The notes under the pieces: model-generated
Databases searched by the model: none
Told to the model about the DNA's origin: nothing
Seen by the model: only the letters and a program-made list of their open reading frames with translations
Origin: an uncultured Actinomycetes bacterium
GTDB taxonomy: Bacteria > Actinomycetota > Thermoleophilia > Gaiellales > Gaiellaceae
Length of the DNA stretch: 64,000 nt
Assembly (NCBI GenBank): GCA_963813435.1
Contig: CAWEYY010000002.1
Coordinates: 554,793 to 618,792 of the forward strand
Direction: 5' to 3'
Program-made: the position numbers and the translations under genes
Shown here: positions 1 through 64,000 of the stretch, piece by piece
How positions within the stretch are numbered: position 1 is the stretch's first letter
Layout: the number at the start of each line of letters is the position of its first letter

Positions 1-258
1 CGCGTCGCGCAGACCGATCGGTGCATACCCGTCCAGGATCGTCGTCAGCACATGGGCGAAGACGAAGGCGAGGGCGAGCAGCGTCACGTTGCGGTGGAGG
101 CCCGAGACGACAAAGCGCGGCCAGCGCGGAGCCGCCCACCGGGTCGACGTGAGAACCCCGAGGACGACCCCGGCGGTCAGGAGCACGAGCGCGACGATGC
201 CCGTCCCGCGCGTGAGATACCAGTATGCGCTCGGCCCGCTAGCGGCGAGCACCGTCAC
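1..258 (-). CDS. ferric-reductase-like (MsrQ/FRD-type) transmembrane protein, 5' part only; the gene runs off the left edge
   Basis: Own minus-strand translation: VTVLAASGPSAYWYLTRGTGIVALVLLTAGVVLGVLTSTRWAAPRWPRFVVSGLHRNVTLLALAFVFAHVLTTILDGYAPIGLRDA. GTG at 256-258 overlaps the apbE stop (GTGA). TM helices with conserved His. Not in the ORF track because it is truncated. Confidence 0.5.
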   Translation of the reverse strand, partial: MTVLAASGPSAYWYLTRGTGIVALVLLTAGVVLGVLTSTRWAAPRWPRFVVSGLHRNVTLLALAFVFAHVLTTILDGYAPIGLRDA

Positions 259-1187
259 GCCGGGTCCTCTGGCCAGCCGCCCACGCACACGACCTCTCCG
301 GACTCCCGGACGAGCCTGGCGGCGAGACCACGTCTGGCGAGCCAGTCAGGAGCCTTCTCTCCTAGCACGACGGCGGCCGTGCTCGCGATGTTTGCCTCCA
401 CGCAGGTGCCGGCCGCCACGGTCACGGTTTGCAGCGGCGTGCTGGCCGGGCGGCCGGTGCGCGGATCGATGATGTGGTGAAGGGTCACGTCTCCGGCACG
501 CCAGTGGCGAACAGTCGTCCCAGAGGTGGCGAGCCCGCCGGTGGCCATCGCGACGGTCGGCCCCGGCTCTTCGAGGTCCGCCGCCTGGTCGTCGGCGACG
601 CGGACGGGCCAGCCGCCCTCGGGCGCCGGACCGGCGACCGCGACATCTCCGCCGAGGCTGACGAGCACGCCGGTTCCCGAGGCACGCCAAGCGGCCTGCG
701 CGCTGCGATCGGCCGCGAGGGCCTTCGCGGTCGCACCGAGATCGAGCTCGACGTCCCTGTCGAGCCGGACCGTCCGACCCTTCGCGTCGAGCTCGACCCG
801 CCGCCAGCCGGGGACCGGCGCGAACTCGGCGCGGAAGGAGGCGCCGTCGCGGAGAGTCACGGTCGCGAAGCGGCGGTCGTAGCCGGCCAGGCGCAGCGTC
901 CGCCCTACGGTTGGGTCGACGAGTCCATTGGTCGACGCTGCGGCCGAGAGCGCGACCCGGATCGCCTCGAACAGGGGCAGGCTGACGGCCACCGGCCCCG
1001 CGCCGGCGGCGGCGTTGAGCCGAACGAGCTCGGAATCGCTCCGGAAACGGCTACAGGTCTCGTCGAGCTCTGAGAGCTCTCGTTCCAGCTCGCGCTGCGC
1101 CGGAGGCAGCCCTTCGGCCTCGGCCACGCACAGGCGAACGGTCGTCCCGAGAGCAGGGAAGGAAGCGGACGCCAGCCCGGCGATCAC
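255..1187 (-). CDS. apbE: FAD:protein FMN transferase (ApbE family)
   Basis: 310-aa ORF. ApbE-like blocks: MGT-type N-terminus (ALGTTVRL), DPTVG, LDLGATAKALAAD, ATSGT, HHIIDPRTG. GTG start in a GTGA overlap with the upstream ORF. Confidence 0.85.
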   Translation of the reverse strand: MIAGLASASFPALGTTVRLCVAEAEGLPPAQRELERELSELDETCSRFRSDSELVRLNAAAGAGPVAVSLPLFEAIRVALSAAASTNGLVDPTVGRTLRLAGYDRRFATVTLRDGASFRAEFAPVPGWRRVELDAKGRTVRLDRDVELDLGATAKALAADRSAQAAWRASGTGVLVSLGGDVAVAGPAPEGGWPVRVADDQAADLEEPGPTVAMATGGLATSGTTVRHWRAGDVTLHHIIDPRTGRPASTPLQTVTVAAGTCVEANIASTAAVVLGEKAPDWLARRGLAARLVRESGEVVCVGGWPEDPA

Positions 1188-1516
1188 GTCGCGCCGGTGA
1201 CTGCGACCGGCGCGACGGAGGTGGGCGCAGGGGTGACAGCAGGGGTCGTGGTCTGGCTCTGAACTCGGCTCCCGTCGTCGCTCTGCGCCCGGGTCGTCTG
1301 AGTCCTGCTCGGGACGGCCGGCGTCTGTCTGACCGCGCGCTTCGCGGACGTGACAGCCGTGGGCGCCTTGTGTCCCGGGGCCGAGTGGGCCGCCAGTGCG
1401 GCGAACGCACCGGCGAGCGCCGTCGCCCCGAAGATGGTGACCCGGGTCGCGCGTTTCAGCCGCGCGAGGCCCGCGTCTCGCGCGCGCGTCCGTGGCTCGA
1501 TGCGTGTGCGCTCCAT
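1184..1516 (-). CDS. small membrane-anchored Ser/Thr/Pro-rich protein ending in TGAT
   Basis: Track ORF 1184-1621. Start chosen at the internal Met (MERTRIEP...). One TM (VTIFGATALAGAFAALAAH) followed by a low-complexity tail. The stop overlaps the apbE start. Confidence 0.4.
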   Translation of the reverse strand: MERTRIEPRTRARDAGLARLKRATRVTIFGATALAGAFAALAAHSAPGHKAPTAVTSAKRAVRQTPAVPSRTQTTRAQSDDGSRVQSQTTTPAVTPAPTSVAPVAVTGAT

Positions 1517-1571
1517 CCGGCCAGACTGCCCGAGGAAGATGAGAGCTGAATGAGCCGCGGCTGAAGAACGA

Positions 1572-2924
1572 CTAAGAGTTCGGCGTGCTATCGAGTGCGA
1601 TCCAGACGTCGGCCCCGCCATCGCTCCGGTTCCGGGCCCCAGCCGTACCTCCGTGCGCCTCGGCGATCAGCTCGACGATCGCGAGCCCGAGTCCGCTGCC
1701 CGTGCCGCTTCGAGCCTCGTCGGAGCGGCTGAACCGGTCGAATGCGCCCAGGATGAAGTCCGGCGGAAAGCCGGGACCATCGTCTCGAACGTGGAGCTCG
1801 ACGAGATCCCCGCGCAGCTCCGCGGAGAGCTCCACGCGTCCACCACCGTGAGCCAGGGCGTTGTCGACGAGATTCCCAAGCGCCTGTTCGAGCCGCGCCG
1901 GGTCCGCGTCGAGCACGAGGCCATCCGGGGGCACGACCTCGAGCCTCCGTCCTCGCAGGCCCGCTGCGCTTGCGAAGCGTCCTGCCACGACGTTGAGCGC
2001 TTCTGCGGCAGAGATCCACTCCCGCCTGATCGGCAGCCCTCCCGCGTCGGAGCGCGCGATCAGCAGCAGATCCTCCGCGAGCCGTGCCAGACGGTCGGTC
2101 TCATCCAGTGCGGAGCGCAAGGCCTCTTCGAGCTCGGCGCGCGATCGCCGACGGCGAAGCGCGAGCTCGAGCTCGGTCTTCAGAAGCGCCAGCGGTGTCC
2201 GTAACTCGTGGCTCGCGTCAGCGACGAAGCGCCGCTCGTGGGCAAATGCCGCCTCGAGCCGGGCGAGCATCTCGTTCAGCGTCTCCGCCAGCCTGGAGAT
2301 CTCGTCGCGCGCAGTCGGTTCCGGCAGCCGCGCACCCGGCGTGGAAGCCGAGATCGCCTCGGCCCGGACACGCATCGCCTCGACCGGGCGAAGCGCTGCG
2401 GCAGCCAGCCCGTAGCCGGCGAGAGCTGCGAGCACCAGCGCGAGCGGGCCTGCGAGGACGAGCTCCTCCAGCAGGTGGTCGAGCGTCTCGTTGCGCGCCT
2501 CGAACGACTTCGCAACCACCAGCGCGGCTCGTCGGCCCTTCACGGTGGTGGGCTCGGCAAGCACACGCCAGCGGTCGCGCAGGCCCGGCAGCCCACCCGA
2601 ACGGAGGATCCGCTCGCCGCCTGCTACCCGCCGCACGTCTTCGGCGTTCAGCAAGCGGGGCAGTCCGGGTGGGTCGGACCTGACCACCCGCCCGCCGCCG
2701 CCGATCACCTGGGCGACTCCGCCTCCGACTGCCGCGTCGAGATCCAGCCGACCCCGGTCGAGGTGGGAGACGTCGACCGTCTGGGAGCGCAGGCTCTGGT
2801 CCATCGAGCCGAGCAGCGCGCTGCCGACCCGGACGTAGACGAAGAAGCTCATCCCGGCCAGCACGACCGCCATCACGAGCGTGAAGGCAAGGGTCAGGCG
2901 CAAGCGGATCGGGATCGCGCTCAA
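1572..2924 (-). CDS. sensor histidine kinase (HAMP-HisKA-HATPase, OmpR-partner type)
   Basis: 450 aa. Two TM segments, H-box ASHELRTPLA, G-boxes DDGPGF and GSGLGLAIV. TTGA overlap with the response regulator. Confidence 0.85.
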   Translation of the reverse strand: MSAIPIRLRLTLAFTLVMAVVLAGMSFFVYVRVGSALLGSMDQSLRSQTVDVSHLDRGRLDLDAAVGGGVAQVIGGGGRVVRSDPPGLPRLLNAEDVRRVAGGERILRSGGLPGLRDRWRVLAEPTTVKGRRAALVVAKSFEARNETLDHLLEELVLAGPLALVLAALAGYGLAAAALRPVEAMRVRAEAISASTPGARLPEPTARDEISRLAETLNEMLARLEAAFAHERRFVADASHELRTPLALLKTELELALRRRRSRAELEEALRSALDETDRLARLAEDLLLIARSDAGGLPIRREWISAAEALNVVAGRFASAAGLRGRRLEVVPPDGLVLDADPARLEQALGNLVDNALAHGGGRVELSAELRGDLVELHVRDDGPGFPPDFILGAFDRFSRSDEARSGTGSGLGLAIVELIAEAHGGTAGARNRSDGGADVWIALDSTPNS

Positions 2925-3598
2925 CCGCCGTCCTCACGGAGCCGGTAGCCCACCCGGTGCACCGTCTCGATCGCATGCCGGCCGAAGGGCCGGTCGATCT
3001 TCTCCCGCAGGTAGCGCACGTAGACGTCGACCAGGTTCGAGCGGCTCTCGTAGCCGAGGTCCCAGGCGCTCTCGAGGAGCTGGAACCGCGAGAGCGCCTG
3101 GCCGGGCCTGCGCATGAATGACTCAAGCAGCGCAAACTCCTTGGACGAGAGCTCGAGCTCGACCTCCCCTCTCCACGCCCTGTGCGATCCGGGGTCGAGC
3201 CGCAGGTCGCCCGCCTGGAGCACGGCCGGACGCTCGGCAGGAGCGCGGCGCACGAGCGCCCGCAGCCGGGCCAGCAGCTCCGCGAACGCGAAGGGCTTGA
3301 CGAGGTAGTCGTCAGCGCCGCTGTCGAGTCCCTCGATTCGACTCTCGACGGCGTCGCGTGCCGTCAGAAACAGGATCGGCGCCCAGACTCCGGCCTCGCG
3401 CAGCGCCCTGCAGGTCGCGAAGCCGTCCTGACCGGGCAGCATGACGTCCAGGACGATCGCGTCGAACGAGACGGCACGCGCCATCCAGAGAGCGTCCTCG
3501 CCGCGACCGGCCACCTCGGCCACATGACCTTCCTCCCGCAGCCCGCGGGCGAGCAGATCAGCGAGCTTCTTCTCGTCCTCGACCACGAGCACACGCAT
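2921..3598 (-). CDS. OmpR-family response regulator
   Basis: MRVLVVEDE receiver followed by a winged-helix C-terminus (LSSKEFALLESFM...TVHRVGYRL). Start set at the internal Met; the track ORF extends to 3625. Confidence 0.9.
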   Translation of the reverse strand: MRVLVVEDEKKLADLLARGLREEGHVAEVAGRGEDALWMARAVSFDAIVLDVMLPGQDGFATCRALREAGVWAPILFLTARDAVESRIEGLDSGADDYLVKPFAFAELLARLRALVRRAPAERPAVLQAGDLRLDPGSHRAWRGEVELELSSKEFALLESFMRRPGQALSRFQLLESAWDLGYESRSNLVDVYVRYLREKIDRPFGRHAIETVHRVGYRLREDGG

Positions 3599-3605
3599 CG
3601 GTCTA

Positions 3606-4427
3606 TTGTGCTCGCGAAGCGGCAAGCCGGATGTCCGCTCTCATCGCGCCCTCATCTCGGCCAGGTTCGATGAGTGCGTGCGCGCCAAGACGAGCCCAGA
3701 GCCCGCGCCGCAGGCTGCCCGCGATTCGACCGTCGGCAACGAGCGCCTGACGGCCATGACCGCGGCGGTTCTGCTCGTTCTGCTGGCGGTGGAAGGGCTC
3801 ACGATCCTCTCGATCCGGCAACTGCTCTCGTTGCACGTTGTGGTCGGGCTCCTCCTGATCCCGCCGGTGGCGCTGAAGCTCGGCAGCACCGGCTACCGCT
3901 TTGTTCGCTACTACACAGGCGACCGGGCGTACGTTGCCAAGGGGCCCCCGCACATCGTGATGCGACTGCTCGCGCCGCTGCTCGTCGTCTCCACCGTCGC
4001 CGTCCTCGGGACGGGAGTGGCGCTCCTTGTGCTCGGGCCTCACAGGCACCGCGACATCGTCCTGGGCCTTCACAAGGCCAGCTTTCTCGTCTGGTTCGCC
4101 GTGATGAGCGTGCACGTGCTCGTCTATGCACCCCGGCTGCCGCGCATCGTCCTGTCACGGAGCCGCCCCGCCGTGACCGGTGCCGGCCTGATCGCCGGCT
4201 CGCTCCTCGCCGGGGCGGCGCTCGCCGCCTCCGCCTACTCGCTCGCGGGGCCATGGCTCCACCGCGCTCACGAGCGCGACCGCGAAGGCGCTCCCGCGTC
4301 TCAAGAGGAGATCGTGAAGTGGACGCCGGCGAGGCCCTCGAGCGAGAAGCCTTCCGCCGGACCGGGCGAGACCCCCATCTCCAACCTCGGGCGGTTCCAG
4401 CGCTCGAACTGCTCCCGGTCGATGTAG
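3606..4427 (+). CDS. integral membrane protein, function unknown
   Basis: 273-aa ORF with 4-5 hydrophobic helices. The start is uncertain (TTG 3606, GTG 3678 or ATG 3756). The 3' tail overlaps the convergent DUF779 gene. Confidence 0.5.
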   Translation: MCSRSGKPDVRSHRALISARFDECVRAKTSPEPAPQAARDSTVGNERLTAMTAAVLLVLLAVEGLTILSIRQLLSLHVVVGLLLIPPVALKLGSTGYRFVRYYTGDRAYVAKGPPHIVMRLLAPLLVVSTVAVLGTGVALLVLGPHRHRDIVLGLHKASFLVWFAVMSVHVLVYAPRLPRIVLSRSRPAVTGAGLIAGSLLAGAALAASAYSLAGPWLHRAHERDREGAPASQEEIVKWTPARPSSEKPSAGPGETPISNLGRFQRSNCSRSM

Positions 4428-4627
4428 AAGGGCACGCCTTCGACCTCGCCGAGGAGGACGTCCTCCGCACCGAGGATCAGCTCGCCTTCGCGTAGGCAGA
4501 TCGGGGAGCTGCCGTCGCAGCAGCCCCCCGAGAGGAAGAGCATCAGCGGCCCGAAGGTGGCCGTCAGGTTGCGGAGCACCGTGACCGCGGCGTCCGTGGC
4601 GACGACCTGCTCGGCCACCGGGCTCAT
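4301..4627 (-). CDS. DUF779 family protein
   Basis: 108 aa with GGCCDGSSP and FYID motifs. It lies immediately downstream of the aldehyde dehydrogenase, the usual pairing. Confidence 0.8.
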   Translation of the reverse strand: MSPVAEQVVATDAAVTVLRNLTATFGPLMLFLSGGCCDGSSPICLREGELILGAEDVLLGEVEGVPFYIDREQFERWNRPRLEMGVSPGPAEGFSLEGLAGVHFTISS

Positions 4628-6169
<1,542 letters not shown>

Positions 6170-6290
6170 GGCGTCTCCTTTCGAGAAGAGGACGGGCGGT
6201 ATTGCCCGCTGACCGACAGCGTCGCGCGGCGCACCTGCGCAGGCATCGGGGTCGCCGCTGACCCGGTTGCCTGAAAACCCGTATTCGTGA

Positions 6291-6346
6291 GGCGCCGACT
6301 CGGCGGCGCCGACCATGGAGGCCGCACCGGCTAGGCCAGTGCGGCC
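6291..6346 (-). terminator. two GC-rich hairpins downstream of the hydrogenase operon
   Basis: GGCGCCG-N6-CGGCGCC (6291-6310) and GGCCGCAC-N11-GTGCGGCC (6320-6346). No U-tract. Confidence 0.3.
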
Positions 6347-6400
6347 GTCCAACGCACCGTCTCGAAATCGAGAGGTGTGCCGCTTCTCCCGGGAATGGCC

Positions 6401-6664
6401 TCAGAGCCGAAGGTCGATCGACTCGAGCACGACGCCCTGCGCGTCGGGCTCGGTCGGGTCGGTGCGCAGCTCGGCCTCGACCTCGGCGCCCTCGGCGATC
6501 GTGCCGCGAGAGGCGTGCTCGAAGTGCTCGCGGAAGTGGGCCTCGGTGAAGTGGGAGAGCGCGCCGAGCCGCACGCGGATGCGGGTGACCCGGGCACCGC
6601 CCTCCGCGCTTGCCTCGGCCTCGATCTTGCGCATCAGGTCGTCCATCAGCGCCTTCTCGTGCAC
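6401..6664 (-). CDS. hypA: HypA-like nickel metallochaperone lacking the zinc-ribbon domain
   Basis: 87 aa. N-terminal MHE motif and a GTIAEGAEVE block as in HypA. No Cys residue at all. GTG start. Confidence 0.7.
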   Translation of the reverse strand: MHEKALMDDLMRKIEAEASAEGGARVTRIRVRLGALSHFTEAHFREHFEHASRGTIAEGAEVEAELRTDPTEPDAQGVVLESIDLRL

Positions 6665-7137
6665 TCGGCCACCTCCTCTCGCACGACCTCGGCGACGCGA
6701 GTCGCGGCCGCCTCCACCTCCGGGCTGAGCGTCTCCCCCGTCTCGAAGCTGGCTCCCTCGATCCCGTACACGATCGTCGTCTCGGGGAGCCGGCCGAGCG
6801 CACGCGCGAGCTCGACGGCCTCGGCCAGGCCCATGTGGTGCGTCGACGTGTCGAAGAGCGCGGCCGGCAGCTCGACCTCGCTCGCGTCGTGGCGGTGGAC
6901 GGTTCCCGGCTCGGCGCCCGAGGAGACCGCGTCGACGAGCCAGACCGCGTCGGCCCCCTCCCAGGAGTCGATCAGTCCGCTCGGCTCGCCCTCGCGCTCG
7001 AGCACCTCCACACCCTCGGGAAGCGACCCGCCCAGCAGGCGCGCAACCGCCAGCCCGGCTCCGTCGTCGTTCCGCCAGGCGTTCCCGATCCCGATTACCT
7101 TCGTTCGACCTCCAGCGTCAGGAAGTGCGTCGCACAC
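6646..7137 (-). CDS. hydrogenase maturation endopeptidase (HycI/HoxW/FrhD family)
   Basis: C-terminal 150 aa of track ORF 6646-8082: [15 protein letters not shown]...DAV...HHMGL. No ATG near the expected start, so a GTG at 7135-7137 or 7144-7146 is assumed. Confidence 0.7.
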
Positions 7138-8405
7138 GAGATGCACGGGTCGTAGTTGCGGATCGTCTGCTCGCAGAGCAGCGCCAGCTCCTCGTCGGGG
7201 ACGTCGAGCGAGCGCTCGACCACGCCGCGCAGGTCCTCCTCGATCGTGCGCTGGTTCTGCGAGGTCGGCGGGACGATCTTCGCGTCGAGGATCGTGCCGT
7301 CCTCGTCGAGCTCGTAACGGTGGTAGAGGATCCCGCGCGGGGCCTCGGTGCAGCCGTAGCCCACGCCGGCGCGCGGCTCGACCTCGACGGCGGGCGCATC
7401 GGGCTCCTCGTACTCCGCGATCAGCCGCAGCGCCTCGTCGGCGGCGTAGACGAGCTCGACCGCGCGGACGACGATGCTGCGGAACGGGTTGCGCTCGCCG
7501 GGCTCGAGGCCGGCCTCCTTCGCCGCCTCGGCTGCGAGAGGCGACAGGCGGTCGGTTCCGAGGGCGAAGCGCGCAAGCGGGCCACAGAGGTAGGAGCCGC
7601 GCTCGCGAATCTGGGAGTGGAGCGCGTTCGACCACGGCACGTGCTCCTCGACGAAGTGGTCGTCGTACTCGGAGACCGCGATGTCGAGCCCGCGGTTGGA
7701 GACGATCCGGCCGAGGTCGATCGGGTACTCGCCCGGCTGGTCGAGCGCGACGAGCTCGTAGTCCTGCTCGTAGTCCGGGAAGTCGAGCCCGGCGGTGAAG
7801 CCCACGGTCTCGAGCGCGATCTCCCTCGCCCGCTCGAGCTTCTCCACGAGCGGCTGCAGCTCCTTCCTGCGGGGCGCGCGGTACCAGCCGCCGACACGCA
7901 CGTTGATCGGGTGCACCTCGCGGCCCCCGACCACGGTCATCACCTCGTTGCCGATCTTCTTCAGCTCGAGCGCCTTCGCCACCGCGTCCGGGTTGTCTCG
8001 GGCGAGCTCGATCGCGCTCTCGTAGCCGAGGAAGTCGGGCAGGTGGAGCATGTAGACGTGCAGCGTGTGGCTCTCGATCCACTCGCCGCAGTAGAGGAGC
8101 CGCCGCAAGGCTCGCAGCTGGCCGTCGACCTCGACGCCACAGGCGTCCTCCATCGCGTGACAGGCACTCATCTGGTACGCGACCGGGCAGATGCCGCAGA
8201 TTCGCGCCGTGATGTCGGGAGCCTCGGTGAACGCGCGCCCGCGCAGGAAGGCCTCGAAGAAGCGCGGCGGCTCGTAGATGTTGAGCTTGACCTCCTCGAC
8301 TCGCCCGTCCGCGATCTTGACGAGCATCGCGCCCTCGCCCTCCACCCGGGCGAGGTAGTCGGTCTTGATCGTCTTCGTCCTAGCTCTGGCCATCGGTCCG
8401 CGCAT
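7095..8405 (-). CDS. hyhL: [NiFe]-hydrogenase large subunit, group 3b-like
   Basis: 436 aa. N-terminal [16 protein letters not shown] and C-terminal DPCISCATH Ni-Fe ligand motifs. Confidence 0.9.
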
Positions 8406-9144
8406 TCTCGAAGGCCTGGACGTTGAACGTGCGGAAGACGCGCTCGACGCCGCGTTCGCCCATCCCCAGCACCTGCAGCTGCTTCGTCAGCGAGACGGTG
8501 TTCGGCGTCTCCATCGGCCCGAAGCAGCCGTAGCAGCCGCGGTCGTAGGCGGGGCAGAGCGCGCCGCAGCCGGCATGCGTGACCGGACCGAGGCAGGGCG
8601 TCCCATGGGCAACCATCACGCAGACGATCCCGCGGCGCTTGCACTCGGTGCAGACGCTCGTCGAGGCGATGCTCGGCCTGCGCCCGTGCAGGAACGCGGT
8701 CACAACTTCGAGCAGCTGGCGCTTGTTGATCGGGCAGCCGTTCAGCTCGTAGTCGACCGGAACGTGGGCCGAGATCGGGGTCGAGGTCTCGAGCGTCGAG
8801 ACGTACTCCGGCGACGCATACACCACGGAGAGGAAGTCGCTCACGTCGGCGAAGTTGCGCAGCGCTTGGATGCCGCCCGCGGTCGCGCAGGCCCCGATCG
8901 TCACCAGCTTCTTCGACGAGCGCCGCACCTCCTGGATCCGCTGGGCGTCGTGTGCGGTGGTGACCGAGCCTTCGACGAGCGAGAGGTCGTAGGGACCCTT
9001 GATGGTCGCGCGCCTCGCCTCCAGGAAGTACGCGATCTCGACCTCGCCCGCGAGCGCCAGCAGCTCGTCCTCGCAGTCGAGCAGCGAGAGCTGGCAGCCG
9101 TCGCATGAGGCGAACTTCCAGACGGCGAGCTTGGGCTTTCTCAT
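8380..9144 (-). CDS. hyhS: [NiFe]-hydrogenase small (delta) subunit, group 3b-like
   Basis: 254 aa from [18 protein letters not shown], with several Cys clusters. ATGA overlap with the gamma subunit. It is the C-terminal part of track ORF 8380-9888. Confidence 0.9.
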
Positions 9145-9974
9145 AGTTCGCGCACCCTCATCAGGGCCTCGACCTCGTCCCAGCGGTAGACCGGGCCGTC
9201 GCGGCAGATCAGGGTCGGGCCGAGCTGACAGTGTCCACAGTGACCGACCCCGCACTGCATGTTCCGCTCCATGGAGACGTAGATCCGGTCGGGCGCGACC
9301 CCGCGCTCGAGGAGCGCCTCGGTGCTCGTGCGCATCATGATCTCGGGCCCGCAGATGAAGGCGGTCGCGGCGGCCGGGTCGAAGCGCGCACTCGCCACGA
9401 GCTTCGCGACGAACCCGACCTTGCCCGTCCAGCTCGCGTCGGCCGCATCCACCGTCACGTCGACCTGAAGCCGTTTGCGCCAGCGGTCGAGCTCCCGTGC
9501 GTACAGCAGCTCGTCGGGCCGGCGGCTTCCGTAGAGCACCACCGCCTCGCCGAGCTCCCGGCGACGGCGGAGAAGCTCGTGGACCACCGGGCGCAGGGGC
9601 GCGAGGCCGATCCCGCCCGCGATGACGATCGCGTCGCCGCCGAGGGCGGACTCGACCGGCCAGGCGTTGCCGAACGGGCCGCGCACGCCCAGGACGGCCC
9701 CGCGCTTGGCGCCGCAGATCGCCTGCGTAACCGCGCCGACCGCGCGCACCGTGTGCACGAGCCGCCCCTCGACGTCGCCGGAGACCGAGATCGGCACCTC
9801 GCCGATCCCGAAGGCGTAGAGCATCGTGAACTGGCCGGGCGAGAGCTGCAGCGGGCCCCCGCCGGCCGGCTCGAGCTCGAGCGTCCACGTGTCCTCGGTC
9901 TCCTTGCGCCGCCGCGTCACCGCGAACGGACGCGGGGCCATCGGCCCGTGGAGCTCAGCTGCCGTCGTGGCCAT
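9141..9974 (-). CDS. hyhG: hydrogenase gamma subunit (FAD/NAD(P)-binding, 2Fe-2S)
   Basis: 277 aa. Ferredoxin-reductase-type fold motifs (GGIGLAP) and C-terminal CGVGHCGHC. An alternative start is at 9941. Confidence 0.85.
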
Positions 9975-10405
9975 AGAGATCCAGAAGGCGGAGCCTCGTC
10001 CACTGCAGGCGCTCGATCAGCACCTGCGCGAAGCGGGACATCAGCTCGAATCCGAGCTTCGGGTCGTCCTCGCACTTCCCGCGCAGGCACGCGCCGTCGA
10101 AGGCCGTGGCGCGCAGGGGCGTGAGCGCCCGCGCGTCGAAGTGCCAGCGGTAGGGCGGGAAGAGCCACGACCAGCCGACGACCTCGCCGGCCTCGAGCGT
10201 CTCGATGATCGCCGGTCCCCGGGCCGGCACGTACGTCTCCAGCGCGACGCTGCCGTGCCGGATGAGGAAGAAGGTGTCGGCGGCGTCGCCCTCGCGGAAG
10301 AGCATCGCGCCCGCGTCGAAGTGGACGTTTTGCGCGCAGCCGGCGAGCAGCGTCAGGTCGTCAGCCGGAAGCCCGTGGAACACGGGTACGTCGCGCAGCA
10401 GTGTG

Positions 10406-10419
<14 letters not shown>
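9955..10419 (-). CDS. stand-alone cyclic-nucleotide-binding-like domain protein
   Basis: 154 aa. cNMP-domain pattern FHGLP...FREGD...FFLIRHG...GEVVGWSWL. No HTH or other output domain. Confidence 0.75.
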
Positions 10420-11545
<1,126 letters not shown>

Positions 11546-11627
11546 CTCGCGGTGAGCCTCGCAGTCCGGCGTTGAGCCTACATCCGGGCCTTCCCCGATT
11601 CCGAATGTGGTCTAGTGCCATGCGCAG

Positions 11628-13781
11628 ATGGCCGCCGTCGTCTTGCGCCGCCGTTTCCGCGTCCGGGGTGTCGTCCAGGGTGTTGGCTTCCGGCCGTTCG
11701 TGCACGGGCTCGCCACGCGGCGAGGGCTCGGCGGCTTCGTCCTCAACGACGGGGAAGGCGTGGTTGTCGAGGTCGAGGGAGACGACGCGACGCTCGACGA
11801 GTTCGCAGACGCTCTGCGAGCGGAGGCGCCCGGGCTGGCCCGCGTCGACCAGGTGGTCGCCGAGGCCCTGGCCCCGAGCGGCGACCGCGCCTTCCGCATC
11901 GTCGAGAGCCGACCGACAGGCCGAGCGGCGCTGATCCCGCCCGACGTCACGACCTGCGACGATTGTCTCCGTGAGCTCTTCGATCCGGCCGACCGCCGCT
12001 ACCGCTACCCGTTCCTGAACTGCACGCAGTGCGGGCCGCGCTTCACGATCGTCCGGGACGTGCCGTACGACCGGGCGCGCACGACGATGGTCGGGTTCGA
12101 GCTCTGCGCCGACTGCCGGCGGGAGTACGAGGATCCGGCCAACCGCCGCTTCCACGCCGAGCCGACCTGCTGCCCGGTGTGCGGGCCTCGGCTCTCGCCG
12201 TCGCTCGAGGAGGCCGTCGGGCTTCTACGTGCGGGGAAGATCGTCGCGGTCAAGGGAATCGGCGGCTACCACCTCGCCTGCGATGCCGGCGACGAGGAGG
12301 CCGTCGCCCGGCTCCGGGCGCGGAAGCACCGGGAGGAAAAGCCGTTCGCGGTGCTGACCGACGCGCCCGACTCGCTGGCGGAGATCTCGGCCGAGGAGCT
12401 GGAGCTCCTCCGCTCGCCGGCCCGGCCGATCGTGCTCGTGCGGCGACTGGCTGCCGCCTCGGTCGCGCCCTCTGTCGCGCCTGGAACGCCGTGGCTCGGG
12501 CTGCTGCTGCCGTACTCGCCGCTCCACCACCTGCTCTGCGCCGACCTCGGCAGGCCGCTCGTGCTGACCAGCGGGAACCGATCCGACGAGCCGATCGCAG
12601 TCGACGACGACGATGCGCGGGAGCGGCTCGGCGAAATCGCGGACGCATTCCTCGCGCACAACCGCCCGATCCACCGGCGCTGCGAGGACTCCGTCGTCCG
12701 CGCGGGCTTCCCAGTCCGTCGCTCGCGCGGGCACGTGCCGACCGCGCTGCCGCTGCCCGACCGCGCTCGCCCGCTCGTCGCGGCAGGGGCGGAGCTGAAG
12801 AGCACCTTCTGCGTCGGCCGGGGCGGAGAAGCCTTCGTGTCGGCGCACCTCGGCGACCTCGACTCCGAGGCGGCCTATCGCGCCTTCCGGGACGACCTTC
12901 GCCTGTATCTGGCGATGCTCGGCGTCGAGCCGGAGATCGTCGCGCATGACCTTCACCCCGAGTACCTGGCGACGAAGTGGGCACTGGAGCAGCCGGACGC
13001 CGAGCTCGTCGGCGTGCAGCACCACCATGCGCACGCGGCCGGCTGCCTGGCCGAGCACGGCGAGGAGGGCCCGGCGCTCGCGCTCGTATTCGACGGGACC
13101 GGATACGGCACGGACGGCACGCTCTGGGGCGCCGAGCTGCTGCGATGCGACCTCGCGGAGTTCGAGCGCGTCGCACACCTCGAGCCCGTTCCGCTGCCGG
13201 GTGGCGAGGCCGCGATCCGCGAGCCGTGGCGTGTCGCGGCCGTCCACCTCGAGCGTGCAGGCGTGCCGGTGCCGTGGCCCGCGTGGGCGCAGGTCCGCGA
13301 GAGCCTGAAGCTCGACCCGCCGCTTGCGAGCGGCATGGGCCGCCTCTTCGACGCGGTTGCCGCGCTGCTCGGTATCCGGGACCGCGTCTCCTACGAGGGC
13401 CAGGCCGCGGCCGAGCTCGAGCAGCTCGCCGGCGAGACCCCCGCCGATCCCTACCCGTGGCGGTTCGGGGACGCCACCGACTTAGTAACAGTCTGTTACT
13501 TGGAGCTCGAGGCCGGGCGGGCTCGGGAGGAGGTGGCGGCGCGGTTTCACGAGACGGTTGCCGCCGCCGCTGCGGACGCCTGCGCGGAGGCAGGCGAGCC
13601 CCGGGCGGTCGTGCTCTCGGGTGGCAGCTTCCAGAACCTCCGCCTGCTCCGCTCGACGCGCGCGCGCCTCGAGGCGCTCGGCTTCCGCGTGCTCACGCAC
13701 CGCCTGGTGCCCCCCAACGACGGCGGCATAAGCTACGGGCAGGCAGCAATCGCCGCGAGGAGGAGCGCAGCATGTGCCTAG
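11628..13781 (+). CDS. hypF: carbamoyltransferase HypF
   Basis: 717 aa. Acylphosphatase N-terminus (VRGVVQGVGFRPFV), two CxxC...CxxC zinc fingers, then YrdC and Kae1-like domains. Confidence 0.9.
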   Translation: MAAVVLRRRFRVRGVVQGVGFRPFVHGLATRRGLGGFVLNDGEGVVVEVEGDDATLDEFADALRAEAPGLARVDQVVAEALAPSGDRAFRIVESRPTGRAALIPPDVTTCDDCLRELFDPADRRYRYPFLNCTQCGPRFTIVRDVPYDRARTTMVGFELCADCRREYEDPANRRFHAEPTCCPVCGPRLSPSLEEAVGLLRAGKIVAVKGIGGYHLACDAGDEEAVARLRARKHREEKPFAVLTDAPDSLAEISAEELELLRSPARPIVLVRRLAAASVAPSVAPGTPWLGLLLPYSPLHHLLCADLGRPLVLTSGNRSDEPIAVDDDDARERLGEIADAFLAHNRPIHRRCEDSVVRAGFPVRRSRGHVPTALPLPDRARPLVAAGAELKSTFCVGRGGEAFVSAHLGDLDSEAAYRAFRDDLRLYLAMLGVEPEIVAHDLHPEYLATKWALEQPDAELVGVQHHHAHAAGCLAEHGEEGPALALVFDGTGYGTDGTLWGAELLRCDLAEFERVAHLEPVPLPGGEAAIREPWRVAAVHLERAGVPVPWPAWAQVRESLKLDPPLASGMGRLFDAVAALLGIRDRVSYEGQAAAELEQLAGETPADPYPWRFGDATDLVTVCYLELEAGRAREEVAARFHETVAAAAADACAEAGEPRAVVLSGGSFQNLRLLRSTRARLEALGFRVLTHRLVPPNDGGISYGQAAIAARRSAACA

Positions 13782-14038
13782 GGATCCCGGCCCAGATCGT
13801 CGAGCTCGTCGACGAGAACGCGGGAATCGCGAAGGCCGAGATCTCCGGTGTCCGCCGCAACGTCTCGGTCGCGCTCTGCCCCGAGGCGCAGGTCGACGAC
13901 TGGGTGCTCGTGCACGTCGGCTTCGCCCTCTCCCGCATCGACGAGGAGCAGGCGCGCGAGACGATCGCGCTCCTCGAGCAGATGGGCGAGGCGTACGAGC
14001 AGGAGGTCCGCGAGATCCGGGAGAGCGCGACCACATGA
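13772..14038 (+). CDS. hypC: hydrogenase chaperone HypC
   Basis: 88 aa starting MCLGIPAQIV. Lies at the end of track ORF 12977-14038. Confidence 0.9.
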   Translation: MCLGIPAQIVELVDENAGIAKAEISGVRRNVSVALCPEAQVDDWVLVHVGFALSRIDEEQARETIALLEQMGEAYEQEVREIRESATT

Positions 14039-14232
14039 ATCTCGACCGCGAGCACTGCCTCACCTGCTCCGACGAGGCGGTCACAGCGACCGTGGTGGCC
14101 GTCGAGGGCGCCAATGCGACCGTGGAGGCTGACGGCCGGCGCGAGCAGGTCGGGATCGAGCTCGTCGAGCCGGTCGAGCCAGGCGACGTGCTGCTCTGCC
14201 ACGCGGGGATCGCGCTGGAGAAGGTGCCGTGA
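14035..14232 (+). CDS. HypC/HupF-like paralogue without the N-terminal Cys2
   Basis: 65 aa: MNLDREHCLTCSDEAVTATVVAVEG...VLLCHAGIALEKV. ATGA overlap with hypC and a 4-nt overlap (14229-14232) between its stop and the hypD start. Confidence 0.65.
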   Translation: MNLDREHCLTCSDEAVTATVVAVEGANATVEADGRREQVGIELVEPVEPGDVLLCHAGIALEKVP

Positions 14233-15350
14233 GATACGTCGACGAGTTCCGCGACGGGGAGCTTGCGCAGAAGCTCGCGCGCGAGATCGAGACGCTGGTC
14301 GAGCCCGGCCGAGAGGTGAAGATCATGGAGGTCTGCGGCGGCCACACGCACGCGATCTACAAGCACGGCGTCGAGCACCTCGTCCCGCGCGAGGTCGACT
14401 TCGTCCACGGCCCCGGCTGCCCGGTCTGCGTGATTCCGATGGGACGGGTGGACGACGCGATCGCCCTCGCCGAGCGGCCCGAGGTGATCTTCGCGACCTT
14501 CGGCGACATGATGCGCGTCCCCGGCGGCCGCGGCTCGCTGCTGGAGGCGAAGGCCCGCGGAGCCGACGTGCGCATGGTCTACTCGCCGCTGGACGCGCTC
14601 GAACTGGCCCGGCGGAACCCGGACCGCGAGGTCGTCTTCTTCGCGATCGGCTTCGAGACGACGGCACCCGCGACAGCGTTGACACTGCTGCGGGCCCGAG
14701 CCGAGGACGTGCGCAACTTCTCGGCCTTCTGCAACCACGTGACGATCGGGCCTCCGCTGCGCGCGATCCTCGACTCGCCCGGCCTCCGGCTCGACGCGTT
14801 CATCGCTCCGGGCCACGTCTCGACGGTGATCGGCACGCGGCCGTACGACTTCATCGTCGACGAGTACGGCAAGCCCGTGGTCGTGACCGCCTTCGAGCCG
14901 CTCGACATCCTGCAGGCGGTGGTCATGCTGCTGCGCCAGTTGCGCGAGGGCCGCTGCGCGGTCGAGAACCAGTACACGCGCGTCGTGCGTCGCGACGGGA
15001 ACCCGCGGGCGCTCGCCGCGCTCGAGGAGACGATGGAGCTCCGCGACACGTTCGAGTGGCGGGGCCTCGGCTGGATCGAGCGGAGCGCGCTCCGTCTTAG
15101 GCCAGAGCTCGCCGACTGGGACGCCGAGGCCCGCTTCGAGCTACCGGGCAACCGCGTCGAGGACCCGAAGGCCTGCCAGTGCGGCGAGGTGCTGATCGGC
15201 GCGATCAAGCCGTGGGAGTGCCGCGTCTTCGGCACCGCCTGCACGCCCGAGCGGCCGATCGGAACCTGCATGGTCTCGAGCGAGGGCGCCTGCGCGGCCT
15301 ACTACAACTACGGGCGCCTCGCCCGGCCGCGCGACACCGTGACTGCGTGA
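14229..15350 (+). CDS. hypD: hydrogenase maturation protein HypD
   Basis: 373 aa. Motifs MEVCGGHTH, GPGCPVCV and CMVSSEGACAAYY. Confidence 0.9.
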   Translation: MRYVDEFRDGELAQKLAREIETLVEPGREVKIMEVCGGHTHAIYKHGVEHLVPREVDFVHGPGCPVCVIPMGRVDDAIALAERPEVIFATFGDMMRVPGGRGSLLEAKARGADVRMVYSPLDALELARRNPDREVVFFAIGFETTAPATALTLLRARAEDVRNFSAFCNHVTIGPPLRAILDSPGLRLDAFIAPGHVSTVIGTRPYDFIVDEYGKPVVVTAFEPLDILQAVVMLLRQLREGRCAVENQYTRVVRRDGNPRALAALEETMELRDTFEWRGLGWIERSALRLRPELADWDAEARFELPGNRVEDPKACQCGEVLIGAIKPWECRVFGTACTPERPIGTCMVSSEGACAAYYNYGRLARPRDTVTA

Positions 15351-15447
15351 GACGACGCTTGCGGAGTCTCCTTCAGGCCGGGCAGGCTTTGCCTGCTCGG
15401 CCGTCTGAACCGACCGATCGACACGTTTGCCGTCAGGAGCTCCCGCC
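15351..15447 (+). repeat. 97-nt intercistronic structured element, copy A (hypD-hypE)
   Basis: Aligns without gaps to 59314-59410 and 63333-63429 (both minus strand). The first hairpin starts inside the TGA. Long GC hairpin at 15372-15409. ATCGACAC core (GGTCGACAC in the other copies). AGGAG Shine-Dalgarno at 15435-15439. Confidence 0.8.
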
Positions 15448-16476
15448 GTGAGAAGAAGGCCGAGGCTCACGGATGAGGTCGTCACGCTTGCGCACGGCTC
15501 CGGCGGGAAGGCGACACGCGCGCTCGTCGAGAGCCTCTTCCTCGAGGAGCTGGGCAATCCGCTGCTGGAGCCGCTCGGCGACTCGGCGCTGCTCGAGCTG
15601 AACGGCTCCCGGATCGCGTTCACGACCGACTCGTACGTCGTCAAGCCGATCGTCTTTCCCGGCGGGGACATCGGCGAGCTCGCCGTGAACGGAACCGTGA
15701 ACGACCTCGCCGTCGCCGGTGCGACGCCGGTCGCGCTCTCGGCGGGCTTCGTCGTCGAGGAGGGCTTCGAGGTCGCCGAGCTGAGGCGCCTCGTCGCCTC
15801 GATGGCGCGCGCGGCCGAAGCCGCCGGAGTGGCCGTCGCAACCGGCGACACGAAGGTGGTCGAGCGTGGCAAGGCGGACGGGCTCTACGTGAACACGGCC
15901 GGGATCGGCCTCGTGCCTTCCGGGGTGGAGCTCGGCGCCGAGCGGGTGCGGGTCGGCGACCGCGTGCTCGTCTCGGGCACCCTCGGGGACCACGGCATGG
16001 CGGTGATGATCGCCCGCGGCGAGCTCGCGCTCGAGGTCGAGCTCGAGAGCGACACCGCCCCCGTGCACGAGCTCGCCGCGTCGCTGCTCGAGCTCGGCGG
16101 GGCCGTCCGCTGGCTGCGCGACCCGACCCGCGGCGGGCTCGCGACCGCGCTCAACGAGCTGGCGCAGGACGCGGAGCTCGCGGTGGCGCTGGAGGAGGCG
16201 GCCCTTCCGCTGCGGCCGACCGTCGTCGGCGCCTGCGAGATCCTCGGGATCGACCCGCTCTACGTCGCCAACGAGGGGAAGCTCGTCGCGGTGGTCGCGC
16301 CCGAGGCCGCCGACGACGCGCTGGAGCGCCTTCGCGGACACGAGCTCGGCGCCGAGGCGGCGATCATCGGCGAGATCCGGGCCGAGCCGGAGGGGCTTGT
16401 GCTGCTCGACACGGCGTTCGGCGGCAGCCGGATCGTCGACATGCTCGTCGGCGACCCGTTGCCCCGAATCTGCTGA
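15448..16476 (+). CDS. hypE: hydrogenase maturation protein HypE
   Basis: AHGSGG N-terminal motif and C-terminal PRIC. GTG 15448 preferred, 8 nt after AGGAG. The track ORF starts at TTG 15427. Confidence 0.9.
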   Translation: MRRRPRLTDEVVTLAHGSGGKATRALVESLFLEELGNPLLEPLGDSALLELNGSRIAFTTDSYVVKPIVFPGGDIGELAVNGTVNDLAVAGATPVALSAGFVVEEGFEVAELRRLVASMARAAEAAGVAVATGDTKVVERGKADGLYVNTAGIGLVPSGVELGAERVRVGDRVLVSGTLGDHGMAVMIARGELALEVELESDTAPVHELAASLLELGGAVRWLRDPTRGGLATALNELAQDAELAVALEEAALPLRPTVVGACEILGIDPLYVANEGKLVAVVAPEAADDALERLRGHELGAEAAIIGEIRAEPEGLVLLDTAFGGSRIVDMLVGDPLPRIC

Positions 16477-16480
16477 ACGG

Positions 16481-16498
16481 CTCGGAGCGTTTCCCGAG
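16481..16498 (+). terminator. short hairpin after hypE
   Basis: CTCGG-N8-CCGAG, starting 5 nt after the hypE stop. Confidence 0.3.
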
Positions 16499-16510
16499 AT
16501 CACGTCAAGA

Positions 16511-16584
16511 GTGTCGACCGGTCAGTGCAGACGGGAGCACGGGCTGGCCCGCGCTCCCTGACAACGGCGTCGCAAGCGAGCGCC
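16511..16584 (-). repeat. structured element, copy D (3' of the cytochrome c gene, no downstream gene)
   Basis: Its sense strand aligns without gaps to positions 1-74 of copies A, B and C. It shares CCGTCTG.AC.TGACCGGTCGACAC. Both hairpins are kept through compensatory changes. Confidence 0.7.
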
Positions 16585-17331
16585 TTACTTCAGCGTCTTG
16601 AGATAGGCGACGAGCGCCTTCAGGTCCTGGTCGCTGAGGATCCCGCCCCAGTGCGGCATGCTCACGATCGGTGCCTTGCCGATCACGCTGCCGCTGCGGA
16701 TCATGTCTGTGATCTTCTTGTCGGTGTTGAACTCCGCCCGGAAGTCGGCCCCCGTGAGCGGCGGGATCGCCTTGTCCTCCGAGAGCGGGTTCGGCACTCC
16801 GCCGAGGCCGTTCGGGCCGTGGCAGTTGATGCAGCCGTCCCGCACGTAGAGCGCCGCGCCCGCGACCTCGAGCCCCTGGCCCTGCGGCACTGTCGGTGGC
16901 GATGCGTCGGGAACGCTCGGCAAGCCTGCATGGATGTAGGCGACGAGCTGGTCCACCTGCCGCTTGGAGATGACCGCCCCCCAGACGGGCATGTACGGCT
17001 TGGTCGGGTTCGCAGACTCGCCGAGACCGTGGTTGATGATCTGCTGCAGCTGCGCGGATGTAAGCGCCTTGCCCACGGTCTTGAGCCCGGGCACGTCCGG
17101 CGAGACGCCGCCTTGCCCGTTGTCGCCGTGGCACTGGGCGCAGGCGAACTGGACGAACACGTGCGCGCCCGCGGCCACCTTCGGGTCGACGGGAGCTGCC
17201 GAGGCCGTCGTTGCCGCGCCGACCGTCTTCGTCTTCTTCGTGTAGTGGCCCGCGCCCCAACCGATCAGGCCGGCCACCACCACGAGCAGGACGACGACAA
17301 TAGCGCCGACGGCGAACAACCGGTTGCTCAC
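16585..17331 (-). CDS. membrane-anchored dihaem cytochrome c
   Basis: 248 aa. N-terminal TM helix and two CxxCH motifs (CAQCH, CINCH). Confidence 0.85.
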   Translation of the reverse strand: MSNRLFAVGAIVVVLLVVVAGLIGWGAGHYTKKTKTVGAATTASAAPVDPKVAAGAHVFVQFACAQCHGDNGQGGVSPDVPGLKTVGKALTSAQLQQIINHGLGESANPTKPYMPVWGAVISKRQVDQLVAYIHAGLPSVPDASPPTVPQGQGLEVAGAALYVRDGCINCHGPNGLGGVPNPLSEDKAIPPLTGADFRAEFNTDKKITDMIRSGSVIGKAPIVSMPHWGGILSDQDLKALVAYLKTLK

Positions 17332-17420
17332 TGCGTCCTCATTTCGATTGGTTGAGAGTGGATCCTTCCAGACGGCGATCCATCAGTGTCGGCGCGGACG
17401 CGGCTGCGGCTTTCCCGCAG

Positions 17421-18139
17421 CTAGGCGCCCGCGGCCTGCGTCGCGGCCTGCGGGCCGCGGTGCTCCAGAATCACCTCGAGCAAGCGACGCGAGTGGAGCA
17501 CGTGCTCGTGGGCCAGTGCCCGGGCCCCGTCTGCGCTGCCGGCGACCAGAGCTTCGAGGATCGCGCGGTGCTGGTGCACGTTCTGCCGGTAGAGGTCGTC
17601 GATCTCCGGCCCTCCCGGGCTCCAGCGGCTCAGAAACGTCCGCCGCGCGCTCTTCGCGACCTGCTCGACGAGCGGAACGTCGGCCGCGTCGTAGATGACG
17701 TCGTGGAAGCGGTAGTTCGCGCGCACCCATTCGACCGTGACTCGGGTCCGCTCGCTCTCGCTCCGCCGGCGGTCCAACAGCTGCTCGGTCAGCTCCTCGA
17801 AGCGGGCCTCGGCCGCCCCCAGCTCGGCCAGCCTGGCCCCGGTCATGTTCGGGGTCGCGAGCCCGGTGACGAGCGCCTCGAGCTCCGCGCGCACCATGAA
17901 CGCCTGCTGGAGCTCGTCGAGTGAGATCGTGCGCACGCGCACGCCGCGGTTCGGCGTGAACGAGACGAGGCCTGTCGCGGCCAGGCGGCGGAGCGCCTCG
18001 CGAACCGGCGTGCGACTGACGCCGAAATGCTCCGAGAGCTGTTCCTGTCGCAGGACCGCGCCCGGCGGCAGCCCGCCGGAGATGATCTCGTCCTCGAGCG
18101 CGAGGGCGATCTCGTCGGCCTTGGTGCCGACCTCGGACG

Positions 18140-18152
<13 letters not shown>
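17421..18152 (-). CDS. GntR-family (FadR/FCD-type) transcriptional regulator
   Basis: Track ORF 17421-17942 is only the FCD domain. My translation shows the in-frame HTH upstream ([52 protein letters not shown]). There is no ATG, GTG or TTG there; the start is ATT 18150-18152 or CTG 18141-18143. Confidence 0.8.
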
Positions 18153-20981
<2,829 letters not shown>

Positions 20982-20987
20982 GGGCGT

Positions 20988-21161
20988 CTAGTCGTTCTCG
21001 TGGTCGCGCTCGCAGAACTCCGGGCACGTGCACGGAGCCGACTCGGCGGCCGTGACGACGTAGCTGGCGCGCGCCGAGCGCATGGCGGTGGAGCTCGAAG
21101 CCCGTGCGCCTGTGTGCTTCCGCTCGGCGGTGCGATCCCGGCTCTTCCGTCTCGACAGCAA
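20988..21161 (-). CDS. possible 57-aa upstream ORF or small protein ahead of aceB
   Basis: TTG at 21159-21161, 8 nt after AGGAGG (21170-21175). Peptide LSRRKSRDRTAERKH...APCTCPEFCERDHEND. Ends 6 nt before the aceB ATG. Weak support. Confidence 0.25.
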   Translation of the reverse strand: MLSRRKSRDRTAERKHTGARASSSTAMRSARASYVVTAAESAPCTCPEFCERDHEND

Positions 21162-21331
21162 GCGCGTCACCTCCTGATACTGGCATATCTCGGATCCGAA
21201 GTCGACCAGTTCAGTCCGATTTCCGCCCTTTCGTCTAGTAAACCTACCCATTATGGATCCATTATGCCTGCCAACCGGACATTCGGCTCCTAGCCGTACG
21301 GGCTGAAGAGCCGTGTGCAACCATCCACGGG

Positions 21332-22327
21332 GTGATTCGACGGGGGCTGGTCATCGGGGTCGCGGCCGCGGCGTTGCTCGGCGTCGCCCCGGTCGCCCAG
21401 GCCGGGATCGCGGAGGTTCGGGACGGCCACGGGAACCTCGTCGGGAACGGCGGCCCGGGCACGTACGGAAGCGCCTACGACGCCGGCTGGACGCTCCGCT
21501 ACGACTACGCCAGCCGGACCACCCGAGGCGTCTCGCTGAGAGGAGTCTCGCTCGCGGGCGGCGCCGTCTACGCGGAGAGGGTCTTCGTCCCGGCTCACGG
21601 CCTGCGCGGTGCGCGCGTCCAGGGGCTCCGGGTGAACGGCCACGCCGTCGCCGCGCGGCCGAACGCGCTCGTCCCGCTCGACCCGGGGAGCTACCTCGTC
21701 GTCCTCCAGGAAGCGGTCGTTCCGGGCGAGGGGAGCGGGCTCGTCGGCCTGCGCCTGGTGGCCGGAGACGCCGCGCTCGGCCTCGATCCGGGAACCCAGG
21801 TGCTGGTCGGGCTGGCGCGCGCGGCCCAGCCGGCGACGCACCACCGGCAGGCGCGTCTCTCCTGGCTCGCGCTCGGAGTCTCGGGGCACAGCGCGGTGCC
21901 CATCCAGGACGTCGTCTGGCCCGAGCTGCTCGGCGTGCCGTCGAACGGGAGCACCGGCCTCAGAGCGGTCGCAATCGCCGAGCGCTACCTCGGCATCCCC
22001 TACCGCTGGGGCGGCGCCGCCCCGATCACCGGCTTCGACTGCTCGGGCTTGACGATGTACGTCTATGCCCAGCTCGGGATCGATCTCACGCACTACACCG
22101 GCTCCCAGTGGTACGAGGGCACGCGCGTCCCGCCCGACCAGCTCGAGCCGGGCGACCTCGTGTTCTTCCACCCGAGCCCCCGGGGCCCGCAGCACGAGGG
22201 GATGTACATCGGCGGCGGCCGCTTCATCCAGGCGCCGCACACGGGCGACGTCGTGAAGATCTCGTCGCTGAGCGAGCCGTCGTACCTGAACGGCTACGTC
22301 GGCGCCGTCAGGCCCGCGAAGCCCTAG
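21332..22327 (+). CDS. secreted NlpC/P60 (C40) cell-wall hydrolase
   Basis: 331 aa. Signal peptide (AAALLGVAPVAQA) and a C-terminal P60 domain (YRWGG...FDCSGL...H.GMYIG). Confidence 0.85.
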   Translation: MIRRGLVIGVAAAALLGVAPVAQAGIAEVRDGHGNLVGNGGPGTYGSAYDAGWTLRYDYASRTTRGVSLRGVSLAGGAVYAERVFVPAHGLRGARVQGLRVNGHAVAARPNALVPLDPGSYLVVLQEAVVPGEGSGLVGLRLVAGDAALGLDPGTQVLVGLARAAQPATHHRQARLSWLALGVSGHSAVPIQDVVWPELLGVPSNGSTGLRAVAIAERYLGIPYRWGGAAPITGFDCSGLTMYVYAQLGIDLTHYTGSQWYEGTRVPPDQLEPGDLVFFHPSPRGPQHEGMYIGGGRFIQAPHTGDVVKISSLSEPSYLNGYVGAVRPAKP

Positions 22328-25300
22328 CCGGTCGGAGCCCGCGCAGCTCGTCCCGCTCACGCGGGCGCGGCGCGGGGGCCTTGCCGACGAAGGCGAAGCC
22401 GCTGAACATCATCGCGATCCCGAGCAACTGCCCCGCGTAGACGAAGGAGTACGAGCCCGTGCGCGAGAGACCGGTGGCCAGCGCCACGACGATCGCGCCC
22501 GCGGCTATCCAGACGTTCGAGCGCACGCGCCGGCGGCGCACGATCGCGTACAGCGAGCCGCCGACGAGAAACACCGTCCCGAAGGTGTTCAGCGCGACCG
22601 CCCAGAGGAAGGCGTCGCCGCCGAGCGCGGCGTTCGGCGGCGGTCGCCCGTGCGGCGTGAGCGCGAGCGCGGTCGTGCTCACCGGGGCGAGCGCGACCGT
22701 GACGATCGCCGCGGCCGTCGCCACGGCGAGACCACCGAGGAGCAGGTCCCGTCCCCGCCTCGGGAGGAGCAGCCAGGCTGAGCCGGCTCCGAGGAACGCA
22801 ACGGTCAGCACGCCGCCCGCGAGGTAGTAGACCCGGAAGAGGCCGGGGGTCCAGCCGGCCCGCTGTGCAACCGCCTCGCAGGCCGCGGCGACCCCGAAGA
22901 GGAGGAAGCCGGTCGCCCAGAGCACCTTCTCGCCGGAGCGCCGCCGCCTGAGCGAGCGCAGGAGGAGAACGGCGAAGGCGATGGCGACGAGCGTCGCGCA
23001 GAGCGGCAGCAGGGCGTCGAGCACCGCGGGCGCCGTCGCGCCCGGTCGCGAGCTGATCGCGGTTACCGGAGAGCCGGCCGGGACGACCTCGAGGTAGGTG
23101 AAGTCCCGTCCTCCGAACATGCCCTCGTGGGTGGCGACGAACGAGTAGCGGCCCGGCGCCAGCGCGCGCGCGGGAGCCAGGGCCAGCTGCCGTGGCGTCG
23201 ACGTGCGCAGGAGGAGCGGAACCCGGCGCTGGCGGCCGAGGTCGTAGAGCTGGTACGCGCTCACCGAGTCGACGGCGGCCGCGCGGACGAGGATCGAGCC
23301 GATCTGCGACGCGTGCATGCGGAGCGAGTCCTGCGGGAACGACGTCTGCGGATCGCTCCAGCTGAAGAGCTTGACCGGTCCGCGCGCCGTGCTCACGAAC
23401 TGGCCGGTCACCTCGTTGGTCAGCCTCGGCTCGTAGGCGTAGCGGACGGTGCTGCCGCCCACCCCTGCGACCGCCGGCACGAACGGGATCGCCACCAGCA
23501 GCAGGGCCAGCACGCCGAAGCCGATCGAGACGCGGGTCCGGTAGCTCTCGACACGCCGCGTGCGGCCGCGCGGCGGACGCCCTTCGAGCCTCGCCCGCCG
23601 TCGCGCCTGCGCCCAGTAGAGCGCAGCCGAGGAGACCACGGCCATCACCGGGAGCCAGACGAGCTCGACTCCCCACCCCACGCCGCGCAGCGGGCCACGG
23701 CCGTACGGACTGAAGGCGACCGGGATGATCGCCCAGGTGATCGCCGGGCCGGCCATCAGCAGAATCGAGGCCATGAGCGGGAAGCCCGCGAACAGCCAGC
23801 CGACTCCCGGGAACCCCATCAGCCCGAGCGGGAGCTCGTAGCCGGCGAGAGCCGCGGGACTGCGCCGGCGTACGCGGCGCGGGATCGTCCCGCTGTAGAT
23901 GCGTGGCACCGCCGCGATCGCCTGTCGTCCCTCCACGCGCTGACGCTCCGTCATCCGCCAGGCGGCACTCGCGAAGGAGGCGAACCCGATCAGGACCGCG
24001 AGCGCCGCGGGTACGAGGACGAGCGATTCCCAGGGCTCGAGCGCCGAGACCGCGGCCGCGAACGAGCGCCCCGCCGCGACCCGGTGGGCCTCGACCGCCG
24101 AGAAGGAGACGCCGGCCACGTAGTACGCGGCAACCCCGAGAGGCACGAAGACCAGCACGAGCCGGGCTCGCCGCGCCGGCCAGCGAGCTCCGAGCAGCTG
24201 GAGCGAGCCGAGCGCCAGGCCGGCCAGCAGCATCATCAGCCCGCCGAGCATGTTCAGCTGGGCGTGCAGGTTGACGATCACGTCCCCGGCCTCCCCGCCG
24301 CGGTCGAGCGCCTCGTTCACGAACGGCAGCGCCTGCACCGGTCCCTGCAGCGTCCCGATCGCGAGCGCGGCGCAGCCGACGAGCACGAACGGCCGCACCA
24401 GGCTCCGCGAGCGAAGGACGGAGCGGACGCTCGTCGCGAGCAGCAGCCAGAAAGCCGCGAACATCGCGATTCCCGCGCCCATGATCAGGTACGGGTGGAG
24501 CGGAGTCGCCTCCTCGGCCGCCTCGGGGGTCAGGCCGTGGTGGACCACCAGCCCGCCCTCGTGGAAACCGAGGTAGAGCGTCGAGAAGTAGAAGGCCAGC
24601 GACCCACCGAGGAGCGCGTAGAAGCACGTGTCGGCAAGGCGGCGAGAGGGCGCGGTTCCACCGAGCGCCTGTACGAGCGCGAACAGGGAGCCCGCGACGA
24701 GCATCGTCAGCCCGGTCACGAGATTGATGTGCGCATGACTGATCGGGTCGATCCACTCGCCCGCGTGGCCCGCTTTGTAGAGCCAGTCCGCGTTGGCGGG
24801 CTGCACCTGGATCACGCCCTGCACGGTCCCCACGGTCAGCGCCGCAGCACCCGTGGCGAAGTACTTCCAGAGGTGCCACTGCGGCTTCGGCACGCGGACG
24901 AGCCGTGACTGGAAGATCGTGAGGGCGACGTTGCTGGCGAAGCACCAGTAGCCGAGGCCCATCACGCCCGCGCCCATCCCGGTGGGCACCTTGTACCAGC
25001 GTCCCAGGTGCTCCTTCGCGGCCGGATACGTCGACCCGTGCTCGATCAGATGGCCCATCGCGATCCCGTTCCCGATCAGCGAGACGTAGAAGACGAGCAG
25101 GCCGACGACCGTGAACCAGAAGGCGCACTGCGCGAGCCCCTCGCTCGTCAGCGGCCGCCCCACGATCCGCGGGAGGACGAGCCAGCAGAGCCCGGTCGCG
25201 AGCAGCGTGCCCCCGCCGACGATCATCACGTGCGTGTTCGAGAGGTCGCGGACCAGGTGGCCCGCGTAGCCGGTGCGGGCGAGGTATTCGGCGAGCCAGG

Positions 25301-25529
25301 GCACGTTCTTGACGACCATGTGCAGGCTCCCGAGAACGAGGAAGAGCGCGCCGGCGAGGAAGTACTTCGCCGTCTTCGGGTCGTGCGCATGGAGCTCTTC
25401 GTCCGGGTAGGGCGTCTCGCGTACCGGCGGCGCGCGGCCCGGCACGAACCTGCAGATCGCCGCGACGACGACCGCGAAGAAGGCGACGTACGTCAGGAAC
25501 TGGAGCGAGGAGAGGTGCTGGACCCACAT
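22308..25529 (-). CDS. divergent haem-copper-oxidase (CcoN/NorB-like) domain fused to a ~600-aa multi-TM C-terminal region
   Basis: 1073 aa. The N-terminal ~470 aa aligns by eye to the CcoN at 28134-29660 (NTHVMIV...LPRIVGRP; SHAHINLV; VVHHG; NLHAQLNMLGG). The rest is about 12 TM helices plus a ~150-aa soluble insert. Confidence 0.7.
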   Translation of the reverse strand: MWVQHLSSLQFLTYVAFFAVVVAAICRFVPGRAPPVRETPYPDEELHAHDPKTAKYFLAGALFLVLGSLHMVVKNVPWLAEYLARTGYAGHLVRDLSNTHVMIVGGGTLLATGLCWLVLPRIVGRPLTSEGLAQCAFWFTVVGLLVFYVSLIGNGIAMGHLIEHGSTYPAAKEHLGRWYKVPTGMGAGVMGLGYWCFASNVALTIFQSRLVRVPKPQWHLWKYFATGAAALTVGTVQGVIQVQPANADWLYKAGHAGEWIDPISHAHINLVTGLTMLVAGSLFALVQALGGTAPSRRLADTCFYALLGGSLAFYFSTLYLGFHEGGLVVHHGLTPEAAEEATPLHPYLIMGAGIAMFAAFWLLLATSVRSVLRSRSLVRPFVLVGCAALAIGTLQGPVQALPFVNEALDRGGEAGDVIVNLHAQLNMLGGLMMLLAGLALGSLQLLGARWPARRARLVLVFVPLGVAAYYVAGVSFSAVEAHRVAAGRSFAAAVSALEPWESLVLVPAALAVLIGFASFASAAWRMTERQRVEGRQAIAAVPRIYSGTIPRRVRRRSPAALAGYELPLGLMGFPGVGWLFAGFPLMASILLMAGPAITWAIIPVAFSPYGRGPLRGVGWGVELVWLPVMAVVSSAALYWAQARRRARLEGRPPRGRTRRVESYRTRVSIGFGVLALLLVAIPFVPAVAGVGGSTVRYAYEPRLTNEVTGQFVSTARGPVKLFSWSDPQTSFPQDSLRMHASQIGSILVRAAAVDSVSAYQLYDLGRQRRVPLLLRTSTPRQLALAPARALAPGRYSFVATHEGMFGGRDFTYLEVVPAGSPVTAISSRPGATAPAVLDALLPLCATLVAIAFAVLLLRSLRRRRSGEKVLWATGFLLFGVAAACEAVAQRAGWTPGLFRVYYLAGGVLTVAFLGAGSAWLLLPRRGRDLLLGGLAVATAAAIVTVALAPVSTTALALTPHGRPPPNAALGGDAFLWAVALNTFGTVFLVGGSLYAIVRRRRVRSNVWIAAGAIVVALATGLSRTGSYSFVYAGQLLGIAMMFSGFAFVGKAPAPRPRERDELRGLRPARASRA

Positions 25530-25543
25530 CCCGCTAGCCCCGG

Positions 25544-25735
25544 TTACCGGAGGCCGGGCTCGAGGAAGTAGATCGTCAGGGTCACGGCGAAGTAGACGAC
25601 CGCGATCACAGCCAGGATGATCCAGGAGCGGACGACGGCCTGGCGCGAGTGGCGGTCCTCCTCCCCGCCGATGTCGCGGTAGCCGGCGAGCGGACGGGCG
25701 GGGCGGGGCTCTTGCGGAACGGGAGCCTCGCTCAT
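25544..25735 (-). CDS. small single-TM protein
   Basis: 63 aa with a C-terminal TM (SWIILAVIAVVYFAVTLTIYF). Tightly packed within the operon. Confidence 0.45.
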   Translation of the reverse strand: MSEAPVPQEPRPARPLAGYRDIGGEEDRHSRQAVVRSWIILAVIAVVYFAVTLTIYFLEPGLR

Positions 25736-26068
25736 CTAGAACACCTTCTCCAGGACGCGTGTCGGCTCGGCGCGGATGTCGGCCACGTCACCGAGCATCC
25801 GCTCGAACGTGTAACCCCGCTCGAGGAATGCCTCGAGCTGCTCGGGCGTGTCCCAGGTCGTGTAGCAGTGGACGCGGACGCCGCCGTCCTCTATGGCGAC
25901 GAACGCCTCGAGCTTCTGGCAGCCGGGGTACTCCTGGACGTGCCCCTTGAGCGCCTGCATCGAGGCGTAGACGCTCGGCCACGCCTCCATCGGCACCTGA
26001 GCGACGGTCGCCGACGACCATGCCACGTAGGGCAGCGCCGATGGGACAGGGACCTCTGCGGCGGCCAT
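25736..26068 (-). CDS. ABM/Dabb-like (antibiotic-biosynthesis-monooxygenase fold) protein
   Basis: 110 aa from MAAAEVPV. Pattern LEAFVAIEDGGVRVHCYTTWDTPEQLEAFL. ATGA overlap with the upstream gene. Confidence 0.55.
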   Translation of the reverse strand: MAAAEVPVPSALPYVAWSSATVAQVPMEAWPSVYASMQALKGHVQEYPGCQKLEAFVAIEDGGVRVHCYTTWDTPEQLEAFLERGYTFERMLGDVADIRAEPTRVLEKVF

Positions 26069-26415
26069 CAGAACTTCTGTCCCCAGACGATGTGGCCGAC
26101 GATCAGCACCGCCGCCCAGGCTGTCAGGACCCCGGTCAGAACCAGGAAGAAGACCGTCGCAGGCCCGGCCGTCTCCGTCGTGTATCCGCCGAAGCTGTCC
26201 GCCGGATAGATCCGTTCCCGCTGGCGGGTCGATCGGTACTGGTGGATCCACCAGAGGGTGGCGATCACGAGCACGATCACGAAGCCCCAGAGCCAGGCGA
26301 GGTCGATCCAGTGGACGTGCCAGGTGTCCGGCCGGTACATCGTCTCCTGGTGGCCCTGGAGGTACTTGTAGTACTGCTGCGCCTTCTCGGGCGACTCGCC
26401 GCTAGGCATCCCCAT
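26068..26415 (-). CDS. two-TM membrane protein
   Basis: About 115 aa from MGMPSGESPEK, with two hydrophobic helices. The track ORF extends to 26562. Confidence 0.45.
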   Translation of the reverse strand: MGMPSGESPEKAQQYYKYLQGHQETMYRPDTWHVHWIDLAWLWGFVIVLVIATLWWIHQYRSTRQRERIYPADSFGGYTTETAGPATVFFLVLTGVLTAWAAVLIVGHIVWGQKF

Positions 26416-26713
26416 CGGCCCACTCCTCCTCGTCGAGCGCCCACTCGGGCGTGTAGTAGTCCTCCTCCTCCACCAGGAGCGGGATTCCTCCCATCCGGTC
26501 GAGCTCCTGGAAATGGCCCGCCTTCCAGGCCGCCAGGAACGCGACGAGCGCGAGCCCGGCAAAGATGAAGAACGTGTCCATCATCCAGTCGGCCATCACC
26601 CAGCGCGACTGCTTGCTCTCCGGCGCTTCGTGCGCGAGCGCCAGGGCGGGCCAGCCGAGGGCCATGACCGCCGCCAGGACGAGCGTGGCTGCGAGAAGCC
26701 TCAGGCGGCTCAC
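26402..26713 (-). CDS. small exported or membrane protein with an acidic C-terminus
   Basis: 103 aa. GTG in a GTGA overlap with the upstream gene. Signal-like N-terminus, one TM, then an EEEDYY...DEEEWADGDA tail. Confidence 0.45.
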   Translation of the reverse strand: MSRLRLLAATLVLAAVMALGWPALALAHEAPESKQSRWVMADWMMDTFFIFAGLALVAFLAAWKAGHFQELDRMGGIPLLVEEEDYYTPEWALDEEEWADGDA

Positions 26714-28134
26714 TGCTGCCCCGGCACGGTCGGCGGGACGTCCTTCTGGGCGGCGGGCGGAAGCTTCTCTCCCCTGGCGCGCGCGTCGGCCCAGGCGCGG
26801 TTGAGCATGTCCTCGTAGATCGACCTGATCCCCGCGGCCGCCGTCCCGAGCGAGAGCGGTGTGTGGGCCTTGTCGTTCAGCACCAGGTGGTCGCCCGGCG
26901 AGAGCCCTGGGAACACGGCCTCCGCCTCTTTGATGAACGGGTCGTTCGCCTGCTTCTTGTCGAACTGGACGTTGTTGGCGAGCTTCTGGCGCGTGTTCGT
27001 CCACGCCAGCAGCTCAGGCGAGGGTTGCCAGACGATGTAGTCCTTCGGCTCGGGCACCCGGTTGGCAGCGAGGGTCCCATTCGGGATCGTCTTGACGAAC
27101 AACACGACGCGCCAGATGTCGTTGACGGAGAGTCGGTCGCCGAAGTTCTCCATCGCCGTGCCAGACCAGCCGCGGAGGATCCGGTAGTAGAAGTCGCCAG
27201 GCCCGGTGTCACCGCCGCAGCAGGCGTCGTCCTTGTCGGTGAAGTCGGCCGGCGTCGGCGAGAGGAACGGTGCGGCCGGGCCCTTCCCGTCGCCGTTGAG
27301 ACCGTGGCAGCCGATGCAACGGTCGAGGAAGACCTCCTTGCCGCGGAAGAGGTTTTGCTCCGTCACAGGCAGCGGGTTTCCCGCGAGCCAGTAGCCTCGC
27401 TCGATCTGGGAGAGGTTGGGCGCCTCCTCGAGCTGGTCCTTCGGCGGATCCAGGCTCGCATCGTCCGGCTCCAGCGGTTTCTTGTGCGCCGCATTGAACC
27501 CGCGGTACGGCGGCGGGAAGCCCTGGTTGACGAGCACGACGTGCTTGGCGTAGAGCTGGCCGGCGTAGCGGAGCAGCCCGGACTTGCCGCTGCGCTGCTC
27601 GACGTACGAGATCACCTGGTTCACCTGCTGGTTCGAGAAGAGCGACTTCATGTCCGGCATGAGCGAGCGCGGGTCGACGAAGCGCGGATCCCAGAAGTGC
27701 GCGGACTGCCAGTCGTCCGGATGCCAGCCCGACTCCTGCGAGAGGTCGGGCCCGGTTCGCTCGGTTCCGAGGATGTTCGGCGACTGGTCGCTCCCGTAGA
27801 AGTCGCCAGGCTGGGAGACCTTCGGGTAGAGGAAGTAGAGCGCCTCGCGCACGTCCTGCGGCCGCGAGTAGCCGGAGTGGCAGACGTAGCAGCCGTTCTG
27901 GGCGAACAGGTTCCGTCCCTTGAGCGCCACGCTCGAGAGCGGAGCCCAGTCCGCCGAGGCCGGCGGATCGAACGTGTGGATCGGAAGCCAGACGACGATT
28001 CCAACGACGCAGAAGAACGCGAGCAGCCCGCCCACGCCCGCCATCAGCGGCGTGATCAGCATGCGCTCCTTGGGATGCCGCGACCACCCGCGGGGCAGCG
28101 GCTGCGGCGGCTCGCCCCTGCGCTCGTCGGCCAT
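26710..28134 (-). CDS. ccoO: cbb3-type oxidase subunit CcoO fused to a second monohaem cytochrome c domain
   Basis: 474 aa. FixO-like N-terminal half (CYVCHS, GTERTGPDL, SLMPDM) and a C-terminal CIGCH domain. Confidence 0.8.
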   Translation of the reverse strand: MADERRGEPPQPLPRGWSRHPKERMLITPLMAGVGGLLAFFCVVGIVVWLPIHTFDPPASADWAPLSSVALKGRNLFAQNGCYVCHSGYSRPQDVREALYFLYPKVSQPGDFYGSDQSPNILGTERTGPDLSQESGWHPDDWQSAHFWDPRFVDPRSLMPDMKSLFSNQQVNQVISYVEQRSGKSGLLRYAGQLYAKHVVLVNQGFPPPYRGFNAAHKKPLEPDDASLDPPKDQLEEAPNLSQIERGYWLAGNPLPVTEQNLFRGKEVFLDRCIGCHGLNGDGKGPAAPFLSPTPADFTDKDDACCGGDTGPGDFYYRILRGWSGTAMENFGDRLSVNDIWRVVLFVKTIPNGTLAANRVPEPKDYIVWQPSPELLAWTNTRQKLANNVQFDKKQANDPFIKEAEAVFPGLSPGDHLVLNDKAHTPLSLGTAAAGIRSIYEDMLNRAWADARARGEKLPPAAQKDVPPTVPGQQ

Positions 28135-29660
28135 CAGCCGGCGACGGGTGGAGGCGCCATCATCTCGGCCACCCTCAGGGTCTCCTGCCTCCGGCGCTCA
28201 CCCGTGTTGCTGTAGATCGTCATCCCGATGTTGACGATCTGGACGATCCCGGAGACGACGATCATCGCGCCGAAGATCCCGCGCGCGATGTAGTACGCGT
28301 GCAGCTGCGGCAGGACGTTCACCTCGGGGATCCCGTCCTGCCAGGCGAAGCCCTGCTGGAAGCCGGCCAACGTGAGCACGCTGAAGAAGCCGGTGAAGCC
28401 GACCGTGACGAGCCAGTACTGCCACTCGGAAAGGCTCCGGCTGAATAAGGGTCGCTGGTAGATCTGGGCGACGATGTAGTCGATCACGCCCATGCCGAGG
28501 ATCGTGAAGGCGCCGAGCAGGGCCAGATGCGCGTGGGCGACGACGAAGTTCGTGAAGTGCGTCAGCTTGTTGAACGGCTGGATCGCCTCGAACGCGCCCT
28601 GGATGTTGACGAGGAAGTAGAAGAAGAAGGCGGTCATCGTGAAGCGCAGGGGGAGGTTCGTGAAGAACCGATCCCAGTTGCCCTTCATCGTCCCGAGGAT
28701 GTTGATCGTGAACGCGAAGACCGGGACCAGCAGCATCCAGGACGAGACCTGGGCGATCGTCTTCAGCCACGCCGGCGTGGGTGACTGGAGAATGTGGTGG
28801 TCGCCCACGCCCGTGTAGAAGAACGCCATCCCCCAGAAGGAGACGAGCGAGAGCGTGTAGCTGTACAGGGGGGTGTTCGTCACCCGCGGGACGATGTAGT
28901 ACGTCAGCGCGAGCAGCATCGGTGTCAGCCACAGCCCGAACAGGTTGTGGGCGTACCACCAGTTGAGGATCGCGTCGGACAGGCTCGAGTTGAGGGCGCC
29001 GGAGGTCGCGCCCCAGACGTTCCCCGGGTGCCAGATCACGTTACCGATCGCGTAGTCGACCGCGAGCCAGAGCGGGCTGGCGATGAAGAACCAGACAGAG
29101 ACGTAGATCGGCCTGATCGTCCGGATCGAGACCGTCGCCAGGATGTTGACGATGTTGCCGCACCAGATGACGAGCAGAGCGATGTCGATCGGCCAGATGA
29201 ACTCGGCGTACTCGCGGCCCTGACTGTGGCCTGTGAGCAGGCCGATGATCCCGAGCAGGTACATCAGGTTCCAGGCCCAGGCGCAGATGACGCCGAGCCG
29301 CTCGCTCCACATCCCGCGCGTGCCCACGAGGCGCGGGAGCATGTAGAAGAGCGCGCCGAAGTACATCATCGTGAGCCAGGCGAGGATCACGCCGTTCACG
29401 TGCGACGGGCGGATCCGGCTGAACTGGAGCCACGAGATCCCGCCGAAGGCCTCGGGAGTGACGAACTCGGTCGCGAGAACGAGTCCGAAGAGGTCGACGA
29501 CGGTCAGCCAGATGATCGACGAGAGGATCCAGTGCCTCGCCGCCCGGTCCGGGAAGGGCGCGGGACCCGATGCTCGCTCCGTCAGGGGCGCAGGCGCATC
29601 CGGCGTAATCGCGCCCGGCTCCAGCGGACGATCCCGCTCGAGGGTCCCCTCGCCGGCCAT
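28134..29660 (-). CDS. ccoN: cbb3-type cytochrome c oxidase subunit I
   Basis: 508 aa, 12+ TM. Ligand motifs SHVNG, WWYAHN, GDHH and VAHAHLALLG. Confidence 0.9.
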   Translation of the reverse strand: MAGEGTLERDRPLEPGAITPDAPAPLTERASGPAPFPDRAARHWILSSIIWLTVVDLFGLVLATEFVTPEAFGGISWLQFSRIRPSHVNGVILAWLTMMYFGALFYMLPRLVGTRGMWSERLGVICAWAWNLMYLLGIIGLLTGHSQGREYAEFIWPIDIALLVIWCGNIVNILATVSIRTIRPIYVSVWFFIASPLWLAVDYAIGNVIWHPGNVWGATSGALNSSLSDAILNWWYAHNLFGLWLTPMLLALTYYIVPRVTNTPLYSYTLSLVSFWGMAFFYTGVGDHHILQSPTPAWLKTIAQVSSWMLLVPVFAFTINILGTMKGNWDRFFTNLPLRFTMTAFFFYFLVNIQGAFEAIQPFNKLTHFTNFVVAHAHLALLGAFTILGMGVIDYIVAQIYQRPLFSRSLSEWQYWLVTVGFTGFFSVLTLAGFQQGFAWQDGIPEVNVLPQLHAYYIARGIFGAMIVVSGIVQIVNIGMTIYSNTGERRRQETLRVAEMMAPPPVAG

Positions 29661-29702
29661 TGCGGGCGACCATAGGAAAGCGCCCGCCGTGACGCGCGCG
29701 AG

Positions 29703-29740
29703 ATGACGAAACTGTCATCCACGCGTCATTTCCAGGTCAT
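29703..29740. promoter_or_regulatory. ATGAC-N6-GTCAT-N6-GTCAT-N6-GTCAT repeat array with 11-bp phasing
   Basis: Pentamers at 29703, 29714, 29725 and 29736, within the 115-bp divergent region between ccoN and the OmpR-family regulator. Confidence 0.5.
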
Positions 29741-29775
29741 CTCGACTGCGTTAGGGTCCGCAGGCAGGGAGGTTT

Positions 29776-30444
29776 ATGCGCATCCTGGTCATCGAGGACG
29801 AGCCGCGGATCCGGGCCTTCCTTTCGCGCGGCCTCGAGGCGGAGGGCTTCAGCGTCGACGGCGCAGGCGATGGTGCGGCGGGGGTCGAGCAGGCGGCACG
29901 GCGGCGCTACGACCTCGTGATCCTCGACCTGCTCCTGCCGAAGCTCGACGGTCTCTCGGTGTTGCGGGAGCTGCAGCGCGAGCGACCCGAGCTCCCCGTC
30001 GTGATCGTCTCGGCCCGCTCGGACCTCGACACCAAGCTCCGCGGGTTCGGGCTCGGCGCCTGCGACTACCTCTCGAAGCCGTTCTCGTTCGACGAGCTGC
30101 TCGCGCGAGTGCGGGCACAGCTGCGACGTGGGCGGCCGGGCGAGAGCGGGACGGTCGTGCGCGCGGGGACGCTGTCGCTCGACGTCGCGCGCCGCCAGGC
30201 TCGCCTGGGCGACGTGGTCGCCGAGCTCTCAGACCGGGAGTTCCGCCTCCTCCACCACCTGGTCCTGCACGAAGGGGAGGTCGTGAGCCGCGAGCGGCTG
30301 CTCGCCGACGTCTGGGGCTACCACTTCGACCCGCGCTCGAACGTCGTCGACGTCTGCATCCGACGGCTGCGGCAGAAGCTAGGCGCGCAGGCGCCGATCG
30401 AGACCGTGCGGCATGGGGGCTATCGACTGACGGCGGCGGCCTAG
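29776..30444 (+). CDS. OmpR-family response regulator
   Basis: 222 aa. MRILVIEDE receiver and a winged-helix C-terminus (LSDREFRLLHHL...TVRHGGYRL). Confidence 0.9.
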   Translation: MRILVIEDEPRIRAFLSRGLEAEGFSVDGAGDGAAGVEQAARRRYDLVILDLLLPKLDGLSVLRELQRERPELPVVIVSARSDLDTKLRGFGLGACDYLSKPFSFDELLARVRAQLRRGRPGESGTVVRAGTLSLDVARRQARLGDVVAELSDREFRLLHHLVLHEGEVVSRERLLADVWGYHFDPRSNVVDVCIRRLRQKLGAQAPIETVRHGGYRLTAAA

Positions 30445-30456
30445 GACGATGCGGCG

Positions 30457-31545
30457 ATGAAGGCGGGCGACTCTCTCCGGCGTCCCGAATGGGCTCGGGG
30501 GCTCTCGTGGGTGGAAATCGCCTGGCTCCTCTTCACCGGAGCGAACCTGACCGCGATGCTGCTCCTCCCGAGCTGGGAGACGATCCCGTTCCACTTCATC
30601 TGGATCAGCCTCACGATCGTCTACGGCTTCCGCGTGTGGGACTCGACGGCGACGGGCGTCGTGCTCGCTCTCGTCGCGGTTACGACGGGGGGCCTGATCC
30701 TCAGCGACGCGTACACGGGCGAACAGCTCTGGGGCGAGCTGTTCGAGGTCCCCTTGATGTCGGCGATGTTCCTGGCAATGGTCTGGCACGCGCGCCGCCG
30801 CCAGGACGCGCTGCGCACGATCGAGCGAGAGGCCGACGAGCGCGCCGCGCTTCTGCGCCAGCAGAAGCGTTTCTTGCACGACGTCTCGCACGAGCTGCGG
30901 ACACCGGTCACGATCGCCCGCGGGCACCTCGAGGTGCTCCGGCGGCTGAACGGAAAGCCGGCCCAGGAGATCGAGGTCGCGCTCGACGAGCTCGGCCGGA
31001 TCGAGCACATCCTCGAGCGGCTGCTGCTGCTCGGGAGGTCGAAGCAGCCCGACTTCGTCGTGCTCTCCGACGTGGACGTGGGACCCTTTCTCGAGGATGT
31101 GTTCATGCGTTGGTCCGAGGTGGTTCCGCGCGGATGGACGCTCGGCCCTGTCGTGCAGGGCACACTCCGCGCCGATCCCGAGGCTCTCCGGATCGCTCTT
31201 GACGCACTGCTCGAGAACGCGGTCAAGCACACCGAGCCGGCCGACGCGATCAGGCTCGGCGCCCGCGCGGCCGGCGGACAGCTCGCGATCGAGGTCGCGG
31301 ACGAGGGCCCCGGGGTACCGCACGACCAGCTCGGGCGGATCTTCGACCGCTTCGCCCGGGCCGACTCCGCACGCTCACGGGACCAGGGAGGTGCCGGGCT
31401 CGGGCTCGCGATCGTCGATGCGATCACGAAGGCCCACGACGGGACCTGCTCCGCGGTGAACTCGGCCTCCGGCGCGATCTTCACACTGCGCTTCCCGGCC
31501 TTCACGCCAGCCCGTGGGCAGGTGCCCGCGCTCTCTGCTTCCTAA
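30457..31545 (+). CDS. sensor histidine kinase
   Basis: 362 aa. N-terminal TM helices, H-box VSHELRTPVT, and DEGPGV / GAGLGLAIV boxes. Confidence 0.85.
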   Translation: MKAGDSLRRPEWARGLSWVEIAWLLFTGANLTAMLLLPSWETIPFHFIWISLTIVYGFRVWDSTATGVVLALVAVTTGGLILSDAYTGEQLWGELFEVPLMSAMFLAMVWHARRRQDALRTIEREADERAALLRQQKRFLHDVSHELRTPVTIARGHLEVLRRLNGKPAQEIEVALDELGRIEHILERLLLLGRSKQPDFVVLSDVDVGPFLEDVFMRWSEVVPRGWTLGPVVQGTLRADPEALRIALDALLENAVKHTEPADAIRLGARAAGGQLAIEVADEGPGVPHDQLGRIFDRFARADSARSRDQGGAGLGLAIVDAITKAHDGTCSAVNSASGAIFTLRFPAFTPARGQVPALSAS

Positions 31546-31609
31546 GCGACGAGGACTCCCTCGACCTAGCTACGCAGTCGCCTCGGCGTGAGGCCGATAG
31601 GCCTGAGGA

Positions 31610-33643
31610 ATGCGGCGATTCACCTCATTTGCGTGCGCGTGTGGGCAGGCGCGACATCGGCTTCTTCGCCGCCTTGGCGAGGAACGCGGCATCGCTCTGG
31701 CGATGGCTCTGGGGATCATGAGCGTCCTGCTGATCTCCGGCTCGACGATCGTCTACTTCTCGAGCGCGAACGCCCGCACGGCCTCCCGCAGCAGCTCCGA
31801 CCAGAAGGCCTACGCGCTCGCCGAGGCCGGCATGAACAACGCGCTCTCCGTCCTCGAGAACGCGCTCGACCCGCGCACGAGCACGCTTCTCCCCCAGACA
31901 ACGGTCAACTTCGAGGGCGGCTCGGCCACGTATTCCGGCACCATCGATGCGAACTACCTCTGGTCGATCACCTCGATCGGCTCCGTGCGCAGCCCGACCG
32001 GCGCGCTGAGCAACGTGCGAAGGACGCTCAAGCGGACCGTCCAGGTGCTCGGCCTCAATCAGAGTGCAACCGGCATCGCCTGGAGCCGCTTCTACCAGGA
32101 CAGCACGGCCTCGTGCCTCACAATCGACGGCGTCAACTGGCCCGCGCCGGTCTCGACGCGCGGCGACCTCTGTCTCGAGAACGGGGCCACGATCACGGGC
32201 TCGACCACGACCGTCGACACCGGCGGGAGCGTCATCATCGAGGGCCCCGACACGACGCCGGCGGCGCGCGTTCCGACCGCAGCGTCCGGCTGGACGAACT
32301 CGACGAACGTCTTCACGAGCAACAGCGTCTACGCGACCAACGCGATCTCGGCCAACTCGAACGGCGCCACGCTCTCGGCGACCGGGTTCGGCTTCTCGGT
32401 CCCGTCGAGCGCGATCATCCGCGGCATCCAGGTCAGCGTGATTCGCAAGGCAACCGCGGCGAACTCGATCCAGGATGCGACCGTCCAGCTCCAGAAGGCG
32501 GGCACCGCGGTCGGGTCGAACAGGGCGATCGCCGGGACCTGGACCACCTCCAACGTCACGCAGAACTATGGGACGACGTCCGATCTCTGGGGCACGACCT
32601 GGACCGCGTCCGACATCAACAACGCGAACTTCGGCCTCAAGTTCACCGCGAAGGCCGGCGCGACCGCGACCACAGCGAATGTCGACTACATCGCGATCAC
32701 GGTGACGTACTCGAACGACACGAGCGCGATCGGCACCTCCGGGTCGCCCATCGCCGAGGTCAACGTCAACGGGACGTGCAAGTACAACGCCAACGCGGCC
32801 CACACGCCGTGCTCCAGCGCCGACAAGGTGTACGCGTCGAACATCTCCTCAGTGGCCAAGAACCTGAGCTTCCCCTCGATCGACTTCACCTACTGGTGGG
32901 CGCATGCGAAGCCCGGCCCGAAGTATCCCTGCACGACCTCGACCGGAACTCCTCCCACCTTCGACAACGACGCGGGCACGACCAGCGCGCCGAACAACAG
33001 CATCCCGGTCAACGGCGAGATGGCCCCGCTCAACGCCGATTACACCTGCAAGGTGATCGAGAACGGTATCCGCGTGGGCGAGCTCTCCTGGAACCACACG
33101 ACCCACGACATGACCATCTACGGCACCGTCTTCGTCGACGGGAACTTCCGTTTCGACAACGACGGCCAGGTCGTCCACTACCACGGCCGCGGGGACATCT
33201 TCGCGGGCGGCGCCGCCGAGATCGACGCGCTCGTCTGCGCTGGCGGCTCTGGGACCACCCTCGCCACGAGCTGTTACGCGGATATGAGCAACTGGGACCC
33301 GTCCCAGGACATGCTCGTCCTCCTGTCGATGTACACCGGCCAGGCCGAGTACGACCAGGGTGGCTCGACGTGCACCCCGACCGGGACGACCTCCTGTCCC
33401 AACGGGTACTACGCCTCGGGCTTCCAGGGAGTCCTCTACTCGAGGGGCGACTGCCTGATCCACCAGATGTTCCGCGACAGCGGGCCGGTGATCTGCAACT
33501 CGATCACGCTGCCCAACGAGTCGAACGGAAACCCGACGTACTACTCGTATCCGCAGCTGAGCAACCTCACGGGCGGGCAGAAGTACACGAATCCGGCCGG
33601 CGCGTCGTCGTTCGTGCTCCAAATCAACCCGATGACGGGTTAG
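31610..33643 (+). CDS. large Ser/Thr/Asn/Gly-rich surface protein with a PilX_N-like N-terminal anchor
   Basis: 677 aa. N-terminus ERGIALAMALGIMSVLLISGSTIVYFSS...QKAYALAEAGMNNAL resembles the PilX N-terminal domain. The rest has no recognisable catalytic motif. Confidence 0.65.
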   Translation: MRRFTSFACACGQARHRLLRRLGEERGIALAMALGIMSVLLISGSTIVYFSSANARTASRSSSDQKAYALAEAGMNNALSVLENALDPRTSTLLPQTTVNFEGGSATYSGTIDANYLWSITSIGSVRSPTGALSNVRRTLKRTVQVLGLNQSATGIAWSRFYQDSTASCLTIDGVNWPAPVSTRGDLCLENGATITGSTTTVDTGGSVIIEGPDTTPAARVPTAASGWTNSTNVFTSNSVYATNAISANSNGATLSATGFGFSVPSSAIIRGIQVSVIRKATAANSIQDATVQLQKAGTAVGSNRAIAGTWTTSNVTQNYGTTSDLWGTTWTASDINNANFGLKFTAKAGATATTANVDYIAITVTYSNDTSAIGTSGSPIAEVNVNGTCKYNANAAHTPCSSADKVYASNISSVAKNLSFPSIDFTYWWAHAKPGPKYPCTTSTGTPPTFDNDAGTTSAPNNSIPVNGEMAPLNADYTCKVIENGIRVGELSWNHTTHDMTIYGTVFVDGNFRFDNDGQVVHYHGRGDIFAGGAAEIDALVCAGGSGTTLATSCYADMSNWDPSQDMLVLLSMYTGQAEYDQGGSTCTPTGTTSCPNGYYASGFQGVLYSRGDCLIHQMFRDSGPVICNSITLPNESNGNPTYYSYPQLSNLTGGQKYTNPAGASSFVLQINPMTG

Positions 33644-33703
33644 CCGCTAGCGTGTAGGTCGCCGGCAGGCCTTGCCGGTCGGCCGTCGAAGCGGGGTGGG
33701 TTC

Positions 33704-34447
33704 GTGAGCGCCGGAGTGATCGCCGTCACCTTCGCGGCCCTCGCGACGGCCCTGGCGACCGGGCTCGGCGCGGTGCCCTTCGTATTCGTCCGCGACATGA
33801 GCCGTCGCTGGCTCGGTGTGTCGAACGCGATCGCGGCGGGGATCATGCTCTCCGCCAGCGGCGCGCTGATCGTCGAGGGACTGATCCGGGGAATCCTCCG
33901 TGTCCTGGTGGGCGCTGCGATCGGCGCCGCGTTCATTGCCGTCACTCACCGTGTCCTCGAGGGCCGCGACGACCTTCGCTTCGGCAACCTCACGGCGGGC
34001 GACGCGAAGAAGGCGATCCTGATCGTGACCGTGATGACGCTGCACTCGTTCGCCGAGGGGGTCGGCGTGGGCGTTTCCTACGGCGGCGGGGTCGAGCTCG
34101 GGATCGTGATCACGATCGCGATCGCGATCCACAACATCCCGGAGGGCCTCGCGATCAGCCTCGTGCTCGTGCCCCGGGGAACGACCGTCCTCTCGGCCGC
34201 GGGGTGGAGTGTCTTCTCCAGCCTTCCTCAGCCCCTGGTCGCCCCATTCGCCTACATGTTCGTGGAGGCGTTTCGGCCCTTCCTGCCCGTCGGCCTGGGC
34301 TTTGCCGGCGGGGCGATGGTCTGGCTCGTGCTCGCCGAGCTGCTCCCCGACGCACGGGCCGAGCTCGACACGCGCTCCCTCGTCCTGTGGCTGGGCGGCT
34401 CGCTCGTGCTCATGTCTGCGCTGCAGGCGATCTTGCTCGGCTACTGA
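33704..34447 (+). CDS. ZIP-family divalent metal transporter (ZupT-like)
   Basis: 247 aa. Motifs HSFAEGVGVG and HNIPEGLA. Confidence 0.85.
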   Translation: MSAGVIAVTFAALATALATGLGAVPFVFVRDMSRRWLGVSNAIAAGIMLSASGALIVEGLIRGILRVLVGAAIGAAFIAVTHRVLEGRDDLRFGNLTAGDAKKAILIVTVMTLHSFAEGVGVGVSYGGGVELGIVITIAIAIHNIPEGLAISLVLVPRGTTVLSAAGWSVFSSLPQPLVAPFAYMFVEAFRPFLPVGLGFAGGAMVWLVLAELLPDARAELDTRSLVLWLGGSLVLMSALQAILLGY

Positions 34448-34453
34448 ACCGTC

Positions 34454-37282
34454 TTACGGGGAAGCACCGATTCGCCGGCGGTGCCAGCGGCGGAGTTCGT
34501 CGGTACCCCAGACGATCACTGGAAACACGGCCAGCAGGAGCAGATCGGTCGCCGGGAGCGGCCTCGTCCCGAAGACGGCCTGGAATGCCGGCACGTAGAG
34601 GAGCGCCGCCGTGAACACCAGCTCGAACGCGATCCCCCACAGCAGCGCGCGGTTCGACCAGACGCCGACCGAGCGAAGCGAAGCCTTCGACGTGCGCGCC
34701 GCGAATGCGGTCCCCACCTGGCAGGCGACGATCCCGGCGAAGGTCATCGTCGTCGCCTGGAGGTAGACGTGGTGCAGCGAGCTGCCGACGGCCACCGAAT
34801 CACCCGGCGACCAGCCGGCGCGGAGGAGGACGAAGAAGAAGCCGCCCATCACGAGCCCGGCCGAGATCCCGCCCATGAAGCCCCAGGCACGGACGAGCAG
34901 CTCCCGGCTGATCACTCCTTCGCGCGGGCTGCGCGGCGGCCGCTCCATCAGGCCGGGCTCCGCCGGCTCCTGGCCCAGGGCAAGCGCGGGCAGGGTCTCG
35001 GTGCCCAGGTCGATCGCCAGGATCTGGAGAACGGTCAGCGGCAACGGCACGGCGCCGCCCGAGAGCGCAAAGACGAGGAACGGTACGACCTCGGGAGTGG
35101 CGTGGGCGAAGATGTAGAGGATGAACTTGCGGACGTTGTCGTAGACGCGGCGTCCAGCCTGCACCGCGACCACGATCGTGGCGAAGTTATCGTCGGTCAA
35201 CACCAAAGTCGCCGCCTGGCGCGCGACCTCCGTCCCGCTCTGTCCCATCGCGACGCCGATGTCGGCGCGACGGAGCGCGGGCGCGTCGTTCACCCCGTCG
35301 CCGGTCATCGCCACGACCTCGCCCTCGTCGCGCAGCGCGTCCGCGATCCGGAGCTTCGCTTCGGGTGAGCTGCGCGCGAACACGAGCGCGGGCTCGGTGC
35401 GGAGCAGCTCGCCGAGAGCCGCGTCGCTCAGACGGTCGAGCTCCCGGCCCGTGACCAGCCGGACGCCGTCGCCGACGATCCCGACCCTCCGGGCGATCGC
35501 GACTGCGGTCGGGCCTGCGTCGCCCGTGATCACAACGACGCGAATGCCCGCGCCGTAGCAGCGCGCGACGGCCTCGGCCACCTCGGGGCGCGGCGGGTCG
35601 AAGAGGGCGACGAGCCCGAGGAAGACGAGGTTGCGCTCGACGTCCTCGCGCTCCTCCGGGAGCGGAGTGCCGGCGGGCAGACGCGCCGTGGCCGCCGCGA
35701 GGATCCGCAACCCCTCCCCCGCCCAGCGCTCGCTGCGATCGAGGATCGACTTCCGCTCGTCGGCGGAGAGCGGCCGCTCCGCTCCGTCGGTGCCGAGAAT
35801 CAGCTCGCAACGATCGAGCGCCTCCTCCGGCGCTCCTTTCACGTGGACGTACAGGCCGTCAGGCCGCTCGTCGATCGTGGACATCAGCCTCCGCTCCGCA
35901 TCGAAGTGGAACTCCTTCTTTCGCCCGGACTCGCGCGTTGCGAGCGTGACGTCGGCTCCGAGGAGCGCTGCGGCCCTGAGCAGCGCAAGCTCGGTCGGAT
36001 CGCCCGCATCGGGACCGAGCTCCGCGTTGTTGCACGCCGCGAGCGCCTGCGCGAGCCTCTCTAGCGGAGCCGGGACACGTGAGGGTGCGGCTGAGGCATC
36101 GCTTGCGATGCCGGCATCAGGACGCGCGGGCTCTGCCTGTGCGTCCGTCTGAAATGACCGGTCGAAACGAGCGAGCTCATCCGAAGCCGCCACTGAGAAC
36201 TCGCCGGCATCCGTCCAGACCGCTGTCGCCTGCATGCGGTTCTCGGTCAGCGTCCCCGTCTTGTCCGTGCAGATGACCGTCGTCGAGCCGAGCGTCTCGA
36301 CCGCGCTCAGCCGCTTGACGAGGGCTCCCGAGCGCGCAAGCGCGCGGACGCCGACCGCCAGCGCAAGGGTGATCGTGGGCAGCAAGCCCTCCGGCACGTT
36401 GGCGACGATGAGGCCGATCGCGAACGTGAGCGCGTCGGCTGGAGGAAGCCCGGCGACGAGCGCCCCGAGCGGGAAGAAGACGAAGCCGGCCGCAACGGAG
36501 ACACCAGCGATCAGCCAGGCCACCCGCTTGACCTGAACCTCGAGGGGACTCTCCTCGCGTCGGACCCGCTGCGAGAGCGCCGCGATCCTCCCGAGCTCCG
36601 TGCGCATCCCGGTCGCGACCACAACGGCCCGCGCCTCCCCGCCGATGCAGGCGCTGCCGCTGAAGACGAGGTCGCGCGCCTCCAGGGGCGGAGCCTGCGC
36701 GTCGACGAACTCCGCCGAGCGCGAGACCGGGACCGACTCGCCTGTCAGCGTGGAGACATCGACCTCGATCGCGCCCTCGAGCAGCCGTGCGTCGGCCGAG
36801 ATGCGGTCGCCCTCGGCAAGCAGAAGGATGTCGCCAGGCACGAGCAGTCGCGCCTCGATCACGGTGCGCCCGCCGTCGCGGAGGACGCTCGCGTGCGGCG
36901 GCAGGTAGCTCTCGAGCGCCTCCACGGCGCGCTCGGCCTGACGCTCCTGCAGGAAGGCAAACGCCGCGTTCAGGAGGATGACGCCGACGATCGCAGCCGC
37001 CAGCACGGCCGTGCCTGCAACCAGGGCCAGCAGGGCCGCGACCCAGAGGAGGAGCGCGAGTGGATGCGTCAGCTGGCGGGCCACCTCGCCGGGCCACCGC
37101 CGGCCGGAGGGACGGGCTAGCTGGTTGGAACCCTCGGTGAGCAGTCGCCGCTCGGCCTCGCGGCTCGACAGGCCCTCGGGGGTCGTCCGGAGATGTCGCA
37201 GCAGCAGGTCGGCAGGCTCGTGCAGCTCGAGGGTGGGGTCTCCGGAGTCGACTGCGGCACGGCCGTTCGTCTGTTGAGCCAT
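34454..37282 (-). CDS. P2-type cation-transporting ATPase (CtpF/Ca-ATPase-like)
   Basis: Motifs [15 protein letters not shown] and [11 protein letters not shown], with 10 TM helices. Start set at MAQQTNG; the track ORF extends to 37351. Confidence 0.9.
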
Positions 37283-37452
37283 CGCGTCCAGATCGTGTCG
37301 GCGCGGCCCATCCCGTCCATCGGGAGCACCGCGGATCACGGCTGCGCGCAACTACCGAATCCGTAGTTAGCCGAGCCGGGGATCGGCGAGCGGCCCGATG
37401 CCCCGGCCACGACACGCGAGAACGATGGGCGCAACACGACGAGGAGGACCCG

Positions 37453-37905
37453 ATGAAAACAATCGTGATCGCAACCGACGGCTCGCCCTCGGCGCAGGAG
37501 GCAGTCGAGCTCGGGCTCGACCTCGCCGCCGAGCAGAAGGCCGACGCCGTGCTCGTGCACGTCGCCCCCGCGGTCGACCTGCTCCCCACGACCGGCTTCG
37601 GGATGTCTGCGGCGCAGCAGCACGAGCTGACCGACGAGGACCGGCGCTCGCTCGAGGACGCGAAGGCGCTCGCGACGGAACTCGGCGTCGAGGCAACGAC
37701 GGAGCTCCTGGTCGGCAACGCGGTCGACGAGATCGTCGCCTACGCGGACTCGGTCGACGCCGACCTGATCGTCATCGGCTCCCGCGGCCACGGCGCCATC
37801 GCCGGCGCGCTGCTCGGCAGCGTCTCGCTCGGGGTGCTGCACGAGGCGCGGCGGCCGGTGCTGGTCGTCCGCGGTACACAGGTTCGCACGCCGGTCACTA
37901 CGTGA
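37453..37905 (+). CDS. universal stress protein
   Basis: 150 aa with the GSRGHGAIAGALLGSV ATP-binding-type motif. Confidence 0.9.
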   Translation: MKTIVIATDGSPSAQEAVELGLDLAAEQKADAVLVHVAPAVDLLPTTGFGMSAAQQHELTDEDRRSLEDAKALATELGVEATTELLVGNAVDEIVAYADSVDADLIVIGSRGHGAIAGALLGSVSLGVLHEARRPVLVVRGTQVRTPVTT

Positions 37906-38023
37906 AATCCCGCAGAGCGAGCGGGGAATTCCCGCGCGGACGTTCCGCGCCGGCCCGGATGGAGCAGAAGTCCCGCCGAATACACTCCGGCAAGAAGAAC
38001 GGACGCGACGGAAGGAGGAACAG

Positions 38024-38746
38024 ATGCGCAAGGTTTTGGAAATCGGAGGTGTGATCGCGGCGATCGTCCTGATCGCATTCGGCATCGGTGCGATCGTGAT
38101 GGGCTTCAGCGGGCAGTCGACGGTCAACGACAGCCTCAAGCAGGAGCAGATCACCGGCTCGCCCGACATGACCCCGGCGGCCATCGCCGGCGAGGTCAAG
38201 GCGGCGAAGACCGCGCAGTCGCAGCTCGTCTCGAAGCTGCAGGCGGCGGGCGTGAAGATCACGCCGGCGCCGATCGACACGCCGAGCTGCTCGATCGCGG
38301 GCAAGCAGGTCACGAACGGCGACCAGGCTCGCTGCTTCGCGGAGTACATGCGGATCCACACGTTCGGCGCCACCTCGGGCCTGACGTACTCGCAGATGGG
38401 CCGCTCCATCGCGAAGCCCGACACGCCGTTGAAGTTCACGGACGGCCTCGGCGCAACGAGCGACCCGACCTACGCACTGACCGACCCGAAGACCCAGCAG
38501 CCCGTCAGCAACGGACGGCGTGACATCTGGGTCACCTACACCGCACTGACGACCGCGCTCAACTCGAGCTACATGGCGTCACGGCTCTCGGTGTTCGGGA
38601 TCGTCGTCGGCGTGGCACTGCTGCTCGCCGGCATCGGCTTCGGGATCCTCGCGCTCATGGGCGCGCTGGAGAGCCCGGAGATGGCCTTTGGCCACAAGCC
38701 GAAGGAGGCCGCACCCGCGCCCCCGGAGGTCGCGGCCAAGGCCTAG
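38024..38746 (+). CDS. membrane protein with N- and C-terminal TM helices, function unknown
   Basis: 240 aa with GGAGG upstream of the ATG. The central ~170 aa is predicted to be extracytoplasmic. Confidence 0.6.
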   Translation: MRKVLEIGGVIAAIVLIAFGIGAIVMGFSGQSTVNDSLKQEQITGSPDMTPAAIAGEVKAAKTAQSQLVSKLQAAGVKITPAPIDTPSCSIAGKQVTNGDQARCFAEYMRIHTFGATSGLTYSQMGRSIAKPDTPLKFTDGLGATSDPTYALTDPKTQQPVSNGRRDIWVTYTALTTALNSSYMASRLSVFGIVVGVALLLAGIGFGILALMGALESPEMAFGHKPKEAAPAPPEVAAKA

Positions 38747-38766
38747 ACGGAATCCTTCCGTCGCGC

Positions 38767-38828
38767 GGAGGGGCCGCGCCTGCGCGGCCCCTCCATCCCC
38801 AGCAGAAGGCCGCCTCGGGCGGCCTTCT
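38767..38828. terminator. two consecutive perfect GC hairpins between convergent genes
   Basis: GGAGGGGCCGCG-CCTG-CGCGGCCCCTCC (38767-38794) and AGAAGGCCGCC-TCG-GGCGGCCTTCT (38804-38828). Confidence 0.6.
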
Positions 38829-38954
38829 TCGCACATGCGGCGATCTCGGCCGATTGCCGGCTTTCCAAGCGACGGTGTAACCCACTCAAGCCCGGAAGGC
38901 GGTCGCTTGCGACGCCGTTCAAGAGGCCGCGCCGGCTTGGCCGGTGCGGCCGTC

Positions 38955-39596
38955 TTACTTCTCGAGGAGCCCCAGGTCGAGGGCGTAGCGGACGAGCTCG
39001 GCGCGGCTCGAGAGGCGGAGCTTCTGCATGATGTGCGCGCGGTGCGTCTCGGCCGTGCGCACCGAGATGAAGAGCTGCTTGGCGATCTCCTGGTTGGTGT
39101 GCCCAAGCGCGAGGAGGCGCAGCACCTCCCGCTCGCGGTCGGAGAGCGGATCCTCCTCGGCCCGCCTGCGCTCCTCGGTCTCCGCCGCGACGAGCCGCGC
39201 GCCGAGCTCCGGGTGGACGTAGCGCCCGCCTCCCGCGACCTCCACGATCGCGGTCACGAGCTCCGAGTCGGCCGCCTCCTTGAGGACGTAGCCGCTCGCG
39301 CCCGCCGAGAACGCCTCGCGCACGTAGCGCGGGTCGTCCTGCATCGACAGCACGAGCACCTTCAGATCCGGGGTCTCGTGCAGCAACTGGGGGACGACCT
39401 CGAGCCCGCTCTGGTCGGGCATCACGACATCCAGCAGAACGACGTCGGGCTTGAGCGAGCGCGCCTCGAAGACCGCCTCGCGAGCGCTTCCGGCCTCGCC
39501 GACGGCCTCGAGCTCCGGCTCGGCGTCGATCAGGAGCTTGAGCCCGGCGCGGACGACCGCATGGTCGTCGACGATCAGGATCTTCGTCTTGCTCAT
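38955..39596 (-). CDS. NarL/LuxR-family response regulator (DosR/DevR-like)
   Basis: 213 aa. Receiver domain plus the LSDREREVLRLLALGHTNQEIAKQLFISVRTAETHR HTH. Confidence 0.9.
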   Translation of the reverse strand: MSKTKILIVDDHAVVRAGLKLLIDAEPELEAVGEAGSAREAVFEARSLKPDVVLLDVVMPDQSGLEVVPQLLHETPDLKVLVLSMQDDPRYVREAFSAGASGYVLKEAADSELVTAIVEVAGGGRYVHPELGARLVAAETEERRRAEEDPLSDREREVLRLLALGHTNQEIAKQLFISVRTAETHRAHIMQKLRLSSRAELVRYALDLGLLEK

Positions 39597-41314
39597 CGCA
39601 GCGGCACGTCCGCAGCGAGCGTCGTCCCCGCGCTCGGGCTCGACTCGATGCGCAAACGTCCTCCCAGCAGCCCCAGCCGCTCCCGCATCGCGATCAGGCC
39701 GAAGCCGTCTCCGCCCGAGCCCGGGTCGAAGCCCTGTCCGTCGTCCTCGACGACCGCGGTGACGAAGCCCTCCATGCGCGTGAGCGCGATGCTGACGTGT
39801 CTTGCGCGCGCGTGCTTGACGACGTTCGTCAGCGACTCCTGGACGATCCGGTAGAGCGCGGTCTCGATCTCGCCGGGCAGACGCTCCGCGCCGAGGGCGG
39901 CGCCGAATTGCACCTCGATCCCGGTCTGCTCGGCGAACGACGAGGTCAGGCGCTCGAGCGCGGCCACGAGCCCGAAGTCGTCGAGGGCGCTCGGGCGCAG
40001 CTCGACTGCAAGGCGGCGCACATCCTGGAGAGTCGCGACCACGAGCTCGCGCAGGCGAGCCGTCGCCTCACGCGACTCGTCGGTCTGGAGCGTCTCCTCG
40101 AGGTTCTTGAGCCCGAGCAGGATCGAGGTCAGCGCCTGGCCGGTCTCGTCGTGCAGCTCGCGCGCGAGCCTGCGGCGCTCGACCTCCTGGGCGTCGACCA
40201 CGCGTCGGAACGCGTCCCGCGCGATCCTCTCGGAGAGGTCGACGGCGACCGCGGCACGGTTGGCGAACGTCTCGGCCAGGCGGAGGTCGGTGTCGGAGAA
40301 GCGCGGCTCCTCGCCGAGCTTGTCGTGCGCCTCGATCACGCCGATCGCCTCGGTGCGCACGAGCAGCGGGACCCAGAGCCCGGTGCGCGCGCCGATCGCC
40401 CGCGTCAGTTCGGGGTTCACGTCGGGGTCGTCGAGGACGGAGTCGACCCGCTCGCTCACGCCCCGCTCGAGCACGCGGCCGCTCTTCGACGCCGAGCGCG
40501 CGACAACGCGGCCGACGATGCCCTCGCTCCCCTCACCCGCGGCCGCCGCGACTCGCAGCTCCTGCCCGCCGGCGGGCAGGAGCACCGTGACCACGCGCGC
40601 GTCCAGCAGCTCGCGCAGCCGGCGGGCGATCAGATCGAGCAGCCGGTCGAGGTCGGTCTCCGTCGCGAGCGCGTTCCCGACCTCGTTCAGCGACTCGAGC
40701 TGCTGCGACCAGCTCGTCGCCGCCTCGTACAGGCGCGCGTTCTCGATCGCGACCGCAGCCTGGCCGGCGAGCAGCGTGACGAGCTCCTCGTCCTCGGCGG
40801 TGAAGTCCTCCTCCCCGGCCTTCTCGGTCAAGTAGAAGTTCCCGTACGCTGTCCCGCGGAGCAGGATCGGAACGCCCAGAAAGGAGCGCATCGACGGGTG
40901 GTTGGCGGGGAAGCCGACCGAGCGCGGGTCCTGGGCCAGGTCGTGCAGGCGGAGCGGCTTCGCGTCCGCGATCAGCGCGCCGAGGATCCCGCGGCCGCGG
41001 GGGAGGTCGCCGATCGCCGCCTGCGTCTGCGCGTCGATCCCCGTCGTGATGAAGTGCTCGAGCTCCGAGCCGCCCTCGTCGATCACGCCGAGCGCGCCGT
41101 AGCGGGCACCGGTGAGCTCGGCGGCCTTCTCGACCAGCCGCTGCAGCAGGACGTCGAGGGAGAGCTCGGACGTGATCGCAACACCGGCCTCGACAAGGGC
41201 GCGGAGCCGTTCTTCGCTCGAGCCGACCGCCGCCACGATGGCGAGCGTACCGCCTTCGGGCGCAGGTCCTGCGGGTTTTCCGCGCTCCGTTCCGTGCCTC
41301 TTCCGATGGCACAA
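39593..41314 (-). CDS. GAF-GAF-HisKA_3-HATPase sensor kinase (DosS/DosT-like)
   Basis: 573 aa. The first GAF has LPRGRGILGALI...PLRLHDL...GFPANHPSMRSFLGVPI, much like the DosS/DosT haem-GAF region as I recall it. H-box HDETGQALT. The start is uncertain. Confidence 0.85.
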   Translation of the reverse strand: MCHRKRHGTERGKPAGPAPEGGTLAIVAAVGSSEERLRALVEAGVAITSELSLDVLLQRLVEKAAELTGARYGALGVIDEGGSELEHFITTGIDAQTQAAIGDLPRGRGILGALIADAKPLRLHDLAQDPRSVGFPANHPSMRSFLGVPILLRGTAYGNFYLTEKAGEEDFTAEDEELVTLLAGQAAVAIENARLYEAATSWSQQLESLNEVGNALATETDLDRLLDLIARRLRELLDARVVTVLLPAGGQELRVAAAAGEGSEGIVGRVVARSASKSGRVLERGVSERVDSVLDDPDVNPELTRAIGARTGLWVPLLVRTEAIGVIEAHDKLGEEPRFSDTDLRLAETFANRAAVAVDLSERIARDAFRRVVDAQEVERRRLARELHDETGQALTSILLGLKNLEETLQTDESREATARLRELVVATLQDVRRLAVELRPSALDDFGLVAALERLTSSFAEQTGIEVQFGAALGAERLPGEIETALYRIVQESLTNVVKHARARHVSIALTRMEGFVTAVVEDDGQGFDPGSGGDGFGLIAMRERLGLLGGRLRIESSPSAGTTLAADVPLR

Positions 41315-41343
41315 GCGACGCGCAGGGCGCAGACTTCGGCTCG

Positions 41344-43998
41344 ATGAGCGTTTTCACGCATTCGGTCGGCGCGGTCGACGTGATCCTTCGGGACGGCGCG
41401 ACGCTGCGGCTGCGTGGGCCGACGGCCGACGACCTCGACGCGCTCGAGGCGTTCTTCACCGGGCTCTCAGACCGGAGCTTCTACCTGCGCTTTCACGGCG
41501 CGCGCACGGTCGACCGGGCGCTCGTCGAGCACTTCGCCGACCCGGACTGGCGCGATCGTGGCGTCCTCGTCGGCGTCCTCGCGGACGAGATCGTCGCCGT
41601 GGCGGAGTTCATGCGGCTGCGCGACGAGCGGAGCGCCGAGGTGGCGTTCGCGGTCGCGGACGAGCATCAGGGGCGCGGGGTCGGCACCCGGCTCCTGGAG
41701 CAGCTCGCCCTGCGAGCCTCTTCGGCCGGGATCGAGCGCTTCGTCGCCCAGGTGCTGCCCGAGAACTCCGCGATGCTCGCGGTCTTCAGGGACGCGGGCT
41801 TCGACACCGCACGCGAGCTCGACCGCGGCGAGATCGAGGTCGCGTTTCCGATCGCCGTGACGGAGACGTTCCGGGCGCGCGTGGACGAGCGCGATCACCG
41901 CGCCGTGACCGCCTCGCTGCGGCCGTTCTTCGAGCCGCGCTCGCTGGCGGTCGTCGGCGCGTCGCACCGGCGAGGGTCGATCGGTGGAGAGCTGTTTCGC
42001 AATGTCCTGGCCGCCGACTTCGAGGGCGCGGCCTATCCGGTCAACCGCGACGGCGAGCCCGTCGGCGGCGTCCGTGGCTTCCGATCGCTCGAGGAGCTGC
42101 CCGAGGTCGTCGATCTCGTCGTGATCTGCCTCCCAGGACAGCACGTCCTCGGAGCGGCCGAGGAGGCGCTCGCGCTCGGGATCAAGGCGCTGTGCGTGAT
42201 CTCGTCAGGCTTCGCCGAGATCGGCGCGGAGGGCGCCGAGCGGCAGGCTCGACTCCTGGAGCTCGTCCGCGCGCACGGTGGACGGCTGGTCGGCCCGAAC
42301 TGCCTCGGGATCGCGATCCCGCCGCTCGGGCTGAACGCCACCTTCGGCCCGAGGCCGCTCCCGCCGGGGCCGATCGCGTTCTCCTCCCAGAGCGGCGCGC
42401 TCGGCCTGGCGCTGCTAGAGAAGGCGTCCGAGCGCCGCCTCGGCTTCTCGGCGTTCGTCTCGATCGGGAACAAGGCCGACGTCTCCTCGAACGACCTGCT
42501 CGAGTGGTGGGAGGACGATCCCGCCAGCGAGGTCGTGCTGCTCTACCTCGAGTCGTTCGGCAACCCGGGCAAGTTCAGCCGCCTCGCGCGGCGCGTGGCG
42601 CGGCGCAAGCCGATCCTCGCGCTCAAGGCGGGGACAACCGGCGCCGGCGCGAAGGCCGCGAGCTCGCACACAGCCGCGCTCGCGAGCTCGGACGCCGCGG
42701 TCGACGCGCTCTTCCACCAGGCGGGCGTGCTCCGCGCGCGCACTCTCGAGGAGCTCGTCGATGCCGCGGCGCTGCTCTCGCGCCAGCCGCTCCCGCGTGG
42801 GAGCCGCGTCGGCGTGATGACCAACGCGGGCGGGCTGGGGATCCTCTGCGCCGACGCCTGCGAGTCGGCCGGTCTCGAGCTCCCGGAGCCGGCCGAGGAG
42901 ACTCGGGCCGCGCTGGCCGAGCTGCTCCCGGCCGAGGCGAGCGTCGCGAACCCCGTGGACATGCTCGGCGGGTCGACGGCAGAGACCTACGCGAAGGTAA
43001 TCCCGCCGCTCCTGGCCGACAGGCGGCTCGATGCGCTGATCGTGCTCTTCGTCCCGCCCGTCGTCGCGGGCGCGGACGAGGTGGCGGTCGCGATCAGGGA
43101 CGCCGTCAGCGCGTCGGGCTCGAGCAAGCCCGTTCTCGCCGTCGTGATGAGCGCGGAGGGAACGCCAAGCGTCCTGCTCGAAGACGACTGCCCGGTCGCG
43201 AGCTTCGAGTACCCGGAGTCGGCAGCCCGCGCGCTCGGCCTCGCGGCGTCGCGCTCGGAGTGGCTCAGGCAGCCGGCCGGGGTGGTTCCGGAGCTCGAGG
43301 GCGTCGACCGGGCGGGCGGGCGGCGCATCGTCGAGGAGGCGCTCGCCTCTGCCGAGGGTTGGCTCGAGCCGGACGTGATCCGGGCGCTGCTGGAGGACTA
43401 CGGCGTCCCGCTCGTACCCGAGCGCGTGGCGACGAGCGCAGACGAGGCCGCAAGCGCGGCGAATGAGCTCGGCTACCCGGTCGTCGTCAAGACAGCGGAG
43501 GCCGGCGCGCACAAGACCGAGAAGGGCGGGGTCGCGCTCGATCTCCGGAACGAGGAGCAGCTGCGCGCGGCCGTCGAGCGAATCGGCGCGCCGGTGCTCG
43601 TCCAGCCCTACGTCAGCGGCGGCGCGGAGCTGCTCGCGGGCGCCGTCCAGGACCCGGTCTTCGGGCCGCTCGTCGCCTTCGGCCCCGGAGGCGTGCTCGC
43701 GGAGCTGATCGGCGACGCGAGTTTCCGGCTCGCGCCGCTCACGAACGTCGACGCACGGGAGCTCGTGCTCGGCGGAAAGGCGGGCCGGCTCGTTCGCGGC
43801 TTCCGCGGCGCCCCGGCCGCCGACGCCGATGCTCTCGTCGATCTCGTCCACCGCCTCTCAGCGCTCGCGGAGGATCTCCCCGAGGTCGCCGAGCTCGACC
43901 TCAACCCCGTGCTCGCGCTCCCCGACCGCTGCGTGGTCGTCGACGCTCGCATCCGCGTGGGCGCAGCGGAGCCGAAGCGCTCCGCCAAGACGTGGTGA
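41344..43998 (+). CDS. GNAT acetyltransferase fused to an NDP-forming acyl-CoA synthetase-like module (PatA-type protein acetyltransferase)
   Basis: 884 aa. N-terminal GNAT (QGRGVGTRLLE), then CoA-binding, ligase-CoA and ATP-grasp-like regions. Confidence 0.8.
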   Translation: MSVFTHSVGAVDVILRDGATLRLRGPTADDLDALEAFFTGLSDRSFYLRFHGARTVDRALVEHFADPDWRDRGVLVGVLADEIVAVAEFMRLRDERSAEVAFAVADEHQGRGVGTRLLEQLALRASSAGIERFVAQVLPENSAMLAVFRDAGFDTARELDRGEIEVAFPIAVTETFRARVDERDHRAVTASLRPFFEPRSLAVVGASHRRGSIGGELFRNVLAADFEGAAYPVNRDGEPVGGVRGFRSLEELPEVVDLVVICLPGQHVLGAAEEALALGIKALCVISSGFAEIGAEGAERQARLLELVRAHGGRLVGPNCLGIAIPPLGLNATFGPRPLPPGPIAFSSQSGALGLALLEKASERRLGFSAFVSIGNKADVSSNDLLEWWEDDPASEVVLLYLESFGNPGKFSRLARRVARRKPILALKAGTTGAGAKAASSHTAALASSDAAVDALFHQAGVLRARTLEELVDAAALLSRQPLPRGSRVGVMTNAGGLGILCADACESAGLELPEPAEETRAALAELLPAEASVANPVDMLGGSTAETYAKVIPPLLADRRLDALIVLFVPPVVAGADEVAVAIRDAVSASGSSKPVLAVVMSAEGTPSVLLEDDCPVASFEYPESAARALGLAASRSEWLRQPAGVVPELEGVDRAGGRRIVEEALASAEGWLEPDVIRALLEDYGVPLVPERVATSADEAASAANELGYPVVVKTAEAGAHKTEKGGVALDLRNEEQLRAAVERIGAPVLVQPYVSGGAELLAGAVQDPVFGPLVAFGPGGVLAELIGDASFRLAPLTNVDARELVLGGKAGRLVRGFRGAPAADADALVDLVHRLSALAEDLPEVAELDLNPVLALPDRCVVVDARIRVGAAEPKRSAKTW

Positions 43999-44082
43999 GC
44001 CGCCGCGGGCGAGACGTCAAGATCCTGTAAGGATTCGGGCGCGGCCCACAACCTTTCGAGCGGCTCGGCGTTCTACGCACTA

Positions 44083-44298
44083 ATGGAAGCGAGTCACGCA
44101 CTCTCGGAATGGCCCGTCCTCGAAGGCGACGATCCGGACGACAAGGTCTACCTGTGGCGTCTAGAGCAGTTCCGCCAGCTCGGGTTCAGCGCCAGGCGGG
44201 CCGCCGAGCTCGCGTTCTCCCGCGCGGATCTCGGGCAGGCGCGTTATCTGCTCGGGTCGGGCTGTGCGCTGGAGCTCGCTCTCCGGATTCTGCGCTAG
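44083..44298 (+). CDS. small hypothetical protein
   Basis: 71 aa with plausible composition but no clear Shine-Dalgarno. Confidence 0.3.
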   Translation: MEASHALSEWPVLEGDDPDDKVYLWRLEQFRQLGFSARRAAELAFSRADLGQARYLLGSGCALELALRILR

Positions 44299-44324
44299 CC
44301 GTCCCAGCGCCTCGTAGCGCTGGC

Positions 44325-44696
44325 ATGCTGTCCGGCGTGAACGACGAGCCCGTCGATCCGGCCGCGCTTCCCGTGGCCCACGCGTTCGACGTCGCAGGCG
44401 TCCAGGAGCGGCTCGCCGCCGGGAACGGCGGCTACGAGATCGTGCACCGGTCGCCGAGCGTCGAGCTCGGTGTCTACGTGCTCGTCGCGCCCGAGCCCGA
44501 CCGGCAGCAGCCGCACGAGGACGACGAGGTCTACGTCGTGCTCGAGGGCTCAGGCGTGCTCGAGGTCGAGGACGAGCGAGTCGAGTTGCGCGAAGGGCAC
44601 GCGGTCTTCGTCCCGGCCGGCGCCGAGCACCGCTTCGTCGGCTACGAGCGTTTGAGCGTGCTGGTCATCTTCGAGCGCCGGCCCAGCTCAAGCTAG
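44325..44696 (+). CDS. cupin-domain protein
   Basis: 123 aa from MLSGVND. Pattern HEDDEVYVVLEG...GHAVFVPAGAEHRF. Confidence 0.7.
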   Translation: MLSGVNDEPVDPAALPVAHAFDVAGVQERLAAGNGGYEIVHRSPSVELGVYVLVAPEPDRQQPHEDDEVYVVLEGSGVLEVEDERVELREGHAVFVPAGAEHRFVGYERLSVLVIFERRPSSS

Positions 44697-45352
44697 AAGA
44701 TGTCGCCGCCGTCGCTGTCGCCCGGGCCGGGCGTCGGCAGGTACGACAGCTCCGCGACCTCTTCGATACGCGTCCACGAGTAGACGTCCTCCGCAACCCG
44801 CGGCGGCCCCGCGATGTGCTCTCGCCAGCTGATCGCCGTCCGCAGGAAGTCGGGCTCCGAGAGGAGCGCGAGGGTGTCCGCGCCTGCAGCCGAGTCGAAC
44901 ACGAAGACCGCCTCTTCCCGGGAGAGGAACACCTCGTGCCGGTCGAGGCCCGGAATCTCCTCCGGATCGAACGGCGGGCCTCCCGCGAGCAGGTCGCGCA
45001 CCGCGTCGTACGCCTTGGGCTTGAGCGGCACCACCACCGCCAGGCGGCGCGGGGGCGCCGCGTCCAGCTGCATGGCGGTCAACCGCTCCGCGATCTCTCC
45101 GACGAGGCTCGGCTGGGCCACGGTCGCGATCGTAACGGGATCGCCGTGCGCTCTGACGAGGACGACCGAGGGGCGCCCGTCGATTCGCTCGCCCGCCGTC
45201 CGGCCGACGCGGACCGCCGCGAGACCCTCGTATGCGATCTCCTGCGAGCCGTCGAGCCCGTCGAGTCGCACCCCGCGGGGGAGCAGCTCGAGTTTCCCGG
45301 CCGAAAGCGGCCCCGAACCCTCGCGCCAGACGACTCCGTAGCTTCGCTGCAT
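44693..45352 (-). CDS. hypothetical protein
   Basis: Only the last 219 aa of track ORF 44693-46798 are accepted (from MQRSYGVVW). The upstream part is a shadow frame over other genes. Confidence 0.5.
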   Translation of the reverse strand: MQRSYGVVWREGSGPLSAGKLELLPRGVRLDGLDGSQEIAYEGLAAVRVGRTAGERIDGRPSVVLVRAHGDPVTIATVAQPSLVGEIAERLTAMQLDAAPPRRLAVVVPLKPKAYDAVRDLLAGGPPFDPEEIPGLDRHEVFLSREEAVFVFDSAAGADTLALLSEPDFLRTAISWREHIAGPPRVAEDVYSWTRIEEVAELSYLPTPGPGDSDGGDIF

Positions 45353-45509
45353 GGACGCATGGTCTGGCCCAGCCGCGCCGCGAGCATCCGTCCGCCCACT
45401 GATCCCCTTTGCGGAAAGCCCGCAGGCGGATCCGTCCGCGCCCGGATGCCCTCGCCCCCTCCCTCGGCGAGGCTCGACACGTAATGAGGAACCGAGGAAA
45501 GGATCAACG

Positions 45510-45974
45510 ATGAGCATCGTCAAGTCACACCGGTTCCCTGTGACCGCCAGCCTGCGGGAAGGCCGTCTCACCGACGTGACCGCCGCCGGCAAGCCCGATC
45601 TCGAGGTGGCCACGCCGCCCGGGTTCAAGGGCGGGATCGAGGGTGTCTGGAGCCCGGAGGAGCTGCTGGTCGGCTCGCTCGCGTCGTGCTTCGCGGTGAC
45701 GTTCGTGGCGATCGCCGAGCGCGTTCCCGTCACGTTCGACGTCCTCCGCGTCGAAGGCGTCGGGCACGTCGAGCGGCGGGCGGACGGCCGTGTCGGCTTC
45801 GTCTCGATCGAGATCGACGTCCACGCGGAGGTGCCCGCCAGGCAGGTCCACGACGCCGAGGTGGCGTCGCACCGTGCGAAGGAGCTGTGCATCGTGACCC
45901 TCGCGCTCGACGTCCCGGTGCAGATCGAGATGGAGATCGTGCCCTCGCCGACGCCGGCGGTGGCGGTGGCCTGA
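45510..45974 (+). CDS. OsmC/Ohr-family peroxiredoxin-like protein
   Basis: 154 aa from MSIVKSH, with a GGAAAGGA Shine-Dalgarno. Pattern SPEELLVGSLASCF...ELCIVTLAL. Confidence 0.75.
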   Translation: MSIVKSHRFPVTASLREGRLTDVTAAGKPDLEVATPPGFKGGIEGVWSPEELLVGSLASCFAVTFVAIAERVPVTFDVLRVEGVGHVERRADGRVGFVSIEIDVHAEVPARQVHDAEVASHRAKELCIVTLALDVPVQIEMEIVPSPTPAVAVA

Positions 45975-45975
45975 G

Positions 45976-47484
45976 CTAGCTGCGGATCAGGTCGGCCGCC
46001 TTCTCGGCGACCATCACCGTCGGCCAGTTCGTGTGACCCCGCGGGATGCGGGGGATCACCGAGGCATCGACGACCCTGAGCCCCTCGAGGCCCCGAACGC
46101 GCAGCTCCGGGTCGACGACCGCGCCCTCGTCCGTGCCCATGCGGCACGTCCCGACCGGGTGGTACAGCGTCTGCGCCCGTCCCCGCACCTGTGCGGCGAG
46201 CTCGTCGTCGCTCCGGGCGACGGGCCCCGGGGCGAGCTCCTCGCGGACGTACCGGCTCAGCGGGCTCGCGGCGACGATCTCCCTCGCAAGCCTCGTTCCG
46301 TCGACGAGGACGCGGAGATCCTCGGGCCCTGAGAGATACGCCGGGTCGATCAGCGGCGGCTCGAGCGGATCCCCCGAGCGCAGGGTCACGCGGCCCGCGC
46401 TCTCCGGCTGGAGCGCGATGGCCGCGACCGTGAAGCCGTCCTCCTGCGGCGGCGTCAGCCCTTCGTCGGTGAACAGCACCGGCGCGAACAGCAGCTCGAG
46501 ATCGGGCGCAGCGAGGTCGGGCCGCGTCCGGACGAGCCCCACGGCCTCGGCGACGTTGGAGGTCAACGGCCCTCGGCCGAAGAGCAGGAAGCGGACGAGG
46601 TTCAACGCCGACTCGGCCGAGTAGAGCGTCCTCGCGCCGGTCGATGCGACGAGCAGGCCTGCGGCGAGGTGGTCCTGGAGATTCCGGCCGACGCCGGGGA
46701 GGTCGTGCACCAGCTCGACGCCAACGGCCGAGAGCTCGTCGGCCGGGCCGATCCCCGAGACCAGCATCAGGTGCGGCGAGTTGACCGCCCCGGCGCACAG
46801 AATCACCTCGCTGGTCGCGCGCACCTCCTCCTGCAGGAGCTCGACACCCCGCGCGCGGCCGGACTCGACGACGATCCGTGCCGCGTGCGTGCCGGGCATG
46901 ACGGTCAGGTTCGACCGGGCGAGAGCCGGCCGCAGGTAGCCGTCGGCAACGCTCCAGCGACGGCCTCTGCGCTGGTTCACGGGGCTGAGCGCGAAGCCCT
47001 CGGGCGCGGCCGCGTTCAGGTCGTCGGCTCGGGGCAGCCCCGCCTCGGACGCGGCCGCGAGGAATGCCTCGGTGAGCGAACTCGGATCACGAAGACCCGT
47101 GATCGCGAACGGCCCGGCCGAGCTTCGCTCGAAGAACGGAAGCACGTCGTCCCAGCCCCACCCCGGCCCCCAGCCGTCGTAGTCGGCGCGCCCGCCGCGC
47201 ACCGCGATCTGGGCGTTGATCGACGACGACCCACCGATGACCTTCCCGCGCGGGAAGTAGACGCTCCGGCCGCCGAGGCCGGGCTGCGGCTCGGTCCGGT
47301 AGCCCCAGTCGATCTCGCTCCCGTACAGCCGAGAGAAGGCCGCGGGAACGCGGATCTCGCGCTTCCGGTCCTCACCGCCCGCTTCGAGCAGGAGCACGCT
47401 GACGGAGGGATCCTCGGTCAGCAGGCTCGCGAGCACGCACCCGGCCGAGCCGGCCCCGACGACGACGTAGTCGAACTCGCGCAT
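45976..47484 (-). CDS. GMC-family FAD oxidoreductase
   Basis: 502 aa. N-terminus DYVVVGAGSAGCVLA and C-terminal GMC signatures including HPVGTCRMG. Confidence 0.9.
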   Translation of the reverse strand: MREFDYVVVGAGSAGCVLASLLTEDPSVSVLLLEAGGEDRKREIRVPAAFSRLYGSEIDWGYRTEPQPGLGGRSVYFPRGKVIGGSSSINAQIAVRGGRADYDGWGPGWGWDDVLPFFERSSAGPFAITGLRDPSSLTEAFLAAASEAGLPRADDLNAAAPEGFALSPVNQRRGRRWSVADGYLRPALARSNLTVMPGTHAARIVVESGRARGVELLQEEVRATSEVILCAGAVNSPHLMLVSGIGPADELSAVGVELVHDLPGVGRNLQDHLAAGLLVASTGARTLYSAESALNLVRFLLFGRGPLTSNVAEAVGLVRTRPDLAAPDLELLFAPVLFTDEGLTPPQEDGFTVAAIALQPESAGRVTLRSGDPLEPPLIDPAYLSGPEDLRVLVDGTRLAREIVAASPLSRYVREELAPGPVARSDDELAAQVRGRAQTLYHPVGTCRMGTDEGAVVDPELRVRGLEGLRVVDASVIPRIPRGHTNWPTVMVAEKAADLIRS

Positions 47485-47557
47485 CGGCCCAGACTGACAG
47501 TCGCTATCGATCGGCGTAGACTCGTCGCGCCGCCAACGCCTTCGTGAGGAGGTCCCT

Positions 47558-47917
47558 ATGTCCGAAGGTTCCGCCAGCTCGGCGCCACACGCGCCGTTCC
47601 CGCCCTATCCGCCGTTTCCCCCGTATCCGCCGTACCCGCCATTCGTCATCCAGACTTGCTGCTGCTCGTGCCACGGAGGGCACGGAGGCAATCCCAACAT
47701 CCCGGTTCAGATCGGTCCTGACCCCGGCTCGGGAGTGCCGGGCGCGACCTGGCCCGGCGGAACACCCGGAGGCGCGCAGCCGGGCACACGCCCCGGTGCC
47801 ACGGGCCCGTCGTTCAACCCGTTCGACCCGGTCGGCTCGGTGCTGGGCATGCTCGGGATTCCCCATCCGACCGACCCCGTCACGAGCACGCTCGGCAAGT
47901 TCTTCGGGTTGGGCTAG
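47558..47917 (+). CDS. Pro/Gly-rich small protein with (P-aromatic-P) repeats and a CCCSCHGGHGG cluster
   Basis: 119 aa. Strong GAGGAGG Shine-Dalgarno 6 nt upstream. No signal peptide. Confidence 0.5.
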   Translation: MSEGSASSAPHAPFPPYPPFPPYPPYPPFVIQTCCCSCHGGHGGNPNIPVQIGPDPGSGVPGATWPGGTPGGAQPGTRPGATGPSFNPFDPVGSVLGMLGIPHPTDPVTSTLGKFFGLG

Positions 47918-47919
47918 CG

Positions 47920-48159
47920 ATGGCCGAAGAGTCCGTCTTCAAGGATCTGGGCCCGGCGCAGCTCCTCTACCTGAAGTCGCAATACGTGACGTCGCTCGAC
48001 ATGCTCGACCAGGCGGAGAAGACGCTGAAGGCGCAGCTGGGCGACGTGACAAAGGCACGGAGCGAGGTCGAGAAGCAGATGCGCGACCTGGACAAGCACC
48101 TGAGCCCTCCAGCCGCCCGACCGCGCAAAACAGCCGGGACAACCAGGAAGAAGGGCTAA
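47920..48159 (+). CDS. small coiled-coil protein with a basic tail
   Basis: 79 aa. Its ATG lies 2 nt after the upstream stop. Confidence 0.45.
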   Translation: MAEESVFKDLGPAQLLYLKSQYVTSLDMLDQAEKTLKAQLGDVTKARSEVEKQMRDLDKHLSPPAARPRKTAGTTRKKG

Positions 48160-48180
48160 GCGAGGCGATACGGTGGGCGC

Positions 48181-48894
48181 GTGCGACTGACGCTCGTGCG
48201 CCACGCGACACTGCTGGTCGACATCGACGGTCACCGCATGCTCGTTGACCCGATGCTTGACGACGCGGGCACGAGCCCGCCGATCGAGGACACGCCGAAC
48301 CAGGTGCCGAACCCGCTCGTGCCCCTGCCCGTGCCGGCCGAGGAGGTCGTCCGCAACCTCAACGCAGTCATCGTCACGCACCTGCACGAGGACCACTTCG
48401 ACGAGACGGCCGCGAGGCTGCTGCCGAGAGACGTCCCCGTCTTCTGCCAGCCCGAGGACGAGGCCTCGCTCGCCGGGCACGGCCTGCTGGTGCGGCCTGT
48501 CGCGACGGCCGTCCACTGGGACGGCCTCTCGATCGCGCGCACCGGCGGGCAGCACGGAACAGGCGAGATCGCCAGTGAGCTCGCCCCGGTGAGCGGCTTC
48601 GTGATCGGCGACCTCTACATCGCCGGCGACACGATCTGGTGCAAGGAGGTCGAGGAGGCACTCGCCGACCACAGCCCCCGCGTGGGAGTCGTCAACGGCA
48701 GCGGAGCGCGCTTCCTCGAAGGCGATCCGATCGTGATGACGACCGACGACATCCGCGAGGTCGTCGCGCGCGTCCCGAAGGTCGTGGTCGTCCACCTCGA
48801 GGCGATTAACCACTGCCTCGACTCGCGCGCGGACGTTCGCACCGCGGTCCCCGAGGCGCTCGTGCCCGAGGACGGCGAGACGCTCGACCTCTGA
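48181..48894 (+). CDS. MBL-fold metallo-hydrolase
   Basis: 237 aa. VIVTHLHEDHFD motif. Confidence 0.75.
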   Translation: MRLTLVRHATLLVDIDGHRMLVDPMLDDAGTSPPIEDTPNQVPNPLVPLPVPAEEVVRNLNAVIVTHLHEDHFDETAARLLPRDVPVFCQPEDEASLAGHGLLVRPVATAVHWDGLSIARTGGQHGTGEIASELAPVSGFVIGDLYIAGDTIWCKEVEEALADHSPRVGVVNGSGARFLEGDPIVMTTDDIREVVARVPKVVVVHLEAINHCLDSRADVRTAVPEALVPEDGETLDL

Positions 48895-48936
48895 GGCGAC
48901 GGTGATTTCGCGCGTGTGCTGCGTTAGGGTTGCCGC

Positions 48937-49323
48937 GTGATCAGGCTGATCGTCAGGACATTCATCGCGGTCGTCGCGAGCGCCGTCGGGCTGATCGTCG
49001 CCTCACTCGTCCTCGACGACTTCGACATCAACGCGTCGGGGTTCATCGGCGCGGTGATCATCTTCACGCTTGTGTACGTGCTCTTCACGCCGTTCCTGGC
49101 GAGCCAGTTCCGGCGGGCGAACTCGGCGGCCCTCGGCGGCGTGGCGCTGATCGCCACCCTGGCGGCGCTGATCATCACCGACCTGATCTCGGACGGCCTG
49201 AACATCAGCGGAGTCGGCACCTGGATCGCGTCGACGGTGATCGTCTGGGCCTGCATGGTCCTGGCAGCCTTCATCCTTCCGTACCTGGGACTCAAGAAGT
49301 ACCTCGAAGAGCGCCGCGACTGA
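48937..49323 (+). CDS. four-TM membrane protein (phage-holin-family-IV-like)
   Basis: 128 aa with four hydrophobic helices. Confidence 0.55.
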   Translation: MIRLIVRTFIAVVASAVGLIVASLVLDDFDINASGFIGAVIIFTLVYVLFTPFLASQFRRANSAALGGVALIATLAALIITDLISDGLNISGVGTWIASTVIVWACMVLAAFILPYLGLKKYLEERRD

Positions 49324-49339
49324 GCTCTAGACTCGGCGC

Positions 49340-52300
49340 GTGACCTGCCCGAGTTGCGGCGAGGAGCTTCCGGGGAAGTTCCCATTCTGCCCGTTCTGCG
49401 GCGCTGCGCTGGGCGAGGAGGAGCGCCGCGAGGAGCGGAAGGTGGTGAGCGTCCTCTTCGCGGATCTCGTCGGCTTCACCGCGCGGGCCGAACAACTCGA
49501 TCCGGAGGACGTGCGCGCGCTGCTCGACCCGTACCACGCCCATCTCCGCGAGGAGCTCGAGCGCTTCGAAGGAACGGTGGAGAAGTTCATCGGCGACGCG
49601 GTGATGGCGTTGTTCGGCGCGCCGGTCACGCACGAGGACGATCCGGAGCGGGCCGTGCGCGCGGCGCTCGAGATCCGCAACTGGGTCCTCGAGCAGGGCG
49701 AGGAGCTACAGGTGCGGATCGCGGTCAACACCGGCGAGGCGCTCGTCACCCTCGGTGCGCGGCCGAGCGAGGGCGAGGGTATGGCCGCCGGCGACGTCGT
49801 CAACACCGCCGCGCGGCTGCAGGCCGCCGCCGCGGTCAACGGGATCCTGGTCGGCGAGCAGACCTACCGCGCGACCGCCCACACGATCGAGTACCGCGAG
49901 GTGGAGCCGGTCGAGGGCAAGGGCAAGAGCGAGCCGATCCCGGCCTGGGAGGCGGTCGAGGCGCGCTCGCGTCTCGGCGTCGACATCTCGCGGCGGACGG
50001 ACACGCCGCTCGTCGGGCGCAATCGCGAGCTCGAGCTCCTGGTCTCGACGCTCGCGCGTGTTCGCGAGGAGCGCTCGTCCCAGCTCGTGACGCTCGTAGG
50101 GGTGCCCGGGATCGGAAAGAGCCGGCTCGTGCGCGAGCTGCTCGAGACCGTAAAGCAGAGCGTCGGACTCGTACGCTGGCGTCAGGGCCGCTCGCTGCCG
50201 TACGGCGAGGGCGTCACGTTCTGGGCGCTGGCCGAGATCGTCAAGGCCGAGGCCGGCATCCTCGAGAACGACACGGCGGCCCAGTCCGAGGAGAAGCTCC
50301 GAGACGCGCTCGCCAGGCGCGGGGCGGACCCCACGGAACGGCAGTGGCTCGAGCGCCATCTGCGGCCGCTCGCCGGAGCCGCTGAGGAGGAGCAGGGCGG
50401 CACGGAGGAGAGCGTTGCCGCGTGGCGCCGCTTCTTCGAGATCCTCGCCGAAGAGGACCCGCTCGTGCTCGTGTTCGAGGATCTCCATTGGGCCGACGAC
50501 GCCCTCCTCGACTTCGTCGACCAACTGGCCGAGCGGATCACAGGCGTGCCGCTGCTCGTGCTCGGCACCGCACGCCCGGAGCTGCTCCAGCGGCGGCCCG
50601 GCTGGGGCGGCGGCAAGGCGAACGCCCTCGCGATCTCGCTCTCGCCACTCTCGGACGAGGAGACCGCCCGTCTGATGCAGGCGCTGCTCGAACAGCCGCT
50701 GCTGGACGCGCGCACCCAGGAGACGCTCCTCGCACGGGCCGGGGGCAACCCGCTCTACGCCGAGCAGTACGCGCGCATGCTGCTCGAGCAGGGCAACCTC
50801 GAAGAGCTGCCGGACACCGTCCAGGGCATCATCGCCGCGCGCCTCGACGCGCTCGCCGAGGACGAGAAGCGGCTGCTCCAGGACGCGGCGGTCGTCGGCA
50901 AGGTCTTCTGGCTCGGCGCGCTCGCGGCCCTCGACGGCACCACGCGCCCTCAGGCCGACGATCTCCTCTTCGGGCTCGAGCGCAAGGAGTTCGTCCAGCG
51001 AGCACGCAGCTCGTCGGTTGCCGGGGAGAGCGAGTACGCCTTCCGCCACCTCCTGATCCGCGACATCGCCTACAGCCAGATCCCCCGGGCTACACGTGCC
51101 GAGAAGCACCGGCTCACGGCCGGCTGGATCGAATCGCTCGGACGGCCGGACGATCAGGCGGAGATGCTCGCGCACCACTACCTCGCGGCGCTCGAGCTGG
51201 CGACGGCGTCTGGGGCCGAGTCGACCGCACTTGGAGAGTCGGCCCGCCTTGCGTTGCGGGACGCGGGCGACCGGGCAGCTTCGCTTTTCGCGCGCGAGGC
51301 TGCCGAGCGGTTCTACGATGCCGCGCTCCGGCTCTGGCCGGAGGACGACATCGAGCGGGCCGAGCTCCTCTTCCGCCGGGCGGCTCCTGTCCCGATGCTC
51401 GACCCCGGGAATCCCGAGGGCCTCAAGGAGGCCGGAGACGCCCTGCTCGCGGCCGGCGACCGCGCGAAGGCCGGCGAGGCGGAAATGCTCGTCGGACAGA
51501 GCTACTGGTTCCAGGGCCGGCGGGACCTCGCCGACGAGCACGCCAAACGCGCCGCCGAGCTGGTCGCAGGGACACCAACGAGTCGCTCGAGCGTGTGGGT
51601 TCTTGCGAGGCGGGCGACCCTGGCAAGCCTCGGCGGCGACGAGCAGCTTTCGATCACGCTCGCGTCGCAGTCGTTGGCTCAGGCCGAGGAGCTCGGCTGG
51701 GCCGACGGCATCGTCCAGGCGCTGAGCCCGCGCGGGGTTTCACGCGTGAGCCTGGGCGACCGCGGTGGGCTCGAGGATCTGGAGCGAAGCGTCGAGATCG
51801 CCACGGCCGCGGGCGCGCTCGGCTCACTTTCCCGCGCATACAACAACCTGTCAGTCGCCCAGATGTTCCTCGGGGAGTTGGAGGACGCGTTCGACTCCCG
51901 GCTGCACGCGGCGCGGGTCGCCGAGCAGATCGGCTCCGCACTCGACGCCCGCTGGTTCCAGGGCGTGATGATCGAAGAGCCCTACCGTCGCGGCGACTGG
52001 GACGAGGCGCTGCGGAAGATCGACGAGTTTCTCGCCCCCGTCGAAGCGGGCTCTCCGCACTATGCCGCCTACCAGGCCTACGGAATCCGGGCCGAGATCC
52101 TGGTAGCGCGCGGCGACCAGGCCGGCGCCGTCCGCGCTGTCGAGACGACGCTCGAGCTCGGCCGAACGGCCGCCGACGTCCAGGCGCTCTTCTACGCGCT
52201 CGTGTCCTCCGCATACGTGTTCTCCATCGGATCCCAGCGCGACCGCGCCGTCTCCCTCGCCCGCGAGCTGCTCGAGCCCCTGAGTCGTGGAGTCGGTATG

Positions 52301-52639
52301 CAGGCCGCCGTGATCAACCTTGCCACGTTTGCATGCGCGGCCGTCCGGCTCGATCTCGGGCAGGAGCTGGTCGATGCGCTTGCCAGCCATCCCCAGACCC
52401 CGTGGAGCGACGAGGTTCGGGCGTACGTGCGCGGGGACTTCGCGGCCGCCGCCGAGATCCTGCAGCGCATCGGATCTCGACCGGACGAGGCGGAAGCCCG
52501 CCTCCGCGCCGCAGAGCAGCTCGTCGCCGAGGGCCGCCGCCCCGACGAGCAGCTGCAGCGGGCGCTCGAGCTCTACCGCCAGATGGGCGCCACGCACTAC
52601 CTCCGGGAGTGCGAGGCCCTCCTCCCCGCTTCGGCCTAG
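49340..52639 (+). CDS. zinc-ribbon, class III adenylate/guanylate cyclase, AAA/STAND ATPase and TPR-like protein
   Basis: 1099 aa. CPSCG...CPFCG ribbon, cyclase block VSVLFADLVGFT...GDAVMALFG, Walker A GVPGIGKS, then a long helical-repeat C-terminus. Confidence 0.85.
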   Translation: MTCPSCGEELPGKFPFCPFCGAALGEEERREERKVVSVLFADLVGFTARAEQLDPEDVRALLDPYHAHLREELERFEGTVEKFIGDAVMALFGAPVTHEDDPERAVRAALEIRNWVLEQGEELQVRIAVNTGEALVTLGARPSEGEGMAAGDVVNTAARLQAAAAVNGILVGEQTYRATAHTIEYREVEPVEGKGKSEPIPAWEAVEARSRLGVDISRRTDTPLVGRNRELELLVSTLARVREERSSQLVTLVGVPGIGKSRLVRELLETVKQSVGLVRWRQGRSLPYGEGVTFWALAEIVKAEAGILENDTAAQSEEKLRDALARRGADPTERQWLERHLRPLAGAAEEEQGGTEESVAAWRRFFEILAEEDPLVLVFEDLHWADDALLDFVDQLAERITGVPLLVLGTARPELLQRRPGWGGGKANALAISLSPLSDEETARLMQALLEQPLLDARTQETLLARAGGNPLYAEQYARMLLEQGNLEELPDTVQGIIAARLDALAEDEKRLLQDAAVVGKVFWLGALAALDGTTRPQADDLLFGLERKEFVQRARSSSVAGESEYAFRHLLIRDIAYSQIPRATRAEKHRLTAGWIESLGRPDDQAEMLAHHYLAALELATASGAESTALGESARLALRDAGDRAASLFAREAAERFYDAALRLWPEDDIERAELLFRRAAPVPMLDPGNPEGLKEAGDALLAAGDRAKAGEAEMLVGQSYWFQGRRDLADEHAKRAAELVAGTPTSRSSVWVLARRATLASLGGDEQLSITLASQSLAQAEELGWADGIVQALSPRGVSRVSLGDRGGLEDLERSVEIATAAGALGSLSRAYNNLSVAQMFLGELEDAFDSRLHAARVAEQIGSALDARWFQGVMIEEPYRRGDWDEALRKIDEFLAPVEAGSPHYAAYQAYGIRAEILVARGDQAGAVRAVETTLELGRTAADVQALFYALVSSAYVFSIGSQRDRAVSLARELLEPLSRGVGMQAAVINLATFACAAVRLDLGQELVDALASHPQTPWSDEVRAYVRGDFAAAAEILQRIGSRPDEAEARLRAAEQLVAEGRRPDEQLQRALELYRQMGATHYLRECEALLPASA

Positions 52640-52863
52640 ATCACGTCGACTGCGACGTTCGGGTGCATCAGCTGCCAGACGCGCAGTAGCAACTCGATCT
52701 CCTGCCGCGCGTGCCGCTCCTGGAGCCCCGCTGGGAGCTCGACGGCGAGACAGTCCTCCTCCTCCAACCGTCGCGCGGGCATCTCCCGTCGCTGGAAGAA
52801 GTCGAGCAGGTCGTCGGTCGCCTGCCCCTCGCTGAGGCGTAGCTGGATCTCCATTGGCCGCAT
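52636..52863 (-). CDS. small hypothetical protein
   Basis: 75-aa ORF; only the composition argues for it. Confidence 0.3.
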   Translation of the reverse strand: MRPMEIQLRLSEGQATDDLLDFFQRREMPARRLEEEDCLAVELPAGLQERHARQEIELLLRVWQLMHPNVAVDVI

Positions 52864-52959
52864 GGCGACGGGCCCGGAGCCGAGCCCGTCTCTTAGGGCT
52901 TCGACATCGGGAGCCGGCGTGGCCAGCCCTCAACTCAGGGACTCAGGAGCGGACTCGGG

Positions 52960-54219
52960 TTACGAGAGCGACGTGTCGAGGATCGTGAGACCGCGGTCGA
53001 GCTCTTCGTCGGTCGCGGTCAGCGGCGGCAGCAGCCGGATCACGTTCCCGTAGATCCCGCAGGCGATGAGCAGCAGGCCCTGCTCGTACGCCGCGGCGGT
53101 CAGCTTCTTCGCCTCGTCGCCAGAGGGTGTCGCGAACTCGAGGGCGAGCATCGACCCGAGGCCGCGAACCTCGCCGATCTGCGGGTGGTCGGTCGCGATG
53201 CGATCGAGCCTGACGCGCACGAGGCGGCCGATCTCGTCTGCTCGCTCGCGGAACTCCGCCGATGCGAGCGTATCGAGGACGGCGCAGGCCGCAGCGGCAG
53301 CGACGGGGTTCCCGCCGAAGGTTCCGCCGAGCCCGCCGGGGTGCGGTGCGTCCATCACCTCGGCCTTGCCCGTGACGGCTGCGAGCGGCAGGCCGCCGCC
53401 GAGCGTCTTCCCCGAGGTCATGAGGTCGGGCTCGACGCCGAGGCGCTCGATCGCCCAGACCGTGCCGGTCCGGCCGCAGCCCGACTGCACCTCGTCGGCG
53501 ACGTAGAGGATCCCGTGCTTCTCGCAGATCTCCTTGAGGCCCTGCACGAACTCGGCCGGCATCGCGATGAACCCGCCCTCGCCCTGCACGGTCTCGAGCA
53601 CCATGCACGCGACCGACTGCGGGTCGACGTCCTGCTTGAAGAGGAGCTCGAGGCCGGCGAGCGCGTCCTCGGTCGTGACGCCGCGGTACGGGTACGGCGC
53701 AGGCGCGCGGTAAATCTCGGGCGCAAGCGGCCCAAAGCTCTGCTTGTAGACGAGTTTCGCCGTCATCGCCATGGTCAGGTTCGTGCGTCCGTGGAAAGCG
53801 CGGTCGAAGGCGATCACGGCGGGCCGGCCGGTGGAGGCGCGCGCGATCTTGACCGCGTTCTCGACGGCCTCGGCGCCCGAGTTGACGAGCATCGATTTCG
53901 TCGCAGACTCGCCGGGCCAGAGGTCGTCGAGCCGCCGGCAGACCTCCACGTACGGCTCGTACATGCCGACCATGAAGCACTGGTGCAGGTAGTTGTCGAC
54001 CTGCTCGTGGATCGCGCGGACGATCGTCTCCGGGCTGTGGCCCAGGTTCTGGCAGGCGATCCCGCCTGCGAAGTCGAGGAACTCGTTGCCCTCGCCGTCC
54101 CAGACGCTCGCACCCTCGGCGCGGCTGACGACGAAATCGGTCGTCGCGATCCCGCGCGGGACGAAGCGCTCGCGCTGTGCGCGAACGTCCACGCCCTGGA
54201 CTGGCTGCGTCTCCATCAT
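52960..54219 (-). CDS. gabT: 4-aminobutyrate aminotransferase (class III PLP)
   Basis: DEVQSGCGRTG and SGKTLGGGLP motifs. Start set at MMETQP; the track ORF extends to 54285. Confidence 0.9.
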   Translation of the reverse strand: MMETQPVQGVDVRAQRERFVPRGIATTDFVVSRAEGASVWDGEGNEFLDFAGGIACQNLGHSPETIVRAIHEQVDNYLHQCFMVGMYEPYVEVCRRLDDLWPGESATKSMLVNSGAEAVENAVKIARASTGRPAVIAFDRAFHGRTNLTMAMTAKLVYKQSFGPLAPEIYRAPAPYPYRGVTTEDALAGLELLFKQDVDPQSVACMVLETVQGEGGFIAMPAEFVQGLKEICEKHGILYVADEVQSGCGRTGTVWAIERLGVEPDLMTSGKTLGGGLPLAAVTGKAEVMDAPHPGGLGGTFGGNPVAAAAACAVLDTLASAEFRERADEIGRLVRVRLDRIATDHPQIGEVRGLGSMLALEFATPSGDEAKKLTAAAYEQGLLLIACGIYGNVIRLLPPLTATDEELDRGLTILDTSLS

Positions 54220-54242
54220 CCCGAACAGTAGAAGATGCGGCC

Positions 54243-55160
54243 GTGTCCGGGCTATTGAAGCGCGCGATCCTCGTCGGCGCGACAAACGGCGCGGTCACCT
54301 CGTTCGTCGAGAGACACGGGATGCGGCTCGGCGCCGCGCGGTTCGTCGCGGGTGAGACGCTTGACGAGTGCGTCGTCGCCCTGCGGCGGCTGAACGACCA
54401 GGGTCTCCGGGCGAATACCACCCTGCTCGGTGAGGACACGACCGACGCGGAGGGCGCGCGGGCCGTCGTCACCGCCTACGAGGACGTCTTCGACCGGATC
54501 GCCGCCGAGGAACTGCGCGCGAACGTCGCCCTGAAACTCACCCACCTAGGTCTCGGCCTCGGCGAGGACGTCGCATTCGAGAACGTCGCGCGGGTGGTCG
54601 ACCACGCGGCGGGCCACGGCAACTTCGTCCGGATCGACATGGAGCGCTCGGACGTCCTCGAGCCCACGTTGCGGATCTACCGCCGCCTGCGCGAGACCCG
54701 CGACAACGTCGGCTGCGTCCTCCAGTCGTACCTCTACCGCACGCCTCACGACCTCGAGCAACTGCTGCCGCTCGAGCCGAACATCCGTCTGGTCAAGGGC
54801 GCCTACCTCGAGCCGCCAGAGATCGCGTACCCGCAGAAGGACGACGTCGACTCCGCCTACGTCCGCCTGCTCGAGGAGGGGCTGCGGCGAGCGGGGCACG
54901 TCGCCGTCGCGACGCACGACGACAAGCTGATCGAGCACACGATCCGCTTCGCGGAGCGCGAGAGCATCCCGCGAGAACGCTTCGAGTTCCAGATGCTTTA
55001 CGGCGTCCGCACGCAGCTCCAGCTCGACCTCGTCGCCCGCGGCTACGACGTCCTGGTCGCCACGCCGTATGGCCCGGCCTGGTACCCGTACCTGATGCGC
55101 CGCCTGGCCGAGCGCCCGGCGAACCTCCTGTTCGTCCTGCAGAACCTCACGCGGCGCTAG
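54243..55160 (+). CDS. proline dehydrogenase
   Basis: PRODH blocks LKLTHLG, VRIDME, VLQSYLYR, RLVKGAY and FQMLYGV. The start is uncertain (GTG 54243; the track gives 54177). Confidence 0.85.
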   Translation: MSGLLKRAILVGATNGAVTSFVERHGMRLGAARFVAGETLDECVVALRRLNDQGLRANTTLLGEDTTDAEGARAVVTAYEDVFDRIAAEELRANVALKLTHLGLGLGEDVAFENVARVVDHAAGHGNFVRIDMERSDVLEPTLRIYRRLRETRDNVGCVLQSYLYRTPHDLEQLLPLEPNIRLVKGAYLEPPEIAYPQKDDVDSAYVRLLEEGLRRAGHVAVATHDDKLIEHTIRFAERESIPRERFEFQMLYGVRTQLQLDLVARGYDVLVATPYGPAWYPYLMRRLAERPANLLFVLQNLTRR

Positions 55161-55237
55161 CGTCTCCGTAATTCACCGAACTGCGGTCAGGCCTGTCACG
55201 GATGCCCACAGGCGCCCGCGCCTTCAACCTCGTGGAC

Positions 55238-55726
55238 ATGCAGCGGAGCCGGCGGCGTTCCTGGAAGCGATGGCTTCTGTACGGCCTCGGCGGACTCGTT
55301 GCGCTGTTCGTGCTCATCCAGGCGATCCCCTACGGGCGCGACCACCCGAACCCGCCCGTGCTCAAGGAGCCCGCCTGGGACTCGCCGCAAACACGTGCCT
55401 TCGCGGTCGACGCCTGCTTCGACTGTCACAGCAACCAGACGAAGTGGCCCTGGTACACGAACATCGCGCCGGTTTCGTGGCTGACCGAGAGCGACGTCAA
55501 GAGTGGTCGCTCGTCACTCAACTTCTCCGAGTGGAACCGGCCCCAGGACACGAGCATCGGAGACATCGTCGAGGCCGTGCAAGGCGGCTCGATGCCGCCT
55601 GCCTACTACGCGTGGATGCCCAACCACCCCGGGGCGAAGCTCTCGAAGAGCGAGAAGGCGGCCTTCATCCGGGGTCTCGAGGCGACATTCAAGGCATCGC
55701 CTCCGATCGGTGGCGGAGGCGGCTGA
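55238..55726 (+). CDS. membrane-anchored haem-binding (Haem_bd-type) protein
   Basis: CFDCHSNQTKWPWYTNIAPVSWL motif and an N-terminal TM helix. Start set at MQRSRRR. Confidence 0.7.
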   Translation: MQRSRRRSWKRWLLYGLGGLVALFVLIQAIPYGRDHPNPPVLKEPAWDSPQTRAFAVDACFDCHSNQTKWPWYTNIAPVSWLTESDVKSGRSSLNFSEWNRPQDTSIGDIVEAVQGGSMPPAYYAWMPNHPGAKLSKSEKAAFIRGLEATFKASPPIGGGGG

Positions 55727-55727
55727 G

Positions 55728-56762
55728 CTAGCTCCCCGGGAACTGGCCCAGGGTGACCTTCGCGGTCGACGTGGAGCCGTCCTGGTGCCTGAGCGCCACC
55801 TTCACGGTCTGGCCCGGCTTCAATCCGGCAAGCACGGTGCCGAGGGCGTCCGCAGTCGGCGTCGCGGTGCCGTTGACCGCGGTGATCAGGTCGCCGGTCT
55901 TCAGCCCCGCCTTCGCGGCGGGTGACCCGGCCGAGACGGAGCTGACGTAGACGCCCTGCCCGGTGTCGCTGATCGTGATGCCGAGGTACGCGCGGCGCGA
56001 GTTCACGACGTGCCCGTACTTCACGATCTGGCCGGCGATGTCGGAGACGACGCTGCTCGGGATCGCGAAGCCGATCCCCGCGGCCGCGCCGCCGAGCTGC
56101 GGGTCGCCGGCGGCTAGCGTCGGGATCCCGATCACCCGGCCCGAGATGTCGACGAGCGCACCGCCCGAGTTGCCGGGGTTGATCGGGGCGCTCGTCTGGA
56201 TCGTGTTCGGCAGCGTGACGCCGTTCCCCTCGGAGGACGTGCGGTGGAGCGCGCTGACGATCCCCTGCGTGACGCTCGAGCTGAGCCCGAGCGGGTTGCC
56301 GATCGCCATCGCGATGTCCCCCACGCGCAGCTTCGCTGAGTTGGCGAACTCGGCCGGGCCGAGTCCGAGGTTGTCGACCTTGATCACCGCGAGGTCGTCC
56401 GCCGGGAACGTCCCGACGAGCTTCCCCTGGAGGCGCTTGCCGCCCGAGGTTGTGACCGTGAACGTCTTCGAGCTGCCGACGACATGGTTGTTGGTGACGA
56501 TGTCGCCGTCGGCGTCGAAGACGACCCCGGAGCCGAGGCCCTCCGAGGTCTGGATCTGCACGACCGACGGCGAGACGTGCCTGTACACGTCGACGAATGT
56601 CTGCTGCAGCGCGGCCGCGACGGTAGAGCTCGGTGTGGAAGATTGCGGCGACGCAGAGACCGTGACCGTGGTCGTAGCGGCCTTCTTCCCACAGCCGACT
56701 ACAAGGAGAGCCGTCGCGGCGAGCACCGCACAGAGCGCAGCCGACATGATTTTCGGCGTCAC
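55728..56762 (-). CDS. HtrA/DegP-like serine protease with a PDZ domain (lipoprotein signal)
   Basis: 344 aa. LVVGC lipobox, triad blocks TNNHVV, DLAVIKV and GNSGGAL, and a C-terminal PDZ domain. Confidence 0.85.
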   Translation of the reverse strand: MTPKIMSAALCAVLAATALLVVGCGKKAATTTVTVSASPQSSTPSSTVAAALQQTFVDVYRHVSPSVVQIQTSEGLGSGVVFDADGDIVTNNHVVGSSKTFTVTTSGGKRLQGKLVGTFPADDLAVIKVDNLGLGPAEFANSAKLRVGDIAMAIGNPLGLSSSVTQGIVSALHRTSSEGNGVTLPNTIQTSAPINPGNSGGALVDISGRVIGIPTLAAGDPQLGGAAAGIGFAIPSSVVSDIAGQIVKYGHVVNSRRAYLGITISDTGQGVYVSSVSAGSPAAKAGLKTGDLITAVNGTATPTADALGTVLAGLKPGQTVKVALRHQDGSTSTAKVTLGQFPGS

Positions 56763-56780
56763 TGCACTCAGCTTTGCAGC

Positions 56781-57758
56781 TCAGCCGTTGTCGGTGAACG
56801 AGGGTCCGAGTGGGATCAGCTCCTCGAGCTCGTCGAGCGCCCCGGTCAGGTCGAGCTCCGCAGCCTGTGCGTTCTCTTCCATGTGGCCGCCGTTGCGGCT
56901 GCCCGCGATCGCCGCAGTTACGCCCGGCTGGTGCAGAACCCATGCGATTGCGACCTGAGCGACGGTCGCTCCGAGCCGCTCGGCGATCGGGCGCAGGGCG
57001 TTCGCGACCGCAAAGCTCCGCTCGACCTTGCCCGGGCCGAGAAGGCGCTTGAAGAACGCCGACTCGATCCAGGGGCCGGTCCACACGGCGAGCACCTCTT
57101 CGGGGGTCTTCCCGCTCAGGATCCCGCTCGCGAGCGGCTCGAAGATCGTGACCGCGATTCCGAGCTCGCCGCAGCTTGCGCCGTACGGCCGGTCATCGAC
57201 GTAGTCGATCAGGTTCAACCCGACCTGGACGACGTCGACCGGGCGCTGAGCATGGCAGCGCTCGACGTCGGCGAGCTGGTAGTTAGACATCCCGATGGCG
57301 CGTACCAGTCCCTGCTCGACGAGCTCGGCCATGGCGCCCCAGGTCTCCTCGAGCGGCACCTCGCCGGTCCGATCCGGCCAGTGCAGGAAGTAGACGTCGA
57401 TCTGCTCGCGTCCGAGCCGCTGCAGGCTCTGACGACAGGCCCGGTGCACCTGTTCGCGGCGAAAGCCGCTCCCGCCGCCCGTGATCCCACCGCCCGGCGC
57501 CGCCTTGGAGGCAACGAGGAAGTCGGAAGGGGCGCTCGCGAGCGCTTCCCCGATGACCGCCTCGTTCCGCGTCGCCAGGTAGTTCTCGGAGGTGTCGAGC
57601 CAGTTGACGCCGGCCTCGATCGCGCTCGCGATGACGTGTGCCGCCCGCTCGGGATCCGGCACCTCCTCCGGCTCGGGCCCGAGCTCGTAGCCGCCGAGGC
57701 CAATGCGGGAGAGCGAGACCCCGCTGGAGCCCAGCGGGCGAAGCTCCATCCCGCTCAC
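56781..57758 (-). CDS. aldo/keto reductase
   Basis: 325 aa. AKR blocks LGGYELG, DTSENY and the MSNY region. GTGA overlap with the pobA stop. Confidence 0.85.
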   Translation of the reverse strand: MSGMELRPLGSSGVSLSRIGLGGYELGPEPEEVPDPERAAHVIASAIEAGVNWLDTSENYLATRNEAVIGEALASAPSDFLVASKAAPGGGITGGGSGFRREQVHRACRQSLQRLGREQIDVYFLHWPDRTGEVPLEETWGAMAELVEQGLVRAIGMSNYQLADVERCHAQRPVDVVQVGLNLIDYVDDRPYGASCGELGIAVTIFEPLASGILSGKTPEEVLAVWTGPWIESAFFKRLLGPGKVERSFAVANALRPIAERLGATVAQVAIAWVLHQPGVTAAIAGSRNGGHMEENAQAAELDLTGALDELEELIPLGPSFTDNG

Positions 57759-58936
57759 TCGAGCTCAAGTCCGACGTAGTTCTCGGCCAGGCTCGCGGCG
57801 GCCTCGCGTGAGGTCGCCACGTAGCGCAGCTGCGAGAGCTGGAGCTTCAGGTCGAACGCATCCCCGCCAGGGATGCGGTGGAGCATCGACGTCATCCACC
57901 ACGAGAAGTGCTCGGCCCGCCACACGCGGCGCAGGCAGGTGTCCGAGTAGAGCTCGAGCAGGTTCGCATCGCCCGTCTCGTACCAATGGACGAGCGCCTC
58001 GGCGAGCACCCGGATGTCGGCGATCGCGAGGTTGAGGCCCTTGGCGCCGGTCGGTGGGACGATGTGCGCGGCGTCGCCTGCCAGGAACAGCCGGCCGAAC
58101 TGCATCGGCTCGACGACGAAGCTGCGCATTCCGGTCACGCCCTTCTCGAGGATCGGGCCCTCCTCCAGCGTCCAGCCCTCGATGCCGAGGCGCTTCTGCA
58201 GCTCGGCCCAGATCTGCTCGTCCGACCACCCGTCGATGTCCTCGTCGGGCTCGCACTGGATGTAGAGACGGCTCAGGCTTGGTGAGCGCAGGCTCAGCAG
58301 CGCGAAACCGCTCTCGTTGTGCGCGTAGACCAGCTCGTCGCTCGACGGCGCGACCTCGGCGAGGATGCCGAGCCAGCCGAACGGATAGTCACGCGCGAAC
58401 GACTCGAGCACGCCCTCCGGAATGCTCGGGCGGCAGACGCCGTGGTAGCCGTCGCAGCCGGCGATCACGTCGCACTCGAGCTCGAGCCGCTCGCCGTCGT
58501 GGGAGAAGCGGATCCGCGGTTGCTCGGTGTCGAGCTCGTGGACGCTGACGTCGTCGACCTCGAAGAGCAGGGGCAGCTCGCTCTCGATCCGCGCGGCGAT
58601 CAGATCCTTGACGACCTCGGTCTGGCCGTAGATGACGATCGTCCGGCCGTCGGCGAGCTCGCTGAGCGGGATCCGGTGCCGCTCGCCGTCGAACTGGAGC
58701 TCGATCCCGTGGTGGACGATCCCCTCCTCGTGGAGGCGTCCGCCGACCCCCGCCTCGGTGAGCAGCTCGACCGTTCGCTGCTCGAGGACGCCCGCGCGGA
58801 CGCGGTGCTCGACGTAGTCGCGGCTGCGGTTCTCGAGCACGACCGATTCGATCCCGGCCCGCTCGAGGAGTCGCGCGAGCGTCAGCCCGGCCGGCCCGGC
58901 TCCGACGATGCCGACCTGCGTGCGGAGCGTCTTCAC
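57755..58936 (-). CDS. pobA: 4-hydroxybenzoate 3-monooxygenase
   Basis: 393 aa from VKTLRTQVGIVGAGPAGL, with GDAAHIVPPTGAKGLN. GTG in a GTGA overlap with pcaC. Split out of track ORF 57755-59320. Confidence 0.9.
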   Translation of the reverse strand: MKTLRTQVGIVGAGPAGLTLARLLERAGIESVVLENRSRDYVEHRVRAGVLEQRTVELLTEAGVGGRLHEEGIVHHGIELQFDGERHRIPLSELADGRTIVIYGQTEVVKDLIAARIESELPLLFEVDDVSVHELDTEQPRIRFSHDGERLELECDVIAGCDGYHGVCRPSIPEGVLESFARDYPFGWLGILAEVAPSSDELVYAHNESGFALLSLRSPSLSRLYIQCEPDEDIDGWSDEQIWAELQKRLGIEGWTLEEGPILEKGVTGMRSFVVEPMQFGRLFLAGDAAHIVPPTGAKGLNLAIADIRVLAEALVHWYETGDANLLELYSDTCLRRVWRAEHFSWWMTSMLHRIPGGDAFDLKLQLSQLRYVATSREAAASLAENYVGLELE

Positions 58937-59313
58937 TCCCCGTCGCCGGAGCCCGCGACCTCCTGGAAGACCGCGAACGCGCTGTTGGCCGCAGGGACGC
59001 CGCAGTAGACGGCCGTCTGGAGGAGGACCTCCTTGATCTCGTCGAGCGTGAGGCCGTTCCTCCGCGCCGCGCGGATGTGCATGCCGAGCTCGTCGAAGCG
59101 GCCGAGCGCCACGAGCGCGGTCAGCGTGATGCAGCTGCGCGTTTTGCGGTCGAGGCCCTCGCGCGCCCAGATCTCGCCCCAGGCGTAGCGCGTGATGAAG
59201 TCCTGGAAGTCGCGCGTCAGGTCGGTCGTGCGCTCGACCGCGCGGTCGACGTGCTCGTCGCCGAGCACCTCGCGCCGGATCTTCATGCCACGCTCGTAGG
59301 TTTCGTCGCTCAT
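58933..59313 (-). CDS. pcaC: 4-carboxymuconolactone decarboxylase
   Basis: 126 aa, carboxymuconolactone decarboxylase family pattern (YAWGEIWAREGLD...TAVYCGVPAA). Confidence 0.9.
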   Translation of the reverse strand: MSDETYERGMKIRREVLGDEHVDRAVERTTDLTRDFQDFITRYAWGEIWAREGLDRKTRSCITLTALVALGRFDELGMHIRAARRNGLTLDEIKEVLLQTAVYCGVPAANSAFAVFQEVAGSGDGE

Positions 59314-59410
59314 CGATCAACCTTCTGACGGAGAGCGTGTCGACCGGTCAGCTCAGACGGCCGGCCAGGCAGAGCCCGCCCGGCCTGAAGGAGACGAGGC
59401 AAGCGTCGTC
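59314..59410 (-). repeat. 97-nt intercistronic structured element, copy B (pcaD-pcaC)
   Basis: Fills exactly the stop-to-start gap. About 77 of 97 positions are identical to copy A by my count. GAAGG Shine-Dalgarno 7 nt before the pcaC ATG. Confidence 0.8.
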
Positions 59411-60155
59411 TCAGGACCGGACCTCCTGAAGCACGGCGGCCGTCACCGCGTCGGGTTGCTCCACGTTCGCCAGATGGGCCGCATGTGGAACGACGACCGT
59501 CTCGGCTCTCGGAATGCCCTCGCTCAGCGTCTCGACCACGTCGGCCTGTGTCACCGGATCCTCCTCGCCGACGATCACGAGCGTGGGCGTCTCGATCTCG
59601 TCCAGGCGGTCGCGGAAGTCGAAGGCGCCGATCGCCTCGCAGCAGCGGGCGTAGCCCTCCGGCTCGATCGTGAGCAGGTCATCGAGGTAGCTCTGCGCAA
59701 CCGGGGTGTCTCTGAAGCTCGGCGTGAACCAGCGCTCGCGCAGACGGTCGACGAGGGCACCCGTGCCCTCCTCGCGCACCAGCGCGGCCCGCTCGGCCCA
59801 CTCCTCACTCGTGCCGAGCTTCGCGCCCGTGCAACAGAGCGTCAGCGTTTCGATCCGCTCGGGCGCCATAGCGGCGAGACACATTCCGACCATCCCGCCC
59901 AGCGAGAGGCCGCAGAACGAGAACCGATCGCCGTCGATCAAGCTCGAGGACCGCGCATGCGATCTCCTCGACCGACACCGGCCCGTCGGGCACCGGCGAG
60001 TCGCCGTGGCCCGGATGGTCGTGGCGCAGGACGCGGAAGCGGGCGGCGAACGCGTCGAGCTGCGGCTCCCAGAGGCGTGTCGTCGTCCCGAGCGAGTTCG
60101 AGAGCACGAGCAGCGGCGCGTCTTCGGGGCCGTCGAGGCGGCGGGCGAGCTTCAC
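59411..60155 (-). pseudogene. pcaD: 3-oxoadipate enol-lactonase carrying a 1-nt frameshift
   Basis: The N-terminal 72 aa (VKLARRLDGPEDAPLLVLSNSLGT...AVLEL) are in one frame and the C-terminal 176 aa (IDGDRFSFCGLSLGGM...) in another. They join at 59940-59941. Confidence 0.75.
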
Positions 60156-61396
60156 GCGTTCTCCTCCGCGTAGGCCAGCGCGCGGTCGACGAACGCGCCG
60201 GCCGAGCCGAGGTAGCCGGACGGATCGAGCGCGGCCTCGACCTCGTCCTCGCTCAGGCGCTCGGCGAGGACGTCGCGCAGCGGCCTGCCCTCGAGCGCGT
60301 CGCGTTCGATCCCGAGCTCGAAGACGGCCCGCTCGGAGAGCACCGCCTCGTCCACGTTCGCGCGCATCCGCTCCCCGTCGACCTCGAGTCCTTCGAGCAG
60401 GTCGGCCACGGCAGCAGCTGCGCCACCGGTCAACGCGAGGGCACGCGAGAGGGCGTCCCACTCGGCGTGCCAGCCTCCGAGCGCCCGCTCGTGTTCCTGC
60501 GCGAGCCCGCCCGTCAGCACGGAAGCGTCGGCGGCCACGAGCCGCGCCGAGGCGACCGCCAGGGCCGAGCCGACCGGGTTTCGCTTCTGCGGCATCGTCG
60601 ATGAGCCGCCTCCCTCGGGCACGGCGACCTCCGCGACCTCGGTCTGGGCAAGCAGCGCCACGTCGAGCCCGATCTTGGCCGTGACGCCGGCCGCGATCGC
60701 GAGCGCCGAGCCGAGCTGCGCGACGCGGACGCGGTTCGAGTGCCACGGCAGCGGCGGCTCCGCGAGCCCGAGCTCCTTCGCGAAGAGCCCGGCCACCTCG
60801 GCCCCGCGCTCGCCGAGCGGCGCGAGCGTCCCGGCCGCACCTCCGAGGCTGGCGGCCGGCTCGATGCCTCGAAGGCCGTTGCGCGCGTCCACGACGGCGA
60901 CCAGCCAGCCGGCCGACTTCAGCCCGAACGTGATCGGAACGGCCTGCTGCAAGAGCGTCCGCGCAGCCATGGTCGTGTTCCTGTGCTCACGTGCCAGACG
61001 CGCGCACTGGGCCGCGACGCGATCGACCTCGGTGAGGATCAGCTCGAGCGCCCGCCGCGCCACGAGCATCGACGCCGTGTCGAGGATGTCCTGGCTGGTG
61101 GCGCCCCAGTGGACGTACTGCGCAGCCTCGCCGCCGACCCCCTCGCGCAGCGCGGCGACCAGCGGCCCGACCGGAGTCCCGGTCGCGCGCCCGCGCTCGG
61201 TGATCTCCCCCACGTCGAACGACGCCTCGCGGCAGCTCGACGCGATCGCGTCCGCCGCCTCCGCCGGGATCACGCCCGCCGCGGACTCGGCTCGCGCAAG
61301 CGCCGCCTCTGCGTCGAGCATCGCGGCGAGCCACGCCTCTCCGGACGTGGCCTTCCGCAGCTCGGCCGGAACCGCGATCGCGGCGAAGATCGTCAA
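60152..61396 (-). CDS. pcaB: 3-carboxy-cis,cis-muconate cycloisomerase
   Basis: 414 aa, fumarate-lyase family (GSSTMPQKRNP). TTGA overlap with pcaG. Confidence 0.9.
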   Translation of the reverse strand: MTIFAAIAVPAELRKATSGEAWLAAMLDAEAALARAESAAGVIPAEAADAIASSCREASFDVGEITERGRATGTPVGPLVAALREGVGGEAAQYVHWGATSQDILDTASMLVARRALELILTEVDRVAAQCARLAREHRNTTMAARTLLQQAVPITFGLKSAGWLVAVVDARNGLRGIEPAASLGGAAGTLAPLGERGAEVAGLFAKELGLAEPPLPWHSNRVRVAQLGSALAIAAGVTAKIGLDVALLAQTEVAEVAVPEGGGSSTMPQKRNPVGSALAVASARLVAADASVLTGGLAQEHERALGGWHAEWDALSRALALTGGAAAAVADLLEGLEVDGERMRANVDEAVLSERAVFELGIERDALEGRPLRDVLAERLSEDEVEAALDPSGYLGSAGAFVDRALAYAEENA

Positions 61397-61878
61397 TGCT
61401 CGAAGAAGACGGTTTCTCGCTCACCCTGCATGCGGATGTCCCAGCGGAGCGCGCCGTCCTCCTGCTCGGCGACGAGTGTCGCGCGGTCGCTCTCATCCAG
61501 GGCCGAGAGCACCGGGTCGGTCGCGTTTGCCCCCTCGTCCGGGAAGTACACCCGCGTCAGCTGGTGCCGCAGGAGCCCGCGCGCGAACACGAAGACGTCG
61601 AACCGCGGCGCATGCCCCTCGAGCGCACCGGGTTTCGTCGCCACGAACGAGAAGCGTCCGTCGGAGTCCGTCCCGCTCCGCCCCCAGCGCCCGCCGGCCG
61701 CGTCCCAGATCTCGATCAGGCCGTCGCTGATCGGCGCGCCCTGGCCATCGTAGAGCTGCCCGATCAGCTGAAAAGCGCCCGTGTCGTTCCGGTCGGCGAG
61801 CTCGTTCTCCGGCCGGCGGCAGAGACCGAGCGTGTAGTAGGGCCCGACCGTCTGCGAGGCGGTCTTCGGGAGCGTCAC
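61393..61878 (-). CDS. pcaG: protocatechuate 3,4-dioxygenase alpha subunit
   Basis: 161 aa from VTLPKTASQTVGPYY. GTGA overlap with pcaH. It is the C-terminal part of track ORF 61393-62511. Confidence 0.85.
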   Translation of the reverse strand: MTLPKTASQTVGPYYTLGLCRRPENELADRNDTGAFQLIGQLYDGQGAPISDGLIEIWDAAGGRWGRSGTDSDGRFSFVATKPGALEGHAPRFDVFVFARGLLRHQLTRVYFPDEGANATDPVLSALDESDRATLVAEQEDGALRWDIRMQGERETVFFEH

Positions 61879-62609
61879 TGTCCGTTCTCCATCGGCGTCG
61901 TGCCGTTGCCGCCGCGGCCGAGGACGATGTCCCAGTCGTACGCGAGCGCCCATTCGGGCCGCGTCGCCTCTATGTCGAAGCGGGCTACGAGCAGCTCGCG
62001 GGACTTCGGGTCGCGTACCGAGTTGAAGATCGGGTCGTACGCGAACAGCGGATCGCCCGGGAAGTACATCTGCGTCACGAGCCGCTGCACGAACGCACCG
62101 CCGAAGATCGAGAAGTGAATGTGGGCCGGGCGCCAGGCGTTCTCGTGGTTCCCCCACGGGTACGCGCCGGGCTTGATCGTCACGAACCGGTAGCGGCCCT
62201 CCGAGTCGGTCAGGCACCGGCCGCCTCCGGAGAAGTTCGGGTCGAGCGGGGCGGGATGCTGGTCGACGATGTGGTGGTAGCGGCCGCACGCATTCGCCTG
62301 CCACACCTCGATCAGGGCGCCTGGCAGCGGGCGGCCGTCCTCGTCCTTGAGCGTGCCCGAGACGATGATTCGCTCGCCGAGCGGCTCGCCCGGGTGCCCG
62401 TGCGTCAGGTCGTGATCGTGCTCCTCGATCAGGTCGGCCCCGAACACGGGTCCGGCGAGGTCGTGCAGCTCCTCGGGGAGCGAGGCGAGCTTCCGCTTGG
62501 GCGCACGCCATTGCGTCGAGCGGTAGCCCGGGTAGTCGATCTGCACCTCCGGCCCGAAGCTCGGGTCGTCCGGGAGGACGATCGGGGAACCCTCGGCGTA
62601 CTCAGACAT
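61875..62609 (-). CDS. pcaH: protocatechuate 3,4-dioxygenase beta subunit
   Basis: 244 aa. Motifs WQANACGRYHH and RPAHIHFS. Confidence 0.9.
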   Translation of the reverse strand: MSEYAEGSPIVLPDDPSFGPEVQIDYPGYRSTQWRAPKRKLASLPEELHDLAGPVFGADLIEEHDHDLTHGHPGEPLGERIIVSGTLKDEDGRPLPGALIEVWQANACGRYHHIVDQHPAPLDPNFSGGGRCLTDSEGRYRFVTIKPGAYPWGNHENAWRPAHIHFSIFGGAFVQRLVTQMYFPGDPLFAYDPIFNSVRDPKSRELLVARFDIEATRPEWALAYDWDIVLGRGGNGTTPMENGQ

Positions 62610-63332
62610 CTAGCTCCGTCCTTTCGTTTTCAGGCCTCGAAGCGTGACGAGCTCCTCCTCGGTCGGCGGCTCGGTCTCGCCGAGCCCGTCCGCGACCCGG
62701 AGCTCCCAGCCGGTCGCCTCGTGTGCCTGGTCGACGCCGACACCCGGATGAAGCAGCGTCAACGTCAGCTCCCGCGTCTCCGGGTCCGGCTCGAGGATGC
62801 CGAGATCCGTCACGACCAGCTCGACCCGGTCGCCAACGCTCGTGAGGAAGTCGAGCTTCTCGACGAACGCGCGCGGGGTCTGCCTCAGCATCACGAACAC
62901 CTTCCTCGCGGCGGTCGCGATCTCGGGAGCGCCGCCGCCACCGGGGAGACGCACCTTCGGCGAGTCGTAGTCGCCGATCACCGTGCTGTTCAGGTTCCCC
63001 CACCGGTCGATCTGGGCGGCGCCGAGGAAGCCGACGTCCATGTGGCCGCCCTGCAGCCAGTAGGCGAACATCTCCGGAACCGACACGACCGAGTCAGCGG
63101 TCTCGGCCAGCTCGCCGTCGCCGATCGACAGCGGCAGCTCGATCGGCTTCGCGCCGATCGTCCCGCTCTCGTAGATGAGCACGCAGCCGGGCGCGTGCGT
63201 GGCCCGGGCGAGGTTGGCGGCGAGGCTCGGCAGGCCGATCCCGACGAAGCAGACATCACCGTCCGTCAGTCGCCGCGCGGCCTCGACGGCCATCATCTCG
63301 TCGGCTGTGTAGGTGACGGTCGACGTTGTCAC
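62610..63332 (-). CDS. pcaJ: 3-oxoadipate CoA-transferase subunit B (CoA-transferase family I)
   Basis: 240 aa. Pattern VCFVGIGLPSL...YESG...LPGGGGAPE. Function assigned from its position in the pca operon. Confidence 0.75.
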   Translation of the reverse strand: MTTSTVTYTADEMMAVEAARRLTDGDVCFVGIGLPSLAANLARATHAPGCVLIYESGTIGAKPIELPLSIGDGELAETADSVVSVPEMFAYWLQGGHMDVGFLGAAQIDRWGNLNSTVIGDYDSPKVRLPGGGGAPEIATAARKVFVMLRQTPRAFVEKLDFLTSVGDRVELVVTDLGILEPDPETRELTLTLLHPGVGVDQAHEATGWELRVADGLGETEPPTEEELVTLRGLKTKGRS

Positions 63333-63429
63333 AAGCCAACCTTCTGAAGGAGAACGTGTCGACCGCTCGGTTCAGACGGCCGCACGGGCAGAGCCCGTCC
63401 GGCCTGGAGGAGACGACACATGCGTCGTC
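63333..63429 (-). repeat. 97-nt intercistronic structured element, copy C (pcaI-pcaJ)
   Basis: Fills exactly the stop-to-start gap. Perfect 8-bp first hairpin and a 6-bp inner stem with compensatory changes relative to copy A. GAAGG Shine-Dalgarno 7 nt before the GTG. Confidence 0.8.
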
Positions 63430-64000
63430 TCATGCGGCCAGCACGTGCCTTTCCATCCAGGTGGCGAACTTGTCGCGGTCGCGGCTGATCGGATCCCAGG
63501 CCACGTAGAACTCGTTGTCGCGGTCGTAGTAGTTGGCCGCGTAGGAGGGGTGCGCACCGCGCGGCACGAGCGAGACCGCGCCGACCACCCAGCCGGGGAT
63601 CACGGTCGCGCCGGGCCGGGGCTCGAGCTCGTCGACGATCTCCTCGACGGTCACGATCGAGCGAGCCGACGCGAGGACGGTCTCCTTCTGGACGCCGAGG
63701 ATCCCCCAGAGCTGGACGTTCCCCTTCCGGTCGGCCCTCTGGGCGTGGACGATCCCGACGTCCGGCCGGTGCGCGGGAACCGCCGCGAGCTCCTCGTCCG
63801 TGAACGGGCAGGTGACCTTCCCGACCCGCGTGTGGGCCGCGAGGTCGCCGTGGCCGTAACCGCGCAGCACGCCGAACGGCAGGTTCGCCGCCCCGGCCGC
63901 GTAGGCGGTCGCCATCCCTGCGTGCGAGTGCTCCTCGATCTCGAGCGGCACCGGCCAGCCGTGCTCGACCGCGTCCCGGAGCCGGTGCAGAGAGCCGACC
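63430..64000 (-). CDS. pcaI: 3-oxoadipate CoA-transferase subunit A, 3' part; the gene continues beyond the right edge
   Basis: The frame stays open to the window end. The sequence ...LRGYGHGDL...VHAQRADRKGN... is CoA-transferase subunit A-like. Confidence 0.75.
   Translation of the reverse strand, partial: VGSLHRLRDAVEHGWPVPLEIEEHSHAGMATAYAAGAANLPFGVLRGYGHGDLAAHTRVGKVTCPFTDEELAAVPAHRPDVGIVHAQRADRKGNVQLWGILGVQKETVLASARSIVTVEEIVDELEPRPGATVIPGWVVGAVSLVPRGAHPSYAANYYDRDNEFYVAWDPISRDRDKFATWMERHVLAA

Follow-up and report, generated by a model that had tools for sequence, protein, structure and literature searches.

A family of small, recently mobile repeats in Gaiellales whose junction copies probably entered NTGA stop/start overlaps of operons

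Introduction

The MIRUs are mobile, tetranucleotide-flanked repeats (Supply et al. 1997, as summarised in PMC3184786 and PMC12548453) with a copy number of about 40-50 per genome (PMC3184786, PMC12548453). They are repeats of 40-100 nt in polycistronic operons of Actinomycetota, with empty and filled sites showing tetranucleotide direct repeats, GC-rich internal inverted repeats, tandem arrays, and an internal small ORF that overlaps both neighbouring genes (-4 nt) and is thought to preserve translational coupling. Rickettsia palindromic elements (RPE; Ogata et al. 2000, by way of PMC3184786 and PMC10969869) are palindromic repeats of ~100-150 nt that lie in frame in unrelated housekeeping genes without destroying them. 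REP/BIME sequences are abundant GC-rich imperfect palindromes located after stops, between convergent genes and in operons, with strand-specific folding and without terminal inverted repeats. Operon MITEs, such as the operon-inserted Chunjie of Geobacter (PMC10969869), and Correia/ERIC elements are small, non-autonomous and multicopy, show recent presence/absence differences, leave the operon intact and can bring expression signals.

All of these traits recur in the repeat family described here, which is distributed across soil Gaiellales (class Thermoleophilia, Actinomycetota); one Gaiellales family thus joins MIRU-like, REP-like and RPE-like behaviour. Unlike the MIRUs, to which it is apparently unrelated in sequence, it has its hosts in Gaiellales, Thermoleophilia; it is denser (seven copies in 64 kb compared with the ~40-50 per genome given for MIRUs), also occurs at the ends of genes, in both orientations, and in frame in coding sequences, and is present mostly as single rather than tandem copies. 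The link to MIRUs is thus one of functional analogy, not of family membership. In contrast to RPE, in-frame coding insertion is a minority event, and host and sequence are unrelated. Compared with REP/BIME, the element is longer and composite, with two unlike hairpins and a conserved non-palindromic core; it lacks inverted-pair arrangements, no RAYT was found in 1.35 Mb with approximate queries, and it possesses a Shine-Dalgarno motif, a start codon and a relay ORF. It differs from MITEs in that neither terminal inverted repeats nor a cognate insertion sequence were found, its only flanking repeat being a TGA triplet or NTGA tetranucleotide. Its coding capacity does not extend beyond a 34-codon ORF.

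Results

Three gene junctions with 97-nt spacers

The 64-kb stretch of DNA analysed, referred to as the window, harbors three copies of the element between the stop codon of one gene and the start codon of the next. The genes flanking copy A are assigned by Pfam to HypD and HypE (AIRS/AIRS_C).

15348..15451, + strand: copy A, junction ('GAC') subtype, between hypD and hypE; covariance model 110 bits, E 1e-34
15348-15350, TGA stop codon of hypD; 15351-15447, 97-nt spacer; 15448-15451, GTGA, with the hypE start codon GTG at 15448-15450
59310..59414, - strand: copy B with its mini-ORF (CTGA ... ATGA), spacer 59314-59410, between an alpha/beta-hydrolase gene (PcaD-like) and a CMD-family gene (PcaC-like)
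63329..63433, - strand: copy C with its mini-ORF (ATGA ... GTGA), spacer 63333-63429, between the genes for CoA-transferase subunits A and B

The original prediction, made from the letters of the window, had recognized three unrelated junctions with spacers of exactly 97 nt that align without gaps, and re-deriving positions and alignment gave the same result. Over the 97 nt, 77 positions are identical between A and B, as in the earlier hand count, 73 between A and C, and 80 between B and C (75-82%). The core pattern described below has five matches in the window and none in 100 dinucleotide shuffles.

Other copies in the window and the wider family

Copies A, B and C are thus present as predicted, from a set (A-D) proposed for model building, but they are only part of the window's content: nhmmer and the covariance model (filters off) agree on seven copies, A-G.

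16479..16591, - strand: copy D, 'GGC' subtype; covariance model 73 bits
36088..36201, + strand: copy E, antisense and in frame within a P-type ATPase gene (34454-37351, - strand)
6284..6399, + strand: copy F, diverged short subtype; covariance model 38 bits
38891..39000, + strand: copy G, short subtype (hairpins 1 and 2 only); covariance model 49 bits

None of copies D, E, F and G is a stop-to-start spacer. Copy D begins at the TAA that ends a dihaem cytochrome c gene, with hypE converging across the same gap, and carries no Shine-Dalgarno/start tail. Copy E, whose boundaries were taken from blastn and inspection of the sequence, is bounded by CTGAG at either side and lengthens the nucleotide-binding region of the ATPase by 32-33 residues directly past DKTGT. 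Copy F lies upstream of an aldehyde dehydrogenase gene carried on the opposite strand, and copy G adjoins the stop codon of an opposite-strand LuxR-type response regulator.

A further 161 copies were found in 835 kb of Gaiellaceae/Gaiellales MAG sequence, representing 58 or more species-level genomes. Among the true matches of the core pattern listed, at least 117, all come from Gaiellales- or Actinomycetota-labelled MAGs save that in L039, the label of which is doubtful. Copy A belongs to a large Gaiellales family of small repeats that are non-autonomous and recently mobile. Elements of this family are ~60-125 nt long and occur at operon junctions, antisense to flanking genes, in divergent or convergent intergenic regions and in coding sequences. 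By flank-strand classes, which require GC1 > GC2 and are approximate, 22 copies are antisense to both neighbouring genes and 15 lie in antisense-open frames. The prediction of a single orientation relative to transcription consequently holds for the junction subtype, but not for the other copies, which are antisense, divergent or convergent intergenic, or intragenic.

Further in-frame coding insertions are found in other MAGs within a ThiF-family gene (L062), where the ThiF profile (positions 1-238) stretches over 271 residues including the insert, and within a maltokinase-like gene (L068). About three such insertions were verified among ~168 copies, most of which are intergenic and adjoin stop codons. 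Tandem arrays occur in L018, L024, L014 and L040; most copies are single, and the only arrangements observed are single or direct-tandem.

Two hairpins, a core and a variable tail

The architecture of the element is given for copy A.

15349..15370, + strand: hairpin 1, the first bases of which are the GA of the stop codon; CTTG loop
15372..15409, + strand: hairpin 2, with a 12-bp GC-rich stem (15376-15402) and a TTT loop
15403..15424, + strand: conserved core GTCTGAACCGACCGATCGACAC; family consensus GTCTGAAATGACCGGTCGACAC
15425..15447, + strand: variable tail with the Shine-Dalgarno motif AGGAG (15435-15439) for hypE

Common to all copies are a CTTG-looped 5' hairpin directly 3' of a T(G/A)A triplet and the 12-bp GC-rich hairpin. 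Hairpin 1 is partly degraded in copy A (five outer and two loop-closing pairs), the family consensus being 9 bp; in the predicted fold of copy A, hairpin 2 has an additional outer 4-bp stem (TTCA/TGAA) across a GTC bulge. The core is the most invariant segment across every subtype and is present in most subtypes, and the distance from CGTCTG to GGTCGA is constant in 122 of 123 copies. The tail is fixed in length with an entropy of ~1.4 bits per site. It contains a purine-rich motif, in keeping with the earlier proposal that the element supplies the Shine-Dalgarno sequence of the downstream gene.

In 44 de-duplicated junction copies, 88.7% of the cells in both hairpins are paired, compared with 32-50% when the partners are slid. 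For helix 1 the value is 85%, with compensatory change in four pairs, and for helix 3 it is 94.7%, with compensatory change in 8 of 12 pairs. Compensatory changes amount to 14 pairs and 77 cells overall, a value reached by none of 500 shuffles. Pairing and compensatory changes thus agree on the two hairpins with covarying stems that had been proposed. In hairpin 2, G·U combinations (114) are far more numerous than A·C (16), and this bias holds in every context, antisense copies included. Single-sequence folding is only modestly better than that of shuffles (z -1.6 to -2.9), with similar values for the antisense strand.

An Rfam search had been suggested for an element said to resemble no described RNA family. 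The whole window gave no match at gathering thresholds, and a permissive search with copy A returned only noise (E at least 0.6). A third stem, formed by TCTGA with TCAGA of the tail, was predicted in copy C but rejected for want of conservation of the tail motif among copies.

A mini-ORF across the junction copies

The original prediction had tested the frame that reads through the upstream TGA, thereby overlooking a mini-ORF in the +1 frame which joins the upstream stop to the downstream start.

15347..15451, + strand: mini-ORF of copy A, beginning with GTG on the hypD stop (GTGA), 34 sense codons VRRRLRSLLQAGQALPARPSEPTDRHVCRQELPP, terminating at the TGA that overlaps the hypE start (GTGA)

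In A, B and C alike, the +1 frame runs open over exactly 34 codons up to a stop that overlaps the next start codon. Conserved TGAs close each of the other two frames in 29 of 36 copies. Junction copies, in sense orientation between co-directional genes, make up 48 of the 161 copies, and in 38 of these 48 the mini-ORF is exactly 102 nt long; since the 'junction' class is defined by an in-frame ORF, the in-frame fraction is inflated, and about three operon copies (L061, L117, L044) are out of frame. The base preceding the upstream TGA creates ATG, GTG or TTG in 36 of 39 junction copies and is C in three; at non-junction copies it is mostly C (13/21). Copy B opens with CTG, a poor start codon. 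Downstream start codons among the 48 junction copies are ATG (29), GTG (17) and TTG (2).

The modal spacing is kept by 37 of 41 junction copies, three of the four deviants differing by -3, -3 and -6 nt, but by only 30 of 87 non-junction copies, which often differ by 1 or 2 nt. Junction copies are also closer to their own consensus (85% identity versus 78% for the others), and their low indel rate could partly reflect youth rather than selection. A third-position excess of variability is absent, the entropy being 0.35, 0.61 and 0.58 at codon positions 1, 2 and 3. With codon periodicity absent and the tail hypervariable, the earlier view of a constraint that is structural and not coding is upheld, and a functional 34-residue peptide was dropped as a candidate.

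Empty sites and mobility

Copies A, B and C sit where close relatives have only a 4-nt (A/G/T)TGA stop/start overlap joining two translationally coupled genes of an operon. The hypD-hypE junction is a bare GTGA or TTGA in 10 relatives; at the B and C junctions, L202 and L203 show ATGA or GTGA, and L204 carries the element. Empty sites for copy B read gcggcATGAgcgacgag in L203 and ccgcGTGAgcgacgac in L202, and that for copy C reads gctgcGTGAcgacctcgac in L203. Insertion at the NTGA overlap adds 101 nt, and an NTGA remains on each side. For B and C the ancestral tetranucleotide is matched by the 3' NTGA and not by the 5' NTGA. More generally, TGA (or NTGA) is found on both sides of junction copies, and the preceding base often differs between the sides.

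Genes ending at the 5' edge of the element use TGA in 43 cases, TAA in 11 and TAG in one, against a baseline of 53%, 12% and 36%, which links the stop triplet to the element. As the choice between TGA and TAA is subtype-specific, the triplet may be borne by the element rather than being a duplicated target.

Beyond the junctions, the copy E insert is missing from ATPase homologues that are 95%, 93% and 88% identical. Neither E nor G is present in L119, whose DNA is 98% identical over ~14 kb of the window, and G is also missing from L120/L121. Right beside E and G, the DNA departs locally from that of the empty alleles, and the presence/absence of these two copies could stem from recombination with another lineage instead of fresh transposition.

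Terminal inverted repeats are absent, the 5' end GACGTCGCTTGCG... not being complementary to the 3' end ...GTCAGGAGGTTCGGCC. A Pfam scan of 40 ORFs in the window returned housekeeping families only, with four ORFs matchless and no transposase or recombinase. No HUH/Y1 transposase was matched by tblastn in 1.35 Mb of sampled Gaiellales DNA, for which approximate query sequences were employed, and no 'parent' copies split around a gene were found.

Discussion

The junction subtype is probably a mobile element put into NTGA overlaps, rebuilding each junction much as MIRUs do. Insertion at a 4-nt NTGA overlap with the junction rebuilt explains the precise fit of the spacer between stop and start codons, and the exact 97-nt spacing follows from the fixed length of the inserted element. 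A mobile REP/MITE-like insertion with its own ribosome-binding site had been the last-listed option of the original prediction and is the one favoured by the evidence.

The rebuilt junction would render the insertion tolerable, with the upstream gene still ending at TGA. The NTG over the upstream stop would start the 34-codon relay ORF, the sole open frame through the element. Ribosomes on this ORF would melt both hairpins and then terminate at the TGA overlapping the downstream start, where the Shine-Dalgarno motif in front of the start may allow the downstream gene to be translated by re-initiation, fresh initiation or both. Such a relay with downstream restart implies that selection retains length and open frame, not the peptide. 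The Shine-Dalgarno motif alone could also explain downstream expression. Hairpins and core are retained whatever the context or orientation. Their role is most likely in propagating the element itself, for instance through recognition by some enzyme, possibly as single-stranded DNA; as RNA, they may in addition stabilise or punctuate host transcripts. More tentatively, and with less than even confidence, the element might be selfish and specialised for compact, operon-rich genomes, recognising T(G/A)A and above all NTGA, and might move in an undescribed manner without terminal inverted repeats, possibly via single-stranded DNA hairpins.

A more specific version of the mobility step, compatible with insertion into NTGA overlaps, is a REP-like or IS200/IS605-derived single-stranded DNA element mobilised by a Y1 (HUH) transposase such as RAYT, inserted 3' of a T(G/A)A target without duplication and bringing its own terminal NTGA. 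It would account for the lack of terminal inverted repeats, for imperfect hairpins that tolerate G·T but not A·C on one strand whatever the orientation of the host gene, for a 5' triplet fixed as TGA or TAA and almost never TAG, and for the ancestral identity of the 3' NTGA at B and C. The variable tail, however, offers no conserved right-end hairpin, classical REPs are 20-40 nt long and often form inverted pairs, of which none are seen here, and the tblastn search, a weak test, gave no match; we regard this version as rather doubtful. A cis-acting structured RNA, selected per operon to the benefit of the host as a processing or stabilising signal or as a translational attenuator fixing the expression ratio of the two neighbouring genes, and spreading only secondarily, would agree with the strong covariation of both hairpins, with the frequent G·U and rare A·C pairs indicating that the sense strand folds, and with the invariably sense orientation of junction copies between functionally paired genes (hypD/hypE, PcaD/PcaC-like, CoA-transferase A/B). 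Stabilisation of upstream mRNA is, moreover, known for REP elements according to PMC3184786. Yet in close relatives a bare NTGA suffices at all three junctions, contrary to the conserved cis-regulatory role in these operons once envisaged. The same hairpins and the same G·U bias are found in the 22 antisense, the 15 antisense-open-frame and the intragenic copies, single sequences fold only a little better than shuffles and much alike on the antisense strand, and Rfam contains no matching family, all of which makes this explanation unlikely.

The stable GC-rich hairpin immediately 3' of stop codons and the location of several copies between convergent genes, such as copy D, are reminiscent of intrinsic termination or attenuation of transcription between genes. 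A T-run is, however, absent after hairpin 2, where a conserved GTCTGAA is found instead, and some copies lie within coding sequences, so that such a function appears very unlikely. A functional small protein as the product of the 34-codon ORF, with the repeats as paralogous small genes, is scarcely credible: all three window copies and 38 of the 48 junction copies do have an open frame, and the peptides have the common pattern RRRLR..LQA.RALP.RPSE.TGRH, but variability is not focused on third codon positions, the C-terminal third is near random, the conserved residues fall on stems and core, and many copies are startless, antisense, frameshifted by indels or located inside other proteins.

With insertion into NTGA overlaps as the preferred explanation, the poorly studied soil lineage Gaiellales would provide a second independent case of the MIRU strategy, in which coupled junctions are colonised unbroken. 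Genomes that are 93-98% identical differ in the copies they carry and hence offer many empty/filled pairs for studying movement without terminal inverted repeats, and the filled junctions are natural test cases for ribosome relay by re-initiation across a structured spacer. To our knowledge, how MIRU-type elements move is still an open question. If the element is indeed selfish and targets NTGA, its recent activity, seen between genomes of 98% identity, could reveal how they do so. For annotation of Gaiellales MAGs, the repeats are a confounding factor, giving rise to spurious small ORFs, mis-called starts and protein insertions, and they could be employed as strain-typing markers.

No clean target-site duplication was recognised for the 'GGC' subtype, which shows recurrent CTAAG/CTAG-like motifs at both ends, often unlike within one copy. 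Some of these end motifs resemble -10 boxes of leaderless downstream genes.

Seven copies of a two-hairpin repeat

The hypD-hypE spacer (copy A) is one of seven copies of one two-hairpin repeat found in the window, which is ordinary chromosomal DNA with a GC content of 70%.

Copies of the element in the window
Copy A: plus strand, hypD stop TGA 15348-15350, 97-nt spacer 15351-15447, hypE start GTG 15448-15450
Copy B: spacer 59314-59410, minus strand, from an alpha/beta hydrolase gene (PcaD-like) to a CMD-family gene (PcaC-like)
Copy C: spacer 63333-63429, minus strand, from CoA-transferase subunit A to subunit B
Copy D: 16479-16591, minus strand, from the TAA stop of a cytochrome c gene, filling the gap to the convergent hypE
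Copy E: 36088-36201, plus strand, within a P-type ATPase gene of the opposite strand
Copy F: 6284-6399, plus strand, upstream of an opposite-strand aldehyde dehydrogenase gene
Copy G: 38891-39000, plus strand, adjoining the stop of an opposite-strand response-regulator gene

The three stop-to-start spacers of 97 nt described in the original prediction are all present exactly as located there. They align without gaps, with identities per 97 positions of 77 (A/B, equal to the earlier hand count), 73 (A/C) and 80 (B/C), and their flanking gene pairs, HypD and HypE in the case of A, were named by Pfam. The pattern of the conserved core matches five times in the window and not once in 100 shuffles. 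A profile search and a covariance model scanned over the window with filters off retrieved the same seven copies (covariance-model E-values 1e-34 to 7e-11); neither gave a further credible match in the window. The Rfam search returned no match for the repeat.

Insertion at gene junctions

In relatives with a HypE 71-91% identical, hypD and hypE meet in a GTGA or TTGA overlap that lacks the element. Junction B is empty in two loci from other MAGs (L203, ...gcggcATGAgcgacgag; L202, ...ccgcGTGAgcgacgac), as is junction C in L203 (...gctgcGTGAcgacctcgac), and both are filled in L204 (93% identity to the window). The filled junctions display NTGA on both sides (A, GTGA...GTGA; B, CTGA...ATGA; C, ATGA...GTGA). 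From the empty overlaps of the relatives it follows that each of the three junctions was a 4-nt NTGA overlap to which the element added 101 nt. Judged from these alleles, the junction copies, i.e. those at stop/start junctions between operon genes, sit at former NTGA overlaps, and insertion there accounts for the exact stop-to-start spacing that had first drawn attention. A dedicated regulatory RNA acting in mRNA processing, stabilisation or the setting of expression ratios, as previously considered, is not supported, the same junctions being bare overlaps in relatives.

In all three copies A, B and C, the +1 frame begun at the N of the upstream NTGA has exactly 34 open codons before the TGA that overlaps the downstream start closes it. 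Among the matches listed, this relay architecture occurs in 48 of 161 copies, and the mini-ORF measures 102 nt in 38 of these 48 junction copies, a class defined with an in-frame ORF required, which bears on all in-frame and length counts. Likewise among the matches listed, the N of the upstream NTGA provides ATG, GTG or TTG in 36 of 39 copies and is mostly C in non-junction copies (13/21), and the downstream start of the 48 junction copies is ATG (29), GTG (17) or TTG (2). In 29 of 36 copies each, the other two frames run into TGAs of the conserved GTCTGAAATGACC. Modal spacing is kept by 37 of 41 junction copies, so defined, with three of the four deviants off by multiples of 3, and by only 30 of 87 non-junction copies, among which 1- or 2-nt changes are frequent. 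Divergence is also somewhat lower among the junction copies (85% identity to their own consensus vs 78% for non-junction copies).

Site entropies at codon positions 1, 2 and 3 are 0.35, 0.61 and 0.58, and the last third of the mini-ORF is near random except for a purine-rich Shine-Dalgarno sequence. The predicted peptide is not conserved. The earlier view that the constraint is structural and not coding is supported; the open 34-codon +1 frame had been missed. That the insertion brings its own ribosome-binding site is supported by the Shine-Dalgarno sequence in the tail. In P0121, a CMD-family homologue of the protein encoded at 58933-59313, about 90 residues are added at the N terminus (217 in all, against a norm of 126); a gene call reading through an element, or a fusion, may be the cause.

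Ribosomes ending the upstream gene would re-initiate on this relay ORF, unwinding the hairpins, stop at the TGA overlapping the next start and re-initiate there, perhaps helped by the Shine-Dalgarno sequence. Insertion would be nearly neutral, and persistence would be limited to copies keeping length and frame. The same relay logic has been proposed for the mycobacterial interspersed repetitive units, MIRU (Supply et al. 1997, as outlined in PMC3184786 and PMC12548453).

Hairpin structure

The structure was tested on an alignment, nearly gap-free, of 44 de-duplicated junction copies, from which RNAalifold predicts both hairpins. The GA of the stop codon forms the start of hairpin 1 (9 bp, CTTG loop). 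Hairpin 2 (12 bp, TTT loop) continues beyond a GTC bulge into an outer stem of 4 bp. With this explicit structure 88.7% of cells are paired, compared with 32-50% when the partners are slid, and compensatory changes are found in 14 pairs (77 cells). None of 500 shuffles reached the observed pairing or compensatory values, in agreement with the two hairpins of the original prediction. Single-sequence folding is unremarkable (z -1.6 to -2.9), and similar for the antisense strand.

Within hairpin 2, G·U and A·C pairs occur in a ratio of 114 : 16, and the G·U excess is equal in copies sense, antisense or internal to host genes. Because this bias is the same in every orientation and context, the folding strand is a property of the element and not of the host mRNA. 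Two positions of the family consensus are G·T pairs, and the excess may in part simply stem from these.

Recent gain or loss

Copy E, read as its reverse complement, leaves the ATPase frame uninterrupted. Among 23 aligned homologues, the resulting insert of 32-33 residues just after DKTGT is found in the window ATPase and one 99%-identical protein, and is absent from all others, including those 95%, 93% and 88% identical. The contig encoding the 95%-identical ATPase (L119) shares 98% DNA identity with the window along ~14 kb and carries neither E nor G; both are also missing from L120 (94% identical). In-frame sense insertions in the mini-ORF frame are present in a ThiF-family gene (L062:4751-6220(-)), whose match to the ThiF profile is stretched from 238 to 271 residues, and in a maltokinase-like gene (L068:1904-3526(+)); the inserts read ...ALPVHPSELTGR... 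and ...ALPGRPSEVTGRH..., respectively. The Rickettsia palindromic elements (RPE) likewise insert in frame into coding sequences (PMC10969869). The element is a dispersed structured repeat that was recently gained or lost, and it is, or very recently was, mobile.

Of the options raised originally, a mobile REP/MITE-like insertion is favored. The element lacks terminal inverted repeats, and no transposase turned up among 40 ORFs of the window scanned with Pfam. Searches of 1.35 Mb of Gaiellales DNA for HUH/Y1 single-stranded-DNA transposases gave no match, a weak test with approximate queries, and a split parent copy was looked for without success. REP/IS200-like movement as single-stranded DNA would be compatible with the imperfect hairpins, which are strand-specific, and with the fixed triplet at the 5′ end, but is only a lead.

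The flanks of E (36061-36091, 36195-36199) and G (38831-38890) differ strongly from the empty alleles of L119 and L120, in surrounding DNA that is 94-98% identical. The local divergence covers 10-70 nt adjoining E and G; some 60-70 nt before G are without counterpart in the empty alleles, and the last codons of the neighboring response regulator encode DLGLLEK* vs DQGFLEE*. Such flanks could be an imported recombination tract or the product of error-prone insertion, and since they diverge from the empty alleles, recombination may have helped to spread the filled ones. Beside the response-regulator stop (38805-38830) lies a perfect GC-rich hairpin, agaaggccgcctcgggcggccttct, conserved in L119-L121, which is terminator-like and has no relation to the repeat family.

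Distribution and subtypes

Scanning other genomes with the core, one genome per species, gave at least 118 loci, at least 117 of them with true copies, together at least 161. They are spread over at least 58 MAGs, whose labels read Gaiellaceae, Gaiellales, Actinomycetes or Actinomycetota. Among the matches listed, one from Terriglobia proved to be a chance match to the core pattern. A true junction-type copy, nearly identical to one in an Actinomycetes MAG (L063), is located on a 698-kb contig of 70% GC labelled Gemmatimonadales (L039, CAVRWY010000008.1); since a true copy sits on a contig of such GC content the label is doubtful, and either it is wrong or the DNA was transferred. The element is a dispersed repeat family and not three special spacers. 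A full-text literature search combining Gaiella with repeat-element terms returned top results without "Gaiella" and no prior description; the kind of element is already known from MIRU, REP, RPE and MITE-like small repeats.

Three subtypes are distinguished. The junction subtype has TGA-GAC...GTC-TC as hairpin 1 and a tail with Shine-Dalgarno sequence and start. The "GGC" subtype (TAA-GGCGCC...GGCGCC) lacks that tail and is found at gene ends and between convergent or divergent genes in either orientation, so that the uniform orientation relative to transcription originally reported holds only for the junction subtype. The short subtype consists of the two hairpins alone (copies F and G, and a tandem array in L040).

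Genes ending exactly at the 5′ edge of the element use TGA (43), TAA (11) and TAG (1), against a baseline of 53%, 12% and 36%; TAA is enriched among non-junction copies (p ~2e-6). It follows that the element either brings the T(G/A)A triplet with it or needs it as a target.

Direct tandem arrays occur at L018:~1435-1640(-), L024:1712-1920, L014:1134-1340 and L040:860-990, with periods of 102, 102, 103 and 63 nt, respectively. In L018 the final codons of the gene upstream are part of the repeated unit, so the array arose by local duplication and not by two insertions; the relay of the mini-ORF is interrupted there. In two composite copies (L052:2213-2355, L074:~5570-5700) hairpin 2 is split by a further GC-rich ~60-70 nt, suggesting nested insertion of another small repeat.

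Core and tail

The near-invariant core GTCTGAAATGACCGGTCGACAC (15403-15424 in copy A, the same segment in all copies) contains two palindromes that overlap each other, GACCGGTC and GTCGAC. Within it, two frames are stopped by TGA next to an ATG in the mini-ORF frame; this ATG is not universal, copy A having GAACCGA at that place. The core could be a protein-binding site, or could bring ribosomes that are out of frame back into that of the relay.

Conservation within the element is lowest in the 3′ tail. Non-junction copies (e.g. L008, L029, L083, L097, L115) often have a tail that ends close to CTAAG, CTAGA or TAGGAT/TAGACT, with a GTG or ATG following 6-8 nt further on. These motifs resemble the -10 boxes of leaderless genes, so a promoter may be carried by, or adjoin, some of the copies.

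Follow-up and report, generated by a model that had tools for sequence, protein, structure and literature searches.

A hairpin element behind a cytochrome c gene of an uncultured Gaiellaceae bacterium is probably one copy of a mobile repeat family

Introduction

Directly behind the dihaem cytochrome c gene of an uncultured Gaiellaceae bacterium, two hairpins and a conserved box lie in front of the convergent hypE gene, which raises the question of whether they form an RNA signal belonging to the cytochrome c gene. In a preliminary description of the window (the whole analysed stretch of 64,000 nucleotides), the element was taken as the fourth copy of a repeated structure, here at a gene 3' end. 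A dedicated 3'-end RNA signal of this gene was not supported: the element is a dispersed, insertion-polymorphic repeat, and its site is empty at four orthologous loci. In our assessment it is quite probably one copy of a non-autonomous mobile repeat family of about 100 nt, which in the data examined occurred only in uncultured Gaiellaceae/Gaiellales. The features of this copy and of the other copies in the window are listed in Table 1.

Table 1 Parts of the cytochrome c copy and positions of the other family copies in the 64-kb window
Feature	Position	Strand	Basis or remark
Dihaem cytochrome c gene	16585-17331	-	Pfam
Cytochrome c stop TAA, doubling as the element's 5' edge triplet	16585..16587	-	
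Hairpin 1, GGCG(C)TCG-CTTG-CGACGCC	16566..16584	-	Fold; family-wide pairing
Hairpin 2, GGGAGCGCGGG-CCAG-CCCGTGCTCCC	16533..16558	-	Fold, pair counts, RNAalifold
Conserved 3' box, CCGTCTGCACTGACCGGTCGACAC	16511..16534	-	Box pattern search
26-nt tail, non-Shine-Dalgarno subtype (TCTTGACG...GGGAAACGCTC)	16485..16510	-	Compared with convergent-context tails
Leftover of the pre-insertion spacer (CGAGCCGT), beside the hypE stop	16477..16484	-	Matches the empty-site spacer GTCCCGAGCCG of L125
TGA stop of convergent hypE (gene 15448-16476)	16474..16476	+	
hypD/hypE copy	15347..15451	+	GTGA, 78-nt core, 23-nt Shine-Dalgarno tail, GTGA
Copy within the P-type ATPase gene (34454-37351, -)	36091..36196	+	Antisense, in frame
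Copy between alpha/beta-hydrolase and CMD-family genes	59310..59414	-	Ends in the ATGA start of the CMD-family gene
Copy between CoA-transferase subunit A and B genes (ATGA ... GTGA)	63329..63433	-	
Third-subfamily copy without the standard 3' box	38896..38960	+	Adjoins TTA of a GerE-type regulator gene
Divergent third-subfamily copy, long spacer	6287..6368	+	Antisense to both neighbour genes

The element and its family

The 74 nt quoted earlier as lying directly 3' of the cytochrome c TAA were confirmed letter for letter. In the fold, hairpin 1 closed a G(CUUG)C loop with seven pairs and contained a single bulged C, and hairpin 2 had 11 pairs, two of them fully compensated in a way unique to this copy. 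Two palindromes, GACCGGTC and GTCGAC, lay in the 3' box, which also contained a CGTC "tag" adjoining hairpin 2. Its alignment to the copies named A to C in the preliminary description is not gap-free but contains two compensating indels; the 3' box does lie at the same offset, because one additional base in hairpin 1 cancels one base missing from the loop of hairpin 2. The 3' part, thought to be absent, was found as a 26-nt tail without a Shine-Dalgarno motif, of the subtype that characterises convergent contexts, and the tail was counted as part of the inserted unit because the insertion in the ATPase gene includes the tail. Neither strand carried a terminator-like T-run at this copy, and no terminator or promoter consensus was met in a scan of positions 16300-16800.

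The covariance model matched the cytochrome c copy with an E-value of 1.5e-15 and gave seven family copies in the window, so that it is not "the fourth" copy; a further marginal match (57183-57266, 20 bits) lay in coding sequence and was taken as chance. The 3' box pattern matched five times in the window, against none in the shuffles. Chance similarity in DNA of 70% G+C, the doubt raised with the preliminary description, is of negligible probability given the E-value, the shuffles and the much lower pairing of the controls.

In 704 kb of Gaiellaceae MAG loci the model matched at least 139 copies, and the density of the repeat was about one per 5-9 kb. At least 117 loci were found with the pattern, all in Gaiellales-type MAGs except for one chance match and one probably mis-binned contig; MAGs were the source of all copies. 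The 5' edge of the unit lies at a T[AG]AG resembling a stop codon; then come hairpin 1 with its CUUG loop, hairpin 2 and the invariant 3' box (CCGTCTG...GACCGGTCGACAC). The tail that follows is variable and about 23-26 nt long, and the two different G+C-rich hairpins have stems of 7-9 bp and 11-12 bp. Tandem arrays of two to three units, arranged head-to-tail, were also present. Surviving copies lay exactly at gene boundaries or in frame within genes, the latter in both orientations. For example, the ATPase copy adds 32-33 residues which orthologues at 85-95% identity do not have, and the segment from HGDxHLGQ to DFEGEP of a maltokinase is about 38 residues longer than in PDB 4U94.

The genes next to the copies were unrelated to each other (hyp, cytochrome c, CoA-transferase, CMD-family, P-type ATPase, maltokinase and rplK/nusG). 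Two stable hairpins directly 3' of a stop codon could be read as a riboswitch, as a regulatory RNA specific to one regulon or as the cytochrome c gene's own classical intrinsic terminator. The unrelated neighbours argue against this, as do the missing T-run and the empty orthologous sites. Over the whole window no Rfam family reached the gathering score, and the best matches in two permissive scans had E > 1; such an RNA is very improbable. No paper linking Gaiella to repetitive elements came up in the literature search, in which the motif string turned up in unrelated primer sequences only.

Pairing and conservation

Across 115 copies, 95.9% of the core positions of hairpin 1 and 95.2% of those of hairpin 2 were paired, compared with 34-44% in the slid-partner controls; the shuffle controls were likewise far lower. 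Double changes were seen in 14 of the 18 core pairs (five of seven in hairpin 1), and RNAalifold independently predicted the same two hairpins. The view that secondary structure is under selection was thus upheld by RNAalifold and by the pair counts, with compensatory changes in both hairpins. At the cytochrome c copy, the compensation in hairpin 2 (GGGAGC/GCTCCC against GGCCG/CGGCC) was verified, the alignment pairs 39-63 (G-C) and 40-62 (A-T) being intact and each of them occurring in only one of the 115 copies. The compensation in hairpin 1 (GGCG(C)TCG/CGACGCC, with one bulged C) was real as well. In copy C (63356), hairpin 2 carries a single G.G mismatch. As the type of hairpin 1 tracks the genomic context (p = 5e-8), the stem replacement behind cytochrome c reflects in part context-correlated subfamilies, and not evolution at this locus alone.

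In the stems G.T outnumbered A.C by 144 to 13 (p = 4e-29), and therefore pairing has been kept on the sense strand only. The identity of the CUUG tetraloop was 0.93. CCGTCTG lies directly 3' of hairpin 2 in copies found with a search pattern that required it, and in 42 matches found without the pattern this segment was largely kept (0.66 identity). The 3' box is conserved at the nucleotide level; a peptide constraint behind its conservation was rejected, with no excess variability at third codon positions.

Pairing confined to the transcribed sense strand and a conserved tetraloop would also be expected of a host-beneficial cis-acting RNA module that is kept by selection at each locus, mobility being merely the route of its distribution. 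Such a module could work as a hairpin barrier or terminator in convergent 3' UTRs, while inside operons it could serve translation relay or processing between cistrons. This alternative is possible but rather doubtful: some copies sit antisense to genes or within coding sequences, the hairpins are not followed by a T-run, and the gene contexts have nothing in common.

Occupied and empty sites

The four window sites tested, including that of cytochrome c, were all empty in close relatives; therefore no single copy is needed, which speaks further against a module kept at each locus. The spacer between cytochrome c and hypE measured 108 nt here against 0, 10, 13 and 11 nt in L126, L121, L123 and L125. 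The copy entered a spacer of 0-13 nt, immediately 3' of the cytochrome c stop, and a remnant of the old spacer is still present at the occupied site. Contigs of P0124 showed an equal gap of 108 nt, and a metagenome scan for occupied orthologous cytochrome c sites returned six chance matches only. That empty convergent sites are too short to hold a terminator counts in favour of the RNA module. At the hypD/hypE junction, a plain GTGA overlap was found in L121, L123 and L125, in place of the GTGA-flanked 101-nt insert seen here, and from this comparison the hypD/hypE copy reads as 101 nt inserted where the stop and start once overlapped in a GTGA. The ATPase site and the site of the GerE-type regulator, whose reverse-strand stop is the TTA beside the copy, were empty in L118-L120, with flanks 98-100% identical. 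Gain or loss of the element was seen between genomes 95-98% identical. L125, with the empty site, and L065, which bears copies, lie on one contig.

In three pairs of orthologous occupied sites, the cores were 91-96% identical, whereas the tails had drifted and third codon positions of the flanks, where measured, were about 78-79% identical; this comparison is biased, as both copies must have stayed detectable. L047 and L070 carry different subtypes at one junction, with all stem pairs intact and 27 of 27 positions of the 3' box identical. Both observations fit the RNA module, the former within the bias just mentioned. The conservation of orthologous cores could mean host-level selection in place instead of pure selfishness.

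Gene junctions and subtypes

Half of the copies (58 of 116) lay at junctions of co-directional genes in the sense orientation; the cytochrome c copy lies between convergent genes and so falls outside this class. Copies at RTGA junctions between co-directional genes were all sense-oriented and carried a Shine-Dalgarno motif and a start codon, which is in line with the RNA module as well. In about 37 of 54 co-directional copies, an [AGT]TG overlapping the upstream TGA was followed by an open frame of 34 codons, which stopped at a TGA overlapping the downstream RTG, at +23. Judged from these sequences, the co-directional copies appear to occupy a former RTGA stop/start overlap, with RTGA rebuilt downstream. 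A Shine-Dalgarno-like tail was present in 39 of the 58 co-directional copies and in one of 25 convergent copies (p = 3e-8), and the convergent copies belong to a subtype of their own. Five of nine length variants preserved the frame, an enrichment that was not significant (p = 0.14).

Target site and search for a mobilising element

T[AG]AG, the consensus of the 5' edge, was found there in 94 of 116 copies, and the same motif occurred at +22 to +25 in 53% of copies compared with 7% by chance. The T[AG]AG-type tetramers on the two sides were identical in 42 of 52 cases, a count that is confounded because TGA is functionally required at either end. CTGAG stands on both sides of the ATPase copy, whose junction lies in a hypervariable loop, and GTGA(GA) on both sides at hypD/hypE, where the required stop and start codons confound the comparison. 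The expected 3' TAAG was not recognisable at the cytochrome c site. A target duplication of 20-27 nt was rejected: flank and tail were identical in five of 117 copies, and all five were tandem arrays.

IS5-family elements use YTAR-type targets. The flanking tetramers could accordingly be read as the 4-bp T[AG]AG target duplication of a classical MITE mobilised by a DDE transposase. We regard this as quite unlikely: the consensus ends, compared by eye, had no convincing terminal inverted repeats (in one subtype, six of eight bases at best), the approximately 1 Mb examined yielded no related insertion sequence, and strand-specific hairpins are not needed by the site of a double-stranded DNA transposase.

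No transposase or autonomous parent was found among the ORFs bracketed by inverted copies, which were housekeeping genes; a REPtron-like arrangement was rejected, the genes between inverted copies being ordinary. In about 1 Mb, no RAYT/Y1 transposase was seen among ORFs bracketed by copies, no true case of a solo 3' box was met, and no split element was detected, the hairpin-1 regex being too permissive to help.

Proposed mechanism

The copies would spread through a mechanism acting on the sense strand in single-stranded form. By analogy with REP/RAYT and IS200/IS605, the most likely route would be the cutting of single-stranded DNA hairpins by an HUH/Y1-type enzyme beside the CGTC tag, with insertion 3' of a TRAG target. 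Persistence would be limited to copies that are "harmless by design". At RTGA overlaps, the element would restore the upstream TGA, supply the 34-codon relay frame and the Shine-Dalgarno-like tail, and rebuild RTGA at the downstream start with its own purine, so that translational coupling would go on. Between convergent genes, the gap would be filled by the second subtype, which has no Shine-Dalgarno motif. Here the hairpins, when transcribed, probably act as a 3'-end barrier protecting the cytochrome c and hypE mRNAs; this protection would be a side effect and not the reason for the existence of the element.

A bolder proposal is that the family constitutes a portable "gene-junction cassette" co-opted by the host lineage. 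It would comprise a coupling subtype (stop, relay ORF, Shine-Dalgarno and start) and an insulating convergent subtype, both spread by a putative HUH-type enzyme specific for single strands, which would have stop codons (TRAG) as its targets and would recognise the hairpins together with the CGTC/GACCGGTCGAC box. We consider this proposal unlikely as it stands.

Comparison with known repeats

According to Supply et al. (1997), as summarised in PMC12548453, mycobacterial interspersed repetitive units (MIRUs) have an internal ORF with a 4-nt stop/start overlap with the downstream gene, and appear mobile with little effect on expression. The Gaiellaceae family resembles them as a short intra-operon repeat oriented with the genes, in the 4-nt overlap that couples an internal ORF to the next gene, in apparent mobility with minimal effect on expression, and in head-to-tail tandem arrays; this is an analogy of architecture rather than a claim of membership. 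It differs in belonging to another actinobacterial class, in its two strongly covarying hairpins and invariant 3' box, and in having a convergent-gene-end subtype and in-frame copies within genes.

REPs are single hairpins of 20-40 bp, usually in inverted dimers, and the CGTC families have a stem of 8-9 bp beginning with A/T pairs, a loop of 4-5 nt and a CCA tail; none of the CGTC repeats has been reported from Actinobacteria (Di Nocera et al. 2013, PMC3733652). REP/BIME and CGTC repeats share with the present family a hairpin flanked on one side by a conserved, unpaired CGTC, a location 3' of stop codons of co-directional and convergent genes with some intragenic copies, and plausible transcription. 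The CGTC repeats have no dedicated transposase nearby (PMC3733652), and none was seen next to the Gaiellaceae copies in the approximately 1 Mb examined. In contrast, the Gaiellaceae unit is about 100 nt long, with two G+C-rich hairpins, a long non-palindromic box, a tail and head-to-tail arrays. Rickettsia palindromic elements (RPEs) are also hairpin repeats inserted in frame into genes, where they add a peptide segment, and RPE-4 and RPE-6 bear the CGTC tag (PMC3733652). However, RPEs are A+T-rich and Rickettsia-specific, whereas the Gaiellaceae copies lie mostly at gene boundaries, with two in-frame intragenic copies documented (P-type ATPase and maltokinase).

Correia/NEMIS, ERIC, BOX and RUP elements are abundant repeats of about 100-150 nt, co-transcribed with genes into stable RNA folds able to alter mRNA fate; they have terminal inverted repeats, and their target duplications (TA, for example) are defined. 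The Gaiellaceae element is similar in length, abundance, presumed co-transcription with genes and folding, but terminal inverted repeats were not evident by eye and its pairing is strand-specific.

Implications

A sequence with the look of a structured RNA regulator has proved to be a mobile repeat of very high abundance in a widespread, uncultured soil group of Actinomycetota. For annotation, gene callers will misplace starts (hypE) and extend or split ORFs (ATPase, maltokinase). One family joins the MIRU relay at -4 overlaps, the strand-specific hairpins of REPs after stops and the in-frame insertion of RPEs, and its sequence subtypes separate according to genomic context. If the cassette proposal were true, the family would offer a tractable model, with a clear rule for the target, for the CGTC-type repeats, for which no transposase is known. 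The many pairs of occupied and empty sites provide material for asking how repeats spread without a linked transposase or damage to operons.

Copies of the element in the window

The preliminary description had reported a copy of the ~100-nt repeat directly after the TAA stop codon of the dihaem cytochrome c gene. The observation was confirmed: the 74 nt are at 16511-16584 as quoted. The covariance model score of this copy is 75.6 bits (E = 1.5e-15). When the window was searched for the 3' box (CCGTCTGNACTGACCGGTCGACAC, up to three mismatches), five matches were obtained, with none expected from 100 dinucleotide-preserving shuffles, and the five box-bearing copies align across ~78 nt. The covariance model added two divergent copies, and the copy once counted as the fourth is thus one of seven in 64 kb. 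Their positions were assigned by Pfam annotation of the flanking ORFs.

Element copies and associated features in the window
Feature	Position	Strand	Context
Divergent copy, third subfamily	6287-6368		found by the covariance model
Element copy	15347	+	between hypD and hypE
Element copy	16511	-	3' of cytochrome c gene, convergent with hypE
74 nt quoted in the preliminary description	16511-16584	-	directly 3' of cytochrome c TAA
Cytochrome c stop codon TAA	16585-16587	-	gene product matches Cytochrome_CBB3 and Cytochrom_C twice
Element copy	36091	+	within P-type cation ATPase gene of opposite strand
Divergent copy, third subfamily	38896-38960		found by the covariance model; adjoins reverse-strand TAA stop of GerE-type regulator gene
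Element copy	59337	-	between alpha/beta-hydrolase gene and CMD-family gene
Element copy	63356	-	between genes for CoA-transferase subunits A and B

The ATPase reading frame stays open across the element, which it reads as reverse complement. Such a copy within coding sequence, together with the unrelated gene contexts, argues against a gene-specific regulatory RNA. Mechanically called ORFs start too far upstream at 15427-15450 (hypE) and ~37282-37351 (ATPase). The hypE start is most likely the GTG at 15448, in the RTGA (purine + TGA) stop/start overlap rebuilt by the element, and that of the ATPase most likely the Met of a 10-residue segment rather than 37351.

Structure of the element

When 115 copies were aligned with MAFFT, hairpin 1 had a 7-bp core that was 95.9% paired, with both-side changes in five of the seven pairs, and hairpin 2 an 11-bp core that was 95.2% paired, with such changes in nine of eleven. 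Pairing fell to 34-44% in a control in which the 3' partners were slid by 1-3 columns, and the observed pairing was reached by none of 500 shuffles. RNAalifold, run without a given structure, recovered both hairpins, with 17 pairs of which 13 have compensatory changes. The pair counts and this prediction bear out the proposal that structure is under selection. Among the 18 core pairs there were 144 G.T cells versus 13 A.C cells (p = 4e-29), which indicates that the constraint acts on the single-stranded form of the sense strand (RNA or ssDNA) and not on duplex DNA.

The cytochrome c copy has one additional base in hairpin 1 and one base fewer in the hairpin 2 loop than the others, and its 3' box lies at the same offset because the two changes cancel. 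Its pairs 39-63 (G-C) and 40-62 (A-T) are both formed, each in a state found in only 1 of the 115 copies, so the description of its stems as fully compensatory was upheld. Both hairpins were present in its RNA fold (-37.7 kcal/mol, z = -2.4; z = -1.4 for the DNA fold), and no T-run was found 3' of them on either strand. Hairpin 1 of this copy is of the GGCRY type. Its 3' part had been thought absent; a tail is in fact present (TCTTGACG...GGGAAACGCTC), which is of another subtype without Shine-Dalgarno sequence and resembles the tails of other copies in convergent context.

The invariant 3' box of this copy (16511-16534), like that of all others, has overlapping perfect palindromes, GACCGGTC and GTCGAC, in which the sites of AgeI (ACCGGT) and SalI (GTCGAC) are contained. 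The palindromes might be bound by a dimeric DNA-binding protein or take part in RNA-RNA pairing.

Junction architecture and subtypes

About 37 of 54 co-directional copies share a full stop/start arrangement: the TGA of the upstream gene, overlapped by A/G/TTG, precedes CAGG by exactly 26 nt, a 34-codon frame is open across the element, and this frame ends 23 nt past the 3' box at a TGA overlapping the downstream RTG start. Four length variants (L002, L082, L087 and L055, all loci of other genomes) keep the arrangement via net indels of +/-3 nt, and in locus L114 both edges are moved by 2 nt with the 101-nt TGA-to-TGA spacing kept. Frame was preserved in 5 of 9 length variants (p = 0.14), which lends the relay arrangement weak support. 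The relay frame was ruled out as the cause of 3'-box conservation, as third codon positions have no excess variability (0.15, 0.14 and 0.10 by codon position).

The subtypes are sorted by context. The ratio of GAGAC to GGCRY hairpin 1 was 42:13 in co-directional and 2:20 in convergent copies (Fisher p = 5e-8), and a Shine-Dalgarno-like tail, 23 nt long in co-directional copies, was found in 39/58 versus 1/25 (Fisher p = 3e-8). At convergent junctions the stop codon of the opposite gene typically lies 19-31 nt past the 3' box. In a third subfamily, AAGAGGCCG replaces TCAGG and the 3' box is different or missing; its members include two copies of the window (6287 and 38896) and copies in L031, L063, L070, L006 and other loci.

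Occupied and empty sites

The window ATPase and the 99%-identical comparison protein P0004 carry 32-33 extra residues, which orthologues at 95%, 93%, 88% and lower identity lack at exactly the same position. The DNA flanks of the insert are 100% and 98.6% identical to those in L118, a comparison locus of another genome, with 139 nt in the window vs 40 nt in L118; the insert includes the tail, which is therefore part of the unit. Rather than a clean cut, the junction falls within a hypervariable loop. Across ~14 kb the window matches L118 at 95-98% identity, with breaks at the two element copies and at an unrelated alcohol dehydrogenase indel at ~41.3 kb. The copy at 38896, at the GerE-type regulator site, is missing from L118 and L119, and no element copy was found anywhere in loci L118-L120. 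The indel is gene-sized, with 120 nt in the window (41254-41373) vs ~1.2 kb with a zinc alcohol dehydrogenase gene in L118 (4920-6153) and L119; its junction has no element copy, and its surroundings are 95-98% identical to L118. A perfect G+C-rich hairpin between two convergent genes (AGAAGGCCGCCTCGGGCGGCCTTCTT, 38795-38830), conserved in L118 and L119, is a probable bidirectional terminator and has no relation to the repeat family.

At hypD/hypE, the comparison loci L121, L123 and L125 have a 4-nt stop/start overlap (TGC GTGA GACGAAGG), and the window has a 101-nt insert, shown in parentheses: TGC GTGA (GACGACGC...CCGCC GTGA) GAAGAAGG. The distance between the cytochrome c and hypE stops is 108 nt in the window, compared with 0 nt in L126 (cytochrome c identity 92%), 10 nt in L121/L122 (89%), 13 nt in L123/L124 (83%) and 11 nt in L125 (82%). 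In the window, where the element begins directly 3' of the TAA, a remnant of the old spacer (CCGAGCCGT; cf. CCCGAGCCG in L125) is kept beside the hypE stop. In contigs encoding P0124, a cytochrome c of 86% identity, the gap is likewise 108 nt. The cytochrome c copy likely gives a stable hairpin pair in the 3' UTRs of two convergent genes that formerly had almost no spacer, and we regard these 3'-UTR hairpins as an effect of the insertion rather than its cause. The empty L125 site and the copy-bearing L065 are on the same contig, and genomes with the family are thus polymorphic site by site.

A maltokinase gene contains a further copy, in frame and in sense (L048 3047-3124; DATFQN010000009.1, Gaiellaceae MAG), whose 5' stop triplet is now AAA. 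The copy adds ~38 residues between HGDYHLGQVLL (HGDxHLGQ catalytic loop) and DFEGEP, motifs contiguous in the solved maltokinase 4U94. Given unrelated contexts, copies within coding sequence and empty orthologous sites, it was wrong to interpret the element as an RNA signal specific to one gene.

For five pairs of copies, both members sit at one locus in different genomes, with flanks 79-92% identical. In three of them the core is 91-96% identical; in two of these three, third codon positions of the flanks (aligned without gaps) are ~78-79% identical, and the tail is only ~40-50% identical in two of the three. This points to a core that may be constrained, or homogenised between copies, and a free tail, in a comparison biased to detectable copies because both members had to be detected. 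At one junction with flanks ~90% identical (L047 4642-4719 and L070 5357-5434), two subtypes were found; five stem pairs differ, all still paired, and the 3' boxes agree over all 27 nt. Either this junction is a hot spot for repeated insertion, or one copy has taken the place of another.

Family size and host range

One genome per GTDB species was scanned with a pattern in which CAGG and the 3' box were fixed and both hairpins free, and at least 117 loci were obtained. Among the loci listed, all but two came from MAGs labelled Gaiellaceae, Gaiellales or unclassified Actinomycetota. One of the two, from Nitrospira, was rejected as a chance match without hairpins. The other, L028 (CAVRWY010000008.1, 'Gemmatimonadales'), corresponds in its element-bearing locus and in the flanks to L045 (CAVWFB010000004.1, Actinomycetes MAG), and since locus and flanks are common to both, the label of L028 is probably a binning or classification error. 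The covariance model found 139 copies in 704 kb of pattern loci, ~36 of them outside the pattern selection. In L007, L010, L038, L041, L092 and L115, 2-3 units follow one another head to tail with a period of ~101-104 nt, and the -4 chaining is retained in L115; such arrays and in-frame gene copies are typical of mobile repeats.

No Rfam 15 family matched any part of the window at the gathering score, and permissive scans of two copies returned only matches with E > 1. In the literature searched, no paper joining Gaiella and repetitive elements was found, and the motif string occurred only in unrelated primer sequences.

Mobility and relation to known repeats

A T[AG]AG or TAGG tetramer is present at the 5' edge of 94/116 copies, and 22-25 nt past the 3' box in 53% of copies vs 7% of random windows. 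Where both edges have one, the two are identical in 42/52 (permutation mean 32.5, sd 1.9). Such a pattern agrees with duplication of a 4-nt target or with insertion on the 3' side of TRAG, in a test confounded because operon copies need TGA at both ends. The first bases of the 5' and 3' RTGA showed no clear correlation (concordant in 17/38 vs ~15 expected, hand count), which suggests that the purine of the rebuilt start codon is supplied by the element itself. Mobilisation probably would proceed via a single-stranded intermediate recognised through the hairpins and the adjacent CGTC/GACCGGTCGAC box, in which it would resemble REP/RAYT and IS200/IS605 systems. ORFs bracketed by inverted copies were housekeeping genes, with no mobilising enzyme found among them, and no split elements were found in ~1 Mb.

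Rickettsia RPE-4 and RPE-6 belong to a known class of CGTC-tagged hairpins that has no dedicated transposase (PMC3733652). In size and stems the element falls outside the definitions of that class. A recent review describes MIRUs as inserting at start codons, with an internal ORF coupled to the gene at -4 nt spacing (PMC12548453, citing Supply et al. 1997), and the stop/start overlaps at co-directional junctions match the description given there. Copies of the family are dispersed and polymorphic for insertion; their hairpins are strand-specific, their boundaries lie at stop and start codons, and their subtypes are sorted by context. Together they make up a new family of small mobile repeats whose behaviour is, by analogy, nearest to that of MIRUs and which shares features with REPs and RPEs.

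What the first reader, a model, noticed from the sequence alone, without database searches (positions are those of the whole stretch)
22308..25529. 1073-aa fusion of a divergent haem-copper-oxidase domain (one invariant haem His replaced by Gln) with a large uncharacterised multi-TM module
This is the last gene of the cbb3 operon. Its N-terminal ~470 aa can be aligned by eye to the CcoN encoded 3 kb upstream.

| Position | This protein | CcoN |
|---|---|---|
| Helix 2 | SNTHVMIVGGG...LVLPRIVGRPLTSEGLA | PSHVNGVILAW...YMLPRLVGTRGMWSERLG |
| First CuB His | ISHAHINLVTG | WYAHNLFGLW |
| His-His pair | LVVHHGL | GVGDHHIL |
| Helix 10 | VNLHAQLNMLGG | VVAHAHLALLGA |

- In helix 10 the first His (high-spin haem ligand) is kept. 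The second His, an axial ligand of the low-spin haem that is invariant in oxidases and NO reductases as far as I know, is Gln.
- The spacing between the CuB His and the His-His pair is about 13 residues longer than in CcoN.
- After residue ~470 come about 5 more TM helices.
- A ~150-aa probably periplasmic beta-rich insert follows (STVRYAYEPRLTNEVTGQFVSTARGPVKLFSWSDPQ...GRYSFVATHEGMFGGRDFTYLEVV).
- Seven further TM helices follow, with no motif I recognise.
- A catalytic-subunit paralogue with altered haem ligation, fused to an unknown membrane module and co-transcribed with a complete cbb3 oxidase, does not match any characterised enzyme I know.
Basis: partly seen in the sequence, partly recalled or inferred. 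Interest (0 to 1): 0.7.

Follow-up and report, generated by a model that had tools for sequence, protein, structure and literature searches.

The report
Copper-less oxidase look-alike in cbb3 operon
The last gene of this cbb3 oxidase operon encodes a large membrane protein that copies the fold of the oxidase's catalytic subunit but lacks its copper site. It probably still binds two haems, and it accompanies this type of oxidase in several bacterial phyla with no known function.

Summary
The 1073-aa ORF is real (minus strand, 22308-25529). It is full length in hundreds of relatives and closes a tightly coupled seven-gene operon: ccoN, ccoO/P, four small genes, then this gene.

Residues ~50-527 adopt the haem-copper-oxidase (HCO) subunit I fold (AlphaFold pLDDT 86.7; Foldseek top hits CcoN and NorB, TM 0.70-0.75).

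- **His-His pair:** conserved in only 86 and 47 of 343 relatives, so it is not a CuB site.
- **Invariant His:** exactly four (H100, H265, H267, H422; 343/343).
- **Internal repeat:** the domain is three 4-helix units clearly similar to each other (hhalign E 1e-14 to 3e-26). CcoN's own units are barely similar (E ~1e-3).
- **Register:** anchored to the repeat, the His pattern equals the canonical HCO pattern rotated by one unit. H265-x-H267 matches the helix-X H-x-H, H422 the helix-II His, H100 the helix-VI His, and Q424 a non-ligand position.

I infer two haem sites and no CuB.

The link to cbb3 clusters holds in Thermoleophilia, Chloroflexota and Alphaproteobacteria. One relative carries a Sco1/SenC domain in place of the beta-sandwich plus 7-TM tail.

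My best reading is a dedicated, non-catalytic, haem-binding partner of this cbb3 variant, either a subunit or an assembly platform. No description of it was found.

The parts
22308..25529 (-). Complete gene: 1073-aa HCO-like membrane protein, last gene of the operon
   Evidence: ORF and translation. GC3 0.92. 100% identical database entry and full-length relatives.
25446..25508 (-). Extra N-terminal TM helix (residues 8-28, 'TM0') before the 12-TM core. It is absent in the Chloroflexia clade.
   Evidence: AlphaFold helix 8-28. Alignment A1.
24894..25397 (-). Repeat unit 1 (residues 45-212, helices I'-IV'). Contains invariant H100 (codon 25230-25232) at repeat position b, N98 at position a, and Y148.
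   Evidence: hhalign U1-U2 E 2e-24 and U1-U3 E 1e-14. BLASTP U1-U2 32.5% identity, E 3e-15. Pfam COX1 profile 319-414, E 1.8e-6. Conservation.
24414..24893 (-). Repeat unit 2 (residues 213-372, helices V'-VIII'). Contains the invariant H265-A-H267 (codons 24735-24737 and 24729-24731). The non-conserved HH330/331 is also here.
   Evidence: hhalign U2-U3 E 3e-26. H265/H267 align to CcoN H376/H378. Pfam COX1 profile 310-429. Conservation 343/343.
23940..24413 (-). Repeat unit 3 (residues 373-530, helices IX'-XII'). Contains invariant H422 (24264-24266) at position a and near-invariant Q424 (24258-24260) at position b.
   Evidence: Pfam COX1 profile 3-148 (helices I-IV), E 6.6e-4.
23460..23939 (-). 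Family-specific extension (residues 531-690). It has an amphipathic helix, a probable re-entrant hairpin with E565 and the G-F-P-G-x-G-W motif, then three TM helices. The first part, up to ~650, is present in all short forms.
   Evidence: AlphaFold. Invariant columns E565, G575, G577, W578. No similarity to CcoN units or to the repeat units.
23040..23459 (-). Periplasmic beta-sandwich domain (residues ~691-830) with invariant motif GMFxGR(D/E)(F/Y)xY. It has no invariant His, Cys or Met.
   Evidence: AlphaFold strands. Alignment A4. Periplasmic side inferred from the Sco1/SenC domain at the same position in P0151.
22380..23039 (-). C-terminal 7-TM bundle (residues ~831-1050), family unassigned
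   Evidence: AlphaFold. Foldseek gave only weak GPCR-like 7-TM hits (best E 2.4e-4, TM 0.2-0.5). Pfam DUF6962 matched in 1 of 31 members only.
28134..29660 (-). ccoN: genuine C-family catalytic subunit with all six His ligands and the cross-link Tyr
   Evidence: Pfam COX1 6.6e-77. Alignment to 3MK7_A, 2.2e-63, covering H60, H207, Y251, H257/258 and H345/347 equivalents.
26710..28134 (-). ccoO-ccoP fusion (FixO plus a cytochrome c domain)
   Evidence: Pfam and NCBIfam.
25544..26713 (-). Four small conserved genes: sA 26402-26713 (CcoS/FixS-like motif), sB 26068-26415, sC 25736-26068 (weak ABM-like), sD 25544-25735. They overlap or abut their neighbours.
   Evidence: Conserved in order in ~65 Thermoleophilia loci and in L082-L084.

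Best explanation
The gene encodes a non-catalytic paralogue of the haem-copper-oxidase catalytic subunit. It is a dedicated partner of the cbb3-type oxidase encoded just upstream.

**Shown**
- Residues ~50-527 form the 12-helix subunit-I fold.
- That fold is built from three 4-helix units that are still clearly similar to one another.
- Only four His are invariant.
- The gene is always the last member of a ccoN - ccoO/P - small-genes cluster, across phyla.

**Inferred from the known pore geometry of HCOs**
- Helix VI' (H265-x-H267) plays the part of canonical helix X and feeds two neighbouring pores.
- H267 plus H422 would bind a low-spin b haem.
- H265 would bind a second haem, with H100 and Y148 on its distal side.
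- No CuB can form, because the helix-VII-type His-His is absent.
- The third pore (N98, Q424, H70, K74) stays haem-free and polar.

**Inferred with less support**
- The protein sits next to CcoN/CcoOP as an extra, redox-active membrane subunit.
- Its C-terminus carries exchangeable periplasmic modules to the oxidase: nothing, a beta-sandwich plus 7 TM, or Sco1/SenC.

**My probabilities**
- HCO-like partner of cbb3 without CuB: ~0.85.
- Two haems bound as described: ~0.6.
- Permanent subunit rather than assembly-only factor: ~0.4 against ~0.3.
For: **Fold**
- AlphaFold pLDDT 86.7, pTM 0.83.
- Foldseek top hits are CcoN 8smr_E, 3mk7_A, 9g6b_A and NorB 3o0r_B, with TMt 0.70-0.75.
- COX1 scores 51.7 bits for residues 1-480.

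**Conserved ligands**
- H100, H265, H267 and H422 are present in 343/343 relatives. Q424 is present in 341/343 and Y148 in 342/343.
- HH330/331 are present in 86 and 47 of 343.

**Internal repeat**
- hhalign gives E 2e-24, 3e-26 and 1e-14 between units. Reversed-sequence controls give E 0.02-0.13.
- Single-sequence BLASTP gives E 3e-15, 1e-8 and 2e-6.
- The repeat alignment puts N98|H265|H422 in one column and H100|H267|Q424 two residues later.
- A Pro anchor 22 residues downstream gives the same register in CcoN: helix II His = a, helix VI His = b, helix X = a and b.

**Shifted register**
- BLASTP aligns target 114-349 to CcoN 252-458.
- hhalign aligns 108-350 to 246-459 at Prob 95.2%, against 8.5% for the collinear alignment.
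- The same non-collinear hits recur in five distant relatives.
- The Pfam COX1 model places unit 2 on profile 310-429 and unit 3 on profile 3-148.

**Operon linkage**
- The cluster is conserved in every Thermoleophilia locus with enough upstream DNA.
- It is also conserved in L082, L083 (Aurantimonas MAG), L084 (Promineifilaceae), and L085/L086 (Chloroflexia).
- Stops and starts overlap or abut throughout the operon.

**Module exchange**
- P0151 carries PF02630 (SCO1-SenC) after the core.
Against: - No cofactor was observed. Haem binding rests on homology logic. I could not read model coordinates, so His-His distances and pore occupancy were not measured.
- Unit 1 matches CcoN unit C slightly better than unit B. 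'Rotation' may therefore reflect differential loss of His from an H-x-H x 3 ancestor rather than a circular permutation.
- Nothing shows physical association with CcoN.
- The operon also holds a CcoS-like gene, and CcoS is an assembly factor in proteobacteria. Operon membership therefore does not separate subunit from assembly factor.
- The Sco fusion was seen in one cluster only.
Confidence: 0.5

Rival explanations
1. It is an assembly platform rather than a subunit. The HCO-like protein would act transiently in cofactor insertion (Cu and/or haem b/b3) into CcoN. This would replace part of the proteobacterial CcoGHIS/SenC machinery, much as NifEN serves nitrogenase. Its haems could supply electrons for Cu(II) or thiol reduction on the periplasmic side.
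For: - One relative is a Rosetta-stone fusion to Sco1/SenC, a copper chaperone used for oxidase assembly.
- That locus also has Caa3_CtaG nearby, and DUF4396 occurs nearby in L082 and L083.
- A CcoS/FixS-like small gene (sA) sits in the same operon.
- No ccoG, ccoH or ccoI homologue was seen in the operon.
Against: - The Sco fusion is rare: 1 of the ~240 relatives listed.
- Most members carry either nothing or a beta-sandwich/7-TM module with no invariant His, Cys or Met.
- Haems buried in a 12-TM bundle are unlikely to be handed over.
- Tight translational coupling with the structural genes fits a stoichiometric subunit at least as well.
Confidence: 0.28
2. The protein would be a second catalytic subunit with altered haem ligation (His to Gln on the low-spin haem), reducing O2, NO or a related small molecule at a modified binuclear centre.
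For: - The subunit-I fold is present.
- Q424 is nearly invariant.
- H100 and Y148 align with the C-family CuB His and cross-link Tyr in the shifted alignment. A haem-His-Tyr pocket could therefore exist.
Against: - No conserved His-His pair or other three-ligand metal site exists.
- The collinear alignment that yields 'His to Gln' is the worst supported and needs a 2-residue gap at H100.
- In that register both low-spin ligands are missing, and two invariant His are unexplained.
- None of the HCO families listed by Murali et al. 2024 (PMC11214002) lacks the three-His metal site altogether.
Confidence: 0.08
3. It is a cofactor-free structural relic, or a channel or sensor. The HCO-like domain would bind no haem and serve as a proton or ion pore, a membrane anchor, or a 7-TM receptor-like sensor.
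For: - The C-terminal beta-sandwich plus 7 TM resembles receptor architecture (weak Foldseek GPCR hits).
- A polar third pore has conserved Q, N, H and K residues.
Against: - Four His are conserved in 343/343 sequences at exactly the haem-ligand positions of the fold.
- No output domain is present.
- The short forms lack the 7-TM module altogether.
Confidence: 0.06

Closest known systems
CcoN, catalytic subunit of C-family (cbb3) haem-copper oxidases (e.g. P. stutzeri 3MK7 chain A)
   Same: - The 12-TM subunit-I fold is shared (Foldseek TMt 0.70-0.73).
- An H-x-H helix is flanked by two partner His.
- A Tyr sits on the third helix of the neighbouring unit.
- Both are encoded in a cbb3 operon.
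   Different: - It has no His-His CuB ligands.
- The ligand pattern sits one 4-helix unit earlier in the chain.
- Its three units are mutually similar (E down to 3e-26), whereas CcoN's are not (E ~1e-3).
- It has an extra N-terminal TM helix and a 130-550-aa C-terminal extension.
NorB of cNOR (3O0R chain B)
   Same: It gives the best TM-score of all PDB hits (0.75). It is related to the C-family.
   Different: NorB has three His plus a Glu for FeB. Here only one His remains on that side, and no conserved Glu takes part.
HCO-homology (HCOH) proteins such as NnrS (Pei, Li, Kinch & Grishin 2014, Protein Sci 23:1220; recalled from my own knowledge, since the paper was not readable here; cited in PMC4602095)
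   Same: - These are non-catalytic relatives of subunit I built from three 4-TMH evolutionary units.
- The units are most similar to TMH 9-12.
- They are presumed haem binders.
   Different: - Most three-unit HCOH families were reported with two conserved His and one haem. This family has four invariant His.
- There is no Pfam NnrS match at E <= 10.
- This family has strict cbb3-operon linkage and its own C-terminal modules.
- Whether it was in that survey could not be checked.
Sco1/SenC and CcoGHIS cbb3 assembly factors
   Same: - The operon context is shared.
- One family member is fused to a Sco1/SenC domain.
- A CcoS-like gene lies next door.
   Different: There is no sequence or fold similarity between the window protein and CcoG, CcoH, CcoI or Sco.

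Membership tests
Haem-copper oxidase superfamily, subunit I fold | 12-TM helix bundle with three-fold pseudosymmetry, detectable by profile or structure comparison | tested here: met
   COX1 scores 51.7 bits (E 8.4e-14) for residues 1-480. Foldseek gives 48 PDB hits at E <= 1e-3, and all of those listed are subunit I of oxidases or NORs.
Catalytic HCO (A, B, C oxidases; cNOR, qNOR and newer NOR families) | Six metal-ligand His at collinear positions: helix II, helix VI, helix VII His-His, helix X H-x-H | tested here: not met
   The collinear positions are N98 (II.a) and Q424 (X.b). HH330/331 is conserved in only 86 and 47 of 343 relatives and is misplaced.
Catalytic HCO | Three-His (plus Glu in NORs) CuB/FeB site next to the high-spin haem | tested here: not met
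   Only one invariant His (H100) lies on the distal side. The helix III' positions equivalent to CcoN H288/H289 are Ile/Gly.
C-family oxidase | Cross-linked Tyr on helix VII | tested here: inconclusive
   Y148 aligns with CcoN Y282 in the shifted alignment. However, the same F/Y-Y motif recurs in all three units (Y314, Y470), so it may be a structural repeat feature. The cross-link is not testable by sequence.
Catalytic HCO | O2 or NO reductase activity | not testable with these tools
   This requires purified protein.
HCOH / NnrS-type non-catalytic HCO homologues | Three evolutionary units, each most like TMH 9-12 of HCOs | tested here: met
   Each unit's best CcoN unit is C. Pfam COX1 places units 1 and 2 on profile 310-429.
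HCOH / NnrS-type non-catalytic HCO homologues | Match to the NnrS model (PF05940), or two conserved His with a single haem | tested here: not met
   There is no NnrS hit at E <= 10. Four His are invariant.
cbb3 biogenesis factors (CcoG, CcoH, CcoI, CcoS, SenC) | Sequence membership in the respective Pfam or NCBIfam models | tested here: not met
   The target gave no such hits. Only the neighbouring sA gene has a weak FixS match (E 0.0036).

The most novel reading that the evidence does not exclude
This family would be a surviving near-symmetric form of the haem-copper-oxidase scaffold: three still-recognisable copies of an H-x-H-bearing 4-helix unit that hold two b haems (three in some members) and no copper. 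It would work as a previously unknown redox subunit of a distinct, widely spread class of cbb3 oxidases. That would give an experimentally accessible model for how the haem-haem-Cu architecture arose from a triplicated haem-binding unit.
Probability: 0.15. Interest if true: 0.85.

Novelty: new variant of a known kind. Interest (0 to 1): 0.62.

Why it matters
**Annotation.** Relatives occur in at least 576 GTDB species-representative loci and 1223 50%-identity clusters (fragments included). They are labelled 'hypothetical' or wrongly named 'cbb3-type cytochrome c oxidase subunit I'. Counting them as oxidases inflates inferred respiratory capacity in soil Thermoleophilia and Chloroflexota.

**Bioenergetics.** A conserved seven-gene cbb3 module with a copper-less, probably di-haem, subunit-I paralogue implies an unknown component in either the structure or the biogenesis of these oxidases. 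Cultured carriers such as Roseibium aggregatum make this testable.

**Evolution.** The internal three-fold repeat is far better preserved than in CcoN. The ligand pattern is rotated by one unit. This shows directly that the three units of the fold are interchangeable hosts for the metal sites.

Tried and rejected
- **Assembly artefact or frameshift:** rejected. Full-length relatives are abundant.
- **Collinear alignment to CcoN:** rejected as the best register.
- **HH330/331 as CuB ligands:** rejected.
- **C-terminal module as a CopC/CopD-like or other copper module:** no support. It has no invariant His, Cys or Met, no Pfam family beyond one weak DUF6962 hit in 1 of 31 members, and only weak GPCR-like Foldseek hits.
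- **Extension 531-690 or the 7-TM module as a further HCO unit:** rejected (hhalign E 0.1-0.6).
- **Direct PDB sequence search with the whole protein:** no hits.
- **Exact-sequence contig lookup of P0001:** nothing on record.
- **Promoter and terminator scans:** uninformative in this 70% GC DNA.
- **Genome-contig scan:** it returned only close Thermoleophilia relatives. Distant contexts had to come from the look-up of encoding contigs instead.
- **Ten literature searches:** no description of this family was found. Pei et al. 2014 could not be opened.
- **Reading model coordinates to measure His-His distances:** not possible with the tools.

Full report
**1. What is there**

The ORF lies on the minus strand at 22308-25529 and encodes 1073 aa without interruption. 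Its third-position GC is 0.92, like the surrounding genes.

Upstream on the same strand are:
- ccoN at 28134-29660 (Pfam COX1 6.6e-77);
- a ccoO-ccoP fusion at 26710-28134 (FixO plus cytochrome c);
- four small genes: sA 26402-26713, sB 26068-26415, sC 25736-26068 and sD 25544-25735.

Stops and starts overlap or abut all along this stretch, and only 14 nt separate sD from the target. The seven genes therefore look translationally coupled.

The next gene downstream is a convergent NlpC/P60 gene (21332-22327, + strand).

The window's CcoN aligns over its whole length with P. stutzeri CcoN (3MK7_A, 2.2e-63). It has all six metal-ligand His and the cross-link Tyr, so the operon encodes a genuine C-family oxidase.

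**2. The fusion is real and widespread**

- A word-indexed search found 686 relatives. Almost all of the 120 best are ~1040-1095 aa at 70-100% identity, and come mostly from Gaiellaceae and other Actinomycetota MAGs; the few shorter ones are mostly marked partial.
- An exhaustive search of 50%-identity representatives found 1223 hits at E <= 1e-3, many of them fragments.

Three architectures exist:
- a short form of ~620-730 aa covering residues 1-650 of the query;
- the long form of ~1050-1150 aa;
- one 878-aa protein (P0151) in which a Sco1/SenC domain (PF02630) replaces the beta-sandwich and 7-TM tail.

**3. Fold**

Residues 1-480 alone pass the Pfam COX1 threshold (51.7 bits).

AlphaFold on a 53-sequence alignment gave pLDDT 86.7 and pTM 0.83 for residues 1-690. 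Foldseek against the PDB returned only subunit I of oxidases and NO reductases among its listed hits. The best were CcoN (8smr_E, 3mk7_A, 9g6b_A; TMt 0.70-0.73) and NorB (3o0r_B; 0.75).

The core is preceded by one extra TM helix (residues 8-28). It is followed by:
- an amphipathic helix;
- a probable re-entrant hairpin carrying the conserved E565 and G-F-P-G-x-G-W motif;
- three more TM helices.

The C-terminal 413 aa were modelled at pLDDT 84.2. They form one TM helix, a beta-sandwich and a 7-TM bundle. This part has no convincing structural or Pfam relative and no invariant His, Cys or Met.

**4. The ligand question**

Across 343 relatives from all clades, exactly four His are invariant: H100, H265, H267 and H422. 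Other conservation figures:
- Q424 is present in 341/343.
- H160 is present in 23 of 343.

The CuB-type His-His is therefore absent.

The 12-TM core consists of three 4-helix units: 45-212, 213-372 and 373-530. They are plainly similar to each other:
- hhalign gives E 2e-24, 3e-26 and 1e-14 over ~145 columns.
- Reversed-sequence controls give E 0.02-0.13.
- Plain BLASTP of the window protein's own units gives E 3e-15, 1e-8 and 2e-6.
- By the same test, the three units of the co-encoded CcoN are barely similar (E ~1e-3).

The repeat alignment puts N98, H265 and H422 in one column ('a'). It puts H100, H267 and Q424 two residues later ('b').

A conserved Pro 22 residues after position a gives the same frame in CcoN. 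There the helix II His is a, the helix VI His (H238) is b, and helix X carries His at both a and b (H376, H378).

So the patterns compare as follows:

| Helix | CcoN (a, b) | Target helix | Target (a, b) |
|---|---|---|---|
| II | H, - | II' | -, H |
| VI | -, H | VI' | H, H |
| X | H, H | X' | H, - |

The target pattern is the canonical one moved by one unit.

In the established structures (my knowledge of Iwata 1995 and Tsukihara 1996), each pore receives position a of its own arc's last helix and position b of the preceding arc's last helix. Applying that rule gives three predictions:
- H267 and H422 share one pore, as the low-spin haem ligands do.
- H265 and H100 share the next pore, as the high-spin haem His and the helix-VI CuB His do.
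- N98 and Q424 line the third pore, which is haem-free in all HCOs.

Under this reading Q424 is not a replaced haem ligand. It corresponds to the Asn of CcoN's helix II 'SHVNG'.

**5. Independent support for the shifted register**

- BLASTP aligns target 114-349 with CcoN 252-458, placing SH265AH267 on AH376AH378.
- Profile-profile hhalign ranks 108-350 to 246-459 first (Prob 95.2%, E 2.6e-8) and 96-212 to 374-489 second (92.4%).
- The collinear 92-533 to 79-492 alignment ranks third (Prob 8.5%, E 0.004) and needs a 2-residue gap right after H100.
- The same non-collinear hits recur when CcoN is compared with five distant relatives.
- The general Pfam COX1 model places unit 2 on profile positions 310-429 (helices IX-XII). 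It places unit 3 on positions 3-148 (helices I-IV).

Unit 1 matches CcoN unit C slightly better than unit B (scores 64 against 55). I therefore cannot say whether the family arose by circular permutation, by re-triplication of a unit-C-like module, or by retaining an ancestral H-x-H x 3 design with differential loss. Some members do keep H-x-H in unit 1 (43/343), and one keeps it in unit 3. The physical prediction is the same in all three cases.

**6. Genomic association**

In every Thermoleophilia locus with enough upstream DNA (~65), the order ccoN, ccoO/P, sA, sB, sC, sD, target is kept. The same seven-gene cluster occurs with:
- the Sco-fused form (L082);
- an Aurantimonas coralicida MAG (L083, short form);
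- a Promineifilaceae (Chloroflexota) MAG (L084, long form).

The most distant clade is Chloroflexia at 28-33% identity, which PGAP names 'cbb3-type cytochrome c oxidase subunit I'. It also sits at the end of COX1 - FixO/cytochrome c - small-ORF clusters. In L086 that cluster lies directly after cytochrome b, Rieske and cytochrome c genes. The association with C-family oxidases is thus a property of the whole family.

**7. How it most likely works**

*Shown:*
- It has the HCO subunit-I fold.
- It has an internal triplication.
- It has four invariant His and no conserved CuB His-His.
- It is strictly linked to cbb3 operons.
- Its periplasmic add-ons are exchangeable.

*Inferred:*
- Two b-type haems are held as in the haem b / haem b3 pair, on either side of helix VI'.
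- No copper is bound, so the protein does not act as an oxidase or NO reductase.

*Function.* I favour a permanently associated, redox-active accessory subunit of this cbb3 variant (about 0.4). The arguments are tight translational coupling with the structural genes, a rate of sequence change similar to CcoO/P, and absolute conservation of the haem ligands.

The main rival is an assembly platform for Cu or haem insertion (about 0.3). It is suggested by the Sco1/SenC fusion, the CcoS-like sA gene in the operon, and Caa3_CtaG and DUF4396 neighbours in distant loci. A second catalytic subunit, or a cofactor-free channel or sensor, seems unlikely.

**8. Relation to what is known**

The known HCO families listed by Murali et al. 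2024 are A, B, C, cNOR, qNOR, eNOR, sNOR, bNOR, nNOR, gNOR, NOD and N2O-red (PMC11214002). As far as I know, all retain a metal site next to the high-spin haem. This family does not fit any of them.

Pei et al. 2014 (Protein Sci 23:1220) proposed that subunit I consists of three homologous 4-TMH units, and that non-catalytic relatives (HCOH proteins, e.g. NnrS) exist and resemble TMH 9-12. That paper could not be opened here, and I cite it from memory. It is referenced in PMC4602095.

The present family shares that logic. It differs in four ways:
- It has four invariant His rather than two.
- It gives no NnrS match.
- It has the rotated ligand pattern.
- It has obligate cbb3-operon linkage and its own C-terminal modules.

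Ten full-text searches found no description of it. I therefore rate it a new variant of a known kind.

**9. Verdict**

The gene is interesting, but for a different reason than proposed. It is not an oxidase with one haem ligand mutated. It is a copper-less, probably di-haem, internally triplicated look-alike of the catalytic subunit that always travels with a particular cbb3 oxidase.

Noticed in passing
window 26402-26713 (-): Small gene sA starts at a GTG overlapping the ccoO/P stop. It has a signal-peptide-like N-terminus, then a TM helix followed by W-K-A-G-H-F-Q-E-L-D...LLVEEED. This resembles the CcoS/FixS cbb3 maturation protein (Pfam FixS E 0.0036). It is conserved in Thermoleophilia, alphaproteobacterial and Chloroflexota clusters.
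   Followed up: partly
window 25736-26068 (-): Small gene sC (110 aa) has no TM helix and a weak match to the ABM (antibiotic biosynthesis monooxygenase / dimeric alpha-beta barrel) family (E 0.012). It is conserved in the cluster across phyla. A haem-handling role is conceivable but untested.
   Followed up: no
window 29776-31545 (+): An OmpR-type response regulator (29776-30444) and a histidine kinase (30457-31545) are transcribed divergently from ccoN. The same pair flanks the cluster in L001 and in the Chloroflexota locus L084, so it may regulate the operon.
   Followed up: partly
L082 8001-10637 (P0151): A family member carries a Sco1/SenC domain (CPDICP motif, PF02630) in place of the beta-sandwich plus 7-TM tail. 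Its unit 3 has H-M-H instead of H-A-Q. Caa3_CtaG and DUF4396 genes lie nearby, and DUF4396 is also next to the cluster in L083.
   Followed up: partly
family alignment, column of N98: 43 of 343 relatives, mostly Chloroflexia, have His at position a of unit 1 (H-T-H). The normally haem-free pore would then have His plus Gln. These members might bind a third haem.
   Followed up: no
L085, L086 and proteins P0380-P0444: NCBI PGAP names the Chloroflexia members 'cbb3-type cytochrome c oxidase subunit I' although they lack the CuB His-His. This is a likely systematic misannotation that could inflate oxidase counts.
   Followed up: partly
window 26710-28134 (-): CcoO and a cytochrome c (CcoP-like) domain are fused in one 474-aa polypeptide. 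This fusion is kept in all related clusters examined.
   Followed up: no
window 11628-20981: The neighbourhood holds hydrogenase maturation genes (HypF 11628-13781, HypD 14229-15350, HypE-like 15427-16476). It also holds a di-haem cytochrome c (16585-17331, -), an FCD-type regulator, isocitrate lyase (18140-19396, -) and malate synthase (19389-20981, -).
   Followed up: no
window 31610-33643 (+): A 677-aa ORF has only a PilX_N-like N-terminal match (E 3.9e-5). Its first-codon-position GC is unusually low (0.50, against ~0.7 in neighbours). Function is unknown.
   Followed up: no

Follow-up and report, generated by a model that had tools for sequence, protein, structure and literature searches.

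Short repeats confined to one Gaiellaceae genus as probable mobile insertions at NTGA stop-start overlaps, including the pcaD-pcaC junction

Introduction

Why should an operon in which most genes overlap or touch their neighbors contain two spacers of exactly the same length? The stretch of Gaiellaceae DNA analyzed here (64,000 nucleotides, referred to as the window) carries a pca operon with the gene order pcaI, pcaJ, pcaH, pcaG, pcaB, pcaD, pcaC, pobA and an aldo-keto reductase (AKR) gene, names that are backed by Pfam matches to CMD, alpha/beta hydrolase, Lyase_1, Dioxygenase_C, CoA_trans and FAD_binding_3. The genes overlap by 4 nt at pcaH-pcaG, pcaG-pcaB, pcaB-pcaD, pcaC-pobA and pobA-AKR (GTGA four times and TTGA once), and pcaJ abuts pcaH directly, its TAG being followed at once by ATG. 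Only the pcaI-pcaJ and pcaD-pcaC junctions have a spacer, and in both it measures exactly 97 nt. The original prediction had described the junctions in this way and had proposed that each spacer holds one copy of a 97-nt element. Reading the junction sequences confirmed both statements, and blastn aligned the two copies over 96 nt at 86% identity (E 2e-28). The same prediction offered two accounts of the element, a function in differential expression or a mobile origin that preserves the function of the operon. Which of these accounts better explains the copy between pcaD and pcaC, hereafter copy B, is the question that we address.

Results

Copy B lies on the minus strand, as do the genes on either side of it. 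The TGA stop codon of pcaD (59411-60155), a gene for a 3-oxoadipate enol-lactonase-like alpha/beta hydrolase, occupies positions 59413-59411, and the ATG of pcaC (58933-59313), a member of the carboxymuconolactone decarboxylase family, occupies positions 59313-59311. The spacer of exactly 97 nt between them is copy B itself (59314-59410), which is a full-length match to both the HMM and the covariance model (CM) of the repeat family. On the left it is bordered by the tetranucleotide CTGA (59411-59414), in which TGA is the pcaD stop codon, and on the right by ATGA (59310-59313), in which ATG is the pcaC start codon and TGA is the stop codon of a mini-frame. Together with these two target tetranucleotides, the element forms a 105-nt module (59310-59414) that reads as one open mini-frame, 34 codons followed by TGA, beginning with CTG and not with ATG or GTG.

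The module contains two hairpins. Hairpin 1 (59391-59412; GAGACGA paired with TCGTCTC across an 8-nt loop) takes in the last two bases of the pcaD stop codon, so that the predicted inclusion of this codon in the hairpin holds for its GA. The inner pairs of this hairpin are broken in copy B, for which the folding energy is -8.6 kcal/mol versus -14.0 kcal/mol in the consensus and in the orthologous copy of the relative G014. Hairpin 2 (59359-59385), a G+C-rich stem of 12 pairs with a 3-nt loop, is intact (-24.2 kcal/mol). It is followed by the unpaired core GTCTGAnnTGACCGGTCGA (59340-59358), which is the most conserved unpaired part of the family. The Shine-Dalgarno sequence GAAGG, 7 nt 5' of the pcaC ATG, had been attributed to the element, and it was indeed located inside copy B, at 59325-59321; the G014 orthologue and the family consensus have GGAGG. 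Copy B and its G014 orthologue are 96% identical, and their flanks are 91-94% identical. We rejected an intrinsic terminator or promoter at this junction, given that no terminator-like or promoter-like site was found between positions 58900 and 59800 and that no T run follows either hairpin.

Copy B is missing at the orthologous pcaD-pcaC junction in G001, G005, G015, G058 and L002-L004. Among the sampled genomes, it was found only in the window genome (the source genome, G000) and in G014, which is one and the same genome as L001. The empty alleles read ...GTCCGTTC ATGA CCGAC in L002, ...GTCCGTTC ATGA GCGAC in L003 and ...GTCAGATC GTGA GCGAC in G001, and the filled allele of the window and G014 reads ...GTCCGGTC CTGA (97 nt) ATGA GCGAC. 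The comparison with relatives that the original prediction had suggested thus returned a plain ATGA or GTGA overlap at the element-free junction in these three genomes. In G005 and G015, the BLAST pieces meet at the junction and leave no room for an insert, and in G058 there is a gap of 27 nt, far below the length of the insert. Filled alleles have NTGA on both sides of the insert, and empty alleles have a single NTGA. The A/G-to-C change in the left tetranucleotide is synonymous (TCA/TCG to TCC) and common to both filled genomes, so the two filled alleles go back to one event. The natural 3' end of pcaD (TCAGGAGGTCCGGTC-CTGA, with the former at 59415-59435, minus strand) resembles the 3' end of the element (TCAGAAGGTTGATCG-ATGA, with the former at 59314-59334), both consisting of a Shine-Dalgarno sequence, a spacer and NTGA; owing to this likeness, BLAST alignments of empty alleles run 10-24 nt past the junction.

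The sister copy (copy A; 63333-63429, minus strand) occupies the pcaI-pcaJ junction, flanked by ATGA (63433-63430) and GTGA (63332-63329), and its mini-frame is intact. This junction is filled in the window only, where it reads ...GC ATGA (97 nt) GTGA CA..., and it is empty, with a plain GTGA or ATGA, in L001/G014 and in L002-L004. Polymorphism was also seen in the reverse direction, given that at least six further sites that are filled in relatives are plain NTGA in the source genome; two of these involve G001, with flanks that are 93-98% identical. About 458 NTGA overlaps in the source genome are without an element. The R bases of the left and right NTGA were identical in 22 of 37 cases, which is near chance, and nearest-neighbor concordance was also at chance. 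The second NTGA could be a true target duplication or could be carried by the element.

Comparisons of orthologous copies gave mixed results, the identity of the element ranging from 100% down to 73%, with flanks at 76-98%. Some elements at orthologous junctions were more diverged than their flanks (for example, 87% versus 96.5%), so conservation of the sequence is not uniform; a conserved regulator would fit such divergence less well than turnover or a relaxation of constraint. The site at G000 C3:1206985-1207089 is filled both in the source genome and in G001 (L097), with differences at 14 of 105 positions between flanking genes that are about 96.5% identical; this divergence points to an element that was replaced, underwent gene conversion or decayed quickly. 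At G000 C2:645267-645270, the source genome has a plain ATGA, and the same junction is filled in the close relative G001 (L098) and in the distant G024 (L092). The history of this site involved either independent insertions at one position or a precise loss in the source genome.

Searches with blastn and iterated nhmmer identified about 194 copies of the family in the source genome (3.05 Mb, 69.6% G+C), with both strands equally represented; an ungapped repeat finder overlooked the family, and blastn and nhmmer were required. Three subtypes were distinguished. Subtype 1, the operon type, is 97 nt long and includes copies A and B; subtype 2 is approximately 85 nt long and has the hairpins and core of the operon type with a different 3' tail; and subtype 3 is a 62-nt unit of two hairpins that also occurs in tandem arrays. 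Co-orientation with both neighboring genes was found for 30 of the 40 long copies, and the mid-length copies located between co-oriented genes comprised 26 sense and 26 antisense copies. Outside the window, the shorter subtypes form head-to-tail arrays of 3-5 units (G000 C3:405853-406103, C3:1454354-1454680, C3:542044-542432, C3:1407765-1408036 and C2:47974-48263) with periods of 62, 64, 109, 97 and 100 nt, which makes them VNTR-like in the manner of MIRU loci. The window has three other members of the family, at 15348-15439 and 36091-36169 on the plus strand and at 16508-16561 on the minus strand; one is of the operon type with a GTGA...GTGA frame, and two sit at gene 3' ends with fully compensated stems.

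A CM built from 20 operon-type copies, whose alignment is gapless at 105 nt, gave matches in 23 of the 24 congeneric genomes, frequently 50 to at least 96 per genome. None of the 16 genomes from the other families of the order matched at comparable scores, with one weak match among them (E 5.8e-5). As judged from these matches, the repeat family is confined to one genus-level clade of the Gaiellaceae, and the relatives of PcaC place the source genome in the Gaiellaceae, among soil MAGs. Rfam 15 gave zero matches in the window at the gathering threshold (best sub-threshold scores of 13.9 and 11.9 bits), and our literature search retrieved no relevant description of a Gaiellaceae repeat or of a MITE targeting ATGA junctions. 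The repeat makes up about 0.5% of these genomes and should not be annotated as small genes or regulatory RNAs.

Within the stems, 95.8% of alignment cells are paired, and changes on both sides were observed at nine pairs, namely, two in hairpin 1 and 7 of the 12 in hairpin 2. None of 500 shuffles attained any of the five covariation measures, and pairing dropped to 32-53% in slid controls. Owing to the high G+C content of the sequence, the fold z-score of the whole element was unremarkable (-1.32); it is covariation, not folding energy, that speaks for structure. On the top strand of the element, G:U pairs outnumbered A:C mismatches by 80:4 in copies that are sense to their host genes and by 38:2 in the 29 copies that are antisense to both neighbors, and the paired fraction was the same in sense (95.9%) and antisense (96.0%) copies. 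Selection on host mRNA would flip this bias in antisense copies. It does not flip, so the constraint acts on the element's own strand, and the hairpins serve the top strand of the element, not the host mRNA. The constrained form is most likely single-stranded DNA during mobilization, given that no reverse transcriptase was found in the genome (RVT_1 had no match in the 92.65% complete G000); a retroelement-mobilized repeat was rejected on the same finding.

In operon-type copies, the mini-frame shares bases with both neighbors: its RTG start overlaps the TGA of the gene before it, and its terminal TGA overlaps the RTG of the gene after it. The insert, counting one NTGA, is 101 nt (2 mod 3). 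This relay frame is present in 27 copies of the source genome, 21 of which have exactly 34 codons, and of 27 copies sampled independently in other genomes, 24 had the same 34-codon frame. A GGAGG-type Shine-Dalgarno sequence lies 5-8 nt 5' of the downstream start. Among 46 copies unfiltered for openness, one new stop codon had arisen in the mini-frame and two and nine in the other frames, where the numbers of possible stop-creating changes are 10 for the mini-frame and 5 and 12 for the others; this avoidance of stops is modest (about p = 0.03) and is confounded by structural constraint. In 16 of 20 copies, both remaining frames are closed by TGAs in the invariant core GTCTGAAnTGACCGGTCGA (alignment columns 57-75). 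We infer from sequence that the mini-frame would be translated.

The original prediction had further held that insertion of the element replaces translational coupling by a structured spacer with its own ribosome-binding site. This statement fits copy B, where the left tetranucleotide is CTGA and the start of the frame is lost; the G014 orthologue, too, has CTGA and a mini-frame without a canonical start. It does not fit the family, in which typical copies rebuild coupling via the 34-codon RTGA...RTGA frame and have the Shine-Dalgarno sequence in addition. Given that the relay start of copy B has decayed (from ATGA or GTGA to CTGA), that its hairpin 1 is weakened and that its Shine-Dalgarno sequence is GAAGG, translation of pcaC in this context now probably relies on the Shine-Dalgarno sequence of the element. 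The upstream gene, pcaD, is frameshifted in this assembly by one extra base in GAGCTTGATCGAC (59940-59955, minus strand) relative to G001, G014, G005 and G015, which puts its N-terminal 70 codons (from the GTG at 60155) and its C-terminal 176 codons in different frames. The frameshift could reflect a real pseudogene or an error in the long-read MAG consensus. If it is real, ribosomes would stop about 390 nt before copy B. Expression of pcaC (and of pcaJ) in this organism probably depends on signals borne by the element.

No terminal inverted repeats were apparent by eye, the aligned ends (GACGnCGC... and ...GGTTGGCCn) not being complementary, and no longer autonomous or composite version was noticed among the matches listed in the source genome. 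With such ends, as judged by eye, and with no parent IS found, a MITE of a DDE transposase was rejected. Neither an IS110 transposase nor TnpB was found in G000, and the only Y1 transposase matches in this genome are RAYT-type. Replication-strand bias was absent as well, with leading/lagging counts of 32/42 for mid-length copies and 41/39 for short copies. An IS200/IS605 derivative was rejected on the basis of the RAYT-type Y1 matches, the missing TnpB and the missing lagging-strand bias.

The two RAYT genes in G000 (NF047646, 83.4 and 71.8 bits) are located at C1:45406-45963 (L082:1303-1860) and C1:198377-198760 (L081:1423-1806). Each is flanked on both sides by a hairpin repeat of its own, GGTGTCTGACACC in about 7 copies and CCGAGGGACTGTCCCCCGG in about 12-20 copies, these loci being small REPtrons that have no relation to the family of 194 copies. 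The nearest members of that family are more than 5 kb from either RAYT gene, and no more than three turn up within 10 kb. The element-poor genomes G002, G004, G012 and G013 (0-2 copies) have RAYT genes, and none was found in G024, which has 68 copies of the element, the MAGs in this comparison being incomplete. Across the genus, conservation is poor for RAYT sequences (at most 58% identity) and good for the element. Directly 5' of hairpin 1 is a conserved T(G/A)AG.

Discussion

Our findings are jointly best explained if copy B is a small non-autonomous mobile insertion at an NTGA overlap, with coupling relayed across the insert and with hairpins that act for the element's strand, and we consider this combined explanation likely. 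Of the two accounts originally put forward, the empty sites, the NTGA on both sides of the insert and polymorphism between close relatives strongly support the one of a mobile origin that leaves the operon functional. Because NTGA stands on both sides, the upstream gene keeps its TGA and the downstream gene keeps its RTG start followed by A. We propose that ribosomes finishing the upstream gene would start again on the mini-frame, open up the hairpins and stop where the next gene begins, in which case coupling would be relayed and not lost. The Shine-Dalgarno sequence would provide a second, independent route of initiation. Relay and Shine-Dalgarno sequence together could make insertions near-neutral and allow the element to persist inside operons.

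We considered whether a host function, and not movement, could account for the same data. The element might be a host-selected cis-regulatory RNA whose intercistronic hairpins set differential expression, mRNA processing or stability in operons, a role that would agree with the two stable, covarying hairpins (-8.6 and -24.2 kcal/mol) right after a stop codon, with the strict co-orientation of operon-type copies with their genes and with the 96% identity of copy B between G000 and G014, where the flanks are 91-94% identical. However, hairpin integrity and G:U bias are equal in the 29 antisense copies, whose host mRNA would carry A:C mismatches, and mid-length copies between co-oriented genes are as often antisense as sense (26 each). 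Presence and absence also differ between genomes that are 93-98% identical, other orthologous copies outpace their flanks in divergence, and neither an Rfam match nor a site resembling a terminator or promoter was found. Such a role is improbable, and it is just as improbable that selection for it explains the spread of the element. At the level of the family, a role in differential expression is disfavored because hairpin integrity and G:U bias are the same in antisense copies and because turnover is fast. That the functional product is instead a protein, the repeat unit being a gene for a 34-residue arginine-rich peptide, is very improbable. The frame is open and constant in length in most copies across many genomes, and new stops are rarer in it than in the other two frames, but covariation in the stems freely alters the encoded residues, the peptide varies in its last third, a canonical start is missing in copy B and in its G014 orthologue, and the frame is absent from about 150 related copies that belong to other subtypes; the conservation is best explained at the level of nucleotides and structure. 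The sharing of copy B by G000 and G014 is the one observation in favor of an ancestral intergenic spacer, or a chance hairpin, as the source of the similarity without any insertion. Set against empty sites in at least seven relatives, 194 dispersed copies and a blastn E value of 2e-28 between copies, this possibility is negligible.

With mobile insertion as the preferred explanation, we asked by what means the element could move. A REP/REPIN-type repeat mobilized as single-stranded DNA by a RAYT in trans would be compatible with that explanation, and its cleavage or target site would then be the tetranucleotide with the stop codon, at the hairpin foot. The folding constraint on one strand, independent of host transcription, the T(G/A)AG at the 5' foot of hairpin 1 and a genome that encodes two RAYTs and no detected reverse transcriptase, IS110 transposase or TnpB all point in this direction. 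The RAYT genes, however, are flanked by other REPs and not by the element, RAYT presence does not track the copy number of the element across the genus, RAYTs are poorly conserved (at most 58% identity) and the element is well conserved, and the unit is made of two different hairpins in direct order, not of an inverted REP doublet. Mobilization by a RAYT and the corresponding role of the tetranucleotide both seem unlikely to us, and the RAYT as mobilizer is unsupported. Somewhat more broadly, and with considerable doubt, we suggest that the element might pass through a single-stranded intermediate of its top strand, moved by a hairpin-recognizing enzyme (a RAYT-like HUH enzyme or an undescribed one) that would choose its target by NTGA. 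If NTGA is indeed the target, the transposition system would home in on a signal of the genetic code, and the sequence that it carries would have been rendered harmless by the evolution of a ribosome relay. The family would then also be the first tractable system for MIRU-like movement, with hundreds of datable insertions and many long-read MAGs.

Several known repeat systems resemble the element in part. REP/REPINs are extragenic hairpin repeats of high copy number, in which stem changes are compensated, the foot of the hairpin carries a conserved tetranucleotide and one DNA strand is under constraint. The element shares all of these traits, and RAYT genes occur in its genome; it differs in that it is neither located beside RAYT genes nor arranged as an inverted doublet, and its precise NTGA sites and translatable relay frame are not REP features. 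Membership in a REPtron was rejected, given that the repeats do not flank RAYT genes and that their abundance does not follow RAYT, the latter being weak evidence from incomplete MAGs. Correia/NEMIS MITEs of Neisseria are small and non-autonomous, have a short target repeat on both sides, are often co-transcribed and are polymorphic between strains. The element is likewise a small, polymorphic, non-autonomous insertion that is probably often co-transcribed with its neighbors, and the NTGA on both of its sides may be a repeated target, but it has no terminal inverted repeats and no parent IS was found for it; its target is the stop/start overlap itself, and its orientation is fixed relative to the genes. 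PATEs, which derive from IS200/IS605 elements, have hairpin ends, insert beside a specific tetranucleotide and follow a single-strand logic. All three traits recur here, with hairpins in place of inverted repeats, and a PATE-style insertion next to a tetranucleotide would account for the NTGA on either side with no need for a true duplication. Unlike PATEs, however, the element is found in a genome without IS200-type TnpA or TnpB, it shows no bias for the lagging-strand template, and its left site abuts the hairpin directly.

MIRU loci form tandem arrays, and so do the other subtypes of the Gaiellaceae family, in units of 62-109 nt. MIRUs are described as having no marked dyad symmetry, whereas the Gaiellaceae unit is dominated by two G+C-rich covarying hairpins. 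In the account given by the recent review PMC12548453, which cites Supply et al. 1997, MIRUs are apparently mobile and insert at start codons, the MIRU ORF being coupled to the gene at -4 nt; as far as that account goes, this arrangement probably minimizes the effect on expression (PMC12548453). The Gaiellaceae element, too, is a repeat of small size (about 50-100 nt) that is dispersed within operons, appears to be mobile and appears to affect host genes minimally, and its ORF is coupled to the neighboring gene at -4 nt. Co-orientation with the operon, an ORF that overlaps its neighbors by 4 nt and presence or absence at orthologous sites were all observed. By this analogy, the family is like the MIRUs in how it appears to work, a likeness drawn from descriptions of MIRUs. 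It differs in belonging to another class of Actinomycetota (Thermoleophilia), in having its own Shine-Dalgarno sequence and stops in the other two frames, and in the presence of related subtypes in both orientations and at gene 3' ends. Common descent with the MIRUs is unlikely, given that the family was found in one Gaiellaceae genus only.

The movement of MIRU-type repeats and their tolerance inside operons, an open question since 1997, become testable in this family, which offers hundreds of copies, exact empty sites, recent polymorphisms and a one-strand signature of covarying hairpins. A relay frame of fixed length with its own Shine-Dalgarno sequence would be a natural design that preserves translational coupling after insertion, and it parallels the bicistronic designs used in biotechnology, as these are presented in PMC12548453. 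One operon-type copy outside the window (G000 C3:67909-68067) has a reversed short-type unit inserted inside its hairpin 2; the insert adds 60 nt, and the relay frame is therefore still open, at 54 codons.
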